DNA from: Bacteroidota bacterium | Lineage (GTDB): Bacteria > Bacteroidota > Bacteroidia > Bacteroidales > UBA12481 | Assembly: GCA_043797975.1 (NCBI GenBank) | Contig: JAZDPC010000073.1 | Span: forward strand, 6,001-70,000 | Reading direction: 5' to 3' | DNA length: 64,000 nucleotides | Shown: piece by piece, positions 1-64,000 of the stretch | Position numbering within the stretch: the stretch's first letter is position 1 | Layout of the letters: every line of letters begins with the position of its first letter | Position numbers and translations under genes: made by a program | Notes under the pieces: generated by a model | Database searches by the model: none | Seen by the model: the letters and a program-made list of their open reading frames with translations, nothing else | What the model was told of the DNA's origin: nothing

Positions 1-2339
1 TCAGTTTCCTGAGGTTTTTCTTTCTTTGCCCTCGGTTTGGCAGGAGCTTTGGCAGCCGGTTTCTTTTCGGTTGCGGGTTTTACAGCTTTCTCTGCTTTTG
101 CAGCCGGAGCTTTCTTAACCTTCGCTGCTTTCTCAACCTTCTCAACCTTCTCAACCTTCTCAACCTTCTCAACCTCTTCAACCTTCTCAACCTCTTCAAC
201 CATTTCAACCTCTTCAACCATTTCAACCTTTTCAACCTTCTCAACCATTTCAACCTTTTCAACCTTCTCAACCTTCCCAACCTTCTCAGCTACCGGTGCC
301 TTGGCAGCAGGAGCAGCTTTTTTCTTTTCTTTAATCAGGTTGCTTTTTTCATCAGCTTCCATTCTGTCCTTTAACGCAGCAAGGTCAGAAATATCACCGA
401 GTGTGGTGGATTCCATGCTGGTTTTCATTTTCTTTGAAGCTTTTTCAACAACCGGTTTCGGTTTTTTCTCTGTGCTCTCCTCAGCACGTTTTTCATCTTC
501 GAAGATCCGGCTGTGCGAAAGGATAATCCGTTTAGCGGCTTTGTTGAATTCGATAACCTTGAACATCAGTTTTTCTTCGGCTTTAGCCTGAGTCCCGTCT
601 TCTTTAATCAGATGGCGAGGAGTAGCAAATCCTTCAACACCGTAAGGAAGCGCTATAACAGCACCACGGTCGAAAACACTGACAATAGTACCTTCATGGA
701 TCGTTCCTTCGGAGAACATCGATTCGAAAACATCCCAGGGATTTTCTTCCAGTTGTTTATGACCAAGGCTGAGCCTTCTGTTATCCTTGTCGATTTCAAG
801 AACCACAACCGAAATTTCATCACCGATGGAGCAGAATTCGGCCGGATGTTTGATTTTCCGAGTCCAGGAAAGGTCGGAGATATGAATCAGTCCGTCAACC
901 CCTTCTTCAATTTCAACAAATACACCAAAACCGGTGAAGTTCCTTACTTTGGCAGAATGCTGCGAGCCGATCGGATACCTGGTTTCGATATCTGACCAAG
1001 GATCTGTGCGCATCTGTTTCATACCTAAAGACATTTTCCGGTCTTCACGGTCAAGAGTCAGAATCATGGCTTCAATTTCATCACCCACTTTCAGGAATTC
1101 CGGTGCACTGCGGAGATGCTGTGACCAGGACATTTCCGAAACGTGGATCAAACCTTCGACTCCGGGAGCAATTTCGACAAATGCACCATAATCAGCCATT
1201 ACTACAACTTTACCCTTAACCACATCACCCACTTTAAGGTTCTGATCCAATGAATCCCATGGATGGGCAGTCAGCTGTTTCAGACCCAGTGCGATACGTT
1301 TTTTATGATCATCAAAATCGAGAATAACAACATTGATCTTCTGATCAAGCTGTACAATCTCTTCCGGGTGATTTACGCGGCCCCATGAAAGGTCAGTGAT
1401 ATGAATCAGACCATCAACACCGCCTAGGTCAATAAATACACCGTATGAGGTGATATTTTTAACGGTTCCTTCCAAAACCTGTCCTTTTTCAAGTTTTGAA
1501 ATAATCTCCTGTTTTTGAACTTCAAGTTCTGCTTCGATCAGAGCTTTGTGCGAAACGACTACGTTTTTGAATTCATGGTTGATTTTAACCACTTTGAATT
1601 CCATTGTCTTGCCAACAAAGATGTCGTAATCCCGAATCGGTTTAACATCAATTTGCGAACCTGGCAGGAATGCTTCGATCCCGAATACATCGACGATCAT
1701 GCCGCCTTTTGTTCTGCATTTGATGAATCCTTTGATAATCTCACTCTTTTCAAAAGCATCGTTAACGCGATCCCAGGAACGAAGTGCACGGGCTTTTTTA
1801 TGCGAAAGCACGAGCTGTCCGTTTTTGTCTTCCAGGGTTTCAACGTAAACTTCAACTTTGTCACCGATCTTGAGTTCCGGATCATACCGGAATTCGTTCA
1901 GACTGACAACGCCTTCCGATTTGTAGCCGATATTGACCACAACCTCGCGTTTGTTCATGAATACGACCGTGCCATCGATTACCTCATTGGCTCCGACCAC
2001 CGACAGCGTTTGGTTGAACATGGCTTCCAGGTGTGCGCGTTCTTCAGCTGAATAACCATCCTGCTCGGCATCAAAACGATCCCAGTCAAATTCCTGGCCC
2101 GTTACAACAGTTGGGGTCAGCAGTTTGTGAACATCAACCTCTTCTTCGTCTTCTTCAATTTCTTCTTCTTCCGGCATCAGTTCCTCTTCCAATTCATCAT
2201 CCGGAGAAATGACTTCTTCTTCCTCTAAGATGGCATCAACTTCAACTTCTTCATTTTCTGCCTCATGGGTACCTTCTTCACCCACATTTAAATTCTGTTC
2301 GGCTTCTTCTTCAACAGATTTTTTTTCGATTTCTGACAT
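1..2339 (-). CDS. rpsA: 30S ribosomal protein S1, 3' end runs off the window; has N- and C-terminal extensions
   Basis: Absent from the ORF track because there is no stop in the window. Manual translation from ATG 2339 gives [12 protein letters not shown]...EFDWDRF...[12 protein letters not shown]...[21 protein letters not shown]...[22 protein letters not shown]...[22 protein letters not shown], i.e. successive S1 repeats. The frame stays open to position 1. Confidence 0.97.
130..282. repeat. In-frame 9-bp tandem repeat (17 units, consensus TTCTCAACC) encoding (VEK/VEE/VEM)n in the S1 tail
   Basis: Five perfect TTCTCAACC units at 130-174, then further perfect units mixed with variants TCTTCAACC, ATTTCAACC, TTTTCAACC and TTCCCAACC up to 282. 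Confidence 0.95.
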
Positions 2340-2394
2340 TTTGTAAAACTCAATTAATTAATGTGTTAGACATTATTTTGATAAAACATGGCCG

Positions 2395-2402
2395 CAAAGA
2401 TA
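2395..2402 (-). promoter_or_regulatory. Bacteroidota -7 promoter box (TATCTTTG) upstream of rpsA
   Basis: Matches the TAnnTTTG consensus on the minus strand about 55 nt upstream of the rpsA ATG. Confidence 0.6.
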
Positions 2403-2481
2403 TGTTTTTCTTATGTTTTTTCAGCAATTCGGGCAGTGATTTCAGGGAAAAAGATGCTGAATCACACCGGATATATACCTT

Positions 2482-4290
2482 TTATTTCCTGTCTGACCGG
2501 CCTTTCCTTTTCGGCAAATCCCCAATCAGCGGTTCCAGGTTTTCACCCTTACATCCATTCAACAGAGCCATAACCGGGTGATCAACAGTCGAACAATAAA
2601 GGTTAAGCATCTCACTGTCTGCTTTTTTCCATGTTGCGGATGCGTGCCCAAGCACAATCGATAGATTACCAGACTTGACCAGGACGGCCGGATATTCTCT
2701 AGTCAATAAAGGAGGCAGCTCAACGACAATATACTGATGTCCTTTCGTAAGGAACGTGTAGTTCCTCATCAGATCATTTATATTCTTGACATTCAGAAAA
2801 TTAATCGGAATTTCATATTCGAAGTCCCATGATTTCAAGGCATCGGTGTCAACAGTTTGGAAAGGTACCGAAGATTGGTTTTCAAGAGGTTTGAGAGCCA
2901 GGACTTTTAATCCGCAATGTCTCAGTTTTTCCACTATCCTGGCGCCGACAATTGTTTTACCTGCTTTGTCACATGTACTCAGCAGGAATAGCAGGAATGG
3001 GATTTCATCCCTTTTGTTCAGTTTAATCTCTTCAAGTCTGATTTTTTGAGTTATCTGATCAATTGACCGCTCTGCCAACTGTTCATAATCAATCCGGCGG
3101 TGCGGCCGTGACGGAATAAGCGGATACCCTCCGATAAGATTGACTCCAAGCATTTTACTGAAACGACCAGGATATTTTGTTGTATGGTCCTGACATCCGA
3201 TAATCAGGATGACGGTGGTAACCACGATAACCCCTGACAGAAAGGCAAAAATGAGATACAATAACCTGTTTGTACCATCGGATTCAGACGGCATAACCGG
3301 TTCGTCAATGATCCTGATCTCATGACTGACTTTACTGTTTCCCGCAGGCTCAGAAAAAATGGTCGCTGGTGGTGAGGCAATTTCCCTATAATGTTTTAGA
3401 AATACCTGTGTGGTAAGCATCAGGGTATTCATGCTAACAGCAGGATCATCAGACTTATAGGTCAATCTGATCAGGTCGGAATTTTTAATGCGCCCTACCT
3501 TAATGGAACTGATTTTTTTTACACTGTAATAAGGATGATCGGACCGGAGAACCTGGTAAACATAATTCTCACGGTCCTTCTCCATGAAAATCCCGAGATT
3601 TGTAACCGTGCGTTCAAGCAATGATCCGGTTTCGATTACAGGTCCGGTGGAGTCGGCAACTGTCTGAACCTGTACTGTATCTTGACTTTCAACAACCGAT
3701 ATCTTTTGTTTATATCCCACACAAAGCCGCTGTCCTCCCACTATTGGATTAAGATTCCCCGGGTTCAGCCGCTCAAGCTGTTCAAGCGTGATTCCATATC
3801 TTTCCGCTATGGCTGAAGGAAAATCTCCTGCTTTGACGATGTAAAAAACAGGAACAATTTCCGTTTTCTCAACCTTCTCAACAGTTGGAGAAACGGCAGA
3901 ATCAGGTTTGATTAGTAACGGTCTGGCCACCAGGTTTTTAACTTCAACGGGAGCCTGAACCATCAGTTTCTGCCAGGTTTGCGGCAGGCATATCCGGAGA
4001 TCGGGTTCCCGGAGCATAAGATGCTGTGCCAAAAGCCACAGCGCGGTCTCCTCCTGGACCTCCCTGGATTTGATAAGATTGATCAGGTTTGCAAATTTTG
4101 CCTTATCATCATAAGATGCCAGATACCGGTTTCTGCCGGTTTCATAACCATTCCCGGATGTAATTCCGGTATAGAGTACGGTTGATGAAGAATATACTCC
4201 CGGTTGATTGAGCGTAATAAAGAATACGATGATGCTCATGACCAATCCGAATCCGAGGATCCATAAAATATTTCTTAAAATCAACCGCAT
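2482..4290 (-). CDS. Polysaccharide co-polymerase/chain-length determinant-like membrane protein (GumC/Wzc-like) with an inserted LysM domain
   Basis: N-terminal TM followed by YSSSTVLYTG; LysM motif YIVKAGDFPSAIAERYGITLEQLERLN; IRIIDEP followed by a second TM; C-terminal Walker-A-like STCDKAGKT. Divergent from the nucleotide-sugar operon. Confidence 0.75.
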   Translation of the reverse strand: MRLILRNILWILGFGLVMSIIVFFITLNQPGVYSSSTVLYTGITSGNGYETGRNRYLASYDDKAKFANLINLIKSREVQEETALWLLAQHLMLREPDLRICLPQTWQKLMVQAPVEVKNLVARPLLIKPDSAVSPTVEKVEKTEIVPVFYIVKAGDFPSAIAERYGITLEQLERLNPGNLNPIVGGQRLCVGYKQKISVVESQDTVQVQTVADSTGPVIETGSLLERTVTNLGIFMEKDRENYVYQVLRSDHPYYSVKKISSIKVGRIKNSDLIRLTYKSDDPAVSMNTLMLTTQVFLKHYREIASPPATIFSEPAGNSKVSHEIRIIDEPVMPSESDGTNRLLYLIFAFLSGVIVVTTVILIIGCQDHTTKYPGRFSKMLGVNLIGGYPLIPSRPHRRIDYEQLAERSIDQITQKIRLEEIKLNKRDEIPFLLFLLSTCDKAGKTIVGARIVEKLRHCGLKVLALKPLENQSSVPFQTVDTDALKSWDFEYEIPINFLNVKNINDLMRNYTFLTKGHQYIVVELPPLLTREYPAVLVKSGNLSIVLGHASATWKKADSEMLNLYCSTVDHPVMALLNGCKGENLEPLIGDLPKRKGRSDRK

Positions 4291-4472
4291 ATAACAGATC
4301 AGATAGTTGAATTAAATCGTTATTGTTTTGTCAGTACATTCTCAGCTTTGGCTATCCCAATCAATCGAAGTAAAAATATAACAAATTGGTGTATCAGGGT
4401 CGATTTGTTGAGGGAACCTGAAAGAATCTACCTATTTTCGGGACTCAATCCATTAAGAAAAGAACAAACAAT

Positions 4473-5798
4473 ATGAAGATTTCCGTTATTGGAACGGGGT
4501 ATGTGGGTCTGGTTACAGGAACCTGTTTTGCTGAAACAGGTATCACCGTAACCTGTGTGGACGTTAATCAGGAAAAAATCAACATGCTGAACAGCGGCCA
4601 GGTTCCTATTTATGAACCGGGGCTTGACGACCTGATCAAGAGGAACGTTGAAAAGGAACGGTTATTTTTCACCACCCGCATTGAAGAGAGTCTGGTTGAA
4701 GCCAATGTCGCATTCATTGCGGTCGGAACACCTCCCGATGAAGACGGAAGCGCTGATCTCCGTTATGTTTTGGGAGTTGCGAGGGACATCGGAAAATATA
4801 TGGACCATTACCTGGTTGTTGTAACGAAGAGTACGGTACCTATCGGAACCTCCATTAAAGTACGTGCAGCCATAGAGGAAGAACTTAAAAAGAGGAATGC
4901 CGATATCCCATTCGACATAGCCTCCAATCCCGAATTTCTCAAAGAAGGAACAGCAATTGCTGATTTTCTGAAGCCCGACAGGATCGTATGCGGCGTGAAT
5001 TCGCCTGAGGCTGAGAAAACCCTGTCCAGGTTATATAAACCATTCGTTCTCAATGGACATCCACTTCTTTTCATGGATATCCCTTCGGCTGAGATGACCA
5101 AATATGCTGCCAATTCGATGCTGGCCACGAAAATCAGTTTCATGAACGATGTTGCCAACCTTTGTGAAATAGTAGGTGCTGACGTTGATAAGGTTAGAAA
5201 AGGAATCGGAAGCGATACGCGGATTGGCACTAAATTTATTTACCCGGGTGTTGGTTATGGGGGAAGCTGCTTTCCAAAGGATGTGAAAGCCCTGATAAAA
5301 ACCGCTTCCGAATATGGCTATCAAATGCGTGTCCTGCAATCGGTTGAGGATGTTAACAACGATCAGAAGAAAATTATGTTTGACAAGGTGTCCCGCTATT
5401 TTAAGGGTGACTTGAAAGGCAGGAAAATAGCCTTATGGGGGCTCGCCTTCAAACCTAATACGGATGATATGAGGGAAGCTCCTTCCCTTGTATTTATAGA
5501 TCAGATGCTCGAAGCCGGTGCCCATATTGTCGCTTATGATCCGGTCGCTATTCCGGAATCAAAAAGAAGAATCGGAAATAGCATAACATATGTCGATGAC
5601 GAATACGAGGCATTAATCGATGCCGATGCACTTGTTCTTCTGACCGAATGGTCGGAATTCCGTGTGCCCAAGTACAAGGTCATGTCGAAATTGATGAAAA
5701 AGACGGTTGTTTTTGACGGCCGCAACATTTATGATCCCGAGGAGATGGCTGAAGTCGGGTTTACCTATTTTGGAATTGGCCGGAAAAAAAGTAGCTAA
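4473..5798 (+). CDS. ugd: UDP-glucose 6-dehydrogenase
   Basis: IGTGYVG Rossmann motif, SNPEFLKEG, catalytic GYGGSCFPKD, GLAFKPNTDDMRE. Confidence 0.95.
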   Translation: MKISVIGTGYVGLVTGTCFAETGITVTCVDVNQEKINMLNSGQVPIYEPGLDDLIKRNVEKERLFFTTRIEESLVEANVAFIAVGTPPDEDGSADLRYVLGVARDIGKYMDHYLVVVTKSTVPIGTSIKVRAAIEEELKKRNADIPFDIASNPEFLKEGTAIADFLKPDRIVCGVNSPEAEKTLSRLYKPFVLNGHPLLFMDIPSAEMTKYAANSMLATKISFMNDVANLCEIVGADVDKVRKGIGSDTRIGTKFIYPGVGYGGSCFPKDVKALIKTASEYGYQMRVLQSVEDVNNDQKKIMFDKVSRYFKGDLKGRKIALWGLAFKPNTDDMREAPSLVFIDQMLEAGAHIVAYDPVAIPESKRRIGNSITYVDDEYEALIDADALVLLTEWSEFRVPKYKVMSKLMKKTVVFDGRNIYDPEEMAEVGFTYFGIGRKKSS

Positions 5799-5804
5799 AT
5801 ACTT

Positions 5805-6746
5805 ATGAAAAAAATCCTTGTTACCGGCGGGGCCGGATTTATCGGTTCCCATCTCTGTGAACGGTTGTTGAAAGAGGGAAATGAAGTGATCTGCCTCGAT
5901 AATTACTTCACAGGCAGTAAAAAAAATGTGGTTCACCTCATTGACCATCCTTTTTTCGAATTGGTGAGGCATGATGTCACCATGCCCTTTTTCATTGAAG
6001 CCGATGAGATATACAACCTGGCCTGTCCGGCTTCCCCTATCCATTATCAGTATAATCCTATCAAGACCATCAAGACTTCGGTAATGGGGGCGGTAAACAT
6101 GCTCGGCCTGGCAAAACGGATACGGGCCAAAATATTACAGGCGTCGACAAGCGAGGTGTATGGCGATCCCCAGGTCCATCCCCAGACGGAAGATTATTGG
6201 GGCCATGTGAATCCGATCGGTTCAAGGTCCTGCTATGATGAAGGGAAAAGATGCGCCGAATCGTTATTCATGAACTATTATCTTCAGAATCAAGTCAGAA
6301 TTAAGATTATCAGGATTTTCAATACTTACGGCCCAAGGATGCATCCGCAGGATGGCCGCGTTGTCTCAAACTTCATCATCCAGGCATTGCGCAATGAGGA
6401 TTTAACGATCTACGGAGACGGTTCGCAAACCCGGAGTTTTCAATTTGTCGACGACCTGGTCGAAGGGATGATTCGCATGATGAATACCCGGGAAGATCTT
6501 ACCGGTCCTGTTAATATCGGCAATCCCAAAGAATTTACCATCCGTGAACTGGCCGAGAAAACCATTATGCTCACCGGATCCCATTCCAGGTTGACCTACC
6601 TTCCGTTACCGGATGATGACCCTACTCAACGTCAGCCTGATATATCACTGGCGATGAAGGAATTGAACGGATGGGAACCAAAAATCCAGTTGGATGAGGG
6701 CCTGACCAAAACGATTAATTACTTTAAAAACCTCTTAAACCTGTGA
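5805..6746 (+). CDS. UDP-glucuronate decarboxylase (UDP-xylose synthase, SDR family)
   Basis: [40 protein letters not shown] and DGRVVSNFI are UXS-type signatures. Confidence 0.92.
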
Positions 6747-6750
6747 AACC

Positions 6751-7632
6751 ATGAAAGGAATCATATTGGCCGGGGGAGCAGGCACCCGTCTGTATCCGAT
6801 CACCAAAAGCATTTCCAAGCAGATCGTTCCTATTTATGATAAACCCATGATCTACTATCCCCTGTCGGTTCTCATGCTGGCCGGCATCCGGGAAATATTA
6901 GTCATATCAACTCCGAAAGATCTGCACCTGTATCAGGACCTGTTTGAATCGGGTGAACAGCTTGGGCTTACCATCTCCTATGCAGCTCAATCCTCTCCTG
7001 ACGGATTAGCCCAGGCTTTCCTGATTGGCGAATCATTCCTGAACGGTGATGAGGCATGCCTGGTTTTAGGAGATAACATCTTTTATGGCTTTAGTTTTGG
7101 AAAAATTCTGGAAGAGGCCTACCGGTTGAAGAAAGGCGCCCTGGTTTTCGGTTACTATGTTACGGATCCGGAGAGATATGGCGTTGTCGAATTCGACGAA
7201 ACTGGAAAGGTTTTAAGCCTCGTTGAGAAGCCGGCCGTTCCTAAATCAAATTACGCAGTAACCGGCTTATATTTCTATGACCATACGGTCGTTTCCAAAG
7301 CCAAAAAGTTAGTACCCTCGAAACGCGGTGAACTTGAAATCACCGATCTGAACAGGCTCTATCTGGAAGAGAATGCCCTTCGCGTACAGATATTGGGCCG
7401 TGGAATGGCCTGGCTTGATACGGGAACCCATGACAGCCTGCTTCAGGCATCCACGTTTATCGCTACCATCGAGCAGCGACAAGGCCTTAAAGTAGCCTGC
7501 CTTGAAGAAATCGCATTTAAAATGGGTTACATTTCCAAAGACAAATTGCTTCAGCTTGCAGAACCCTTGCAGAAAAACCAATATGGTCAATACCTGATTG
7601 CCCTTGCTAATGAAAAAATTAAATCCTGGTAA
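6751..7632 (+). CDS. rfbA: Glucose-1-phosphate thymidylyltransferase
   Basis: [45 protein letters not shown]. Confidence 0.96.
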
Positions 7633-7641
7633 TACCGGCTT

Positions 7642-8199
7642 ATGAAAATCGTTGAAACTCCCCTCCCCGGACTACTGTTAATTGAGCCAAAAGTATTTGA
7701 AGATACCCGGGGTTACTTTTTTGAGAGCTATAATCAAAAGGATTGCGCTGAAATGAACATAAATGTTCAATTTGTCCAGGACAATCAATCGCTCTCGGAA
7801 TATGGCGTTATCCGTGGTTTGCATTTTCAGCTGGCACCTTTTTCGCAGAGCAAGCTGGTACGGGTCCTTGAAGGGTCGGTATGGGATGTTGCAGTGGATA
7901 TCCGCAAAAACTCACCTACATACGGACAACACTACGGAGTTGAACTCAGCGCTGAGAATAAATTGCAGTTGTTCATCCCGCACGGATTTGCCCACGGTTT
8001 TGCCGTTACGAGTGAACGGTCCATTTTTTTCTATAAGTGTGACCACTTCTATAATCAAGATGCAGAAAGGGGCATTCATTACCTGGATCCGGATCTGAAT
8101 ATCAATTGGCCGATACCGGCATCGCAGGCACTGGTTAGCGCCAAAGATCAGGTATTACCTTTGATGCGGGAAACAACTATGAATTTTATATATCAATAG
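7642..8199 (+). CDS. rfbC: dTDP-4-dehydrorhamnose 3,5-epimerase
   Basis: DTRGYFFESY, QDNQS, RGLHFQ, DVAVDIR, GFAHGF. Confidence 0.95.
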   Translation: MKIVETPLPGLLLIEPKVFEDTRGYFFESYNQKDCAEMNINVQFVQDNQSLSEYGVIRGLHFQLAPFSQSKLVRVLEGSVWDVAVDIRKNSPTYGQHYGVELSAENKLQLFIPHGFAHGFAVTSERSIFFYKCDHFYNQDAERGIHYLDPDLNINWPIPASQALVSAKDQVLPLMRETTMNFIYQ

Positions 8200-8205
8200 T
8201 TATCG

Positions 8206-9093
8206 ATGAAGGTTCTGATCACAGGTGCAAACGGACAATTAGGTCAATCGCTGTTAATCGCGCCGATCAGTAAAGGTGAGTTTACCTGGATTCCGACGGA
8301 TTATCCCGAGCTGGACATCACCGACCAGTCAGACATTGATCGTTGGATGAAGAAAGCTTGTCCCGATATGATAATTAACTGTGCCGCCTATACTGCTGTT
8401 GATCAGGCTGAGGAAGAGCCTGAAAAAGCAAGGCAAATAAATGTTATCGGACCTTCGATGCTGGCTGTTACAGCCAAAAAAGCAAGCATCCCGCTCATAC
8501 ATTTTTCAACTGATTATGTATTCCCGGGCACAAACCGGATTCCTTACAGGGAAACGGATATTCCCGGTCCATTATCGGTTTATGGCAAGACCAAGCTGGA
8601 GGGTGAACAGGTTGTTATTCAAGCTGCCGGACCATCCATCATCATCCGCACCAGCTGGCTGTATTCAGAATTCGGAAAGAATTTTGTTCTGACGATGCTG
8701 CGGCTAGGCCGCGAAAAGGATCAACTGGATGTGGTCATGGACCAGATCGGCTGCCCGACCTATTCAGGAGATCTGGCTGATGCAACTATAACTATACTGC
8801 GAAAACTGCTGAAAAAACCGGAGGCATCCAATGGTTCCAAAATCTATCACTTTTGTAACACCGGCGAGACTTCCTGGTTTGACTTTGCGAAGGAAATCAT
8901 CAGACATTCAGGGCTCTCGTGCAGGATCGTACCTATACCAACGAAGCAATACCCTCAGCCAGCAACCCGTCCGGCTTACAGCGTTCTGGACACTTCCCGG
9001 TACAGGAAAGAATTCGGGGTTCTCATACCCCATTGGAAAACCAGTCTTGTTAAATGCCTGAATACTATATCAGGAAAAACAAAACAGATTTAA
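8206..9093 (+). CDS. rfbD: dTDP-4-dehydrorhamnose reductase
   Basis: ITGANGQLG, NCAAYTAVD, STDYVF, YGKTKLEGE, RPAYSVLD. Confidence 0.95.
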   Translation: MKVLITGANGQLGQSLLIAPISKGEFTWIPTDYPELDITDQSDIDRWMKKACPDMIINCAAYTAVDQAEEEPEKARQINVIGPSMLAVTAKKASIPLIHFSTDYVFPGTNRIPYRETDIPGPLSVYGKTKLEGEQVVIQAAGPSIIIRTSWLYSEFGKNFVLTMLRLGREKDQLDVVMDQIGCPTYSGDLADATITILRKLLKKPEASNGSKIYHFCNTGETSWFDFAKEIIRHSGLSCRIVPIPTKQYPQPATRPAYSVLDTSRYRKEFGVLIPHWKTSLVKCLNTISGKTKQI

Positions 9094-9105
9094 TTCAGGA
9101 AACCG

Positions 9106-10848
9106 ATGGAAGCGATTGATAAAAAAATTCTGGACAAGGCGAATGCATGGCTTTCGCCAGATTTTGACGAGGAAACAAGGAGACAGGTCAGTTATATGAT
9201 CGAACAGGATCCGGAAGGCCTGGTGGAAGCGTTTTACCGGGATCTCGAATTCGGGACAGGAGGTATGCGTGGGATCATGGGGCCCGGAACCAACCGGATG
9301 AATATTTACATTATCGGGATGGCTACGCAGGGACTTTGTAATTACCTGAAAAAGAGCTTCCCGGGCAGAACCGGTCTCAAAATCGCCATCGCACATGACA
9401 GCCGGAATAATTCCCGGATTTATGCAGAGATGACTGCAAAAGTGATCTCAGCCAATGGAATTCATGCATACCTGTTTGATGCCCTGCGCCCTACCCCGGA
9501 ACTCTCATTCTCAATCCGTCACCTGGGGTGCCAGTCGGGGGTTGTCGTTACCGCATCCCATAATCCGAAAGAGTACAACGGGTACAAGGTTTACTGGGAA
9601 GACGGCGGTCAGGTAGTTCCGCCTCACGATAACGGGATCATTGCCGAGGTTCAGAAGATCAGCAGCATACGTGAGATCAGAACTGACAGCAATCCTGCAT
9701 TGATTCATTCAATCGGAAAAGAGATTGACCAGGCTTATCTTGCTTGTCTGTGCACCCTGAGCCAGAATCCGCAAATTAACCGGAAGCATCACGACATGAA
9801 GATTGTCTACACCCCGATTCATGGTTCCGGTGTCAAAATGGTACCTGAGATTCTCCATCGCTTTGGCTTTACGAATATTATCAATGTTCCCGAACAGGAT
9901 ATTCCGGATGGCAACTTTCCAACAGTTAAATCACCCAATCCGGAAGAAAAAGCCGCTCTTGACCTTGCCCTGGCAAAAGCCATAGAGCAGGGTGCCGACC
10001 TGGTAATGGCTTCTGATCCTGATGCCGACCGCATTGGTATTGCAGCAAGAAATCCCAGAGGAGAATTCCGGCTGTTAAACGGGAACCAGACAGGCTCCCT
10101 CTTGGTATACTATCTGTTGAAAAACCTGTCCGACAAGAAAAAACTCAAAGGCAATGAATTCATAGCCAGGACTATAGTTACCACTCCCCTGTTTAATGAC
10201 ATAGCCAATTCCTACGGGGTCAAAACCTATGAGGTTCTGACCGGATTCAAATACATTGCCGAGCTAATCAGGCAAAAAGAAGGTAAAGAGGTTTTTATCG
10301 GAGGTGGCGAAGAGTCCTACGGTTTCATGTCCGGCAGTTTTGTCCGGGATAAAGATGCTGTTTCGTCATGCGCCCTGGTTGCTGAAACGGCAGCATGGGC
10401 AAAGGAACAGGGTATGACTCTGCTTGATCTGCTTGAATCTTTGTATGTTAAATACGGATATTACAAGGAGCACCTCATTTCGATTACGAAAAAAGGGAAA
10501 TCCGGATTGGAAGAGATTGAAGCCATGATGGATAGATTCCGGCAACAGCCGCCCGAAACACTCGGAGGTTCCGATGTCGTTATAGTTCATGATTTTCAAA
10601 GCAGCAAGGCTTATGACATGATCTCCCAGCTCCGTTACGATATCAATTTACCTAAATCGAATGTACTTCAGTTTGTGACCCGGGATGGTTCGATCATTTC
10701 GGCCAGGCCCTCGGGAACGGAACCCAAGATTAAATTCTATTTCAGCGTAAGGCAGGTGGTTTCTGACAGATCCGGACTCGGTGAAGCTGAAATCAACCTG
10801 ACTGAAAAAATTCAGACATTGGTCTCCGACATGAATCTCGATCAATAG
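9106..10848 (+). CDS. pgm: Phosphoglucomutase / phospho-sugar mutase
   Basis: FGTGGMRG, phosphoserine motif TASHNP, metal-binding [23 protein letters not shown]. Confidence 0.93.
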
Positions 10849-10855
10849 AACAGTC

Positions 10856-11272
10856 ATGAAATCGTTTCGTAAAGAATTATGGTTTAACACTTCCAAACGC
10901 CGGGAATTAATCAATATCACCAGTCAAATTCAGGAGTGCGTGGAAGAGAGCAGGATCAGGGATGGTATACTTCTTTGCAACGCCATGCACATCACCTCCT
11001 CCGTCTTTATTAATGATGACGAGGCCGGACTGCACAATGATTTTGAAAAATGGCTGGAAACCCTGGCTCCGGAAAAACCGCACAGCCAATACGCCCATAA
11101 CCGTTTTGAGGACAACGCAGATGCACATCTTAAACGGACCATCATGGGCAGGGAGGTTGTAATTGCGATCACTTCGGGAGTATTGGATTTTGGTCCCTGG
11201 GAACAGATCTTTTACGGTGAATTTGACGGGAAGCGGGCTAAACGCGTTCTCGTTAAAATCATTGGAATGTAA
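10856..11272 (+). CDS. yjbQ: YjbQ/UPF0047 family protein (secondary thiamine-phosphate synthase)
   Basis: [40 protein letters not shown]. Confidence 0.9.
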
Positions 11273-11303
11273 TTGGTATTGTCGGGAAGGATAGGATCGA
11301 TCC

Positions 11304-12722
11304 CTACGACAAGAATTCCTGCCTGAAATTTACCAGGAAGACCTTTTCGGTGGCGCGGGTGATAGCAGTATAGAGCCATCGAAGGTATTCCCGGTCAATC
11401 CTGTCTTCGGAAATAAAACCCTGGTCTACATACACATGTTTCCATTGGCCTCCCTGGGCTTTGTGGCAGGTGACCGCATAGGCGAACTTAATCTGGAGGG
11501 CATTAAAATAGGGATCTTCCCTGATTGCATCAGACTTATGCTTCTTCCCTTTCATGTACTGGTAATCCTCCGATACAGCTGAAAAGAAATTTCTCATACG
11601 GTCCCTGTCCAGAGCGGGAGATTCAGCAAAGATCGTATCCATCATCACTTTCGCATCAAACTCAATATTACGGACATCCGTAAACCTGAGCATCAGGTCC
11701 CTGAAATTCAGGTCATACAGTTCCTTTTCAGCCCGGGTTCTCACTACTTCCAGGATATCCCCATTGGCGATGAAATCGATTTCCGGGGAATCTTTCAGCC
11801 AGTAATAATTGTTTTTGACGACCATCAGGAGATCCCCGTACCGGATATCTTCCTCATACCTCAGGATCATATCGCGTATACCCTTGTTATACCGGTTTGC
11901 GAGTTTGTTGGAGCGGCATACCACCATGGTTTCCTGAATCCCAACCGTACTATAACTGCGTTCAAGTTCCTCCATCAGCGCATCGCCCCGGATGGGGATG
12001 AAATCGTTAAACTTCCCCGACACCAGCTCCGGAAATCCTCGCTGATCCTCCTTCTGATTAAGCCTCTGACGTAATTTTGTTGCATTGTAAAGAATGCCGG
12101 AGTCCTGTGCCTGCCTGACAACCTCCTGCAAACAATGCTCCTCTACCGGGAGACTATAGCGGGTAAGGTAATTCAGGTTGAGGGCATCACTCTGGTCAAA
12201 ACCAACCGGTGGCAACTGGGCATCGTCACCGATCAGGATCAGCTTGCATCCCTGGCCGCTATACACATAAGATATCAGGTCATCGAGCAGATGTCCCGAA
12301 CCGAAAGGAGATAATTCCAAAGACTGGTTACTGATCATCGAGGCTTCATCAACGATAAACAGAACATTTTTATGGAGATTCCTGTCAAGGCTGAATTCGC
12401 CAAATCCCTCAACGATCTTTTTTTGCCTGTATATCTTCTTGTGTATGGTAAAAGCAGGGGATCCGGAATAGCTGCTCAGCACCTTTGCTGCTCTTCCGGT
12501 TGGTGCAAGCAATATGGATTTTAGACGATAGGCAGCCAAGGTGCGGACCAGTGAAGCCACAAGGCTCGTTTTGCCGGTACCGGCATACCCGCGGATAACG
12601 AAGATCCTGTCTCCCTTCCCTAAGACAAAATCCGGCAATGAAGCGATCAGGCGATTCTGTCCGTCTGTTGGTTCATGCCCCAGGTTTTCCCTGATTTGAA
12701 CGATTAATTGATCAGAAATCAT
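11304..12722 (-). CDS. RecD-like SF1 ATP-dependent DNA helicase
   Basis: GYAGTGKT Walker A, LAPTGRAA, VDEASM, IGDDAQLPPV, YAVTCHKAQGGQW, YTAITRA. Confidence 0.9.
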   Translation of the reverse strand: MISDQLIVQIRENLGHEPTDGQNRLIASLPDFVLGKGDRIFVIRGYAGTGKTSLVASLVRTLAAYRLKSILLAPTGRAAKVLSSYSGSPAFTIHKKIYRQKKIVEGFGEFSLDRNLHKNVLFIVDEASMISNQSLELSPFGSGHLLDDLISYVYSGQGCKLILIGDDAQLPPVGFDQSDALNLNYLTRYSLPVEEHCLQEVVRQAQDSGILYNATKLRQRLNQKEDQRGFPELVSGKFNDFIPIRGDALMEELERSYSTVGIQETMVVCRSNKLANRYNKGIRDMILRYEEDIRYGDLLMVVKNNYYWLKDSPEIDFIANGDILEVVRTRAEKELYDLNFRDLMLRFTDVRNIEFDAKVMMDTIFAESPALDRDRMRNFFSAVSEDYQYMKGKKHKSDAIREDPYFNALQIKFAYAVTCHKAQGGQWKHVYVDQGFISEDRIDREYLRWLYTAITRATEKVFLVNFRQEFLS

Positions 12723-12768
12723 TTCGAAGAAAAAGATAGTCTTCAGCCCCGTTGTGTGAATTTTGTAT

Positions 12769-12776
12769 TAAATTTG
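12769..12776 (+). promoter_or_regulatory. Bacteroidota -7 promoter box (TAAATTTG)
   Basis: Exact TAnnTTTG match about 27 nt before ATG 12803, which supports that start codon. Confidence 0.55.
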
Positions 12777-12802
12777 CAGTCAAACTTAATAATTCCGCAG
12801 TA

Positions 12803-13405
12803 ATGAAAACTGTCAGATACATAGTCCAGATTATTTTGGGAGGATTGATCATCATTCTTGCCTACCTGATCTACAGCGGTATCATGAAGCCAATCAATTT
12901 TGAAACCGAAAGAAAAGCCCGGAGCGAAAAAGTGGTAGAACGGCTGAAAGACATTCGTACAGCCCAGGTTGCATATAAATCTGTATATCAAAAATATACA
13001 GGGAGTTTTGACACTCTCATCAACTTTGTCAAATATGACTCTTTCCCAATTGTGTTTGCTGAAGGTAGTGAAGACGACTCGCTGGCTGTTGCCAAAGGTC
13101 TGATTGTACGTAGGACCTCCTATGTTCCTGTACTGGATTCTATCTTCCCAAAAGGATATCCGGTCGATTCCCTGTGCTTTATTCCTTTTGCAGGAAGTAA
13201 ACAATTCATTTTGCAGGCAGGCGTGATTGTAACAGCATCCAAGGTTACGGTGCAAGTCTTTGAAGCCGGTGCTTTGAACTTCGATTTTCTCAATGGTCTT
13301 GACAGACAACTGATCATCAACCTTAATGACGTTGCCAAAGATTTCAAAGGCATCCGTGTAGGAAATATTGAAGAAGCAAACAATAACGCCGGGAACTGGG
13401 AATAA
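12803..13405 (+). CDS. Conserved Bacteroidota membrane-anchored hypothetical protein
   Basis: N-terminal TM, RLKDIRTAQVAYK..YTGSFDTL and a C-terminal NNNAGNWE. Recalled as the family usually found upstream of DUF3822. Start set at ATG 12803 rather than 12752. Confidence 0.8.
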   Translation: MKTVRYIVQIILGGLIIILAYLIYSGIMKPINFETERKARSEKVVERLKDIRTAQVAYKSVYQKYTGSFDTLINFVKYDSFPIVFAEGSEDDSLAVAKGLIVRRTSYVPVLDSIFPKGYPVDSLCFIPFAGSKQFILQAGVIVTASKVTVQVFEAGALNFDFLNGLDRQLIINLNDVAKDFKGIRVGNIEEANNNAGNWE

Positions 13406-13419
13406 TCTGCCGGTTCCGG

Positions 13420-14274
13420 ATGAAAGATATCAGTTTCATCGACGAATCATTTGATTCCGGCATAACTTCAACCTATCAGCTATCGGTACAATTCGGACCC
13501 CGAACCTTTGCATATGCCATTCTTGACACGATCCGGATGAAGTACATTGCGTTCAGGAGCTCCTGGTTTGACACTCCGGTAAAACCCGAAAACCAGAGTG
13601 AACACCTGAGTCATCTTCTTCATTCGGTACCCTTTTTGCTGAGAAATTATAAATCCGTCAGATTGATGATTCAAAACAGGGGAGCTCTGCTGATACCGGA
13701 ACCTCTTTTCAATCCTGACAATGCTTCCGATTATTTTTCAGTTTCCGCTCCCCCTGCAGGAAACGAAAGAGTATTGTTCAGCAGATTACGCTCGTGTAAT
13801 GCCTGCCTGTTGTTCTGCATCCGGGAAGATATCAGGCATCAGGCCCTTGCACTACTAAATGAGGTCACGATCACACATCAGTCTGTACCCTTTATTGAAT
13901 CAGCACTTAAAACCTTCGAAATATACGGCTCTGCAGACCAGCTCCATGTTAATATCACCCCTGATTTGGCTGATCTTGTTTTGGTCAAATCGGGACGACT
14001 GATTCTATATAACAGCTATCCCCTCCGGTCCGATGCGGATCTGGCCTACTTCATTCTCAACGCTTACGATGAGTTTGACCTTTCCCAGGAAGAGACACCC
14101 CTTATAATTTCCGGATGGCCTGAGCTTTACCCCGATACAAAAAAGGTACTACCCGGATATATCCGTTCGGTCCGCTTAAAGGAATTTGACAAGGGTTATC
14201 TCTACACTCAGAAATTCACTGATGTCCACCAATATTCGTATGCCAACCTGATAAACCTGGCACTGTGCGGATAA
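13420..14274 (+). CDS. DUF3822 family protein
   Basis: YQLSVQ, LLIPEPLF and LILYNSY..DLAYFIL motifs; position upstream of rsmD. Confidence 0.75.
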   Translation: MKDISFIDESFDSGITSTYQLSVQFGPRTFAYAILDTIRMKYIAFRSSWFDTPVKPENQSEHLSHLLHSVPFLLRNYKSVRLMIQNRGALLIPEPLFNPDNASDYFSVSAPPAGNERVLFSRLRSCNACLLFCIREDIRHQALALLNEVTITHQSVPFIESALKTFEIYGSADQLHVNITPDLADLVLVKSGRLILYNSYPLRSDADLAYFILNAYDEFDLSQEETPLIISGWPELYPDTKKVLPGYIRSVRLKEFDKGYLYTQKFTDVHQYSYANLINLALCG

Positions 14275-14798
14275 CAAACGGACCCCTTAGCGGAAGAAGG
14301 CCTCTAATACCTAAAAACCTTAAGGCCCGCCCAACCACCGACATGGCCCGTGAAGCCTTGTTCAACATACTCCGGAACCGTATTGATTTTGAATCAGTCA
14401 GAGTACTGGACCTTTTTTCCGGTACAGGCAGTATCAGCTATGAGTTTGCATCACTTGGCTGCCCATACATTCTGGCTGTCGAATGGGATCGCTTCCATTG
14501 CGAAGCCATCCGGAAAAACCTGAAGCTTCTTGATATCCAGACTATTCAGCTTTTTCAGACTGATGTCTTCTCATTCCTGACGCGCAGCCGGGATTCCTTT
14601 GACCTGATTTTTGCCGATCCTCCCTACGATCACAAGCACCTAGCCGACCTGCCCGAACTGATTTTTGAAGGCTCACTTCTAAAGCCGGAGGGCATGTTTA
14701 TTCTGGAGCATGGACCCGATCTATCGTTCGCAGATCATGAAAAATGGAAAGAAACAAGGATTTATGGTAAAGTCCATTTTACATTCTTTTCCTATTAA
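14265..14798 (+). CDS. rsmD: 16S rRNA m2G966 methyltransferase RsmD family
   Basis: ARPTTDMAREALFNIL, LDLFSGTGS, FADPPY, LEH. GTG start overlaps the upstream gene. Confidence 0.9.
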   Translation: MRITNGPLSGRRPLIPKNLKARPTTDMAREALFNILRNRIDFESVRVLDLFSGTGSISYEFASLGCPYILAVEWDRFHCEAIRKNLKLLDIQTIQLFQTDVFSFLTRSRDSFDLIFADPPYDHKHLADLPELIFEGSLLKPEGMFILEHGPDLSFADHEKWKETRIYGKVHFTFFSY

Positions 14799-14841
14799 CA
14801 ACTTTTAACTTTTCACGGCATCCATTGCCGGATCCATCATA

Positions 14842-14849
14842 TACTTTTG
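14842..14849 (+). promoter_or_regulatory. Bacteroidota -7 promoter box (TACTTTTG)
   Basis: TAnnTTTG match about 23 nt upstream of ATG 14872. Confidence 0.45.
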
Positions 14850-14871
14850 TTTGGAAACTAACCTTTTAAAA

Positions 14872-16503
14872 ATGCGGTTTCGTACACTTCTTTGTCTGAC
14901 CGTTTTTCTGATTCCCAATTCCCTGAACAGCCAATCAGCATCCAAGCAACTTGGATTACAAACCATTACCCAGCAAGCCATACAAGCACAGCTTGAATTC
15001 CTGGCATCCGACTGGACCATGGGCAGGGAAACCGGAACTGAGGGCGAATTCCTGGCTTCCGATTATATTGTTTCGGTTCTTAAATCGCTGGGGCTGAAGC
15101 CGGGTGGCGACAGACGGGTAACAATCCGCACCGGTTCTCCATCCTCTTCGGGTATTGAGTCACGGTCCTGGTACCAGAACATCAATTTCATTGAGACCAG
15201 GCCCGGACTAAGGCAAGAGTGCTCTCTGATCATAAAGGAGGGTTCAGGTGTTCAGAATATCGATTTTCAATATTTGATCGATTATTCGGTCAATCCCGGA
15301 AGTTACTCCATCGACATAGAAGCACCTGTCATATTTGTAGGGTATGGAATTGATAATCCAAAGCTCAGGCACAATGATTTTAAAAATGTGAATGTCAAGG
15401 GTAAAATAGTCTTGCGGTTGTCAGGTTTCCCCGGGTGGACCGATCCTGAATCATCAAAATACAAAAAATTCACCGCTGACCCCACATTCCTGTCTACCTA
15501 TGATGCAGCCAAGAACCGCTTTGTTCTCGAGAAAGGTGCCTTAGCAGTGATTGAGATCAGAAATGGTTCGGGAGGACTGGAACCTGCGGCTTCCAACATC
15601 CCTTTCCGTTACAATACTTCAACCTATGAAGGAGACAGGCCATTTAATCAATCCGGCAGGATCAGGATGTTGCTGCCCCGAACCGGAACCTTACCAGTGC
15701 CAAGAATAAATCTTTCTGAGAGAGCGCTGAATTACCTTCTGACTCAGATGGTAGTTGATCCCATAAAGTATGAAAATGAGGCTAAAGAAGAAAAGCTGGT
15801 TCCATCGAAACAACAGGAAACCGTTTTTCTCCATCTTGTCAGTTCAGTTGATTCACGGATTGTCAGGGGCCGCAACATAATCGGGATACTCGAAGGAAAA
15901 GATCCATCAAGCCAGATTGTTCTCGGAGCCCACTTTGATCATGTAGGACAGAACCAGGGTTTTATTTATAATGGTTCCGATGATGACGCCTCCGGATCCG
16001 TTGGGATCATGACCATCGCGAGAGCAATGGTTGCTACCGGAACCAAGCCCCGGAACACGATAATATTCTGCTTATGGACGGCCGAAGAAAAAGGGCTGCT
16101 GGGTTCAGAATATTTCGTCAGCAAGGCTGACAAGGATAAGATCAGGTGCTATCTGAATCTGGATATGATCAGCCGGACAGAGCTTACCGATTCAACGGGA
16201 CGCAAATGTGATTACAACTATACATCAGACCTTCCGCTTCTCCGCGAGTTGGCCGAAACTCATATCAGGGAAAATAATCTTGCCCTCGACGTAACATGGC
16301 AGACCTCTGCACAACCGATGGGAGGATCAGACTTTAGTTCTTTTTCGGCTGAGAACATCCCGATCTTCCTGATCCACGGCAAATTTACTCCTGATTATCA
16401 TCAATATACTGATCACGCCGACAAGGCAAACCTTGCATACATGACCGATATCGTCAAACTCGGTTATCTGAACATTTTTGAATTAGCTAACATAAAATGG
16501 TAA
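14872..16503 (+). CDS. Secreted M28 family metallopeptidase with PA domain (paralog 1)
   Basis: Signal peptide; FLASD..GRETG; GAHFDH, NGSDDDASG, TAEEKGL, NLDMI, DYH zinc-ligand motifs. Likely start is ATG 14872. Confidence 0.9.
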   Translation: MRFRTLLCLTVFLIPNSLNSQSASKQLGLQTITQQAIQAQLEFLASDWTMGRETGTEGEFLASDYIVSVLKSLGLKPGGDRRVTIRTGSPSSSGIESRSWYQNINFIETRPGLRQECSLIIKEGSGVQNIDFQYLIDYSVNPGSYSIDIEAPVIFVGYGIDNPKLRHNDFKNVNVKGKIVLRLSGFPGWTDPESSKYKKFTADPTFLSTYDAAKNRFVLEKGALAVIEIRNGSGGLEPAASNIPFRYNTSTYEGDRPFNQSGRIRMLLPRTGTLPVPRINLSERALNYLLTQMVVDPIKYENEAKEEKLVPSKQQETVFLHLVSSVDSRIVRGRNIIGILEGKDPSSQIVLGAHFDHVGQNQGFIYNGSDDDASGSVGIMTIARAMVATGTKPRNTIIFCLWTAEEKGLLGSEYFVSKADKDKIRCYLNLDMISRTELTDSTGRKCDYNYTSDLPLLRELAETHIRENNLALDVTWQTSAQPMGGSDFSSFSAENIPIFLIHGKFTPDYHQYTDHADKANLAYMTDIVKLGYLNIFELANIKW

Positions 16504-16519
16504 CCATTAAACAAATCAT

Positions 16520-18235
16520 ATGAAAAACTCCTTACGTTTCTTTTTGATTGCCGGGCTTATGCTGGCAGGTACTCTGCCTCAATATGCACAAGACTCAGGG
16601 CGGGACAAGGGCCTACAGGCTATAACCAAAGAGGTTATCCAGGGGCAGCTCGAATTTCTGGCTTCCGATTGGACCGACGGCCGGGAAGCTGGTACAAAGG
16701 GTGAATACATTGCTTCTGATTACATAGCAAGCATGTTCAAGCTCTACGGATTGCTGCCTGGTGGCGATGCCGAGCAGCAAAGCTTCGGCAGACGCGGACA
16801 ACGGCCTACAGGAGGCACTCCGGGCCAGCAGCCGCAGCGTCCTGAACCGAAAAAGACCTATTTCCAGAATTTCAACCTCGTCGAATCATCAGCCGGCCCG
16901 GTTCAGGAAATGAGCATCATAACCAAATCCGGCTCAACGGTTCGTTCGGTGAATTTCGACTATCAAACCGACTTCTCCGTTAATCCGGGCCAGGTTGGTA
17001 TGGAGATAGAGGTGCCGATTGTTTTCATTGGCTATGGACTATCGGATGAAAAGAAAGGTTATGATGATTTTAAAGGGATGGATATCAAAGGGAAATTCCT
17101 GATCAAACTTTCGGGTTTCCCGGGTTCCAAGGACCCCACATCCAAAACGTATGAGAAATTCAAACCGGAAGTACCAGCCCAACAGCCAAATGACATGGAG
17201 AGAATGTTCGCACGCATGAGGCAGCCCGGAGGCATGTTTTCCTGGGCGGTGGAACGTGACGCTGTAGGTGTTATAGAATACCGGCCCGGCACGGATCCGA
17301 CTTCTCAATGGGTGGCAAATTACCCTTTCCGGTATAACACCACAACCTATGAAGGAGATGTTCCCCAAAACAGGAACAGAAAATCCATGAGCCTGATGAA
17401 GGATAATATGGATGCCAACTTGATAAACCTCACGATCACGGACCGGGTTCTGAATGAAATCCTTAATGGATCAGGTGTTGATATTGGCGCTCTTGAAAAG
17501 CAGATTGCTGAAACCGGAAAACCGGCATCACGCGAACTGACCGGGAAATTTATCAGGGTAAAAACAACGGTGGAATCACGAATCGTTAAAGTACGTAACG
17601 TGATCGGCGTTCTCGAAGGTAAAAACACTGAAGAAATTATTGTCATCGGTGGTCATTACGATCATATGGGCAACCAGAATGGATTCATTTATAACGGTGC
17701 CGATGATAATGCCTCGGGAACCGTTGGCGTCATGACTATTGCCAAGGCGATGGTCGCCAGCGGGGTCAAGCCGGAAAAGACTATCGTTTTTGCAGCCTGG
17801 ACGGCCGAAGAGAAAGGGCTTATTGGATCTGCCTATTTTGTGGCTCATCCCTATAAGGGAAAAGTCCTTTGCTATCTGAACTATGACATGATCTCAAGGA
17901 ACAGTCCCGGCGAAAATGAGGATAAAAAAATCAGCGTCAACTATTCCACTAACTTCCCGAAATCCAAGGAACTGGTTGAGAAATACAATACTGAAATGAG
18001 TTATGGCATGGAAGTCAGCTTCAGGGAAACAGAACCAGGCCGTCGCGGTGGAGGAAGTGATCATTCACCCTTTAATGAAAAGAGTATCCCATTTTATTAC
18101 TTTATGGCCGGTATGCCTGCCGAGTATCATCAATTTACCGACCATGTTGACCTGGTAAATTGGGATAAAATGTTAAAAATCATCCAATTAGGATATCTAA
18201 GCATCTATGATTTGGCACAGATGCCCTGGAATTAG
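16520..18235 (+). CDS. Secreted M28 family metallopeptidase with PA domain (paralog 2)
   Basis: Signal peptide; GGHYDH, NGADDNASG, TAEEKGL, NYDMI, GSDH, EYH. Confidence 0.9.
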   Translation: MKNSLRFFLIAGLMLAGTLPQYAQDSGRDKGLQAITKEVIQGQLEFLASDWTDGREAGTKGEYIASDYIASMFKLYGLLPGGDAEQQSFGRRGQRPTGGTPGQQPQRPEPKKTYFQNFNLVESSAGPVQEMSIITKSGSTVRSVNFDYQTDFSVNPGQVGMEIEVPIVFIGYGLSDEKKGYDDFKGMDIKGKFLIKLSGFPGSKDPTSKTYEKFKPEVPAQQPNDMERMFARMRQPGGMFSWAVERDAVGVIEYRPGTDPTSQWVANYPFRYNTTTYEGDVPQNRNRKSMSLMKDNMDANLINLTITDRVLNEILNGSGVDIGALEKQIAETGKPASRELTGKFIRVKTTVESRIVKVRNVIGVLEGKNTEEIIVIGGHYDHMGNQNGFIYNGADDNASGTVGVMTIAKAMVASGVKPEKTIVFAAWTAEEKGLIGSAYFVAHPYKGKVLCYLNYDMISRNSPGENEDKKISVNYSTNFPKSKELVEKYNTEMSYGMEVSFRETEPGRRGGGSDHSPFNEKSIPFYYFMAGMPAEYHQFTDHVDLVNWDKMLKIIQLGYLSIYDLAQMPWN

Positions 18236-18264
18236 GTAATTGAGGTTGCTTTTATGGGTTATTT

Positions 18265-18295
18265 AAGACCGCCTGGTTTCAGGCGGTCTTTTTTT
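18265..18295 (+). terminator. Rho-independent terminator after the M28 pair
   Basis: AAGACCGCCTG-gttt-CAGGCGGTCTT hairpin followed by a T run. Confidence 0.85.
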
Positions 18296-18319
18296 AGATA
18301 ATGATCGAATTTTGATCTT

Positions 18320-18880
18320 TTACTGATTGCCAAACCAATAGAACCGGTCGGTTTTCTGACCGGTCCTTTTGAGCCATTCAACCAGATCATCCACTTTGGC
18401 ATTAGTGTTTTCCAGGTTGGTATCGCCGTTGGAGATCAGAAAGACCCTCTCATACATGCTTTCATCAGAGTTCCAGTACCAGGCCAAAAACACTCCTGTA
18501 CCGGCATCCGCCATATAGACTCCGATGTCCTTGATCTCACCGTTCCGGATCTCTTCGATCTGGTTAAAGAATGCATTCAGGGTATCGGTATCAACGGTAC
18601 CGAACACAGTATCACACCGGTTAAGGTTGTATTCCAGATTAGCGCTGCTGATGAGGCCGGTGGAATCATACTCTTTCCATTCAGCTGGTTGCCTGAATCC
18701 GTGAATAACGCCGTCCGGGCTGATCATGAAGCCATGATGCCGGTAGCCCCAGGCATAATTTATGTACTCATACTGAAAGAGTACCGGTTGATCCTTTTCA
18801 CAATGGCATTTTTCCTTGGAACATGAGAATGATATACCGCCAAGGACTAGTGCGGCAATGTATACGCTGATTAATTTCAT
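18320..18880 (-). CDS. Hypothetical lipoprotein
   Basis: ORF 18320-18931. Likely start 18880 (MKLISVYIAALVLGGISFS-C, lipobox-like). FQYEYINYAWG and ADAG motifs. Confidence 0.7.
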   Translation of the reverse strand: MKLISVYIAALVLGGISFSCSKEKCHCEKDQPVLFQYEYINYAWGYRHHGFMISPDGVIHGFRQPAEWKEYDSTGLISSANLEYNLNRCDTVFGTVDTDTLNAFFNQIEEIRNGEIKDIGVYMADAGTGVFLAWYWNSDESMYERVFLISNGDTNLENTNAKVDDLVEWLKRTGQKTDRFYWFGNQ

Positions 18881-18927
18881 AACCTGGTTGTTTAATCGGA
18901 TCATCATGCAAAAACCTTGCCTGATAT

Positions 18928-21282
18928 TCATTTTACTTTAAGCGTTCTGACACCGAAAACCGGTCCGGCCATATGGCCATAGAAAGCTTTAAAAGTAACT
19001 GTAAGTTTTGATTTTCCTTTTGTTATCTCCGCAGGAACCGGATAATCGATATCGATCCACTGGCCTTCCCTGATACTTGAAATATTCTGCGTTGCTATTT
19101 TAGTATCGCCAACCAATATATCGAAAGTCTTGCTGCCCGGAAAACCACCCCAGTATTCAACATTAATAATGACAGGCTGATCCGGAAGCACTTTCATATC
19201 AAACGAGAACCATCCGCCTCTTGATTCGCGGTACATCCGGTCCTGAAACATATACGGCGTTGTCTTGTCGCCTTTAAAATTATGCTCTCTTTCGGGCTGC
19301 ATTTCACCGGGCTGGACAAAATCAATGGTTCGGGCCTCTATTTCAGCCTTGCGGGCCAGTTCCAGTTTGTATTCTTCCTGCTTTTTGTTCCAGGATTCGG
19401 TAGTGAAAATGTCCCAGTAAACGGTATACCGGCAATTATAAGTCTCAAAAAATGGTTTAAGCTCCACGTCTCTGGGCTTTCCTACTCCACTCAAGATGAA
19501 AGTATTGGGTTTCCCTTCAACCGGTTTGAGCCAGTCTGAAGGATTGCGGCTTTCGGTTAAGAGAACCGGCACGAAGAAAGGTGATTTTGCTTCCGGATCC
19601 TCCAATGTTCCCAGTTGTCCGGCTAACACCAATGGCCCATACATAACAGCCACCCTGGATGAATCATCCGGCATCGGTTCCAGCCGCAATGAGAATGGCA
19701 GGCTGATTTCAACTTTATCCCCTGTTTTCCACGTCCGGCTGATTGTTATGAAATCCACCGGAGAATTCTTCACCGACACCTTTTTACCGTTGATCTTAAT
19801 GTCAACACCCTGTTCAGCCCAGTAAGGAAAACGAATTTGCAGAGCCAGTTTAACCGGTTCGATACAGGTTAATCCGAGAGTGGTGCCTTGTTCATCAGGA
19901 AAATTGGTTTTCTGGATAAGCATCAATCCCTTTTCAGCCCAGGTCAGTTCCGATGCAATAAACTGACTGATAAATAATTCCTTATCATTATGATAATAAA
20001 TATTCTCTCCGTATTTAACATGGTTTTCCATACCTGTACCGATGCAGCAGGTAAAATCGAATGGATCCTGAAATTCTTTGTAGCCTCCCATTTTGAGCGA
20101 CAGGTTATAAACCACATGGCCATCTTCCGGGTTCAGGGTCGACAGGATATGATTAAACAATGCCCTTTCATAAAAATCAGCAGCAGCAGCCTGGGCATCC
20201 CATTCAAAAATATGTTGTGTCAGTTTGAGCATGTTATAGACATTGCAAGACTCGGTGGTACCCTGCCCCAGCCTCTTGCTGAGGGTATCCGGTTTCCCGA
20301 AATATTCGTCGTTGCCGTTCCCTCCTGATACATAGCTATGATGATTGACTACCCTGTCCCAGAAAAACTCAGCAGCCTTACGGGCGGCTGAATCGCCTGT
20401 GAGCTCAAAAATCCGTGCCTGACCGATCACTTTCGGTATGTTGGTATTGCAATGGCGGTTAGGAAGGATATCGATTCCCTTGGCCAAAGAGTCAATGACG
20501 GCTTTGTGATGGAATTTCCTGGCCATATCCATGTACCGGGAATCTTCGCTATCCGCAGAAAGATCAGCCAGTACTTCGCTGATCCCGCCCTGTTCGCAAC
20601 GCATCATCAACTGCATTTGCTCATCATTGAGGCCGGAAATGATCATACCTGTCCAGTCGCCCAACTTCTTCTCTACTTCCAGTGCTTTTGTCACTCCGCA
20701 AAGCCTGTATGCATCGCGTAAACCGGCCATGTCTTTATGAATCGTATACCAGGGAACCCAGATTCCGTTCAGATCGAAACCCTGTGAACGGATATTCCCT
20801 TTGGCAACCTCTTCCTCCATAATCTTCTTTCCGTTCGGGAAGGCTCCGATATACCCGTTCTGATTGGTCTCCTGTACCACGGCCAATTCATCAACGATAT
20901 AATTAATCCTCTCGATAAAGCGCTGGTCGCCAGTGGTTTTGTAAGCCATGGCAATGGCACTCAGGTAATGGCCAAGGCTGTGACCGGCAATGGTTGCATC
21001 CTCCCAACCTTTATAATGTTCGGCTTTGGGTTTCAATCCGGCTTCCGATCTGAACTTAGCCAGCAGCTTATCAGGCTCGTAGTTCAGCAGTGTTTGGATG
21101 TCCATATCCATAGCATGTTTAAAAGGCCCGTCAAGCAACTTGACCTGATCCAGTCCGAATGTTGTTACCCGAAAAGGAACGGCTTCATTTTTCCCCTGAT
21201 AAGCTCCTTTCGGTGCAGAGTTGCATCCCCATAAGAATAAACCTGCCAACATGATCATTGGCGTTATAAGTTTTGTTTTCAT
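18928..21282 (-). CDS. GH127/GH146 beta-L-arabinofuranosidase-family glycoside hydrolase (lipoprotein)
   Basis: GHSLGHYLSA, WVPWYTIHK, HCNTNIPKVIG, TESCNVYNMLKL and FTCCIGTG Zn/Cys motifs; lipobox LWGC. Confidence 0.88.
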   Translation of the reverse strand: MKTKLITPMIMLAGLFLWGCNSAPKGAYQGKNEAVPFRVTTFGLDQVKLLDGPFKHAMDMDIQTLLNYEPDKLLAKFRSEAGLKPKAEHYKGWEDATIAGHSLGHYLSAIAMAYKTTGDQRFIERINYIVDELAVVQETNQNGYIGAFPNGKKIMEEEVAKGNIRSQGFDLNGIWVPWYTIHKDMAGLRDAYRLCGVTKALEVEKKLGDWTGMIISGLNDEQMQLMMRCEQGGISEVLADLSADSEDSRYMDMARKFHHKAVIDSLAKGIDILPNRHCNTNIPKVIGQARIFELTGDSAARKAAEFFWDRVVNHHSYVSGGNGNDEYFGKPDTLSKRLGQGTTESCNVYNMLKLTQHIFEWDAQAAAADFYERALFNHILSTLNPEDGHVVYNLSLKMGGYKEFQDPFDFTCCIGTGMENHVKYGENIYYHNDKELFISQFIASELTWAEKGLMLIQKTNFPDEQGTTLGLTCIEPVKLALQIRFPYWAEQGVDIKINGKKVSVKNSPVDFITISRTWKTGDKVEISLPFSLRLEPMPDDSSRVAVMYGPLVLAGQLGTLEDPEAKSPFFVPVLLTESRNPSDWLKPVEGKPNTFILSGVGKPRDVELKPFFETYNCRYTVYWDIFTTESWNKKQEEYKLELARKAEIEARTIDFVQPGEMQPEREHNFKGDKTTPYMFQDRMYRESRGGWFSFDMKVLPDQPVIINVEYWGGFPGSKTFDILVGDTKIATQNISSIREGQWIDIDYPVPAEITKGKSKLTVTFKAFYGHMAGPVFGVRTLKVK

Positions 21283-21468
21283 ATCATGAACCGGGTTTAA
21301 GGTTTTGTCCTTAGTATAATTATAATTGTAAAATTAACACTTATTAGAATTTATTCGACAGGATTGTCACTTTTAATGTTTTTTAACCATAATTTGATCA
21401 GATGCTAAAGCGGCTTGCTTACTTTTATCGAACAAAAATTAGTTGCTAAATCAATTTACCATCCCTAT

Positions 21469-22551
21469 ATGGATTCAGCCTTTTCAAGATTAAAGATATC
21501 ACATATACTGATTTTTTGTTTGTTGTCTGCTACAGCATGCAATCAGAAGAAAGATGCTCCGGTTTCCGGGCCTCGCAGGGCAGGAGCCGTATCAGTGGAA
21601 GCCATCGTTATTAAGTCGGACAGTTTATCGAACATAATCAGCACAACCGGGACACTATTGCCGAATGAGAAAGTAGAACTCCGCAATGAGGTGACAGGAA
21701 GGGTAACCGATATTTATTTCTCGGAAGGAGCTGAAGTAAAAAAAGGAATGGTTCTGCTTAAAATAGATGATCGCGATCTCCAGGCCCAGCTGAATAAAAT
21801 CTCAGTACAGGAAAAGATGGCCCGCGACGATGAGTTTAGAAAAAACAAAATGCTGGAAATTAAAGCGATCAGCCAGGAAGAATACGACATTGCTTCGAAC
21901 CAGCTCAAGTCCGTTGAAGCAGAAAGGAAAATCCTGGAAGCTCAGATTGCCAAAACAGAGATTATTGCTCCCCTCACCGGCAAGATAGGTTTAAGGCATG
22001 TGAGCCCCGGGTCTTATATTCCTTCAAACTCACTGGTTGCTACCTTACAATCAACAGATCCCATCAAGATTGAATTCTCGGTGCCAGAAAAATACAACAC
22101 ACTCATTCATAAAGGAATGTCATTGTCCTTTTCGGTGGATTACAGTCCCTATACATTTACCGGAAGAGTATATGCATCTGAATCCGGTATTGATACAGGA
22201 ACGCGGACCATCATGGTTCGGGCAACCTGTCCTAATCCTGCAGGTGCCCTGGTACCGGGTGCATTTGCCCGCATCAACCTTGTTCTTGAAGAGATCCCGG
22301 ATGCTATTCTGGTCCCATCCGAATCTATTGTTGGCGATATCAATGGCAGCAACGTTTTCCTTATTGTTCAAGGGAAAGCGAAGTCTGTCACGATTCAGAC
22401 CGGTATCCGCACCGAAAAAGATGTTCAGATCACCAAAGGACTTCAGCCCGGCGATAGCCTGATAGTATCAGGTTTGCTTCAGATTTCCAATGGAACACCT
22501 GTGGTTGCTAAAGGTAACCAAACGGGTATGCCTCCTAAAACCAATCAATAA
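21469..22551 (+). CDS. RND efflux periplasmic adaptor (MFP) subunit
   Basis: Lipoprotein-like N-terminus, lipoyl half-motifs EVTGRV..FSEG.EVKKG and IIAPLTGKIG. Start set at ATG 21469 (ORF track gives 21415). Confidence 0.92.
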   Translation: MDSAFSRLKISHILIFCLLSATACNQKKDAPVSGPRRAGAVSVEAIVIKSDSLSNIISTTGTLLPNEKVELRNEVTGRVTDIYFSEGAEVKKGMVLLKIDDRDLQAQLNKISVQEKMARDDEFRKNKMLEIKAISQEEYDIASNQLKSVEAERKILEAQIAKTEIIAPLTGKIGLRHVSPGSYIPSNSLVATLQSTDPIKIEFSVPEKYNTLIHKGMSLSFSVDYSPYTFTGRVYASESGIDTGTRTIMVRATCPNPAGALVPGAFARINLVLEEIPDAILVPSESIVGDINGSNVFLIVQGKAKSVTIQTGIRTEKDVQITKGLQPGDSLIVSGLLQISNGTPVVAKGNQTGMPPKTNQ

Positions 22552-22563
22552 TCCCGGTTCGCT

Positions 22564-25500
22564 ATGAATTTATCCGGAACCTTTATCAAACGACCGGTAC
22601 TGGCATTGGTAGTATCCATCCTCATCGTGCTTTTTGGTGTGATAGGATTCTCCTTTCTGGGTGTGAGGGAATATCCCAACGTTGATCCTCCGACGGTAAG
22701 CGTGAGCACCTCCTATTCAGGTGCCAACGCAGAGCTCATTGAAACCCAAATAACAGAACCTCTTGAAGAGAGCATCAACGGGATTGCCGGTATCCGTACC
22801 TTGACATCCTCCTCGCGTGACGGTTCCAGTAGGATATCCGTTGAGTTTCAGATAGGAACGGACATGGAAGCTGCTGCCAACGATGTACGTGACCGGGTTT
22901 CACGGGCTATGCGTTCCCTCCCCCCTGATGTGGATCCGCCCCAGGTCGTTAAATCGGATGCCGACGCCAGTCCGATATTCAGCATTACTCTTCAAAGTGA
23001 TAAACGGAACCTGCTTGAATTATCCGAAATCGCCAACAATCTTTTCAAGGAAAGGCTTCAGACAACCCCCGGTGTTAGTGAAATAGGTATCTGGGGAGAA
23101 AAAAGGTATTCAATCAAGCTCTATATCGATCCTTTAAAACTGGCAGGGTATGGCCTGACGCCATCGGATATCCGGTCTGCAGTCACCGGTGAAAATATTG
23201 AGCTTCCATCGGGGCGTGTCGAAGGATACGGCAGCGAGTTATCGGTAAGGACCATGGGCAGAATGACTACCGAAGAGCAGTTCAATGAGCTGATCATCCG
23301 GGAGTCCAATGGCGTTCTGATCAAGCTCAAGGATGTCGGCAGGGCGATGCTTCTTCCATCGAACGAAAAGACCATCATGAGAGGAAACGGTAAGGTTCCG
23401 ATGGTTGGTTTGGCCGTTACACCGCAGCCTGGTTCAAATCACATTGCCATTGTGGATGAAATCAAAGTCAGGCTGGAGCAGATCAAAAAAGAAATGCCTG
23501 AGGATTTAACGGTCGGCGTTTCAATGGATACGACCCTGTCGATCCGGAAAGCAATAAAAGAAGTTGAGGAGACCATTATGATCTCATTTTCCCTTGTTGT
23601 GCTCATTATCTTCTTGTTTCTCAGGCAGTGGAGAACAACCATCATCCCGGTGGTTGCCATTCCGATCTCACTCATCGGATCATTCTTCATCATGTACCTG
23701 GCTGGTTTTACCATCAACATCCTTACGCTTTTAAGCATTGTCCTGGCAACAGGCCTGGTTGTGGACGATGCCATTGTCGTTCTTGAGAATATCTATACCA
23801 AGATCGAAAAGGGCATGTCACCCATGGAGGCCGGATTCAAAGGTTCAAAAGAGATCTTTTTTGCCATCGTTTCAACAACAATCACGCTGGCTGCTGTTTT
23901 CCTTCCGATTATTTTCCTGCAGGGACTTACCGGCAAGCTATTCCGTGAATTTGGCGTAGTCATGGCAGGAGCCGTCCTGATATCGGCCTTTGTCTCTCTG
24001 ACCCTGACTCCGATGTTAGCTTCCAACTGGCTGAAAAAGACCGGGCACCACAACCGGTTTTATTCCGCAACCGAACCGTTTTTCATTGCGCTCAATGCTA
24101 TCTACAGCAAGTCATTGAAAGGATTTCTTAAAAGGCGCTGGCTGGCGTTTGTGATCATGGCCGCATGCACGACAATTGCTGTAGTCCTATTGCCGCGGAT
24201 ACCCGGAGAACTGGCCCCGTTGGAAGACAAGAGCCGGCTATCGATCCAGGCAACGGCACCGGAAGGTGTCTCATTTGAAAAAATGGACCAGTATCTGCAG
24301 CAACTGGTTAATATCGTTGACACGTTGCCCGAGAATTCATCCTACATGGGGCTGACGTCCCCCGGATTCGGATCATCCAGTTCCAATTCCGGTTTCGTCA
24401 GGATCACTCTGGTTCCCCCTGAAGAGAGAGAACGGTCTCAGCAGGAGATCGCTGATTACCTGACCCGTATTATCAGACCGATGACGTTTGCCCGGACCTT
24501 CGTAACCCAGGAGCAGACCATCGGGGGAGCCCGGAATACTGGTTTGCCCGTTCAATTTGTTATTCAGGCCCCTACCCTCGACAAGCTCAGGGAGGCTATC
24601 CCCGGTTTCATGGAAAGGGCACAGGCGGATCCGACGTTCCAGGTTGTTGATCTGAACCTGAAATTCAACAAACCCGAGATGACTCTGACCATCGATCGCG
24701 ACAGGGCCAGAACCCTCGGGGTGACTTTACGGGACGTTGCAGAAACCCTGCAATTGTTCTTCAGCGGTCAACGCATGGGTTACTTCATCATGGGCGGAAA
24801 ACAATATGAGATTATCTGCCAGGCTGAACGTCAATACCGTGATCAGCCCATCGATCTGAGCACGGTGTATATCAGGAGTCGCTCAGGCGAAATGATTCAG
24901 CTGGACAATATCGTCAAGATCGATTACCGTGTAAACCTGCCTCAATTGTTTCGTTACAACCGCTATATCTCGGCAACCGTATCGGCCAGTCCGGCCCAGG
25001 GTTACACTCTGGGGCAGGGTATAACGGCGATGCAGAAGATCGCTGATGAAACTCTTGATGAATCCTTTACCACCACCCTGTCCGGAGTTTCAAGAGATTA
25101 CAGCGAAAGCTCCAACACCCTGATGTTTGCCTTCATGCTTGCCCTGGTACTGATCTATCTGATCCTGGCTGCTCAGTTTGAAAGTTTCAGGGACCCGCTG
25201 GTCATCATGTTTACAGTTCCTCTGGCCATTGCCGGCGCTTTGCTGTCCCTGGTTATATTCTCCCAAACCATGAATATCTTCAGTGAGATCGGTATGATCA
25301 TGCTGATCGGGATAGTCACCAAGAACGGAATTCTGATTGTCGAATTTGCCAATCAGAAAAAATATGCCGGGATGGACAAGAAAGCTGCCGCCCTGGAAGC
25401 GGCGGCCCAGCGATTCCGGCCGATCCTGATGACCAGCCTGGCCACCGTCCTGGGAGCCTTACCGATCGCCCTTGCTTTAGGCGCCGGTGCAAAAAGCCGG

Positions 25501-25626
25501 GTATCCATGGGGATAGTCATTATCTGCGGCCTGTTGTTTGCACTGATATTGACCTTGTTTGTTATCCCTGCATTGTACACCTATATTTCGGGATCAAAGA
25601 AGAAATTTGAAAATCAGGAACAATGA
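22564..25626 (+). CDS. RND efflux permease (AcrB/AcrD/AcrF family)
   Basis: FIKRPVLA, GLVVDDAIVVLENI, GIVTKNGILIVEFA, RFRPILMT; 1020 aa. Confidence 0.96.
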   Translation: MNLSGTFIKRPVLALVVSILIVLFGVIGFSFLGVREYPNVDPPTVSVSTSYSGANAELIETQITEPLEESINGIAGIRTLTSSSRDGSSRISVEFQIGTDMEAAANDVRDRVSRAMRSLPPDVDPPQVVKSDADASPIFSITLQSDKRNLLELSEIANNLFKERLQTTPGVSEIGIWGEKRYSIKLYIDPLKLAGYGLTPSDIRSAVTGENIELPSGRVEGYGSELSVRTMGRMTTEEQFNELIIRESNGVLIKLKDVGRAMLLPSNEKTIMRGNGKVPMVGLAVTPQPGSNHIAIVDEIKVRLEQIKKEMPEDLTVGVSMDTTLSIRKAIKEVEETIMISFSLVVLIIFLFLRQWRTTIIPVVAIPISLIGSFFIMYLAGFTINILTLLSIVLATGLVVDDAIVVLENIYTKIEKGMSPMEAGFKGSKEIFFAIVSTTITLAAVFLPIIFLQGLTGKLFREFGVVMAGAVLISAFVSLTLTPMLASNWLKKTGHHNRFYSATEPFFIALNAIYSKSLKGFLKRRWLAFVIMAACTTIAVVLLPRIPGELAPLEDKSRLSIQATAPEGVSFEKMDQYLQQLVNIVDTLPENSSYMGLTSPGFGSSSSNSGFVRITLVPPEERERSQQEIADYLTRIIRPMTFARTFVTQEQTIGGARNTGLPVQFVIQAPTLDKLREAIPGFMERAQADPTFQVVDLNLKFNKPEMTLTIDRDRARTLGVTLRDVAETLQLFFSGQRMGYFIMGGKQYEIICQAERQYRDQPIDLSTVYIRSRSGEMIQLDNIVKIDYRVNLPQLFRYNRYISATVSASPAQGYTLGQGITAMQKIADETLDESFTTTLSGVSRDYSESSNTLMFAFMLALVLIYLILAAQFESFRDPLVIMFTVPLAIAGALLSLVIFSQTMNIFSEIGMIMLIGIVTKNGILIVEFANQKKYAGMDKKAAALEAAAQRFRPILMTSLATVLGALPIALALGAGAKSRVSMGIVIICGLLFALILTLFVIPALYTYISGSKKKFENQEQ

Positions 25627-26930
25627 AAAGATATTTTTTGTCTTGCTTGCTTACGACCCTGATGTTCAGCCCGGCCATTCAGGCACAGGATACACTCAGC
25701 CTGTCGCAGGCACTGATGGTGGCTATGGAAAACAATTTCAATATTTCTCTGGCCTCCAACGATACCAGAATCGCCCGATTGAACAATACAGCCGGAAATG
25801 CAGGCCTTTTACCCCAATTGGGTGTTACAGGTGCCCGCAGCATGTCGGTAAACAATACCTATCAGCAGTATTATGATGGCCGTGAGAGGTCAAGTGACGC
25901 GGCAAGGAATGACAATATCAGCGCAGGCGTGGCTCTCACCTGGACCCTGTTCGACGGATTTGACATGTTCATTCAGAAAAAGAAACTGTCAGAACTTGAG
26001 GGGCTCACTGAGATCCAGTTACATGCTACTGTTGAAAACACCGCTTCAGAGGTGATTTCAGCCTATTACACTGTCATCACACAGCAAAAGATGGTGGATG
26101 TATACCGCGAAGCCATGGCCATTACATCTGAGAGAAAGCGTATTGCCAAAGCGGGTGTCGGATTCGGAACCAGTTCGGAACTTTCTCTGCTTCAGGCAAG
26201 CGTGGATTACAATGCCGACAGTTCAGCCTATATTCAGCAGGTAAAGTTGCTACAGAATGCAAAAGTTGAATTGAACCGGATATTATGCTGCGATTTGTAT
26301 ACCCGGTTTGAAGTTCATCCTGAAATCCCAATCCGTGCCGACCTGAACTTTGACCAGCTGTGGGAACTGGTATCCGTTCAGAATCCGGAGATCCAGATCA
26401 GCCGGACCAATCTGAGCATAGCTCTTCTCGAAAAGAAGAGTACCAATTCCAGCCTCTATCCTCAATTGAATTTTACATCGGGTTATAATTACAGCAAATC
26501 ACAATCCGAGGTTGGAATCATGCAGCAGAACCAGAACCGCGGTTACAATATGGGAATTAATGCCTCCTATACTATTTTTGATGGATTCATACAAAGACAT
26601 AACCGGAGCAAGGCCCAGATCAATCTCGAGTCGGCAAAAATTGCGGCAGAGCAAACCGAGCTTGATATTAAGGCCTATTTACAACGTCTTTTTAACGACT
26701 ATCAGACCAATCTTCAACTTTCCGCTTTTGAAAAGGAGAATGTTGCACTGGCACAGCGAAACCTCGCCATTGCCACCGAGAAATACCGCATCGGAAGCGC
26801 AAACGACATTGAACTGAGGGAAACGCAAAAGAAGCTGATGGATGCAGAGAACCGGTACCTCACTGCCCTTTTCCGGTGCAAGGCCAGTGAAACGGAATTG
26901 TTGAGGATGTGCGGGGGCTTAACTCAATAA
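25623..26930 (+). CDS. TolC family outer membrane efflux protein
   Basis: Signal peptide, LSLSQAL..AMENN, WTLFDG and YTIFDG repeats. Overlaps the RND permease stop by 4 nt. Confidence 0.9.
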   Translation: MKRYFLSCLLTTLMFSPAIQAQDTLSLSQALMVAMENNFNISLASNDTRIARLNNTAGNAGLLPQLGVTGARSMSVNNTYQQYYDGRERSSDAARNDNISAGVALTWTLFDGFDMFIQKKKLSELEGLTEIQLHATVENTASEVISAYYTVITQQKMVDVYREAMAITSERKRIAKAGVGFGTSSELSLLQASVDYNADSSAYIQQVKLLQNAKVELNRILCCDLYTRFEVHPEIPIRADLNFDQLWELVSVQNPEIQISRTNLSIALLEKKSTNSSLYPQLNFTSGYNYSKSQSEVGIMQQNQNRGYNMGINASYTIFDGFIQRHNRSKAQINLESAKIAAEQTELDIKAYLQRLFNDYQTNLQLSAFEKENVALAQRNLAIATEKYRIGSANDIELRETQKKLMDAENRYLTALFRCKASETELLRMCGGLTQ

Positions 26931-26937
26931 AATGGAT

Positions 26938-26975
26938 AAAAAAAGAGTTGTCAACTTTACAATAGTTGACAACTC
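26938..26975 (-). terminator. Terminator hairpin downstream of tRNA-Asp (between the convergent TolC gene and tRNA)
   Basis: GAGTTGTCAACT-7 nt-AGTTGACAACTC perfect 12-bp stem, with A7 on the + strand (U run on the - strand). Confidence 0.8.
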
Positions 26976-26985
26976 CAAGGCGCTG

Positions 26986-27060
26986 CGGTCGCGACGGGGC
27001 TCGAACCCGCGACCTCCGGCGTGACAGGCCGGCATTCTAACCAAACTGAACTACACGACC
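26986..27060 (-). tRNA. tRNA-Asp(GTC), CCA not encoded
   Basis: Minus strand reads GGTCGTGTAGTTCAGTTTGGTTAGAATGCCGGCCTGTCACGCCGGAGGTCGCGGGTTCGAGCCCCGTCGCGACCG, a cloverleaf with GTC anticodon and a GTTCGAG T-loop. Confidence 0.97.
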
Positions 27061-27077
27061 AACGCAAATTGTGGGCA

Positions 27078-27108
27078 CAAATTTAGCCGATTTTCCGGTA
27101 TTTCCAAA
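27078..27108 (-). promoter_or_regulatory. Bacteroidota housekeeping promoter for tRNA-Asp
   Basis: TTTG-19 nt-TAAATTTG on the minus strand matches the -33/-7 consensus. Confidence 0.8.
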
Positions 27109-27130
27109 AAAACCTCCTCCTTTCTCCTTC

Positions 27131-29914
27131 CTACTTCCTACTTTCCTTCCTCCATGCCTCTACTTCTTTACTCTCCCTTAGCATATCCCTGACATTATCA
27201 ATATCCGGTGACTCCCTGACGGCTTTCCAGTCGAATCTCTCGTCATAGGGATCCATTGCTTTTTGAGGATCAAAGACTCTCGGATCCACCGCGATAGCTT
27301 CATACGGGGTAAAATCGGGCTGATCCGTGAACAGATCACTGAGATCAGTAGCTCCGGCATCGTATTGGTTCAGGTAGGGAATCCCCAGAATATTCCAGTA
27401 GGTTTTAAAAAGGCTCCCAAAACTGGAATGAGCATGTGACACATAGTTCTTTTTAGCGTACGGTGAGATCACCATCAGAACGCTTCTGTGGGCATCCACG
27501 TGGTCAACTCCGCCCTGTGCATCATCTTCGGTAATGATGATGGCCATGTTCTTCCATTGTGGTGTATGGCTCAGAAACTCTACCAAACGCCCGACTGCCA
27601 GGTCATTGTCGCACATATAACTTTCCCTGAACGGGTAACCGGCTTCCGGCCTTTCCCCTGCCCCATGATCCTGCGGAAGAATGACAGTCACCACAGATGG
27701 AAACTCATTCTCTTTCCCGGCCCATTTCCGGTTATATTCCTCAATGAACATATCGATCCGGAATTGATCGGGGATTGCCGTATTATAGGTCGGGTATTTC
27801 CTGGAGGAATTGGCAAACAAAGGAGCCGGCAACGGAAAATTAGCCAGGTGCCTGATCCCGGTATATTTGTATTCGGGCTGATAGGCCCCGGGCTCAAACA
27901 TCAGGCTGAATCCGAAATTGAAAAAAGAAATTTTATTGCGCTCGAGGTGTTCCCACATCGAGCCACCCTCATTATAGTCCTCCGGATAGATTGCTCCTGC
28001 CGAGCTGTTAAAACCCAGTATACCGGGAGCTTTTGATTTGGCGACGTAGTTTCGGTTGCCTCCGTAACTGGCCGGTACCGAGGATTCGACCCATTCATTG
28101 GGATACGTATTCACCAGCCAACGATGACCATCAGCCGATACATCCGAATCGACATAAAAATTGTCCGACATGGCAAAACGGTTCACCAGTGCCAGGTGGT
28201 TGATCATGATATCGGCATTTTCCACTTTCTGATCCTTAGCCCGGTTGGTAAATGATCTCCCTGCGCCATAACGCGCCAGGGAAGGTTCTCCCCTGCCGGC
28301 TTTTACCTGGCCAAAAACCTCGTCATACGTACGATTCTCCTTGGAAATGAAAACAATATGCCTGATTGGAGAATTTGAATATCCCGGATAGAGCGGGACC
28401 GGATTGTTTTTCCGTGATTGGAACACCTGATCATCTGATCTTTTCAGGTCAAAGTTCATTCCAATCACTTCGCGTGTCAATTTCCGTAATTCTCTTCCGG
28501 AGGGGATATCGAGCACCGACACTGATCCCTTCATCAGGTTTCCTATATAGGTTCCCTCCGGACCCTCGACAAAATCAGGGCCACCGTTCGGACCGCTCCC
28601 GAAACCCTTTGCATTCGTGACGATCAGCTTTTTACCATCCGGAGTAACTTTTAGCTTGGCCGGAAACCATCCGACCGGAATATGTCCCATTACCTTCTTT
28701 GAAGCAACATCAATCACAGCAACCGCATTGATCCCTGACTCAGCCACGAACAACTTCTTATAGTCCGGCGAAACGGCAACTCCAAAGGGAATGATCCCCC
28801 TGAAGTGTCTCATTCTCTCATCAGGTATCAGTGAAATGGTGCCAACGACGGTATCGCTGACAATGTCGATGACCGAAATGTTGTCGTTGTTTCCATTGCT
28901 GACAAAAACATAATCCGGAGTAGCCACCACGGAATTAGGGCTGGAGCCGCCGACTGCCGGAAAATCCTCCAGCATTTCACCGACCAGGGTACCGGTCTTG
29001 ATTTTTGCTGTTACGCAGGGATCATCGGGATCAGAGACATCTATGGTCCAAACCGAAAAGGATTCCGGCACATTGGGTTCTCCGAGGCCCGGTATATCAA
29101 GGGTATCGGTATCGATCCCTTCTTCGGCTTCCCGGGATCCGTAAGCGAAAGCGGGAAAAGCCAGGGATGTCCGCTCCAGGCTGTCGGGATCAAGACTTGC
29201 AAATCGCGTATATTCAAACATACCAACATTGGCGACGTAAACCTTTTTTTCATCGGGAGAGAGGCATATTCCGAAAGGGTATCTTCCTGTATTAATCCTG
29301 TACAGGACATTTCCTGAAACAGGGTCAATGATCAGCATGATAAAATTGATCTGATCAACGGCATACAACCTTGTACCGGCCTTGTTCAGGACCATATCAC
29401 CTATGTAACCCAGTGTAAAATCCCGATTCCCGACAACGGCGCCACAGGGTATATGTCCTTTGTCGGAACCTGTGTTCAGGTCGAATTTGTATATTATATT
29501 CTCCTGACCTCCTGAAACATACACGATTGAATTTTCCGGAGATATGGCCAAACCCATAAAAACGCTGGCCAGTATTCCCTTATTCGTTGCAGCACCCGGC
29601 GGAACTTGTAAAATTTCAGGTTTCTGTGATTGAATATTTTTAAGAATAGTGATCGACAGCGGGCTGGTTCCGGAGTTTGCAGTAACGGCAATCTGGCCGT
29701 TCGGACTCATGCACAAGCCATAGGGATGGGGAGCCGTAACAAAGGTATTTCCAACCGGCTGGATCAGTCTTCCGTTTGGAATCACCGTGATACCGGCAGA
29801 ATCGATCTCAGTATAACGGTCACCTGCAGGAGCCTGAGAAATCCAGACCGGGCTTTTATTGTTGCATGACACCAATGCCGTGGACAACAGACAAATCAAT
29901 ACAGTTCTTTTCAT
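27131..29914 (-). CDS. Bifunctional YncE-type beta-propeller / phosphoesterase (alkaline phosphatase superfamily) lipoprotein
   Basis: Lipobox LVSC; YVTN-like repeats (GRYPFGICLSPD, IPVGWFP); phosphoesterase motifs KENRTYD, SADGH, EDDAQGGVDHVDAHRS. Confidence 0.88.
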   Translation of the reverse strand: MKRTVLICLLSTALVSCNNKSPVWISQAPAGDRYTEIDSAGITVIPNGRLIQPVGNTFVTAPHPYGLCMSPNGQIAVTANSGTSPLSITILKNIQSQKPEILQVPPGAATNKGILASVFMGLAISPENSIVYVSGGQENIIYKFDLNTGSDKGHIPCGAVVGNRDFTLGYIGDMVLNKAGTRLYAVDQINFIMLIIDPVSGNVLYRINTGRYPFGICLSPDEKKVYVANVGMFEYTRFASLDPDSLERTSLAFPAFAYGSREAEEGIDTDTLDIPGLGEPNVPESFSVWTIDVSDPDDPCVTAKIKTGTLVGEMLEDFPAVGGSSPNSVVATPDYVFVSNGNNDNISVIDIVSDTVVGTISLIPDERMRHFRGIIPFGVAVSPDYKKLFVAESGINAVAVIDVASKKVMGHIPVGWFPAKLKVTPDGKKLIVTNAKGFGSGPNGGPDFVEGPEGTYIGNLMKGSVSVLDIPSGRELRKLTREVIGMNFDLKRSDDQVFQSRKNNPVPLYPGYSNSPIRHIVFISKENRTYDEVFGQVKAGRGEPSLARYGAGRSFTNRAKDQKVENADIMINHLALVNRFAMSDNFYVDSDVSADGHRWLVNTYPNEWVESSVPASYGGNRNYVAKSKAPGILGFNSSAGAIYPEDYNEGGSMWEHLERNKISFFNFGFSLMFEPGAYQPEYKYTGIRHLANFPLPAPLFANSSRKYPTYNTAIPDQFRIDMFIEEYNRKWAGKENEFPSVVTVILPQDHGAGERPEAGYPFRESYMCDNDLAVGRLVEFLSHTPQWKNMAIIITEDDAQGGVDHVDAHRSVLMVISPYAKKNYVSHAHSSFGSLFKTYWNILGIPYLNQYDAGATDLSDLFTDQPDFTPYEAIAVDPRVFDPQKAMDPYDERFDWKAVRESPDIDNVRDMLRESKEVEAWRKESRK

Positions 29915-30003
29915 TATTCCCGATTAGTCAAATGGTTTTATCAGCCTGACCCTAAGTTAATATTCTATCTTTGTATAACTAAAACCAAGTAGAACGAAAA
30001 TTT

Positions 30004-30525
30004 ATGTCACAGTCATTTTTTCAGGAAAAACAAGCTATTCCTTCGGTTTGGCGGGTCGTGCTCTTTGGGGGGGTGACCTTGATGATGGGCTTCATTTTCT
30101 TAATGACCTACCTCACGGAATGGGAAACCATGCCCCAGCAGGAGAGATGGTCAATGTTTACCCTACTGATCGCTCCTCTGGCTGTTTCATTTATTTTCTT
30201 TATCCGGATTGATCTTCGGATAACCGAAACTTTCCTCGAATACAAGGTGGCCCCGTTCGGCAGAAAATACCGAAAGATACTTTTCTCTGATATAGCTGAG
30301 ATCAAAATCGAAAAAGCTAAAACGATCCGCTCATTTAGAGGAGTTGGTATCAACCACAATATCAACAGGATTGAATACAACTTTGGCAGCAAGCATATTC
30401 TCGAGGTTAAGCTCAAGAAAGGCAAGTACATTGTATTCAGCACCTTTAAGCCTAAAGAACTTGAGTACTTCCTCCGAAATCTTCCGGAGGAAGCACCAGT
30501 TGTCCGCGAAAACACGGACTATTAG
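30004..30525 (+). CDS. Hypothetical membrane protein (2 TM plus a soluble domain)
   Basis: 173-aa ORF with two hydrophobic segments followed by a basic beta-rich domain. Confidence 0.65.
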   Translation: MSQSFFQEKQAIPSVWRVVLFGGVTLMMGFIFLMTYLTEWETMPQQERWSMFTLLIAPLAVSFIFFIRIDLRITETFLEYKVAPFGRKYRKILFSDIAEIKIEKAKTIRSFRGVGINHNINRIEYNFGSKHILEVKLKKGKYIVFSTFKPKELEYFLRNLPEEAPVVRENTDY

Positions 30526-30532
30526 TTCTCTT

Positions 30533-31882
30533 CTATAAAGTCCAGCCCTGCCTGTATTCCCTGCTGATAAACAGATTAGCTGTGTCGTCATTGGTAACAC
30601 GCATGTTGTCACCATCCCACAACAGCCTTTTATTTGGAACCCGGATAGCCAGGTTACCCATCAGTACCATTTCAGTAAGGGGACCTGAATAATCGAAGTT
30701 CGAACAGGGAAGGATATTGTTTTTAATTCCTTGTATCCAGTTGTCTTCATGAGTGCCGGTTATTCTTGGCAATGTTTGTGGCAGATCTTTATACTCAAGG
30801 AATCTTTCTTCTGGAAACATCTGAACATCACCACCGTATGTCGAACAAACGATTATACCCTTATCGCCGATGAACATAGAACCTCCCCCATCGTCAACTT
30901 TAGCCGGATCAACTTCGGCAGGCCAGACAGGCATCAGGCCCCCATCGTACCAGGTCAATCTAACCGGAGGCATGTTTTCCCGCGCAGGAAATTGATAGGT
31001 GATGAATGATGCATTCGGGTAGGTTTCCTTGTTATCGACACGTTTCCACATTTCAGTGATCTCGTAAGAATGTGTACCCTGAACCCAGATCGGGTATTTC
31101 AGTTTCAAAGCATGAAATACCGGATCCAGTACATGGCAGCCCATATCGCCCAGCGCACCACAACCGAAATCGAACCAGGCCCTCCAGTTGAATGGTAAAT
31201 AAATCGGATTATAGGGACGTTCCGGAGCGGGCCCAAGCCACAGGTTCCAATCTAAAGTATCCGGCACCGGAGGAGTTCCGGCCGGTCTGCCGATACCCTG
31301 CGGCCAGACAGGACGGTTGGTCCAGCAATGTACTTCACGGATTTCTCCGATAGCGCCTGCCCAAATCCATTCAGCCAGTCTGCGTGTACCTTCTCCCGAC
31401 CGGCCCTGGTTACCCATCTGGCTCATCACTTTATATTCACGGGCGGCTTCAGTCAGTTTTCGGGCTTCAAAAACAGAATGTGTCAGGGGTTTTTGCACAT
31501 AAACGTGTTTCCCTAGCTTGATGGCAGCCATTGCGGCTACTGCATGAGTATGGTCCGGTGTTGCAACAATAACCGCGTCAATGCTTTTTTCTTTTTCAAG
31601 CATCACACGAAAGTCCTTATACTGAGGAGCTTTTGGGTACTTTTTAAAAGTTTCAGCAGCCTGGTTAAAATCAACATCACAGAGAGCTACGATATTCTCT
31701 GCAGCACAACGGCTGATATTTCCGGCTCCCATTCCTCCTGAACCTATGGCGGCAATGTTCAGTTTATCACTGGGTGCAGTATATCCCTTGCCTCCTAAAA
31801 CCTGGCGCGGGATGACTACCATACCGGCACCGGCAATGGCACTGTTGGTCAGAAAAGAACGGCGGTCGATTGATTTTTTCAT
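30533..31882 (-). CDS. Gfo/Idh/MocA family oxidoreductase with Tat signal
   Basis: MKKSIDRRSFL twin-arginine signal (start 31882), IGSGGMG, VATPDHTH, VYVQKPL, GALGDMGCH. Confidence 0.92.
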   Translation of the reverse strand: MKKSIDRRSFLTNSAIAGAGMVVIPRQVLGGKGYTAPSDKLNIAAIGSGGMGAGNISRCAAENIVALCDVDFNQAAETFKKYPKAPQYKDFRVMLEKEKSIDAVIVATPDHTHAVAAMAAIKLGKHVYVQKPLTHSVFEARKLTEAAREYKVMSQMGNQGRSGEGTRRLAEWIWAGAIGEIREVHCWTNRPVWPQGIGRPAGTPPVPDTLDWNLWLGPAPERPYNPIYLPFNWRAWFDFGCGALGDMGCHVLDPVFHALKLKYPIWVQGTHSYEITEMWKRVDNKETYPNASFITYQFPARENMPPVRLTWYDGGLMPVWPAEVDPAKVDDGGGSMFIGDKGIIVCSTYGGDVQMFPEERFLEYKDLPQTLPRITGTHEDNWIQGIKNNILPCSNFDYSGPLTEMVLMGNLAIRVPNKRLLWDGDNMRVTNDDTANLFISREYRQGWTL

Positions 31883-31951
31883 GGCAGGTGTGTTTAGTTT
31901 ACGTTTATTACCTATGGTAAATTTACTCATCTTTGCATAAAACCGGAATCA

Positions 31952-33151
31952 ATGCGCAAATGCTTTTTAACAATATTATGGTTAACAGCCTTTACCCCTG
32001 GCTTGTTAACGGCTCAGGGCATCCAGCTCAGCCCGAATGCCTCGGTCAGTTTGCTAACCTGCGGTTCCGGTGCCGAAATGTATAGTTTTTTTGGCCATAC
32101 CGCTCTAAGGGTTTTTGATCCTGTCAACCGTGTGAACCGGGTCTATAATTATGGCACCTTTGATTTTGCGGTGCCCAATTTCTACTGGCAATTCATCAAG
32201 GGCAAGTTGTATTACATGTTGTCGGTCAGTCGCTTCGAAGGATTTATCAAAGAATATATCAGCGAAAACAGGTATATCAAGGAACTGCCCCTGACCATTT
32301 CGCAAGAGGACAAACAGGAGTTGTATGAATTATTGGAGATCAATTACCTGCCTGAGAATCGGCACTACTGGTATGATTTTACAAGGGATAACTGCACTAC
32401 CCGTGTGCGCGACATTGTGGTGAAAGCGACTGGTGGGGCCTATCTTTGGCCACCGGACGCAGGTGCCGGGCTTACCTTCAGGCAGCTCCTTCTTCCATAC
32501 CTGAAAGCCCATCCGTGGGAACGGACAGGCATACTGTTGCTTTTAACCGCAGGTGCCGATAAACAGGCCTCCCTGGAAGAATATATGTTCCTGCCTGAGA
32601 GATTGCATATCTGTTTTGCCGGAGCAGAAACTGCGGCAGGTGACCGGTTAACGGGACCTGAGCGTCAGATATTTACACCAACTCCCCTGGATAAAGGTCC
32701 ATTCAGGTTGTTTCACCCGTATGTAATTTTTACCATTATCGCGGCTGTGTCGCTTTATCTGGGCCTCCGGAAAAAAGTTTCTCAGCAATTGCAGCGTATT
32801 TGGTTCAGCATCATCTTCCTGATTTCCGGACTGCTGGGCATTTTATTCACATTCATGTGGTTCGGCTCCGAACATTGGATTTGTCATGCGAACCTTAATA
32901 TCGCCTGGGCCTTCCCGCTCCATATCCTGTTGGCTGTGATCCTGTGGTTCCGGAAGACAACTTCGGTTACACGACTGTATTCACGGATAATGCTCGTTGT
33001 CACAGCGTTATTCCTGGTAACTTTTATTTTCTGGAAGCAGTCCATCCCACCGGAAGGATTACTGATGGCTCTCGCAACCCTCGCCGGCCTTTTCCGGTTT
33101 TCCGGTTTTAAGCAGTCGCCGCAACCAAAACCAGAGTATCAGGCTAATTAA
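31952..33151 (+). CDS. DUF4105 / Lnb-type lipoprotein N-acyltransferase
   Basis: SLLTCGSG, FGHTALRV, YNYGTFDF and DNCTTR in a periplasmic domain, followed by several C-terminal TM helices. Confidence 0.8.
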   Translation: MRKCFLTILWLTAFTPGLLTAQGIQLSPNASVSLLTCGSGAEMYSFFGHTALRVFDPVNRVNRVYNYGTFDFAVPNFYWQFIKGKLYYMLSVSRFEGFIKEYISENRYIKELPLTISQEDKQELYELLEINYLPENRHYWYDFTRDNCTTRVRDIVVKATGGAYLWPPDAGAGLTFRQLLLPYLKAHPWERTGILLLLTAGADKQASLEEYMFLPERLHICFAGAETAAGDRLTGPERQIFTPTPLDKGPFRLFHPYVIFTIIAAVSLYLGLRKKVSQQLQRIWFSIIFLISGLLGILFTFMWFGSEHWICHANLNIAWAFPLHILLAVILWFRKTTSVTRLYSRIMLVVTALFLVTFIFWKQSIPPEGLLMALATLAGLFRFSGFKQSPQPKPEYQAN

Positions 33152-33722
33152 TAACGGTTCCATATACTTCTATTTCGCGGTTGACGACGATATCCGATAT
33201 TTCACGGAGGATGTCTGAAATCTCTTCGGTGATGAGGTATAAAGCTTCTGAATTATCGCGGTTCCGGATAATATCCTGGAAAGCGCGGTTGCTGACCGAG
33301 CGGAAATTAAGCCTGACTTCCGGAGTTTTCCAGGCCAGCCAGCCTGGAGAATCCAGGTTCCAGCCGTTTTGTGATTCCGCAAATCTTCCAAGCATGGCCC
33401 GATAGGCTTCATAAGCCTGAACATCCGTGTTTCCTGTCTGTGCCAGTTCGGTCTGTATCCCGATGATCAGTTCTTTCTGGTTTTCAATCAGCACGCTGAC
33501 CTGCAATCCGCCCACTTCTCCCATAGGGATCCGGATTCCGTAGAATCCCGGCTGATAAGGATTCTCATGGAAATTAAGCATCAGGTCATTGATTCTTTTT
33601 GCAGTACATGGATTGCCAAGGTATTCCCATCCGGTTTTTCTGCCCGCTTCACCGGCAACTTTCTGAATGGACATCCATACTCTTTTTTCAGCAATTTTCC
33701 GATCTTCTTTCATGGTTATCAT
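33144..33722 (-). CDS. Hypothetical cytoplasmic protein divergent from the WYL regulator
   Basis: 192-aa ORF filling the gap, no signal peptide; FYGI, GWLAWK and LNF motifs. Confidence 0.7.
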   Translation of the reverse strand: MITMKEDRKIAEKRVWMSIQKVAGEAGRKTGWEYLGNPCTAKRINDLMLNFHENPYQPGFYGIRIPMGEVGGLQVSVLIENQKELIIGIQTELAQTGNTDVQAYEAYRAMLGRFAESQNGWNLDSPGWLAWKTPEVRLNFRSVSNRAFQDIIRNRDNSEALYLITEEISDILREISDIVVNREIEVYGTVIN

Positions 33723-33750
33723 TTTTTCCGGTTCAAAGGAACCTGTCGGG

Positions 33751-33769
33751 AACGTAACCTATTTACGTT
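33751..33769. promoter_or_regulatory. Perfect inverted repeat AACGTAA-N5-TTACGTT, candidate operator
   Basis: Read directly in the short intergenic region between the divergent hypothetical gene and the WYL gene. Confidence 0.5.
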
Positions 33770-33816
33770 ATTGGATTTTTTATATTTAGATGCAGAAATC
33801 AATCAGAAATGGAGAA

Positions 33817-34836
33817 ATGTCACTAAATAAATATGCTGCAATACGTTACCGGATCATTGATCAGTGTATCCGGAGCCGCTCAAAAGCCTTTCCCTCCAAG
33901 GAATACCTGAGGCAGGCGTGTGAAGAGGCCCTCTATGGTTCATCCACCGGGCAGAACATCTCGCTCTCGACAATAGATAAGGATATTTGGGCCATGAAGA
34001 ACGAATCAGCCCTTGGATATGCCCCTGTTGTTTTCGACCGTCAAAAGGGTGGTTATTATTATTCCGATCCGGAATTCAGCATCAATCTTCCACTCACCAG
34101 TGAAGATGTTGAGCTAATCCGGCTGGCCCTGCAAACCCTTACCCATTTCAAGAACAGCCAGATCTTCCGGGATCTCGAAAATGCGGTTGACAAGATCCAG
34201 GGCAGGATCTCACTGGCCGACCGGTTTACAGGGACAAACCTGGACCGGATCATCCAGTTTGAATCCTCGACTCTCAGCTCGGGTCAGGAGCACCTGCCGG
34301 TCCTTCTCGATTCAATAAAGGATAAAAGGGAAATTGAATTTGACTATACCCCCTATATCGACGGAAGGCCCAGACACTATATATATCAGCCTTACCTGTT
34401 GAAGGAAAACAAGAATTTATGGTACCTGGTTGGCAGGGACGTCGATCAGGATAAAATCCGAACCTTGGGATTGGACAGGATATCCTGCATCAAGGTAACT
34501 GACAACACATTCTATCCTGATAAAAACTTCGATCCGGAGCAATTCTTCCTGTACAGTTTTGGAATCGGCACCTATTCAGGAGTACCCGAGGCTATTATCC
34601 TAAAGGCAGATCCCGTCCAGGCGCGCTATATTCTGGCCAGTCCCCTGCATCCGACACAGCAGGCGAAAGTAAATGAGGACGGATTCACCGACTTTCATTT
34701 GACCGTAATCCCTTCGGATGAACTCAGAATGCAGATCTTAAGCTATGGCCCAAGGGTTGAGGTACTGAGCCCCGGATGGCTGCGTGAGGAAATCCGGGAA
34801 AACCTGACCAAGGCTCTGGAAAACTATTCGGAATGA
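33817..34836 (+). CDS. wHTH-WYL(-WCX) transcriptional regulator
   Basis: MSLNKYAAIRYRIID N-terminus typical of Bacteroidota WYL proteins, ISLSTIDKDI HTH, PYLLKE...WYLVG, LDRI, C-terminal ILSYG..VEVLSP.WLRE. Start 33817 (ORF track gives 33790). Confidence 0.92.
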   Translation: MSLNKYAAIRYRIIDQCIRSRSKAFPSKEYLRQACEEALYGSSTGQNISLSTIDKDIWAMKNESALGYAPVVFDRQKGGYYYSDPEFSINLPLTSEDVELIRLALQTLTHFKNSQIFRDLENAVDKIQGRISLADRFTGTNLDRIIQFESSTLSSGQEHLPVLLDSIKDKREIEFDYTPYIDGRPRHYIYQPYLLKENKNLWYLVGRDVDQDKIRTLGLDRISCIKVTDNTFYPDKNFDPEQFFLYSFGIGTYSGVPEAIILKADPVQARYILASPLHPTQQAKVNEDGFTDFHLTVIPSDELRMQILSYGPRVEVLSPGWLREEIRENLTKALENYSE

Positions 34837-37137
34837 TTATCGGACAAGGAGAGTCCGGGCTTTTGAGTCCAGCAACCCTTGCGTATCTCTGACCTGTACT
34901 TTAATGATATAAGTTCCGGGAACCGGGAATGTCCTTTCAAATATTTTTTCAACTGTGAATTCCGTATCGTAAACATTATCGTTGTCCCAATCCCACCGTA
35001 CCTCCAGCAGTTCAGGGCTGTCTTCGGCATCCGTACAGGCGGATGCATCAAAAGCAAAGCGGGTTTCAATGGTTCCGGAAGCAGGGTTGATGGAAAAATC
35101 AGCAACCGGCGGCTGATTAAGATTAGTAACAACAACAGGTTTCGAAACAGTGCCGATATAGTCTTCTGTATCTGTAACTTCCAGGACGACCGTGAATGTA
35201 CCCGCGGTTGAGAATATATGAGTAATGATCTTCCCTGTACTGTATCCGGTATCATAAACACCGTCATTATTCCAATCCCATCGTACCCTCAGCTTATCAG
35301 ATGAATCCTCGGTATCCGATGATCCGGAAGCATCAAAATTGAATTCGGTTTCTATGGTCCCTGTCTCCGGATCAACAGTGAACAATGCTGTCGGTTTGAT
35401 ATTGGCCGGACCGACCTTGATCAGTCTTGTGGTTGAGCCACTTAGCCCTTCCGTGTCCATTACCTCCAGCTTTGGCATATAGTTCCCTGGCTCGGTATAA
35501 AAATGTACTTCCGCTTTTGTCTTTGAAAACGAAGTGTCCCATAAACCATCTCCGTCGAAATCCCACCTCACTTTCAGCTGATTAATGTCATCCTGGGCAT
35601 CGTAACAACCTGATGCATCAAAAACGAAATAATCGGTTATCCTTCCGGTCTCGGGGTTGACATTAAAATGAGCTATTGGGGCTGACGAAGAGAGGTTCAC
35701 CTCAACCGGCTTGGAGATCCTTGATGTGAGTCCGGCAGCGTCCTTGACCTCTAAAACCGGCTGATAAATGCCAGGTTGCGGATATAGATGCAGTACAGTC
35801 TTGGAGGTTGAAAACTCTGTATCAAAATGGCTGTCGGAGTCAAAATCCCATCGAACTTCAAGCAATCCTGATTCAGTTTCTAAATCTGAACATCCGTTTG
35901 CATCAAACTCAAAATTGGTATCGGTATAACCAACCGATGGATTAATTGTAAATACAGCCTTGGGTGCCTGGTTCGGGGTTGTTCCCGACTCGCTCCCGTG
36001 AACAAGAACGATCGTCTCTTCCGGCAGGGATTCCCCGGCTATGGAAAATGCTTTTCCTGCCTTCAGGCCGCAGATCTGGACCTGCATGTCCTGAGAAATG
36101 GACCAATCCGGGAAGTCAACCTCGCTTCCAACCGACGCAAATAGTCTTTTAACCAGTTGTACCCCGTATTCACCACAATATACCGGTGTAATTTCCCTGT
36201 ACAGGAATATCTCACCGTATGATCCGGTAAATTTCGAAACTGTCCTGGACAGGACCTCGAACAACTCATAATCTACCGTATGCGAAATGTCCCAATCCGA
36301 CCAATGATTATTGACAAGGACCGCGCTGCCTTTTTCCCTGGCCGAAAAGTTAAACAGTATGGTGGTATCTGACTCCATAACTACATGAAAACCGATATAG
36401 GATCTGACCTTGTAGAACACCGGGATATTCCCTGAATAAAAAGGCCCATGTACTGTTTCTTCAACCAGCAGGCTATCCCGGGCATCCAATGCTCCGCCTG
36501 ATTCGATCATGACATCGACAGCCAAAAGTGCATCATAATCAGTGGCAAGCGAGTAGCGCTTCAGCCATGGATCTGAGCCGGCACCGGAAACCTTATGGGT
36601 AATTGAATAACCGTTTGCGAATTTACCATCCAGAATATGAACGCGAAGGCTTTTACCACCCCACAGTTCGTCGAACAGATAAATCCCATCGAGTTGCATG
36701 GTATCACGATTCCAGGCCTGAGGCAAAAAACGGGTTCTGGCAGAAAAGCTATCTTGAGTGATGGAATCAACGAGAACCATATCCGTCCAAACGGTCTCCA
36801 ATCCCGATCGGGTTAAATCCACAGTCACCCGTGAGTCAGTCAGGCTAAACCCGGCTACCGTTCCAAATATTCCTTCCCCCAGGGGATAAAACAAATGGTC
36901 CCCCTTCTGCATCCCAGGCATTTCACCAATGATATCAAACCGTACCTGTCCGTTGGTTCTAACAGGATTAGTAAGATCATTGGTATCTAAAACAAGTGTG
37001 GATGGATCCATCCTGGTTTCGCCCGGAACGACATCGCCATCCCGGTCAATAATGTTTTCACGCTGGCAACCTGCCAGAATGAGCAGCAGGAGTATCCTGA
37101 ACAGCAAGGAAGAGTGATATTTCTGAAAACGGATCAT
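34837..37137 (-). CDS. PKD-repeat lipoprotein (4 C-terminal PKD domains)
   Basis: Lipobox LAGC; four repeats of P.A.F...P..G...T.F.FDA..C/S.D......L.VRWD(F/W).......H.Y..PG.Y...LEV.D..G. Confidence 0.88.
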   Translation of the reverse strand: MIRFQKYHSSLLFRILLLLILAGCQRENIIDRDGDVVPGETRMDPSTLVLDTNDLTNPVRTNGQVRFDIIGEMPGMQKGDHLFYPLGEGIFGTVAGFSLTDSRVTVDLTRSGLETVWTDMVLVDSITQDSFSARTRFLPQAWNRDTMQLDGIYLFDELWGGKSLRVHILDGKFANGYSITHKVSGAGSDPWLKRYSLATDYDALLAVDVMIESGGALDARDSLLVEETVHGPFYSGNIPVFYKVRSYIGFHVVMESDTTILFNFSAREKGSAVLVNNHWSDWDISHTVDYELFEVLSRTVSKFTGSYGEIFLYREITPVYCGEYGVQLVKRLFASVGSEVDFPDWSISQDMQVQICGLKAGKAFSIAGESLPEETIVLVHGSESGTTPNQAPKAVFTINPSVGYTDTNFEFDANGCSDLETESGLLEVRWDFDSDSHFDTEFSTSKTVLHLYPQPGIYQPVLEVKDAAGLTSRISKPVEVNLSSSAPIAHFNVNPETGRITDYFVFDASGCYDAQDDINQLKVRWDFDGDGLWDTSFSKTKAEVHFYTEPGNYMPKLEVMDTEGLSGSTTRLIKVGPANIKPTALFTVDPETGTIETEFNFDASGSSDTEDSSDKLRVRWDWNNDGVYDTGYSTGKIITHIFSTAGTFTVVLEVTDTEDYIGTVSKPVVVTNLNQPPVADFSINPASGTIETRFAFDASACTDAEDSPELLEVRWDWDNDNVYDTEFTVEKIFERTFPVPGTYIIKVQVRDTQGLLDSKARTLLVR
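34840..35973 (-). repeat. Four ~95-aa PKD repeats (protein-level, diverged)
   Basis: Repeats begin at NQAPKAVF, SAPIAHF, NIKPTALF and NQPPVADF. Confidence 0.85.
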
Positions 37138-37146
37138 CTGAAAACT

Positions 37147-37518
37147 CTATTGAATATGGATAACGACAACCAGACGTTCATTCATTACCAAAGGCTGACT
37201 GGTACTGATCTCATTCAGGGCATTATCAGCCTCTCCGGATCTGACATAGATATAATAAATGGCTTCGTCAAGGTCAGAAAAGAGAATATGTCCGGCAGCA
37301 TCAGATTTCCGCCATACCTGTACCGGATTATCAAGAGAAATCCACTCTTCATAGTTTGCGAACAAAGCTGCATAGGCTCCTGGAACCGGTTGATTATCAG
37401 CATCCAGGATATGAATCTCCATTTGTGGCAGGTTATCAGGCTTTTCACATGCATAAAAGCTGCAAACCATCAGGCAAACGGCGGTTAAAGTCTCTAATAT
37501 CCTTGCTGATCGTGCCAC
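37147..37518 (-). CDS. Small lipoprotein, probable carboxypeptidase-regulatory/transthyretin-like beta-sandwich
   Basis: Lipobox FYAC; pattern I.ILDADNQPVPGA..ALF...SDAAG.ILFSDL....YYI. Confidence 0.7.
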   Translation of the reverse strand: MARSARILETLTAVCLMVCSFYACEKPDNLPQMEIHILDADNQPVPGAYAALFANYEEWISLDNPVQVWRKSDAAGHILFSDLDEAIYYIYVRSGEADNALNEISTSQPLVMNERLVVVIHIQ

Positions 37519-38766
37519 TTATCTTTTCTCCTTGCTCAAAATAATCATAAAACCGACACTTATCGAAAGATCCCTGTACAAGGTCTTTGCATTATTGCCC
37601 CACAGTGGATTGAATCGTCCGGTATACTTCCCGTCTTCATAACTGGCCTGGACATTGTGATCCAGTGAAGTCAATCCCTGAAAATAGGCAGCCCCTGCTG
37701 TTAACTCAATCAGCCGTGAAACCTTATAAGCTAATCCGGCATTTGCTTCGAAACCAAGATTGAACCGGTTCATTTTTTCAACCCAATCAGGCTCACTGAT
37801 CACGTTGTCGAGGAGCAGTCCTGTATTTTCATTTTCTCCCGTAACCAGCTGAGTTTCAAAAATCCGGATTTCGGGGGACAATCCGGCACCGATATATGAA
37901 GACCATTTGATTCCCAAAGGCATACGGAATGTTAGGAATACCGGACAACCTGCCATCCAGATCCGGTTTGAAAAAACAATATTTTTCAGGTTCGGATCAA
38001 ATCCTCCGAATGCATCAAAACTATCCAATGTGAGGCTGCCGGAGAGAGTTCTGAAACCGGGCCTCACCGAAATGCCCCAGTGAGAATTGAAAAAATGGGA
38101 TAAAGTTAAACCGATCCTATAGCTCCAGTCTGACTTAAGATCAAAGCGTGAATCCTGATCAATGACGGAGTTAGTAAATGAGGTCCGGGAAGGAGAGAAT
38201 TCCAATCCGATCCTGCTACAGGTAACGGGAGCAGGTTCAATGCCGAAAATTACAAAATCAGAATTCTTCCGTTCTGTGTAATTGAATGCCACGAGGAATA
38301 TTCTCCTTGACCGGTAATTGTATTCTTTCCCATGTTTAAGTACAGTTTTCGTCTGATCAATCCGGGCTCTGACAATATACCGGTCATTGCGGTCGAACCT
38401 GGGTTTGCCCAGATAAGCCGATTCCGTAACCAGTTCCACCCTTACACCTCCAGGGTAATATTCCATCAGATTGGCGACATAATCCTGTATGCTGATCCGG
38501 CCAGCCACAGAGTCTCCGTTAAAATCGCTGACAACCTGGATTCTGGGATTGGAAAACAGTTGGATGAATGCTTTTTCCATGTCAGAATCAGCATTTGAGC
38601 TCAACCTGTTATGAAGAAATTCATATCTCTGAAGAAGGGTGATTACCGAAGTCCTAATCGAATCCATATCCCAGGCAGGTTCAGGCTGCGAGTTTCCACG
38701 CGGAGCCGATAATCCAAAAGCCAAAAGAAGAATGACAATATGACGACAGGTGCAGGGTATCTTCAT
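37519..38766 (-). CDS. Outer-membrane beta-barrel protein (PorT-like) with an N-terminal soluble domain
   Basis: Signal peptide, helical/alpha-beta N-terminal domain, then alternating amphipathic strands (IGLEFSP, YRIGL, YIGAG, LGFEANAG, YFQGLT, ISVGF). Confidence 0.7.
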   Translation of the reverse strand: MKIPCTCRHIVILLLAFGLSAPRGNSQPEPAWDMDSIRTSVITLLQRYEFLHNRLSSNADSDMEKAFIQLFSNPRIQVVSDFNGDSVAGRISIQDYVANLMEYYPGGVRVELVTESAYLGKPRFDRNDRYIVRARIDQTKTVLKHGKEYNYRSRRIFLVAFNYTERKNSDFVIFGIEPAPVTCSRIGLEFSPSRTSFTNSVIDQDSRFDLKSDWSYRIGLTLSHFFNSHWGISVRPGFRTLSGSLTLDSFDAFGGFDPNLKNIVFSNRIWMAGCPVFLTFRMPLGIKWSSYIGAGLSPEIRIFETQLVTGENENTGLLLDNVISEPDWVEKMNRFNLGFEANAGLAYKVSRLIELTAGAAYFQGLTSLDHNVQASYEDGKYTGRFNPLWGNNAKTLYRDLSISVGFMIILSKEKR

Positions 38767-38826
38767 GTACGGTCTGGTCTTCGAATGAAAAAAGTCCTCA
38801 GACCGTAAAAATACATCAATCCCAAA

Positions 38827-41478
38827 TTAAACCAACTGACTAAGGTTGAATTCCTCGGTTTCGATCACGTTATTGTTCATGGTCAGATCCATCTTGCGTG
38901 TAAAAATCCTTATCTCACCAGTAAGCGCATTCACCAGACAACAGATCTGGTAAGGTTCTCTGAAGAGTTGCTCATGGTACGAAATGGCAGACGGAAGATA
39001 GGTGAAGATTTCCGATTTTCCCTGTCCCCACCAACCGAGGAGTGTATAACCCGGGATGTCCCGGGGAGAAGATTCATTAGCGATTTCAACGAACCGTTCA
39101 ACGAAAATATCAAACTGGTTGAGCTTACGGTCGGGATCTTCGGAAGGTTGGTAAGCGCCATATAGATATCCGAGAAGTTGATAGGACTCATCAGGAACAG
39201 ATACAAAGGATGACGCCTGATGAATATCTGCTGTTACCTGTTTGTGAAAGCTGACCGACCGGAGAACGGAATCGGACCAGGTAAGGTTAAAACTAAGCTT
39301 TAAATAATCAGCCTCTTTGTGGTCAATTACAGGAGTCCCGTTTTTTGGAGGAACCGGCGGATTGATAGAATACTGGTAAAGCTCCTCCCATTTAACAAAT
39401 GAAGCCGGATCGGGATACGGTTCAATATATCCTGATTTTCTTCTCAGGAACACGGCACTTTGCAGCTCCTCCGAACCGTGATTGATTAATAATCCGAACT
39501 GCCATTTTTCCTTAAAAAAATTGCGGTGAATCTTCATCAGCCCTTCCTGAATCTCAAGGCTATTATCGGAGCTTGAAGTAAACCAGCCAATAAGAAGGTA
39601 CTTTTTGTTTTGTTTGACAATCTCATCCAGTTCATCCATCAAATCAGCCCTGACCTCCATATCATTCTGAATATCAGGCCGCAGGTGCTTTGATGCACAA
39701 GCTTTCTCAACGATCATTTCATAGTGGGCAGCACCATTTCCGGGCAGCTTGTATTGGTTCCCAAACAGATAACCCCCAAAATCACCGGCCCTTTTTTCCA
39801 TGAATGCACCATGAACCATCTGGTAAACGGCTTTGATGGAAGAAAAGCTGTAATGGATTTTCCCGATCACCGATTCAGGCAGGGTTTCCCTGAAATCTGA
39901 TGAATAATAAGCTTCAGGAACACCATCGGGAAAGATTCCGGAATTGGCAGATTTTCCTGTGTGTAAAGTATCAGGGCTGTTATCACTAATCCTGATCTCA
40001 CCGGATTGGAGTTTCTTTTCCCGGATTATATTGCGAATGGTCAGAAAGATCACAAGCACAAGGACTATAAGCAGCCCGCCGGAGATCGCCCAATTTGAAC
40101 GGAACCAGGGTATTGCCTCCCGTCTGTCTGTGATATCCTGAATAATGGGATCAATAAGACCATTTGTTTGATTTATCGATTGCTCAGCCCGTGTAGATTC
40201 AGAATGGAGGTTTTCCAGCTCAGGAATCAGGTTTAATGTGATAACATCATTTCGATAAGCAGACCAAATTGTGTTGTGAGCTCCGACCAATTCCTCAGCA
40301 TCTGATCTGAAAATTTCCTGTTCCGAAATCAAAGAATCTGTCTCAGAAGCATATGAACGTCTTAATTTTCTGTTTAGGGTAACTAATTTGAGTTTTTGCA
40401 GTACGTCCTTTAGTTTAATGTCAAGTTCACTGATCGAAGCTTTATGCAGTGTAAAATCAGGCTTGTATTTTTCCAGGATACCGTTCAGTAAGCTATCCCT
40501 CTGGGGGTCCGCCAGTGACACAGTTTCGACAGGCAAGAGGCTTGTCAGTTGAAGTCTGTACTGATTATAAATAGTTTGCAGGATAGTTAATCTGCCTAAA
40601 AGGTTTGTGACCTTGTCCTTATACCCGGAAGCTGTATCCCTGGAAATACCTGAATTGTCAAGATTTGACTCAAACTGCTTGACATCCGTCTTAAAATTAT
40701 CCAGATCTGTGTTAAACAAAGTTGCAATCCCTCTGAGTTCATTGATTTTGCTCAGTGATACTTCGGATGATGGCTGCCTGCGAATGTCGGCAATTTCTTT
40801 TTCAAGGTTTTCTGCAGACTTCCTGTTCATGAATTCCATCCAGCGGATTTGCAGCCTCTGGAACTGATAACCTTGTTCCGATCCTTCAATCCTATTATGA
40901 TCCGCAACCTGATTATCCCGATTATCGGCCACTATTTTATTTTCGTCTGTTTTAGTCCGATCCGGAATATTCAGCGTCACCCGGATTCTTTTTCCCGAAG
41001 GTGTCCCGATTCTTTCCAGCTCACCTTTAGCAATCTTTTCGCGAGACAATGCATATTGAAAGCCGAAAGTCACAATGCAATCTCCAACAAAGCCTTCCTG
41101 TGCGGAAAACATCAACCTTCCGGAAGAGGGAAATGTTAGCTCGAACTTGTGATTTTGCTCAAAGTTTGTGCATTTCAGACCTGCCGGATTTATTTCGATA
41201 TCATACCGTGACAGATATAGAAAGGGCATATGGCTTGCGTCAGTAATAACTGATCCGTTCGCATCCATCCAGGTTACCGAGAAATCCATCTGGTAAGTCA
41301 ACTTGTCAGATTGGGCAGTTGTTGTAACAACAAGTACTCCTGACATGGGAGTATCGTTCCCGCTTCTCCAGTCGAAATTATTCCGGGATTCCTGGGAATA
41401 AGCCAGATTTGAAACACCGAGAAATAAAGCGAGGAAAATCGGATATTTGAGAAATACCGGATGCATACACTTACACAT
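38827..41478 (-). CDS. Large single-pass membrane protein with two C-terminal degenerate JAB/MPN-like domains
   Basis: Signal peptide ending ..AYS-Q, beta-rich domain, long helical region, TM WAISGGLLIVLVLVIFLTI, then a duplicated domain (FGGYLFG/LLGYLYG, LIGWF/LLGWW, HRNFFKEKWQ/HEQLFREPYQ). Confidence 0.75.
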   Translation of the reverse strand: MCKCMHPVFLKYPIFLALFLGVSNLAYSQESRNNFDWRSGNDTPMSGVLVVTTTAQSDKLTYQMDFSVTWMDANGSVITDASHMPFLYLSRYDIEINPAGLKCTNFEQNHKFELTFPSSGRLMFSAQEGFVGDCIVTFGFQYALSREKIAKGELERIGTPSGKRIRVTLNIPDRTKTDENKIVADNRDNQVADHNRIEGSEQGYQFQRLQIRWMEFMNRKSAENLEKEIADIRRQPSSEVSLSKINELRGIATLFNTDLDNFKTDVKQFESNLDNSGISRDTASGYKDKVTNLLGRLTILQTIYNQYRLQLTSLLPVETVSLADPQRDSLLNGILEKYKPDFTLHKASISELDIKLKDVLQKLKLVTLNRKLRRSYASETDSLISEQEIFRSDAEELVGAHNTIWSAYRNDVITLNLIPELENLHSESTRAEQSINQTNGLIDPIIQDITDRREAIPWFRSNWAISGGLLIVLVLVIFLTIRNIIREKKLQSGEIRISDNSPDTLHTGKSANSGIFPDGVPEAYYSSDFRETLPESVIGKIHYSFSSIKAVYQMVHGAFMEKRAGDFGGYLFGNQYKLPGNGAAHYEMIVEKACASKHLRPDIQNDMEVRADLMDELDEIVKQNKKYLLIGWFTSSSDNSLEIQEGLMKIHRNFFKEKWQFGLLINHGSEELQSAVFLRRKSGYIEPYPDPASFVKWEELYQYSINPPVPPKNGTPVIDHKEADYLKLSFNLTWSDSVLRSVSFHKQVTADIHQASSFVSVPDESYQLLGYLYGAYQPSEDPDRKLNQFDIFVERFVEIANESSPRDIPGYTLLGWWGQGKSEIFTYLPSAISYHEQLFREPYQICCLVNALTGEIRIFTRKMDLTMNNNVIETEEFNLSQLV

Positions 41479-41481
41479 ACA

Positions 41482-41763
41482 TCAGCATCCTATACCTTTG
41501 AGCTTTTCGTATGCCTGGGTTATATTAACGATGAGGTCTTTCTTGAGATTATGAAAGTAAGGTCTTGATTTTCCGCATAGTTCAGGATCAAAATGGTTAA
41601 TCCTTTCAATAAGGTCATCTTTCAATATGATTGCTTCATTAATGACCTGCTCATATAGTGAGAAATCTTTCTCAGGATGCTCTTCCATGCAATCATAACA
41701 ATCAAGAATCAGATCGGTAATCAGATAATCAATGTCTTTCTTCAGGTCTTTCCTGCTAGCCAT
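41482..41763 (-). CDS. Small conserved Bacteroidales hypothetical protein
   Basis: MASRKDLKKDIDY...ERINH helical protein, recalled as a Bacteroidales-conserved family. Confidence 0.75.
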   Translation of the reverse strand: MASRKDLKKDIDYLITDLILDCYDCMEEHPEKDFSLYEQVINEAIILKDDLIERINHFDPELCGKSRPYFHNLKKDLIVNITQAYEKLKGIGC

Positions 41764-41839
41764 AGTTATTTAAAGGTTTTACTAATCTAATATAATAAAG
41801 ATTTGCAAATAACAAATAAAACAAAAAAAAAGATGGGAT

Positions 41840-42115
41840 CTACCGGATATTAAATTCCTTGTAGCCTACGGGTTCCTGAAAAGAATATTCAATGTCCGAT
41901 ACCGAACATCTTGGTGGTCCCTGGCGGCATTGTGCAATAAGAACATTCAGGGCTTCAGGATTTCCTTCTGCCACAATGCTAACCGATTGATCGGGGTTAT
42001 TCCTGACAAAACCTGTAAGATTCAGTTGTATGGCCTGATTCCTGATCCAAAAGCGATAACCTACTCCCTGTACCCGTCCTGTAACCAGGATTTCAACTTT
42101 CACCGATGAATTCAT
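41840..42115 (-). CDS. acyP: Acylphosphatase
   Basis: GRVQGVGYR, GFVRN, CRQGPP. Confidence 0.93.
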   Translation of the reverse strand: MNSSVKVEILVTGRVQGVGYRFWIRNQAIQLNLTGFVRNNPDQSVSIVAEGNPEALNVLIAQCRQGPPRCSVSDIEYSFQEPVGYKEFNIR

Positions 42116-42180
42116 GACCTGTACTATACTGCCAACCGGCTTATCGCTTCATGAGTCCTGTTTGACTATATCGATCAAGA

Positions 42181-43113
42181 TCAAGGATTTAATTCCTTGA
42201 GTGAATCCTGATAAGTGGGTGGAATGGTAACCATCTTCTCAGGCAAGGTTTTATCCTTGTCATCCATGATGACAATCCTGATCAGATAAACGCCATCCAG
42301 TGTTGCAGTGACCCGGCACCAAAGGGTTGATTGCTCGATCGGAAGGATGAAAAGCAGTTCCCTGGGACGGCTTTTCAGGATAGTTCCGCCGGCCTTCATA
42401 CAGGCCCTGTAATAGCTTTCGAGCACCTCGACTGTCGAAACCGACCGGTCCACTTCACCATCCTGATCCCTGACTTCCAGTTTGATATCCCAGTAAGGCC
42501 CCATGACTTTCTGACGGTAAAGGGTGTCTTTTACATTCCACGTTAACTCAAGGTGATTGAACTTACTGAACTGGATTCTTGCAATAACGGATGACCTGAG
42601 ATAGGCAATCCTCGGCGGAAGGTCAACGGAGTCAACAAACCGGTCGTATCGGACATCCGGTTTCACACCGAACTTCAGGGGGTTGTCGAATTTCGTCTCC
42701 TTGATCAGCCTCAGCCGGTAAACCTTGTCACTTGAAAGGACGAGCCTGCCCCACACATTGCCCTGTTCCTCCGGAACTACAAAGTGAATCTGCAGAGTAT
42801 CCTGGAAAAACAATTGTCCACCCTTTTCAAGAATCTGATTTACAACAAATTCCTTGAATTTCTTCTTTTGCCGGAAAACCGAATCGTACGCATAGGATAT
42901 CTCCCAGTAATGTCCAAGAACCTGATGAAGGTTTTCTCCGTTTTCCTTTCGGATATCCAGGTAATTGAAAACATTGTATTTAACGATCTTTCCGGGTTTA
43001 CCTTTATACCCATCAAACTGAGGAGGGGCCGGCCAGGAAGGATTTTGTGAAATCACCGAATTCACACCAAGTCCCAACAATACTGGGAGTATCACTAAAT
43101 ATTTCAACTTCAT
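42181..43113 (-). CDS. Secreted hypothetical protein with an internal two-domain duplication
   Basis: Signal peptide; GHYWEI..EKGGQL..VWGRL..YRLRLI repeated as GPYWDI..KAGGTI..LWCRV..YLIRIV. Confidence 0.7.
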   Translation of the reverse strand: MKLKYLVILPVLLGLGVNSVISQNPSWPAPPQFDGYKGKPGKIVKYNVFNYLDIRKENGENLHQVLGHYWEISYAYDSVFRQKKKFKEFVVNQILEKGGQLFFQDTLQIHFVVPEEQGNVWGRLVLSSDKVYRLRLIKETKFDNPLKFGVKPDVRYDRFVDSVDLPPRIAYLRSSVIARIQFSKFNHLELTWNVKDTLYRQKVMGPYWDIKLEVRDQDGEVDRSVSTVEVLESYYRACMKAGGTILKSRPRELLFILPIEQSTLWCRVTATLDGVYLIRIVIMDDKDKTLPEKMVTIPPTYQDSLKELNP

Positions 43114-43122
43114 ACTACTGAT

Positions 43123-44829
43123 TTATCCTTTTCTGAGCATTTTGGCCTGGTTTTCACCTCCGTTCAGCACATAAAGCAATGGCAGCGGCCGATCTGTTTT
43201 TTCACAGAAAGAGGGTCTTTCATGCCAGGGAGTCACCGATAGAACGTTGGTCAGGTCCATCCAATACTGCAACCTGGATACCGGCAGGTTCCAGGTCATG
43301 TGCAAGTGATTGGCCGGAGCATAATGTTTGTATTCCTGCATAGTTGCATACTTTGGAGTGAGTAAAGTATGAGGCCACGTAGGATCGGTTTTATGGCAAA
43401 CAGCGTAAGCCAGGTCAGCCGGCAGTTCCACTGTTTCAGCTTCATCCCAGACCATGGAGAACATGCCTGATAAAGCTGAATAGGCCAACCTTCCGGCGAT
43501 TCCTTTGATTCCTCCGGGGGACAGGAATGTCAGCGAGTTACCCATACCCGGGAAATAGTCCGGATCAGCAAGCGGGAATGAAATCCTGGGAGTAAGTTTT
43601 TCAGGCTTTTCACCTGGCATGCCCGCCCAGTTGAGAGAGGCGGAACCGCTGTTGTTTCCATCAACGAAACCACGCTCAGCCCAAAGTGAATTTGCAGGAA
43701 TCTTAATATTCAGTTCGTTGGCGAGGTTTTTAATTTCCCAGGGTTCCCAAACTTTCCTAAAGTCCATAAACAGCGGAGGATTACCGCCGGATAAGTATGT
43801 ATAGAACAACATCGTCAACAAGGCCTGCATGTCGGCTTCCGTAGCAAACGGCAGTACCGGTTTCGGCCCGTTATGGTCAAATGTTGAATTAAACAGCGAT
43901 TCCATCATGTCTGCTACAGGAAGCGGAATACCCCTTTTGTCGGACCCCCATTCAAGCTGTGACATAAAGCCGCCGCCCACTCCATCCAGATCCTTTATCA
44001 GGTCCCTGGTTATCAAATACATAGCAAGGCTCTGATTAAATCTCTTGTCATCCTCTTCATGCCGTATGTCCTTCTTGCCGAATCCTTTATCAACCCAATT
44101 TCTAAGCTCTTTCAATTCGTTCTGGTCATAAGCTTTTTTATTCAGCATATCGGCGAGGAGTTTCATATCCAGCCTGGTGACTTCAATTCCAAAAGTATTC
44201 CTCATGGGTATAATATGCGGTAAAGCAGTTTCCATTCCCATGGAATCATGTCCGAAAGCAACTACTCTTCTGCCCTTTAAGAATTGATAGGTGGCAGCTG
44301 CGTATAACCAGTCAAGGAGTGTCTCAAATGTACCTTCGGTCATTTCCGGTTCCAGTCCCTGATCCGGCCATGTACCGACATTAATATGCATCAGTCTTCC
44401 TGATTGGGCGACAGCACCCGATACAGCATGCGTAAAAACCACTCCAGGTTTTGGACCGCTGTTTCCGCAAGTGAAATTCAATGGGGTATCTTTGGGAAAA
44501 TGAGCCAGCAGTGAAAGAGTGGTCAGTTGGGGGAAAGCCCATGTATCGGGCAATCCGACCAGGATATTTACACCTTCAGCAAGAAAAGCCCTGGCAACCA
44601 AATCGGCTTCTTTTTCCGAATCAACCAGTAAATCAGAATAAACTACCGGCACGCTTTTACCATTTGGCAGTTTTATGGCTCCCGATAATTTTTTGGCGCC
44701 AAGCCTTACTATGTTCTGAGCCCGAAGCCTGGCTGACGGATCGATTCGCGGATCACCGGTTGCGAACACACCGATTACGGGCAAATTCCTTAATGTTTCT
44801 GATTTTGTTGATACGACTTTTGCTTCCAT
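43123..44829 (-). CDS. L-fucose/D-arabinose isomerase family protein
   Basis: Metal-ligand equivalents ATEAD, MDFRKVW and ANH; C-terminal TDPTWPHT; SMGM motif. Confidence 0.82.
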   Translation of the reverse strand: MEAKVVSTKSETLRNLPVIGVFATGDPRIDPSARLRAQNIVRLGAKKLSGAIKLPNGKSVPVVYSDLLVDSEKEADLVARAFLAEGVNILVGLPDTWAFPQLTTLSLLAHFPKDTPLNFTCGNSGPKPGVVFTHAVSGAVAQSGRLMHINVGTWPDQGLEPEMTEGTFETLLDWLYAAATYQFLKGRRVVAFGHDSMGMETALPHIIPMRNTFGIEVTRLDMKLLADMLNKKAYDQNELKELRNWVDKGFGKKDIRHEEDDKRFNQSLAMYLITRDLIKDLDGVGGGFMSQLEWGSDKRGIPLPVADMMESLFNSTFDHNGPKPVLPFATEADMQALLTMLFYTYLSGGNPPLFMDFRKVWEPWEIKNLANELNIKIPANSLWAERGFVDGNNSGSASLNWAGMPGEKPEKLTPRISFPLADPDYFPGMGNSLTFLSPGGIKGIAGRLAYSALSGMFSMVWDEAETVELPADLAYAVCHKTDPTWPHTLLTPKYATMQEYKHYAPANHLHMTWNLPVSRLQYWMDLTNVLSVTPWHERPSFCEKTDRPLPLLYVLNGGENQAKMLRKG

Positions 44830-44889
44830 TGTGTGAGTTTAATTTTCGTAATTTTACGCTAAAAATATACTTTTTCCCTATTAAACACA

Positions 44890-45561
44890 ATGGATCGGAA
44901 GATCATTATAACCGGAGATGGTTCTCATTCGATTTTTGTCCCCGGGCTTAACGAGCATTATCATTCGGTCTATGGAGCAGTGCAGGAAAGCCTTCATATT
45001 TTTATCAGGAACGGATTGGATCGCTGCCATGCCAATGCTCTGTCCATACTGGAGATCGGATACGGTACCGGATTAAACGCGCTGCTGACTTTCCATAAAA
45101 CAAGTGAGACGAAGCAATCACTTTATTATGAATCATGGGAGAAATATCCTTTGACCGCCGACGAGTACGAAAGACTTAATTATTCTGAAATGACCGGAAC
45201 CAATACATATTTATACAAAGCCATCATTGAAGCTCCCTGGAATGCCGTCCATGAAATAGCACCGGGAGCAGTTATTAAAAAAGTCACAGGGGACATCCGT
45301 GAGTTCCATTCCGATAAATATTTCGATCTCGTCTATTTTGATGCTTTTGGGCCGAATGTTCAGCCTGAACTATGGACAGCGGATGTTTTCAGGAGGATCT
45401 CATCCCGGCAGCAGCCCGGAGCTATACTGGTCACCTATTCAGTGAAAGGCAGTGTTACACGAAATCTCAAAGAAGCCGGATATCAGGTTGAAAAAGTCCC
45501 GGGCCCCCCGGGCAAAAGACAAATTACAGTAGCTTCAAAAAATACTGTTCCTAATGAATAA
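44890..45561 (+). CDS. mnmD: tRNA mnm5s2U34 methyltransferase (standalone MnmC methyltransferase domain)
   Basis: TGDGSHS, EHYHS..GAVQESLHIFI, LEIGYGTGLN, YFDAFGP..QPELW, PGPPGKR. Confidence 0.92.
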   Translation: MDRKIIITGDGSHSIFVPGLNEHYHSVYGAVQESLHIFIRNGLDRCHANALSILEIGYGTGLNALLTFHKTSETKQSLYYESWEKYPLTADEYERLNYSEMTGTNTYLYKAIIEAPWNAVHEIAPGAVIKKVTGDIREFHSDKYFDLVYFDAFGPNVQPELWTADVFRRISSRQQPGAILVTYSVKGSVTRNLKEAGYQVEKVPGPPGKRQITVASKNTVPNE

Positions 45562-46078
45562 AATATCTAAATGGATTAGCTATTTAATTGTTATTCTGCT
45601 ATTAACATTCAATTACAGCATTGCATCAGCTCAGACTCAGAACCATCTGATTCTGAAAAAGAATGGATATCATAACCGGCTTCAATACTTTACGGGCGAC
45701 GATATCTCATTCATAAGGAAAGGTAATTCTTATATTGAAAGTGGAGTTCTCCAGGGAATTGGAACCGACCGGATTATTATAGCCGGCGAAGAGATCCCGA
45801 TAAACAATATAGGTAGGCTGGTCTTCCACCGTACCTCATTCAATTTTAAAACAGGAGGGAGCATAATAATGCTGGCCTCTCCTCTTTATCTTATTTTGGG
45901 GGCCGTTAACGCGTTCATAGAGGATAGCCGGCCTGTATGGACGACAGGGAGCTTCATGGTCGCGGGCTCGATTGCCGCAACCGGCCTTCTGTTTGACAGC
46001 CTGCAGGTCCGGAGATTTCCTCTCGGAAAAAAATTTCAATTACGTATAGTTCAATCAGATCCTACGTTAAACCATTAA
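45554..46078 (+). CDS. Hypothetical exported/membrane protein
   Basis: Signal peptide and two C-terminal hydrophobic segments. Overlaps the mnmD stop. Confidence 0.7.
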   Translation: MNKISKWISYLIVILLLTFNYSIASAQTQNHLILKKNGYHNRLQYFTGDDISFIRKGNSYIESGVLQGIGTDRIIIAGEEIPINNIGRLVFHRTSFNFKTGGSIIMLASPLYLILGAVNAFIEDSRPVWTTGSFMVAGSIAATGLLFDSLQVRRFPLGKKFQLRIVQSDPTLNH

Positions 46079-46106
46079 TTTTATATCCAAAATTTTATTT
46101 TCAGAT

Positions 46107-46709
46107 ATGCGTTTGAATCGATTGGTACTGATCACCCTGGGTGGTTTGATGCTGTCAGGGCCACTGGATGCTCAGCAATATACCCGCGGTAACCTTACTA
46201 TGGGTTTCAGTGTTAGTGTGAACTCTACCAGGCTTGTCCGGGACTCTGTCAAATACTCTTCAGCCGTCCTGCCCGGTGTTGGGGCTGGATTCTATTCGAT
46301 GCTGGCCGGACCGTTATATATTCACTACGGAATCCAATTCTCGATGAAAGGAACCAACAACTATGATACGTTAGGGAATCTGAGAACTTTCAATTTTGAA
46401 CCCTTTGCATCCCTACAGTTCAGCCCCTTTGAAAATATATACATTGAAGGTGGCGCGCAATACTCCCGCCTGATGCTGGCCCAGACAGTCAAAATTTCAG
46501 GTTCCGCATCCACCGGTCAAAAACGCAGTGACATAGAAGGATTCAAATCTTCGATGGAGTATTTTGCAGGGGCCCAGATCAATCTGAACAAACAATCCAA
46601 ATTCGGATTCCGCTATTACATCCCTTATTCCGGCACTGAATTCAGGCGGCTGGAGTTTCGGCTGCTACTTATTATGGTAGAAGGATATACAAAAAGAAAA
46701 GCGTCCTGA
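46107..46709 (+). CDS. Small outer-membrane beta-barrel (porin/PorT-like) protein
   Basis: Signal peptide, FSMKG motif, alternating strands, FRYY near the C-terminus. Confidence 0.65.
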   Translation: MRLNRLVLITLGGLMLSGPLDAQQYTRGNLTMGFSVSVNSTRLVRDSVKYSSAVLPGVGAGFYSMLAGPLYIHYGIQFSMKGTNNYDTLGNLRTFNFEPFASLQFSPFENIYIEGGAQYSRLMLAQTVKISGSASTGQKRSDIEGFKSSMEYFAGAQINLNKQSKFGFRYYIPYSGTEFRRLEFRLLLIMVEGYTKRKAS

Positions 46710-46717
46710 AAAGGCCT

Positions 46718-48301
46718 TTACCGGTTCAGTTTACTGTGCTTCCTGCTGTAAAAGAAATAGATACAGAATCCCAAAGCCATCCAGATTATCAGCCGTAACC
46801 ATGTTGCAAGCGGCAGGGCAGCCATCTGAACGAAACAGATAAATGCTCCCAAAATCGGAATAACCGGTACCCATGGCGTCTTAAAAGGTCTGTGCAGATC
46901 CGGCCTTTTCTTCCTTAAAATAAGCACGCTCAGGCAAACAATGATAAAGGCAAGCAAAGTACCAATTGAAACCAGTTCACCAAGAATGCTTATCGGAAGG
47001 ATGCCCGCAATAACCATAGCGACGGATCCGGTAATCAAAGTGCTGATCCAGGGAGTTTTGAATTTCGGATGGACCTTCGAAAAAACGGGAGGCAATAAAC
47101 CGTCTTTTGACATAGAGTAGAAGATCCTGGGCTGACCGAGAAGCATCACCAGTATAACGGAACTCAAACCCGCAATGGCCGCAATTTTAACGATCGGCCT
47201 CAGCCAGAACATCCCTTCACCCATTGCGTTCACACCAACGGCAACCGGATCGGCAACATTCAGCGTGGTATAGCTGACAATACCGGTTAACACAATGGCG
47301 ACCAGGATATAGAGAACGGTTGAGATCCCCAGAGAACCAAGAATTCCGATTGGCATATCCCTCTGCGGATTCTTTGCTTCTTGTGCGGCCGTTGAAACAG
47401 CATCAAAGCCGATATAGGCAAAGAAAATCACTCCCGCTCCCCGCAGGATACCGCTGATTCCATATTTTCCGAACTCAGACCCATACGCCTTCAGCCATTG
47501 CCATAATCCTCCATATTCCGCTATGGGTGTAGCCTCAACTTTATTTTCAGGTATGAAAGGATGCCAGTTAATGGCCTTGACAAACATGAAACCGATCGCA
47601 ATAAAGAGGATGATAACCGACACTTTGGTGATTACCATGATATTATTGAAATTGGCCGATTCCCGTATGCCGATGACCAGCAATAAGGTCAGCATGGCCA
47701 CAATGAACATGGCCGGGAGGTTGATGATGCAGGTAACCTGAGAAAGAGCATCAACATTGATGCCTGATGCGACCAGCGTTTGTGAAAGATTGTCGGTAAG
47801 CGGTTTCCAACCCATGTCCGGCACATTCACCAGAACCGATCCCGATGCTGCGGTAAACTGGGCCGGTATATGGATATTCAGGTCATTCAGAAAGCTAACG
47901 ACATAGCCCGACCAACCGACAGACACCGTCGAAGCAGCGAAAAGGTACTCAAGGATCAGGTCCCAGCCGATAATCCACGCCAGGAATTCTCCGAGAGTGG
48001 CGTACGAATAAGTATAAGCGCTCCCTGCGATCGGAATCATGGAAGCAAATTCAGCATAGCATAATCCGGCAAAACCGCAAGCCAAACCCGAAATGATAAA
48101 TGAAATAACAATTGCCGGTCCCGCGTACTGTGCAGCTGCCTGACCGGTCAATACAAAAATTCCGGCACCGATGATCGCACCGATGCCCAAAGTTGTGAGA
48201 TTCAGCGGAGTCAAAGTCCGTTTCAAACCATCCCCTTTGGATTCATCCATCAGCTGTGCCATCGGCTTCAGCCTGAAAAGCTTGTTTGCCATCTGGGTCA
48301 A
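46718..48301 (-). CDS. APC family amino acid permease
   Basis: GIGAIIGAGIF, YAEFASMIP.AGSAY, FFAYIGFDAV, QPRIFY, SIGTLLAF. Confidence 0.95.
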   Translation of the reverse strand: MTQMANKLFRLKPMAQLMDESKGDGLKRTLTPLNLTTLGIGAIIGAGIFVLTGQAAAQYAGPAIVISFIISGLACGFAGLCYAEFASMIPIAGSAYTYSYATLGEFLAWIIGWDLILEYLFAASTVSVGWSGYVVSFLNDLNIHIPAQFTAASGSVLVNVPDMGWKPLTDNLSQTLVASGINVDALSQVTCIINLPAMFIVAMLTLLLVIGIRESANFNNIMVITKVSVIILFIAIGFMFVKAINWHPFIPENKVEATPIAEYGGLWQWLKAYGSEFGKYGISGILRGAGVIFFAYIGFDAVSTAAQEAKNPQRDMPIGILGSLGISTVLYILVAIVLTGIVSYTTLNVADPVAVGVNAMGEGMFWLRPIVKIAAIAGLSSVILVMLLGQPRIFYSMSKDGLLPPVFSKVHPKFKTPWISTLITGSVAMVIAGILPISILGELVSIGTLLAFIIVCLSVLILRKKRPDLHRPFKTPWVPVIPILGAFICFVQMAALPLATWLRLIIWMALGFCIYFFYSRKHSKLNR

Positions 48302-48450
48302 TTTTAGAATTTCCTAAAGTAGTTGATTTTATTCAAGTCAATGAATGATCTTGATCATGCGTTTAAAAATAAAATGCGCTTGATTAGTACGCTCAAAAAT
48401 GCAATATAAATAGACAAAGGACAAATTTTGTGAACTGTTCCGCAGCAGCA

Positions 48451-50946
48451 TTAGTAACTCAAACGCACGAGTGCGATTCCGGTCCCGCCGAACCTCACAT
48501 CCTCATCTTCAAACTTGCTGACGACGTCAATGCCACTCAGGAGTTCCCTGACGAGGTGCCTCAATATTCCGTCTCCTTTGCCATGGAGTATCCGCAGGTC
48601 AGAAGAACCCACCATAATTGCTTCATCTATGAATTCCGTAACCTTCTGCAGGGCTTCGTCCGCCCGAAGTCCCCTGATATCCAGATTGGGCGAAAAATCA
48701 AGCTTTCTCTGATTCAGGTCAAATCCGAACGAAGAGGAAGAGGTGGCATAAGCAGGTTTACCGGTTGCCCGTTCATATTCTTTATTGCTGATCGTTTCAG
48801 CCTGCTCGGCATTAATTGTGGTAATCATTTGTCCCATGGCAACCAGAAGACTGTCGCCCCGAGCCTCAATGATCTCTCCGACTATATCACGATCCCTGAT
48901 TTTAATCTTCTGACCGGGAATCCATACCGGGAATTCAGGCAACGGTTTGACGCTTTCCTGTTCCTGAGGTTTGTCCTTCAGATATTTTTTTGAAATCCTG
49001 TCCTTTTCCTTTCTTGCATCTTCGATCTTAGCTTCGCCCGTTGCAATACTGCTGTTGATGTCCTCTTTAACGTTTTCGCGCATTTTCTCAAGGCTTCCCC
49101 TTATCTCTTTCACCTGGCCCTTATCCGCCTGAGATTCCCTTATCTCCCTGACAGACTGTTCAATTTTCTTATTGATCCCGGCCATCAGGTTATCGGCCTG
49201 CTGTTTGGTTTCGGCCAGTATCTTCTTTCTTTCCTTTTCTGTCTGTTTGAGGATCTCTGAATATTTTTCCAGAATTTCATCAACTTCATTCGATGTCTGC
49301 CTGATCTTTTGGCGCTTATTTTCCCAATACCGCTTATCCCGTGATATCTCCCTTAAATGCTTATCAAACTGCAAATGATTTTTCCCTATTAATCCTGATG
49401 CCTTATCGATAATATCAACCGGCAACCCGATATTCCTGGCAATTTCAAAGGCAAAAGAGCTGCCGGGTTTGCCGGTCTCAAGCTCAAAAAGTGGCTCCAT
49501 CCGTTGCGCGTCGTAACGCATGGCAGCATTTTCCACTCCCTCCGCTGAGGCTGCAAAATGTTTCAGGTTGGTATAGTGAGTGGTAATCATTCCAAATGCT
49601 CCGGAGGTAGTCAGCCTGTCCATGATCGCTTCAGCAATGGCTCCTCCGAGCTGAGGTTCAGTACCCGCTCCGAATTCATCAATCAGGAACAGTGTCCCGA
49701 GAGTTGCATTCCGGAGGAAGTATTTCATGTGCTGCAAGTGCGAGCTATAGGTGCTAAGATCATTCTCAATCGATTGCTCATCACCAATGTCAAGCAGGAA
49801 CAAGTTAAAGATTCCTGATTCAGAGCCCTCTTCCAGCGGTACCAGAAAGCCGGTTTGTACCAGATATTGAATCAGTCCGGTCGCTTTCAGGCAAACGGAT
49901 TTTCCACCGGCATTAGGTCCTGAAATCAATAAGATACGTTGCTTGTCATTCAGGGCGATATCCTGGGGTACCACTTTCCTCTTGTCATGCCTGTAAACCA
50001 GATCGAGTAAAGGATGTCTGGCTTTTATCCAATTGATCACCGGTTCCTCCCGAAGCGACACTTTTCGTCCTTCCCAAAGTAATGAAAGCTTTGCCTTAGC
50101 CCTTGTCAGGTCAAGAAAGCCGATCAAATCGTTCCAACTTGCGATATCGCCGAAGTACGGCCGGAGTGTTTCAGTCAGCTTGATTAAGATTCTGATGATT
50201 TCCCTCTGCTCGGCCAACTCGAGTTCCCTGAGAGCGTTGTTCAGTTCAACAAGTTCGATAGGTTCAATAAATGCTGTTTTTCCGGTAGCCGACTCATCGT
50301 GAACGAAGCCCTTGATTTTCCGCTTATTGGCAACCGGAACAGGAATAACAAGTCTTCCGTCGCGTACAGATGCCTGTGTTTCCTTATCAATCCATCCTTC
50401 ATTCCGGGCCTGTTGGATTACCGTCTCCAGTCGGCGACCTATGCTGGCCTGCATACCGGACAGCTCATGACGTATCCTCTTGAGCTCCGGTGATGCCTGG
50501 TCCCTGACCTGCCCCTGTTTATTGAAAACCTGATCAACTTTTTCCTGAATTAAAGGGGAAATGCTGATTGGCTTTACTTTGTCACGGATACATGGAAGAA
50601 GCGACTCGGGTTTCTTTTCAAAAAACAGGTTTATTTGCCTGGCCGATAAAAGCAAACGCCTTAGATCAATCCATTCCGGCACTTCAAGAAATGAACCTGG
50701 TATCATTCCTTTTTTTAATGATTCTCTTACATCAACCGGTGCCAGTTCGGGAAAATCAGGATAATGCTGGAGTATATCGGCAAACTCATCGGTTTCATTT
50801 AATCTGTCACTGACAACCGAATAATCGGATGACGAATGCATGGATACAGCAAGTTCCTTGCCGATTGGTGTAACACAGAGGTCAATAACTCTCTGACGAA
50901 CCTGCGTGAAGCCAATCTTTTCTTCGAAGTTATCGGGATAAACCAA
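48451..50946 (-). CDS. mutS2: Endonuclease MutS2 (with Smr domain)
   Basis: ISGPNAGGKS, DIGDEQSIENDLSTYSSH, DEFGAGTEP, TTHY; C-terminal LDIRG..ILHGKGDG Smr domain. Confidence 0.95.
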   Translation of the reverse strand: MVYPDNFEEKIGFTQVRQRVIDLCVTPIGKELAVSMHSSSDYSVVSDRLNETDEFADILQHYPDFPELAPVDVRESLKKGMIPGSFLEVPEWIDLRRLLLSARQINLFFEKKPESLLPCIRDKVKPISISPLIQEKVDQVFNKQGQVRDQASPELKRIRHELSGMQASIGRRLETVIQQARNEGWIDKETQASVRDGRLVIPVPVANKRKIKGFVHDESATGKTAFIEPIELVELNNALRELELAEQREIIRILIKLTETLRPYFGDIASWNDLIGFLDLTRAKAKLSLLWEGRKVSLREEPVINWIKARHPLLDLVYRHDKRKVVPQDIALNDKQRILLISGPNAGGKSVCLKATGLIQYLVQTGFLVPLEEGSESGIFNLFLLDIGDEQSIENDLSTYSSHLQHMKYFLRNATLGTLFLIDEFGAGTEPQLGGAIAEAIMDRLTTSGAFGMITTHYTNLKHFAASAEGVENAAMRYDAQRMEPLFELETGKPGSSFAFEIARNIGLPVDIIDKASGLIGKNHLQFDKHLREISRDKRYWENKRQKIRQTSNEVDEILEKYSEILKQTEKERKKILAETKQQADNLMAGINKKIEQSVREIRESQADKGQVKEIRGSLEKMRENVKEDINSSIATGEAKIEDARKEKDRISKKYLKDKPQEQESVKPLPEFPVWIPGQKIKIRDRDIVGEIIEARGDSLLVAMGQMITTINAEQAETISNKEYERATGKPAYATSSSSFGFDLNQRKLDFSPNLDIRGLRADEALQKVTEFIDEAIMVGSSDLRILHGKGDGILRHLVRELLSGIDVVSKFEDEDVRFGGTGIALVRLSY

Positions 50947-51014
50947 TTTTCTGAACCATTATAATAACGGGTAAAAGTAACAATTCAGCATTTGTCCGGG
51001 ACAATTCATCACTT

Positions 51015-51707
51015 ATGGTTTTCTTTGCAGTCATGAATGCTCCCGATTTTCCGTTTAAACATATTATCTGGGATTGGAATGGAACACTTCTCGATGACAA
51101 GTGGCTGTGCATTGAATCTATCAACCAGGTTCTTGGGAAACGCAGTCTGCCACCAATCGATGAAATGACCTATGATCGGATTTTTGGCTTTCCGGTCCGT
51201 GATTATTACCTAAAAGCAGGATTTGATTTTACAGACGAACCTTATGAGAAACCTGCTCTTGAGTTTATCGAACGGTATGATGAAAGGAAGCACGAGTGTC
51301 TGTTGCAGCCGGGAGCCAGGGAAGTTATCCGTCACCTGCATCAGATGGGTTGTTTTCAATACCTTTTATCAGCCAGTGAAACAGGAGTGCTTACTGAAAT
51401 GATCAGGCTGAAAGGAATTGATCATTACTTTCTCAAGGTTAAAGGACTCGACAATCATTATGCCCATGGGAAAGCTGACCTGGGAATCGAATTACTTGCT
51501 GAAATAAATCCTGAGCCAGGTACCGTTCTTATGATCGGAGATACCTGCCACGACGAGGAAGTTGCCCGAATTATGGGAATACCCTGCATTTTATATGCCG
51601 GAGGCCATTTCACCGCTGAACGGCTGACGTCATGTACCTCCCGGATCATCAACGGCCTGGAGGAGCTGATCAGAGTAGCTTCAGGGCTGAATCCCCTTCA
51701 TGGATAG
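51015..51707 (+). CDS. HAD family hydrolase (phosphoglycolate phosphatase-like)
   Basis: WDWNGTLLD, LSAS, MIGDT.HD. The start may be ATG 51033. Confidence 0.9.
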   Translation: MVFFAVMNAPDFPFKHIIWDWNGTLLDDKWLCIESINQVLGKRSLPPIDEMTYDRIFGFPVRDYYLKAGFDFTDEPYEKPALEFIERYDERKHECLLQPGAREVIRHLHQMGCFQYLLSASETGVLTEMIRLKGIDHYFLKVKGLDNHYAHGKADLGIELLAEINPEPGTVLMIGDTCHDEEVARIMGIPCILYAGGHFTAERLTSCTSRIINGLEELIRVASGLNPLHG

Positions 51708-53816
51708 CTGAATCCTTTTCCTGGGCAGATCCACTTCAACAATCCTGACCTTTACATGCTGGTGAAGCTTTACCACATCGGCCGGATCTGAAACATACTT
51801 GTCGGCAAGCTGGGATACATGAACCAGTCCATCCTGCTTGACACCGACATCGACAAATGCCCCGAACCGGGTAATATTAGTGACGATACCAGGCAGGATC
51901 ATGCCTGGTTTAAGGTCCTCAATCTGATGAACATCCTCTGAGAATTCAAACAGTTTGATCTTACCGCGCGGATCCCTGCCGGGTTTGGCGAGTTCATCTA
52001 GAATATCGGTCAAAGTAGGCATCCCGACTTCCGGAGTCGCATACCGCTCCAGTTTAATTTGTGCCCTCCTGGCCGGATCCTTCTGGAGGTCGCCGATTGT
52101 GCACCCCAAATCGGCTGCCATCCTTTCAACCACGGGATAGCTTTCGGGATGCACGGCACTGTTGTCAAGCGGATGAGAGCCGCCCCGGATACGCAAAAAT
52201 CCGGCAGCCTGCTCGAAAGCTTTCGACCCCAGCCTTGGCACTTTCTTTAATTCCTCGCGACTATGAAAGGGACCGTTTTCAAGTATATATTCAGTCAGAT
52301 TCCTGGCTAAAGCCGGCCCAAGGCCGGAAACATAGGTCAAAAGATGACTGCTCGCCGTATTGACCTGAACTCCGACCCTGTTGACACAACTGATTACGAC
52401 ATTGTCAAGGCTCCCTTGCAGTTTTTTCTGATCCACATCGTGCTGATACTGTCCTACCCCGATGGACTTGGGATCAATCTTGACCAACTCGGCAAGCGGA
52501 TCCATCAGCCTCCTGCCGATGGATACGGAGCCCCTGACGGTTACATCAAATTCCGGGAATTCCTCGCGTGCCACATCCGAAGCTGAATAAATGGAAGCTC
52601 CATTCTCGCTTACCACGTATACCTCGATATCCCTTTCAAACCGGATATAATTCTTGATAAAATACTCGGTTTCGCGGCTTGCTGTTCCGTTACCAATCGC
52701 TATAGCCTCCGTTTTATAGGCATCGGTCAGGGATTTGATCTTCTTGGCAGCTGCCGCCGTTTCCCGTTGCGGCGGATGAGGGAAAATAGTTTCATTATGT
52801 ACCAGATTGCCTTGTTTGTCAAGGCACACAACCTTACAGCCGGTACGGAAACCCGGATCAATTGCAAGGATGCTTTTTTCTCCCAGCGGAGGCATCAGCA
52901 ACAATTGCTCCAGGTTATCGGCAAACACCCTGATTGCCTCATCGTCAGCCCGATCCCTGTATATATTCCTGTATTCGGTCTCTATTGATGGTTCCAGCAA
53001 GCGCTTATAACTGTCTTTTACAGCCACACGCACCTGGGCAGATGAATCACTTCTCCCGGTTACCACCACTCTTTCAACCTGCGCAACCGCTTGATCCTCA
53101 TCGGGTTCGATGCTGACTCTCAGAAAGCCTTCACGCTCTCCGCGAAAAACCGCCATTAACCGATGAGAAGGGCATTTACGGAGGGATTCCCTGAAATCAA
53201 AATAGTCGGCAAACTTGGCTCCTTCTTCTTCTTTTCCGGGAACTGCCCTTGAAATCACGAAAGCCTCCCGGTCAAACATCAGGCGCAGGGAATTTCTGAC
53301 CCGCAGGTCCTCATTGATCCATTCAGCAATGATATCCCTTGCTCCGCCGAGAGCCTGCTCCTCATCCGGAACCTGGTCACTGAGAAAACTGGCGGCCATG
53401 ACCCGGGTGTCTCCCTCACGCTGAACCATGATCATTTTCGCCAACGGTTCGAGTCCCCTTTCCTTAGCCCTGGTACCCCTGGTTTTCTTTTTGGGCTTAT
53501 AGGGCAGGTAGATATCTTCGAGTTCGGTCATCGAACCGGCCAGTTTGATCCTCTCCTCGAGTTCCGGGGTCAGAAGATCCTGCCCCCTAATTGTCTCGAT
53601 GATGGTTTCACGGCGGGCATTCAGCTCCTCAAGCTTGTCGGACTGTTTCCGGATTTCCATCAGAGCCACTTCGTCAAGGCTTCCGGTTTTTTCTTTCCGG
53701 TACCGGCTGATAAATGGTATCGTAGCCCCTTCCTCAAAAAGATGAAGGGTGTTCCTGACCTGCCATTGTTCAATTTTTAAATGGGAGGCAATGCTCTTTA
53801 CATGATTTTCGTTCAT
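51681..53816 (-). CDS. tex: Tex family RNA-binding transcriptional accessory protein
   Basis: GATIPFISRYRKE, IDPGFRTGCK, GASIYSAS, SIGVGQYQHDV, C-terminal S1 domain. Confidence 0.96.
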   Translation of the reverse strand: MNENHVKSIASHLKIEQWQVRNTLHLFEEGATIPFISRYRKEKTGSLDEVALMEIRKQSDKLEELNARRETIIETIRGQDLLTPELEERIKLAGSMTELEDIYLPYKPKKKTRGTRAKERGLEPLAKMIMVQREGDTRVMAASFLSDQVPDEEQALGGARDIIAEWINEDLRVRNSLRLMFDREAFVISRAVPGKEEEGAKFADYFDFRESLRKCPSHRLMAVFRGEREGFLRVSIEPDEDQAVAQVERVVVTGRSDSSAQVRVAVKDSYKRLLEPSIETEYRNIYRDRADDEAIRVFADNLEQLLLMPPLGEKSILAIDPGFRTGCKVVCLDKQGNLVHNETIFPHPPQRETAAAAKKIKSLTDAYKTEAIAIGNGTASRETEYFIKNYIRFERDIEVYVVSENGASIYSASDVAREEFPEFDVTVRGSVSIGRRLMDPLAELVKIDPKSIGVGQYQHDVDQKKLQGSLDNVVISCVNRVGVQVNTASSHLLTYVSGLGPALARNLTEYILENGPFHSREELKKVPRLGSKAFEQAAGFLRIRGGSHPLDNSAVHPESYPVVERMAADLGCTIGDLQKDPARRAQIKLERYATPEVGMPTLTDILDELAKPGRDPRGKIKLFEFSEDVHQIEDLKPGMILPGIVTNITRFGAFVDVGVKQDGLVHVSQLADKYVSDPADVVKLHQHVKVRIVEVDLPRKRIQLSMKGIQP

Positions 53817-53822
53817 AGTTTC

Positions 53823-56003
53823 TTATTCATCCGACCGCCTCACCGAGAGAACCCCTTTTGTCCTCCTGATGCGGTTCATTATTGTTTCAAGATGTGGCCT
53901 GTCCTGCACAATCAAAGTATACGTTCCTTCAAACAAACCCTCTTTCGGGGTAATATTCATAGATCGCATGCTGATCTTCAGATCGGAAGAGATCAGGCGA
54001 CTGATCTCATTGACAACCGACATATCATCCCTTCCGGTAATGACGACGTTAACGGTAAAGGAAGCCTCTGTTGCGTGATGTTCCGACCATCTGACCTTAA
54101 CAACCCTGTATGGATATCTTTCGATCATCTGTGGGGCATTCGGACAATTAATACGATGGACTTTCGTGCCATCCTTTACGGTCACAAATCCGAAGACCTC
54201 ATCGCCAAAAATGGGATTGCAGCATTTAGCCAGCCGGTAATCCACATTGTTGAGCTTATCGTCTATTACCAGGTAATCCTGTTGCCTTGACGATGTTTTT
54301 ACAAAGCCCTCCACAGACTTGACGGCAGTCAGCTTCTCTTTCAGGAGTTCGGCCGGAGCCTTGTCTCTGAGATACTCCCGGATTGCCGCCAGGTCAATCC
54401 GGTCGTCTGCAATCTGTTGATACAATTCAAGCGCATCCTTAAGATTCAGCCAATTTACGATCCGCTGAATCGTTGAAACATCGAATTTGATCCTCCATTG
54501 CCCAAGCTTCCGCTTCAGCATTTCTTTGCCGATATCGGTATCCTGATATTCCGCTTCCTTCAGGTAACGCTTGATTTTAGCCCTGGCTTTCGGAGAGGTC
54601 ACCATGTTCAGCCAGTCGGTCTTTGGCTTTTGCTGTTGGGAGGTCATTACCTCCACCAGATCCCCGTTCATCAGCTTATAGCGGATTGGTACCATGACAC
54701 CGTTTACTCTTGCACCCGTGCAATGGAATCCCACTTCACTGTGAACGGCAAAGGCAAAATCCAGGACTGTAGAACCCACCGTCAGTTTTAAAAGATCCCC
54801 CTTGGGAGTAAAAATAAATATTTGGTGAGTATAAAGTTCCTGCTTCGAATGATAGTCAACTTCATTGGCAGTTATATCCTGTGTTTCAAGGGCATCCCGG
54901 ATTTCAGCCAGCCACTCCGAGCTCTCGGTTTCGCCACTGTTTTCCTTATATCGCCAATGCGCGGCATGTCCCTTTTCAGCAATTTCATCCATGCGGCGGG
55001 TACGGATCTGCACTTCCACCCAGCGGCCTTCAGGACCGATAACGGTAGTATGCAATGATTCATATCCGTTTGCCTTCGGGGAGGAGATCCAGTCACGAAG
55101 GCGGTTGGGATTGGGCTGATAGCTGTCGGTAACGATTGAATACAGCTGCCAGCAATCGGCCTTTTCGTGGGTAGACGGATTGTTCAGGATAATGCGGATA
55201 GCAAAAAGATCGTAAACTTCCTCAAATTCGACGCCCTGCTGAACCATTTTTCTCCAGATGGACGGAATGGATTTTGTTCTTCCCTTGATATCTACGTGAA
55301 AATCATTTTCTTCCAGTCTCTTTTTCAGCGGGCCAACAAAACGCGATATGTACTCATCCCGGTCCGCCCGTGTTTCATCGAGGCGCCGGCTCAGATCAGC
55401 ATATATATCCGGATGGAGATGATTCATGGCAAGATCCTCAAGCTCATTCTTCACCAGGTATAATCCCAGTCTGTGCGCAACAGGCGCATACAGGTCAATG
55501 GCCTCATGGGCAATCTTTTGCCGGCTTGCCGGGTCAAGCTGTCCGGCCAACCGGATTTCAACCAGTTGTTCTCCGGTCTTGATCAGGATCACCCTGACAT
55601 CATGGGAGATTCCCAACAGCAGTTGGATGAATTTATCTGCATGAATCCTGGTCCTGCTGGTATTCAGGCGGTCGATTTTCCGCAATCCGTCCAGAATATC
55701 AGCCAGGGAACCATTGAATTCATCCCTCACCTGTTCCGATTCTATCCACCCTTCTGAATAGGGTTTGATCAGAAAAACCGCAGCCAGGGAGAGGCTTCCC
55801 AAACCCAGTTCATTCAGGACAGCGGTTGACCAGAGTGCGATCTTCGGGCGGATCTTTTCGGCCTGCGATTCAGGCAGGGAAAGAAGGTATTTCTCAAGGA
55901 TCGTCAATGCTTTACCCGGCAGGGTCCAGTTCAGCGGATTACCCGACAAGGCGGTTTCTTTCAGAAGACCGCCTGTAAATTGATTCCATTCAATGGAGTT
56001 CAT
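53823..56003 (-). CDS. Long RelA/SpoT homolog with a degenerate hydrolase domain (RelA-like)
   Basis: Synthetase motifs DLFAIRII, RLRDWIS, NGYESLHTT, EVQIRT; TGS (FTPKG..LDFAFAVHS), AKCCNP and ACT domains. No HD motif. Confidence 0.92.
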   Translation of the reverse strand: MNSIEWNQFTGGLLKETALSGNPLNWTLPGKALTILEKYLLSLPESQAEKIRPKIALWSTAVLNELGLGSLSLAAVFLIKPYSEGWIESEQVRDEFNGSLADILDGLRKIDRLNTSRTRIHADKFIQLLLGISHDVRVILIKTGEQLVEIRLAGQLDPASRQKIAHEAIDLYAPVAHRLGLYLVKNELEDLAMNHLHPDIYADLSRRLDETRADRDEYISRFVGPLKKRLEENDFHVDIKGRTKSIPSIWRKMVQQGVEFEEVYDLFAIRIILNNPSTHEKADCWQLYSIVTDSYQPNPNRLRDWISSPKANGYESLHTTVIGPEGRWVEVQIRTRRMDEIAEKGHAAHWRYKENSGETESSEWLAEIRDALETQDITANEVDYHSKQELYTHQIFIFTPKGDLLKLTVGSTVLDFAFAVHSEVGFHCTGARVNGVMVPIRYKLMNGDLVEVMTSQQQKPKTDWLNMVTSPKARAKIKRYLKEAEYQDTDIGKEMLKRKLGQWRIKFDVSTIQRIVNWLNLKDALELYQQIADDRIDLAAIREYLRDKAPAELLKEKLTAVKSVEGFVKTSSRQQDYLVIDDKLNNVDYRLAKCCNPIFGDEVFGFVTVKDGTKVHRINCPNAPQMIERYPYRVVKVRWSEHHATEASFTVNVVITGRDDMSVVNEISRLISSDLKISMRSMNITPKEGLFEGTYTLIVQDRPHLETIMNRIRRTKGVLSVRRSDE

Positions 56004-56584
56004 TTCGGTTGAGACTCTCGCAGTTTCAAAAAGATTTCGAGCGCAACCCAGGCATCCGTTGCGGCATAACTGAGCTGAGATTCCGTTAGTTCATCCGCCT
56101 CCCAATTCGAAAGCTGCTGCGACTTGGATATCCGGATCCCAAGCACGATGGCAGCCAGTTTTTTGATCCCGAAATTCTCAATGCCATAGTCCTTAACCAT
56201 TTCCTGAAGATCGATAAAGCCTTTAGCCTCATGCGGAAAAATGGTCCGAAGGGTACGGGTATCTTCGTGGATGGCCGCACCGATTTTCAGAATTTTCTCA
56301 TTGGAAAGGAGCTTTCCCAGCCCCGGATGATTACCTGTTTTATTGAGCCTGAACAAAAAAACCTCTTCCCGGGTTGCCAGCTGCAACAGCGAAACCGGGT
56401 TGATCTTTCCTTTCTTGAAGGATGGTTTTGTCTCGGTATCAAATCCAAGAAACTTCTGATATCGAAGACGTTGAACTGCCGCATCGATGGCATTAGGGTG
56501 ATCAATAACATGGACCGTCCCTTCAAAGCAGCTAAGGGGTAAAGCATTCAGCTCATCAGGTTCTATATGGCTTGCAAAGGTCAT
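56000..56584 (-). CDS. DEDDy 3'-5' exonuclease (WRN-exo-like)
   Basis: GFDTETKP, LLQLA, IHED, SNWE, YAATDAW. Likely start 56584 (ORF track gives 56635). Confidence 0.9.
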   Translation of the reverse strand: MTFASHIEPDELNALPLSCFEGTVHVIDHPNAIDAAVQRLRYQKFLGFDTETKPSFKKGKINPVSLLQLATREEVFLFRLNKTGNHPGLGKLLSNEKILKIGAAIHEDTRTLRTIFPHEAKGFIDLQEMVKDYGIENFGIKKLAAIVLGIRISKSQQLSNWEADELTESQLSYAATDAWVALEIFLKLRESQPK

Positions 56585-56618
56585 TTTTATCGCTATTCCA
56601 GGCTCAAATATATCCGTT

Positions 56619-58529
56619 TTATCGCTTATCCTCAATCCTGACTAACATACCTTCATTCCATGCGATCGATCCTGATTCAAACATTTCGTCCAGGACCGCG
56701 GTAATTTTCGCCGGATCTTCTGCAATCCGGCTGTTCAGATCAGACAGGGTAACAGGACCCAGTTGAAGGATTTCATGAATGGATTGGTATATTTTATCGT
56801 GTTCATACTCATTTAGCTTATCCTGATCAGGACTAAGGCAGACATCGCATTGTCTGCACGGGAAAGGATCCTTTTCGCCGAAATACATCAGAAGCATCTG
56901 AGAACGACACCGGTAATCCTCATTGGCATAATGCACCATGGTATCCATCCTCATCCTGACCTGGGCTTCCTGTTCTTCATATTCCTTTCTGCCAAACAGA
57001 AGCGACTTATCATCAAGCCTTTCGGCTGTATAAATGATCTGGGAAGTTCTTTTAGGCTTCAGGTAATATAATATACCCATATTCTGTAAAGAAGAGAGGG
57101 CATTCATGACAGTCTCAGGTGTTGCCTTTGCTTTGGCTGCCAGGTTATATTCATCTATTTTGACAAAATCGGAGAACAATCCCGAATAGACTCTTAACAT
57201 GAGCCTGATAACCGGATCGAAATGATCATTGGCCACCTGAAACTTATAGAGCTCATCACGATCGACCCGGAAATGCACCCTTGCAGGGAGGTCGATATCC
57301 TCCGTTAGTTCAATGTATCCGGCCCGTTCAAGATGTTTTAATGCATGAAAGGCAACCAGGGAATGAAAACTGAATTTGGTGCAGAAATCCATCAGGTCAA
57401 AATCAAAAACACGGTTCTTTCCTGTGCCGGGTATTATCTGGAAATAATTTCCCAGCGCCTGATAAATTCTCCTGATCAGTTCAATGTCGGGGAACCTTAC
57501 CGAATGACTTTTTTCAAGGGATAGTTTGTCAGCAGGCTGATACAGGAGAACGGCATACGCTTTTTTCCCATCCCGGCCGGCGCGGCCTGCCTCCTGAAAA
57601 TAGGCTTCAGGGGAGTCCGGCAGATCAGCGTGTATGACCACGCGGACATCTGGCTTGTCAATCCCCATTCCGAAGGCATTCGTGGCAACCATGATGCGAA
57701 CCTTACCATGTGTCCAGGCATCCTGCTTTTGTTTGCGTTCCCGGGCATCCAGTCCGGCATGATAATACTGTGCGCTGATTCCGTTTGTTTTCAGGAAATC
57801 AGCGATCTCCTGGGTTTTTTTCCGGTTCCTGACATAGATGATCCCGCATCCCGGTTGCTTCAGCAGGATCTTGAGTATATAGGAATATTTGTCTTCTGCT
57901 TTTCTGACCAGATAGATCAGGTTCTTCCGCTCGAATGATTGCCGGATGATGTTTTTCTCGCTAAACTGAAGCTTTTCCTGTATGTCATCCGCCACTTTTG
58001 GAGTAGCAGTCGCTGTAAGTGCCAGAACCGGCACATCGGGAAGCAGGAGCCTGATGCTCGCTATCTCAAGATAAGAGGGCCTGAAATCATAGCCCCACTG
58101 GGATATACAGTGCGACTCATCCACCGCTATCAGGTTGACCTTCATATTCTCAAGCCTTTTTTTAAACAGGTCGGTCGATAACCTTTCTGGCGACAGGTAC
58201 AGGAACTTGAAATCTCCGTAGATGCAATTATCCAAGGCATAATCCAGTTCAAAGGAGCTTAACCCGGAATGTATGGCTACTGCTTTGATGTTCCGGGATT
58301 TCAGGTTCTCAACCTGGTCCTGCATGAGGGATATCAGGGGAGTAATTACCAGGCACAGTCCGTCCCTGGCGATAGCCGGAACCTGGAAGGTAATGGATTT
58401 GCCGCCTCCGGTTGGCATGAGTGCCAGTGTATCACGGTTCTGCATGACAGAACGAATGATCTCTTCCTGCAGGGGTCTGAAAACTGTGTACCCCCAGTAA
58501 TCGTTCAGTATTTTGCGGTAAATCTCCAA
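56619..58529 (-). CDS. recQ: RecQ family ATP-dependent DNA helicase
   Basis: FRPLQ, MPTGGGKS, VDESHCISQWGYDFRPSY, ATNAFGMGIDK, QEAGRAGRDG, Zn-binding CR...C..CDVC. TTG start. Confidence 0.94.
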   Translation of the reverse strand: MEIYRKILNDYWGYTVFRPLQEEIIRSVMQNRDTLALMPTGGGKSITFQVPAIARDGLCLVITPLISLMQDQVENLKSRNIKAVAIHSGLSSFELDYALDNCIYGDFKFLYLSPERLSTDLFKKRLENMKVNLIAVDESHCISQWGYDFRPSYLEIASIRLLLPDVPVLALTATATPKVADDIQEKLQFSEKNIIRQSFERKNLIYLVRKAEDKYSYILKILLKQPGCGIIYVRNRKKTQEIADFLKTNGISAQYYHAGLDARERKQKQDAWTHGKVRIMVATNAFGMGIDKPDVRVVIHADLPDSPEAYFQEAGRAGRDGKKAYAVLLYQPADKLSLEKSHSVRFPDIELIRRIYQALGNYFQIIPGTGKNRVFDFDLMDFCTKFSFHSLVAFHALKHLERAGYIELTEDIDLPARVHFRVDRDELYKFQVANDHFDPVIRLMLRVYSGLFSDFVKIDEYNLAAKAKATPETVMNALSSLQNMGILYYLKPKRTSQIIYTAERLDDKSLLFGRKEYEEQEAQVRMRMDTMVHYANEDYRCRSQMLLMYFGEKDPFPCRQCDVCLSPDQDKLNEYEHDKIYQSIHEILQLGPVTLSDLNSRIAEDPAKITAVLDEMFESGSIAWNEGMLVRIEDKR

Positions 58530-58548
58530 ATCCTTGAGAAATTTGTAA

Positions 58549-60060
<1,512 letters not shown>

Positions 60061-60128
60061 CAACAGATACCAAATAGGCTGCAAAAACGTTTTATAAAGG
60101 TTTTCCTGTTAACAATAATCAAATTCAT

Positions 60129-62117
60129 ATGAGGTACGGAACATACGTAACAATAGCATTAGCTGCAATTTTCACCGCTCCTGGCCTTTTGGCACAGGAT
60201 CAGGATCCTGTTCTGATGACGATTGGCGACAAACCGGTTTATGCCAGCGAATTTGTCAGAATATTAAATAAAAACAAAAACACTCTGCAAAATGAAAAAA
60301 CTGACATTAAGGAGTCGCTGGATCTTTTTACCAATTTAAAGCTTAAGGTCAGGGAAGCTGAAGCTTTGGGCATGGATACGGCATCAGCTTTTATAAAAGA
60401 ACTGTCCGTTCAGCGTAGCCAATTGGCAAAACCCTATCTGCTCGACCGGGAGATCACTGAAGAGCTCGTTCGTGAAGCTTATGACAGGAGCCAGTGGGAG
60501 ATAAGGGCCAGCCATATTCTGATAGGCCTGAAACCGGATGCTCCAGCCTCTGACACGCTTTTAGCATATCGTAGGGCCATGACCGTTCGCGACAGGCTTC
60601 TGAAAGGCGAAAAGTTTGAAGATGTTGCAAAAGAAGTCAGTGACGATGTATCAGCTGACACTAATGGCGGGGACATTGGCTTCTGGACCGTTTTCGGAGT
60701 GGTTTATCCTTTTGAAACCGCCATGTATTCCTTGCAACCGGGCGAAATCTCAATGCCAGTAAGAACTCAATTTGGATATCACCTGATCAAAGTAACAGAC
60801 AAGCAGCCGGCTAAAGGCAAGATTCAGGTAGCCACTACCTGGAAATCCGTGAATTACACAACCACCGATGAAGAGAAAGCTAAGATCAAGGAAGAAATCC
60901 AGAATATTTATATTCAGTTGCGTTCGGGTGCTGATTTCAATGAACTGGCAAGGAAATACTCCGACGACCGCACAATGGCGGTACGTGGGGATGCAGGATT
61001 CTGGATCAGCCCGAGAGAAAAAGAGCCGGCTTTCAATGAAGCCGCCTATGCACTTAAAAACCCGGGAGATTTATCTGAACCGGTAGAAACCTCGCTTGGT
61101 TGGTTTATCATCCGGCTGCTTGACAGAAAAGCCCCGGAAACTTTTGAGCAGGCCAAAAGCAGCCTCTACCGTCAGATCAGCAGGAATCCCGAAAGAGCCA
61201 TGAAAAGCGAATCCGCGGTTGTTGATAAACTGAAGAAAGAATACAACTTTACCGTTAATCAGCCTAACCTCGAGGAATTCTACCGACTGGTTGATCCGTC
61301 GATCTTCGAAGGTCGCTGGGATGGGAATCCCGCCCTGCAGAAATTGGGTGACCTGTTTACACTCGATGGCAAGACTCATTCGCAATCGGAATTTGCCGCA
61401 TACCTGGTTCTCAATATGAAGGAGAGCAGCGTGAGAACTATCGCCGAATACGTCGATGATCAGTTCGATAAGTTTTCACGGAAAAAAATCCTGGAGTACG
61501 AAGAGCAGAATCTGGAAAGAAAATATCCGGAGTTCCACGATTTGTATCAGGAATTTCACGATGGCAATCTCCTTTTTGAAATCACCGACAAGATGGTTTG
61601 GTCAAAAGCCGTTCAGGATTCAACCGGCCTTAAGAATTTTTATACAGCCAACCTGTCGAAGTATAATTGGCCGGAAAGACTGGATGCAGTGATCGTATAC
61701 GTAAAAGGATTCAACAAACTTGACAAGATGGTTGAGGAATTTCGAAGTGCACTTCAGAAAAAATGTAAAAAAGGATGTGATGGGGTAACCATTCAGAATA
61801 CGTTAGGTGAGGTTGTCGGCAGGTACAGCGGAAACAGTTTTGAGATAGAAGACAAGCTCTGCAGCAAAGGCGATAATTGGATTATCGATCAGGTCAAATG
61901 GAAACCCGGCGCCTCGGAAGTTATCAGCGAGCAGGATACCAAAATCTTTGTCTGGATAAATAAGGTCGTTGCGCCTTCACCGAAAAAACTGGAAGATATC
62001 AAAGGGCAGGTTACCGCTGATTTTCAGGATAGTCTTGAAAAAGAATGGATTAAAGCTCTTCGGGAAAAATATCCCGTCAAAGTGAATCAGGATGTTCTAT
62101 CAAAAATTAAAATCTGA
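60129..62117 (+). CDS. Periplasmic parvulin-type peptidyl-prolyl isomerase (two PPIase domains)
   Basis: Signal peptide, RASHILI, GGDIG, PVRTQFGYHLI; second domain FNELARKYSDD. Confidence 0.9.
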   Translation: MRYGTYVTIALAAIFTAPGLLAQDQDPVLMTIGDKPVYASEFVRILNKNKNTLQNEKTDIKESLDLFTNLKLKVREAEALGMDTASAFIKELSVQRSQLAKPYLLDREITEELVREAYDRSQWEIRASHILIGLKPDAPASDTLLAYRRAMTVRDRLLKGEKFEDVAKEVSDDVSADTNGGDIGFWTVFGVVYPFETAMYSLQPGEISMPVRTQFGYHLIKVTDKQPAKGKIQVATTWKSVNYTTTDEEKAKIKEEIQNIYIQLRSGADFNELARKYSDDRTMAVRGDAGFWISPREKEPAFNEAAYALKNPGDLSEPVETSLGWFIIRLLDRKAPETFEQAKSSLYRQISRNPERAMKSESAVVDKLKKEYNFTVNQPNLEEFYRLVDPSIFEGRWDGNPALQKLGDLFTLDGKTHSQSEFAAYLVLNMKESSVRTIAEYVDDQFDKFSRKKILEYEEQNLERKYPEFHDLYQEFHDGNLLFEITDKMVWSKAVQDSTGLKNFYTANLSKYNWPERLDAVIVYVKGFNKLDKMVEEFRSALQKKCKKGCDGVTIQNTLGEVVGRYSGNSFEIEDKLCSKGDNWIIDQVKWKPGASEVISEQDTKIFVWINKVVAPSPKKLEDIKGQVTADFQDSLEKEWIKALREKYPVKVNQDVLSKIKI

Positions 62118-62976
62118 GACTCTTATTCGCAGCCTGGTATTAGGCTCCCTTCTGGGCTTCGTACTCGGCTCATGCGGGATCATTGGTCACAGAAACGACG
62201 AAAAACCGTTGGCCAGAGCCTACGGGAATTACCTGTATCCGAGCGATATCAAAGGATTGGTTCCGGAAGGCTTAACCCCTGAAGATAGTTCCACGCTGGT
62301 AAAATCATATGTGGAGCTCTGGCTGAAAAAGAAAGCAGTCGTCAGTAAGGCTGAATTCAATCTGACAGAGGCACAGAAAGATCTTGAAAAACAGATTGAA
62401 GAATATCGTACTTCCCTTCTGATTTATGAGTATGAGAAGCTCATGGTTGCACAGAGCCTGGATACCGTGGTGACTGAAAGCCAGATATCTTCTTACTTTA
62501 ACCAACATTCGCAGAATTTTCTTTTACAGGATCCGATCATAAAAGGAATTTATTTCAAGATGCCTAAAAGCTCACCCAGGCTCGGGGAATTTCAGAATCT
62601 CGCACACTCATCGGGTGATCTGGCTTACCAGCGGCTCGTAGATTTGGGGGCTCAGCAGGCAGAGTTTACTGAATCCTTCGAAGAAAACTGGCTTTCCTTT
62701 AATTCCCTCATGCAAAAGATGCCCGGATCCGTCAAAGATCCTGAAGAGTTCCTCCAGCGTTATAAATATCTTGAAGCCGATGACGGGCGCTATTATCATT
62801 TTGTGAAGATCACCGATTATAAGATCCACGGAGAAACCGCTCCCCTGGAGTTTGTTAAGCAGGATATCCGTGATATTCTTCTCAACAAGAGAAAAATAGA
62901 CTTTCTCAAGGAGCTCGAAGAATCTATTTACAACGAAGCTGTAATACAAAACGAGGTTGAAGTATATGAAAACTAA
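62092..62976 (+). CDS. SurA/PPIase-like lipoprotein
   Basis: LGSC lipobox, ARAYGNYLYPSD, YRTSLLIYEYE, APLEFVK..IL.NKRK. Lies between two PPIase genes; start uncertain. Confidence 0.8.
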   Translation: MFYQKLKSETLIRSLVLGSLLGFVLGSCGIIGHRNDEKPLARAYGNYLYPSDIKGLVPEGLTPEDSSTLVKSYVELWLKKKAVVSKAEFNLTEAQKDLEKQIEEYRTSLLIYEYEKLMVAQSLDTVVTESQISSYFNQHSQNFLLQDPIIKGIYFKMPKSSPRLGEFQNLAHSSGDLAYQRLVDLGAQQAEFTESFEENWLSFNSLMQKMPGSVKDPEEFLQRYKYLEADDGRYYHFVKITDYKIHGETAPLEFVKQDIRDILLNKRKIDFLKELEESIYNEAVIQNEVEVYEN

Positions 62977-64000
62977 TTTCAAGAATACCCTTTCCTTCCT
63001 CTTCCTTTTCCTGGTTGCCGGAATCTCACTTCATGCCCAGGTGATCGGGCAGTCCGATCCTGTCATTATGGACAGGGTGGTGGCTGTAGTTGGAAAATAT
63101 CCTATCCTTCAATCCGATATTGAAAACCAGATCATCGACATGAGGCGCAACGGGATGGACATACCCGGCGATCCGAAATGCTATGTTCTTGAAGGGCTTT
63201 TGGTTAGCAAACTTCTACTCAGCCAGGCAGAGATCGACAGTATTGAAGTCACGGATGACGAAGTGGAGCGGATGGTCGATTCCAAATTACAGGAATTCGT
63301 GTTTCAAGTGGGTTCAGAGGCAAATCTGGAAAGCTATTTCAAGAAATCCATGGTTGAAATCAAAAAGGACCTGATGAAACCTCAAAAGGAGCAGATGATT
63401 TCACAGAAGATGAAGGATGAGATTACCAAGGGAATGACCATCACTCCGTCAGAAGTTCAGAAATTTTATAAAAAATTCCCGTCCAATGAGATTCCGCTGA
63501 TCTCGGAGACAATGGAGATCAGGGAAATCATAATAAAGCCCGAAGTGTCGGAAGCAGAGATCACCCGGGTACAGAACCGGCTGAATGAATTCAGGGAGAG
63601 AATCCTGAAAGGCGAAGATATCAGGACACTGGCAGTTTTATATTCTGATGATCAATCAACGGCAACCCGGGGAGGAGAACTGGGGATGACCCCGCGGAGC
63701 ATGCTGGTACCGGAGTTTGCAGCGGTCGCATTTAACCTGAAGGTCAATGATTTATCAAGGGTTGTCAAGACTGATTTCGGTTACCATATCATGCAACTGA
63801 TCGAGAGGCGGGGTGATCTGATCAACGTCAGGCATATCCTTCTGACTCCGAAACCTACGATCGAACTGAAACTGGCCGTCAGAAACCGTCTTGACAGCAT
63901 CGCCCAGGCCATCCGTGAAAACAAAATCACTTTCGAAGAAGCGGCGCTGAGGTACAGCCAGGAAAAAGAGACCCGAAGCAATGGTGGTTTGCTGGTCAAT
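62966..64000 (+). CDS. surA: SurA-like chaperone/PPIase, 3' end runs off the window
   Basis: Manual translation from ATG 62966: MKTNFKNTLSFL...DRVVAVVGKYPILQSDIE...LAVLYSDD...GGELG...VKTDFGYHIMQ...VRHIL. Open to the window end, so it is not in the ORF track. Confidence 0.88.
   Translation, partial: MKTNFKNTLSFLFLFLVAGISLHAQVIGQSDPVIMDRVVAVVGKYPILQSDIENQIIDMRRNGMDIPGDPKCYVLEGLLVSKLLLSQAEIDSIEVTDDEVERMVDSKLQEFVFQVGSEANLESYFKKSMVEIKKDLMKPQKEQMISQKMKDEITKGMTITPSEVQKFYKKFPSNEIPLISETMEIREIIIKPEVSEAEITRVQNRLNEFRERILKGEDIRTLAVLYSDDQSTATRGGELGMTPRSMLVPEFAAVAFNLKVNDLSRVVKTDFGYHIMQLIERRGDLINVRHILLTPKPTIELKLAVRNRLDSIAQAIRENKITFEEAALRYSQEKETRSNGGLLVN

Follow-up and report, generated by a model that had tools for sequence, protein, structure and literature searches.

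Background

Zinc-free MPN domains (MPN-) are treated as a eukaryotic theme, with pseudo-enzymes in the proteasome lid, the COP9 signalosome, eIF3, the BRCA1-A and BRISC complexes and EMC. In the eIF3f-eIF3h pair, both members are MPN-. Passages of one paper (PMC3417536) name Burroughs, Iyer and Aravind (2011) as the source for bacterial operons of this general kind (E1/Ubl/E2/RING), and passages of another (PMC5654768) place the Rpn11 homolog of Caldiarchaeum subterraneum in an E1/E2/RING/Ub operon system that was demonstrated to be active. A full-text literature search, which did not extend to that 2011 paper or its supplements, returned no paper on a bacterial protein with tandem dead MPN domains. 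Here, such a protein is described from a stretch of DNA of 64,000 nucleotides (the window) of an uncultured Bacteroidales bacterium. Its MPN pair most likely serves, without catalysis, as the cytoplasmic docking module of a protein that spans the envelope.

Layout of the MPN-MPN protein

The gene and the parts of its product are as follows.

38827..41478, minus strand: MPN-MPN gene, 883-aa protein of probable type-I inner-membrane topology (ORF list and translation)
41395..41478, minus strand: signal-peptide-like hydrophobic N-terminus, aa 1-28 (hydrophobicity scan, aa 4-26 above threshold)
40909..41394, minus strand: putative periplasmic beta-rich ectodomain, aa 29-190 (ESM Atlas model)
40105..40908, minus strand: long, little-conserved and probably helical stalk, aa 191-458 (mean identity of 0.21 to 40 relatives)
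40036..40092, minus strand: single transmembrane helix, aa 463-481 (Kyte-Doolittle 19-residue mean up to 2.68)
39340..39891, minus strand: MPN1, predicted MPN/JAB fold that lacks the JAMM residues, aa 530-713 (AF2, Foldseek, VIA)
38830..39339, minus strand: MPN2, second predicted MPN fold, again lacking the JAMM residues, aa 714-883 (AF2, VIA)

The initial annotation had proposed a signal peptide, a beta domain, a stalk, a transmembrane helix and two pseudo-JAB domains, and this layout is supported, the helicity of the stalk and the topology being its conditional parts. The only strongly hydrophobic stretches in the 883-aa product are aa 4-26 and aa 459-488 (core 463-481), which agrees with a single transmembrane helix upstream of the tandem domains, and a basic stretch directly follows this helix. 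The signal peptide is probably cleaved, and the head and stalk would lie in the periplasm with the MPN pair in the cytoplasm. The nearest structures to the ectodomain model are generic beta-sandwich proteins at a weak TM score of ~0.5; the ectodomain also occurs by itself or as part of other architectures (P0066, P0067 and P0080, and ORFs in G673 and G684), and the stalks of relatives matched coiled-coil families weakly. The database cluster with 100% identity is 879 aa long and starts at Met5. The window's own genome, which is 73% complete, carries one copy of the MPN-MPN gene, and a search for further JAB genes there had no result.

MPN fold and internal duplication

The span originally singled out, 38827-39915, corresponds to aa 522-883 plus the stop codon and contains both copies of the domain. 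All twelve repeat segments quoted for it were located in the product, pairing as aa 535-543/736-744, 567-573/768-774, 586-592/789-795, 627-633/811-817, 650-666/834-850 and 676-681/858-863. That these are two copies of one domain is borne out by BLASTP of aa 522-706 against aa 707-883 (E 4e-05, 54 residues) and by profile-profile comparison of MPN1 with MPN2 (hhalign, 41 family members; probability 98%, E 1.6e-13, 128 aligned columns). The earlier limits of ~520-690 and ~720-870 captured the two domains, but the boundaries lie closer to 530-713 and 714-883.

The AF2 model of MPN1 (pLDDT 85.7) gave 88 PDB matches by Foldseek at E<=1e-3 (best 5cw3_B, 2.3e-6), the matches listed being MPN proteins and MPN-containing complexes, and its top VIA match was 6fno_B (Z 12.8, rmsd 2.5, 132 residues). 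For MPN2 folded alone (pLDDT 89.3, pTM 0.86), Foldseek returned nothing at E<=1e-3 (best E 2.8e-3), and the fold was recovered solely by the Foldseek-independent aligner. A wide VIA search over 48,161 chains ranked 6fjv_A first (Z 10.5, rmsd 2.8, 118 residues), with 24 chains at a Z of at least 8 and unrelated rows from below Z 4; the best 16 rows are all Rpn11, Rpn8, BRCC36-Abraxas, CSN, eIF3, Cap3 or JAMM chains. The predicted models and the alignments show, with the proposed JAB1/MPN/Mov34 assignment, an MPN fold in both copies and an internal duplication of the C-terminal half. The packing of MPN1 against MPN2 is not confidently predicted, because the two-domain model has a pTM of 0.53.

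Sequence searches with the protein itself gave little. A Pfam scan of the whole protein had no match at E<=1, and Pfam JAB (PF01398) scored the window protein fragment at E 0.062 and 13.6 bits, below the cut-off of 22.5, with weak matches in 11/35 family members (best E 0.0014). A PDB sequence search with aa 522-883 produced a single chance match (E 0.83), and for the MPN-MPN gene no NCBIfam family was found and no PADLOC model matched.

Active relatives and descent from JAB enzymes

A search of 1.84 billion representative sequences with the family profile returned 205 proteins at E<=1e-3. When 50 of the distant profile matches were scanned, Pfam JAB was present at E<=0.01 in 46 and at or above its cut-off in 43. 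The JAB homology of the window's protein is thus indirect, because its own Pfam score is sub-threshold and it is the family profile that reaches true JAB proteins. The profile covers nearly all of P0058 (positions 17-880, E 2.1e-107) and P0059, and most of the length of P0068 (78-866), P0070 (114-780), P0072, P0078 and P0120. Relatives with the same full-length architecture keep the JAMM motif in MPN1, and MPN2 is already inactive in the active relatives. As for the initial suggestion to look in homologs for HxH together with Ubl/E1/E2 genes, same-architecture relatives have both and the window's clade has neither.

Sister group P0058-P0060 retains E, HxH and S, with Asp to Asn as its only change; with P0058 as query, 401 genomes of the phylum yielded matches in the window's genome and to two 775-aa JAB proteins, and no others. 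In the tree, the dead proteins form a single clade with 100/100 support, and its stem is long, at 1.17 changes per column. Because the tree has a midpoint root, the direction of loss is read from the JAMM motif as the general state of the family and not from the tree. Taken together, profiles and motifs show that the MPN-MPN protein descends from JAB proteins.

Proposed role and the neighbouring genes

The ancestor would have been a membrane-anchored JAB peptidase of E1/Ubl/E2/vWA-RING operons, already a fusion of an active MPN+ domain with an inactive MPN- domain. In one uncultured Bacteroidales lineage, none of the five JAMM residues survived in the active domain either, and the conjugation genes disappeared from its neighbourhood. 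The gene appears to have been retained ever since under strong purifying selection. The JAB-derived, fused pair of dead MPN domains probably has protein binding as its only present role, as a platform at the cytoplasmic side of the inner membrane. This module might couple contacts of the periplasmic head to a cytoplasmic ligand, and the probable periplasmic contacts would be a presumably co-transcribed outer-membrane barrel and two lipoproteins. We infer both the binding function of the MPN pair and its link to these three downstream envelope genes. A more far-reaching version, which we put forward tentatively, is that the MPN-/MPN- pair was exapted from a membrane-bound Ubl-processing enzyme and became the cytoplasmic end of a conjugation-free, four-protein envelope-spanning device; its parts, named just as tentatively, would be a surface PKD lipoprotein, the small lipoprotein, the outer-membrane barrel and the inner-membrane stalk protein. 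The neighbouring genes are listed below.

41482..41763, minus strand: 93-aa cytoplasmic protein, upstream of the MPN gene at a distance of 3 nt (unmatched in Pfam and NCBIfam)
37519..38766, minus strand: 415-aa predicted outer-membrane beta-barrel carrying an additional domain at its N-terminus (Pfam OMP_b-brl_2, E 1e-05, aa 185-368)
37147..37518, minus strand: 123-aa small lipoprotein-like protein, abutting the barrel gene (ORF list)
34837..37137, minus strand: 766-aa lipoprotein-like protein with four PKD domains (Pfam PKD_4, E 5.1e-35, 4 stretches)

The lipobox of the 123-aa protein was read by eye, and this protein has no Pfam or NCBIfam match. Searches of NCBIfam and PADLOC assigned no family to the barrel, the 123-aa protein or the 93-aa protein, and for the PKD protein they yielded just one sub-cut-off match, in NCBIfam. 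Four distant barrel relatives from other families adjoin large secreted proteins, not MPN genes. Homologs of the 93-aa protein form 42 clusters in the same lineage, 41 of them 93 aa long, and the gene is upstream in 21/26 related loci, with a gene of ~4.9 kb intervening in 4 of the 21. It is a possible partner of the MPN protein; modelled as a complex with the MPN pair, it scored 0.25 against a mark of 0.32, a result that counts neither for nor against contact.

The barrel gene lies directly 3' of the MPN gene in 22/22 loci reaching that far, the 123-aa gene is kept in the same 22 loci, and the PKD gene, which ends the run and is convergent with a WYL regulator gene, is kept in 20/22, the remaining two ending too early. 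The order MPN-barrel-lipoprotein-PKD is kept in 22/22 long-enough loci, down to ~29% identity. This conserved order is weak evidence, because the 26 loci are all close kin and the unrelated flanking genes for fucose isomerase, acylphosphatase and the WYL regulator are kept in the same loci. Likewise, the co-occurrence of barrel and MPN genes is not independent, because clear barrel orthologs are confined to the same genus (4/4).

These flanking genes and the origin of all loci in one narrow lineage would fit a stand-alone membrane scaffold, for which the three downstream envelope genes are merely inherited synteny, as would the active relatives, beside which no barrel, lipoprotein or PKD neighbours were found (tblastn, 80 metagenome loci). 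We consider such a scaffold rather unlikely. The MPN, barrel, small lipoprotein and PKD genes lie on one strand with gaps of 60, 0 and 9 nt, and no terminator-like site was found in these three intergenic gaps. Moreover, the four genes stay together even in the most divergent loci (~29% identity), despite the rearrangement of the upstream side by a 1633-aa UvrA-like gene, and their four products are all predicted envelope proteins. A sigma-70 promoter scan gave 12 sites against 15.7 expected from shuffles, with a model that excludes Bacteroidota promoters.

Ubiquitin-like tagging genes

The docking module proposed above would work free of conjugation, and the tagging genes typical of the active relatives are missing around it. 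The operon of P0070 (locus L119) encodes a ThiF E1, a 94-aa Ubl, a UQ_con-like E2, the TM-JAB and a vWA+Prok-RING protein, and at least one E1/Ubl/E2/RING-type gene is present in 55/80 loci of active relatives (39/44 among loci of at least 9 kb). Near the gene of the window's clade, such genes occur in 0/26 loci (0/21 among loci of at least 9 kb), and the window itself holds none, as first noticed for E1, E2 and Ubl. In genomes of the genus, searches found E2 in 0/5 and vWA-RING in 0/5, with one weak vWA-only match. The operon-type Ubl profile, which does not extend to other beta-grasp families such as ThiS/MoaD, matched 0/4 near-complete genomes of the genus, while the positive control genome G415 gave four Ubl matches (E 1.3e-34) and an E2 at 4.3e-5. 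Ubl machinery is absent near the gene and in the four near-complete genus genomes.

These results weigh on the idea of a non-covalent Ubl receptor, whose dead MPN pair would hold at the membrane a beta-grasp protein or C-terminal tail encoded elsewhere. Zinc-free MPN domains can bind ubiquitin or partner tails, and Prp8 and Npl4 are among the structural matches; the ancestor's Ubl ended in ..AG, and ThiF-family genes are present in the genus. Such a receptor is nevertheless quite improbable, given the 0/4 result beside a responsive control and the ThiF-family matches themselves, which are read as housekeeping enzymes because they are 273-373-aa paralogs at 33-39% identity.

Loss of the JAMM residues and conservation of the dead domains

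The JAMM positions E/H/H/S/D, read from the alignment with active relatives, are D/T/S/Q/L in MPN1 (GWFTSSSD...) and Q/G/G/L/A in MPN2 (GWWGQGKS...). In place of the catalytic Glu of E-x-G-G, which every aligned active relative keeps, MPN1 has Asp and MPN2 has Gln; the His-x-His zinc ligands are replaced by T-S-S and G-Q-G, and Ser-x-x-Asp by Q..L and L..A, respectively. The replacement of the zinc-binding HxH...D first noticed in both copies therefore extends to all five JAMM positions in each. The HxH motif occurs in 0/57 proteins of the window's clade (P0001-P0057), and the 116 HxH motifs of relatives come with the Ser in 115 and the Asp in 112. The alignment thus shows that the catalytic residues have been lost in both MPN domains.

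A substitute zinc site built from other His or Asp residues would have spoken against a pseudo-enzyme pair, and no conserved alternative metal site was found among 41 relatives. Ligand-type residues kept at 90% or more in this set are only D612, E616 and H651 in MPN1 and D736, H835 and E855 in MPN2, and no Cys is conserved in either domain. With an MPN fold in both copies and a clear correspondence between them, the MPN-minus reading of the initial annotation is supported. A diverged peptidase, with a metal or catalytic site rebuilt from other residues, is very improbable: each domain does keep one His and two acidic residues, and the sister group P0058-P0060 indicates that partial sites exist in the family, but neither domain keeps the JAMM residue at any of the five positions, each domain has a single conserved His and no conserved Cys, and E616, H651 and H835 are kept in most active relatives too, where they are not zinc ligands.

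MPN1 is the best-conserved region of the protein (mean identity 0.58), followed by MPN2 (0.46), with the periplasmic parts at 0.21-0.32. The two dead domains, with 21 invariant columns in 41 relatives, appear to be kept by strong purifying selection. If the gene were a functionless remnant of a vanished Ubl system and in decay, this would account for the disappearance of the catalytic residues and all partner genes, but such a reading is hardly credible beside intact full-length ORFs in 46 protein clusters and 26 genomes and dead domains that are the most conserved region.

Implications

The step from active JAMM to MPN- is visible inside bacteria with its stages extant. At the first stage, an active JAMM domain and an inactive MPN domain share one chain within E1/Ubl/E2/RING operons; the sister group P0058-P0060, with one ligand changed, is an apparent intermediate; and at the third stage both domains are dead and the conjugation genes are gone, the dead domains nonetheless being the most conserved. 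If the envelope-device reading is true, bacteria would have taken independently a step like the eukaryotic one from JAMM enzyme to MPN- scaffold, and a component of a Ubl system would have been re-used for cell-envelope biology. The protein may also be a tractable case for the role of an MPN domain once catalysis is gone. It also points to the membrane-anchored MPN+/MPN- fusion found in the active operons, which has been little studied and which corresponds, in a single chain, to pairs of the Rpn11-Rpn8 type.

Comparison with known systems

The nearest sequence relative of the window's protein is the TM-JAB of bacterial E1/Ubl/E2/vWA-RING operons, which has the same signal peptide, beta head, stalk, transmembrane helix, MPN domain and second MPN domain (P0070, L119). 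It differs in having E/HxH/S/D in MPN1 and E1/Ubl/E2/RING neighbours, whereas the window's protein precedes envelope genes instead. The active membrane-anchored JAB form may already have been described by Burroughs and colleagues in 2011.

By structure, the top match of both domains is the Caldiarchaeum subterraneum Rpn11 homolog (6fno/6fnn/6fjv; Z 12.8 and 10.5), which, unlike the window's protein, is a soluble, single-domain, active deubiquitinase. The bacterial MPN fold is also represented by CBASS Cap3 (9ild, Z 10.2-11.2) and the Bil/Bub deubiquitinases (8tyx/8tyy, Z 8.7-11.0), and the active relative P0070 matched the PADLOC JAB models weakly. Compared with these peptidases, the window's protein is membrane-anchored, duplicated and inactive.

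The eukaryotic MPN- proteins (Rpn8, CSN6, eIF3f/eIF3h, Abraxas/KIAA0157, EMC8/9 and the Prp8 MPN domain) likewise have a zinc-free MPN fold that is used as a scaffold, and the best structural matches include chains of KIAA0157, Rpn8, CSN6, eIF3 and EMC8/9, at 5-20% sequence identity. Like Rpn8 and CSN6, to which it was likened from the start, the window's protein has an MPN fold without zinc ligands in its most conserved regions, and the likeness to such scaffolds is one of analogy. Its two domains recall the MPN pairing of Rpn11-Rpn8 and, in being two dead copies, that of eIF3f-eIF3h. In contrast to the eukaryotic proteins, they are fused in one chain with a bacterial inner-membrane anchor, stand outside PCI or BRCA1-type complexes and, according to the tree, appear to be independently derived.

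Protein Architecture and Internal Duplication

38827..41478, minus strand: MPN gene, an ORF with a product of 883 aa

The database copy of the MPN protein starts at Met5 (879 aa), and the G+C content around its gene (0.41-0.47) is unremarkable against the rest of the window. A hydrophobicity scan picked out two strongly hydrophobic stretches and no others, aa 4-26 and aa 459-488, the latter with its core at 463-481, which is the one TM helix that the initial annotation had placed ahead of a repeated domain. That annotation covered 38827..39915, corresponding to aa 522-883, and the twelve peptide segments quoted there are all found in register at aa 535-681 and 736-863. The proposed internal duplication of the MPN domain is well beyond chance, as BLASTP between the halves gave E 4e-05 (54 residues, 24% identity), and hhalign between profiles of MPN1 (aa 530-713) and MPN2 (aa 714-883), both cut from an alignment of 41 family members, gave a probability of 98% and E 1.6e-13 over 128 aligned columns.

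MPN Fold of Both Copies

The whole protein has no match in Pfam, and a sequence search of the PDB returned one match, by chance. The C-terminal fragment reached Pfam JAB at E 0.062 (13.6 bits, below the cut-off of 22.5); this weak match sits on the stretch aligned to the HxH part of the JAB model, and similarly weak ones occur in 11/35 family members. An AlphaFold2 model of aa 522-883, made with 34 homologs (mean pLDDT 85.7, pTM 0.53), gave 88 Foldseek matches in the PDB at E<=1e-3, and those listed are MPN proteins or MPN-containing complexes (KIAA0157/BRCC36, Rpn8/Rpn11, CSN5/CSN6, eIF3, Npl4 and the Caldiarchaeum Rpn11 homolog). When re-aligned, these matches fall on model residues 9-192, namely MPN1, whose best structural match is 6fno_B (Z 12.8, rmsd 2.5, 132 residues). 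Since MPN1 alone occupied the Foldseek list, MPN2 (aa 715-883) was folded separately (pLDDT 89.3, pTM 0.86). Its Foldseek matches were weak (best E 2.8e-3), with MPN chains nonetheless predominating, and a Foldseek-independent search of 48,161 chains gave 24 with Z of at least 8. The top 16 (Z 8.7-10.5) are all Rpn11, Rpn8, BRCC36/Abraxas, CSN, eIF3, Cap3, JAMM1 or bacterial Ubl-deubiquitinase, and folds of an unrelated kind appear only under Z 4; therefore, both copies have the MPN fold, as had been suggested for each.

Catalytic Residues and Constraint

In a MAFFT alignment, the active relatives (JAB proteins that keep the JAMM motif) carry E/H/H/S/D at the JAMM positions Glu, His, His, Ser and Asp. 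The window's residues are D/T/S/Q/L in MPN1 and Q/G/G/L/A in MPN2, so that not only the zinc-binding HxH...D, already read as replaced in both copies, but all five positions are altered. The only ligand-type residues kept in at least 90% of 41 relatives are D612, E616 and H651 in MPN1, D736, H835 and E855 in MPN2, and an acidic C-terminal tail; no Cys is conserved across these 41. E616, H651 and H835 are also kept in most aligned active relatives, where they are not zinc ligands, which makes an alternative metal site in either domain appear unlikely.

The altered domains could also be read as a decaying relic. When 40 relatives are compared with the window's protein region by region, mean identity is 0.58 in MPN1 and 0.46 in MPN2, followed by the ectodomain (0.32), TM (0.32), linker (0.23) and stalk (0.21), and 21/26 invariant columns lie within MPN1 and MPN2. 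Constraint on the protein is thus strongest in its dead domains, and this rules out a decaying relic.

Relatives and Descent

A word-indexed search gave 46 protein clusters (E<=1.7e-78, 562-899 aa) from Bacteroidota/Bacteroidales metagenome bins, all unnamed or hypothetical and none with a Pfam domain, while the family profile matched 205 proteins at E<=1e-3 among 1.84 billion representatives. Among 50 distant profile matches scanned, 46 have Pfam JAB at E<=0.01, 43 of them at or above the cut-off. The initial annotation had asked whether some homologs keep HxH: nearly all of these distant relatives do, with the motif GW-x-H-[ST]-H-P, against 0/57 proteins of the dead clade (P0001-P0057). P0058 (895 aa) and P0059 (918 aa) match the profile nearly end to end (E about 1e-107), and P0068, P0070, P0072, P0078 and P0120 match most of its length. 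In all seven, a signal peptide and an N-terminal domain lead into a long, charge-rich stalk and one TM helix, after which come an MPN domain whose JAMM motif is intact and a second, already degenerate MPN-like domain; the ancestral form was thus an MPN+/MPN- fusion.

In a maximum-likelihood MPN1 tree of 46 rows, which we chose from five groups, the dead clade forms a single branch (100/100) whose stem is long, at 1.17 changes per column. The closest neighbours of this clade are P0058-P0060, and the two groups are split from the rest at support 98/94. Because the tree is rooted only at its midpoint, the direction of change is taken from the JAMM motif as the general condition of the family. P0058-P0060 share the full-length architecture and retain E, HxH and S, but their Asp ligand is replaced by Asn, the sole 3/116 HxH motifs so changed, and they look like a possible half-way stage.

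Tandem JAB domains with HxH kept in both copies are found in four proteins (P0103, P0106, P0135 and P0139), and five E1/E2/vWA-RING loci (L031, L032, L033, L041 and L043) each hold two tandem matches to the MPN1 region. The beta ectodomain (profile positions about 10-148) is also found at the start of two secreted proteins that differ in the rest of their sequence, one of 651 aa in locus L116 (G673:C148, 64..2019) and one of about 554 aa in L117 (G684:C18), which makes it a mobile periplasmic module.

Ubiquitin-Like Operons of the Active Relatives

P0070 is encoded by G415, a genome from the same order but another family, in a complete one-strand run (locus L119, G415:C685, 1548..14423). The order is a ThiF-family E1 (E 7.7e-51), a 94-aa protein, a UQ_con-like E2 (E 1.5e-05), a 241-aa unknown, the 867-aa membrane-anchored JAB protein (TM-JAB) with its dead MPN, a 787-aa vWA and Prok-RING_1 protein, two unknowns and a 1014-aa SrfB (E 1e-213). 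The 94-aa protein has weak YukD/ubiquitin matches, and its homologs terminate in ..K-L-V-A-G, after which G415 has four extra residues; this fits a Ubl precursor. More Ubl-profile matches lie on the same contig at 23223..26338, two of them in tandem within one 364-aa ORF.

It had also been asked whether HxH-keeping homologs co-occur with Ubl, E1 or E2 genes. With the L119 proteins as tblastn queries, at least one of E1, Ubl, E2 and vWA-RING was found in 55/80 active-relative metagenome loci, which are the best 80 of 377 confirmed relatives and many of them short, and in 39/44 of those of at least 9 kb, compared with 0/26 loci of the window's clade (0/21 at 9 kb or more). The 64-kb window likewise has none by tblastn, in agreement with the initial annotation.

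The genome to which the window belongs, a bin of 3.01 Mb in 79 contigs with a completeness of 73%, has the MPN gene in single copy and no match to PF01398 at E<=0.1. The MPN gene is also present in each of four other genomes from the genus, which are 98-100% complete. Across these five genomes, the E2 query found nothing (0/5), and the vWA-RING query found no RING and one weak vWA-only match in 1/5. In the four genus genomes, PF00179 gave noise only (E 0.014 and 0.036, against 4.3e-5 in the control G415), and the operon Ubl profile was matched in 0/4 (four matches in G415, best 1.3e-34). The E1 query found only ThiF paralogs of 273-373 aa (33-39% identity), in line with housekeeping enzymes.

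Gene Neighbourhood of the Dead Clade

Genes around the MPN gene
41482..41763, minus strand: 93-aa unknown, 3-nt gap to the MPN gene
Next after the MPN gene (60-nt gap), minus strand: 415-aa outer-membrane barrel (OMP_b-brl_2, E 1e-05)
After the barrel (no gap), minus strand: 123-aa lipoprotein-like protein
After the 123-aa gene (9-nt gap), minus strand: 766-aa protein with four PKD domains, last of the run
33790..34836, plus strand: WYL and WCX domain regulator, converging on the PKD gene end
42181..43113, minus strand: 310-aa secreted protein, no Pfam/NCBIfam family found
27131..29914, minus strand: 927-aa protein with weak beta-propeller matches (YNCE, SGL) and a Phosphoesterase-family domain

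No terminator-like sites occur in the gaps of the run from the MPN gene to the PKD gene. Among 26 loci of species-representative genomes, the barrel and small protein lie downstream of the MPN gene in all 22 that are sufficiently long, with the PKD protein next in 20/22, and this order is kept down to about 29% identity. Its value is limited because unrelated flanking genes are likewise conserved across these loci, and because full-length family copies occur only in the window's genus (4/4, among 401 sampled genomes of the order), with clear barrel orthologs distributed in the same way. A link between the MPN pair and an envelope cassette of barrel and lipoproteins is conceivable but somewhat doubtful.

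Homologs of the 93-aa protein fall into 42 clusters from the same lineage, 41 of them of 93 aa. In four divergent loci about 5 kb separates its gene from the MPN gene downstream; in L018 a 1633-aa UvrA-like gene (ABC_tran, UvrA_DNA-bind; 1420..6321) is inserted between the two, and L022, L023 and L024 have a gap of about the same 5 kb. The WYL and WCX regulator gene occupies the same place in most related loci. The 310-aa protein gene is conserved in related loci as well, upstream of the acylphosphatase gene.

Proposed Function and Comparison with Known Systems

The MPN gene product consists of fused, conserved MPN folds without JAMM residues, occurs without conjugation machinery and descends from a JAB peptidase of Ubl operons; very probably it is a tandem MPN pair, dead in both copies, that arose from a TM-JAB protein. 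The bacterial MPN- pseudo-enzyme pair first proposed is thus supported, with both folds MPN, the JAMM residues gone and the active ancestry traceable. The pair would be cytoplasmic, with the head and stalk periplasmic: the protein begins with a signal peptide, basic residues follow its TM helix, and the partners of the active relatives are cytoplasmic and ATP-dependent. The pair may serve as a non-catalytic docking platform at the inner end, by which a partner is held and not cleaved, in analogy to Rpn8, CSN6, eIF3f/h, Abraxas and EMC8/9. The protein's other end could extend to the outer membrane, the expected site of the barrel and lipoproteins encoded alongside it.

Burroughs et al. 2011, the original description of RING operons in prokaryotes, reportedly covers operons of this type. 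Bacterial operons joining Ubl, E1, E2, sometimes E3, and JAB are credited to earlier work in PMC3417536 and PMC5654768, the latter describing a reconstituted Caldiarchaeum system, and further E1/E2/JAB/Ubl operon types are catalogued in PMC1779556. Full-text searching of the literature found no bacterial tandem dead MPN protein. Such operons were already known, and what is described here is a bacterial membrane-anchored MPN-/MPN- pseudo-enzyme with traceable active ancestry: a degenerate second MPN is common to the window's clade and the active TM-JAB relatives, whereas an intact JAMM MPN1 is present only in the latter.
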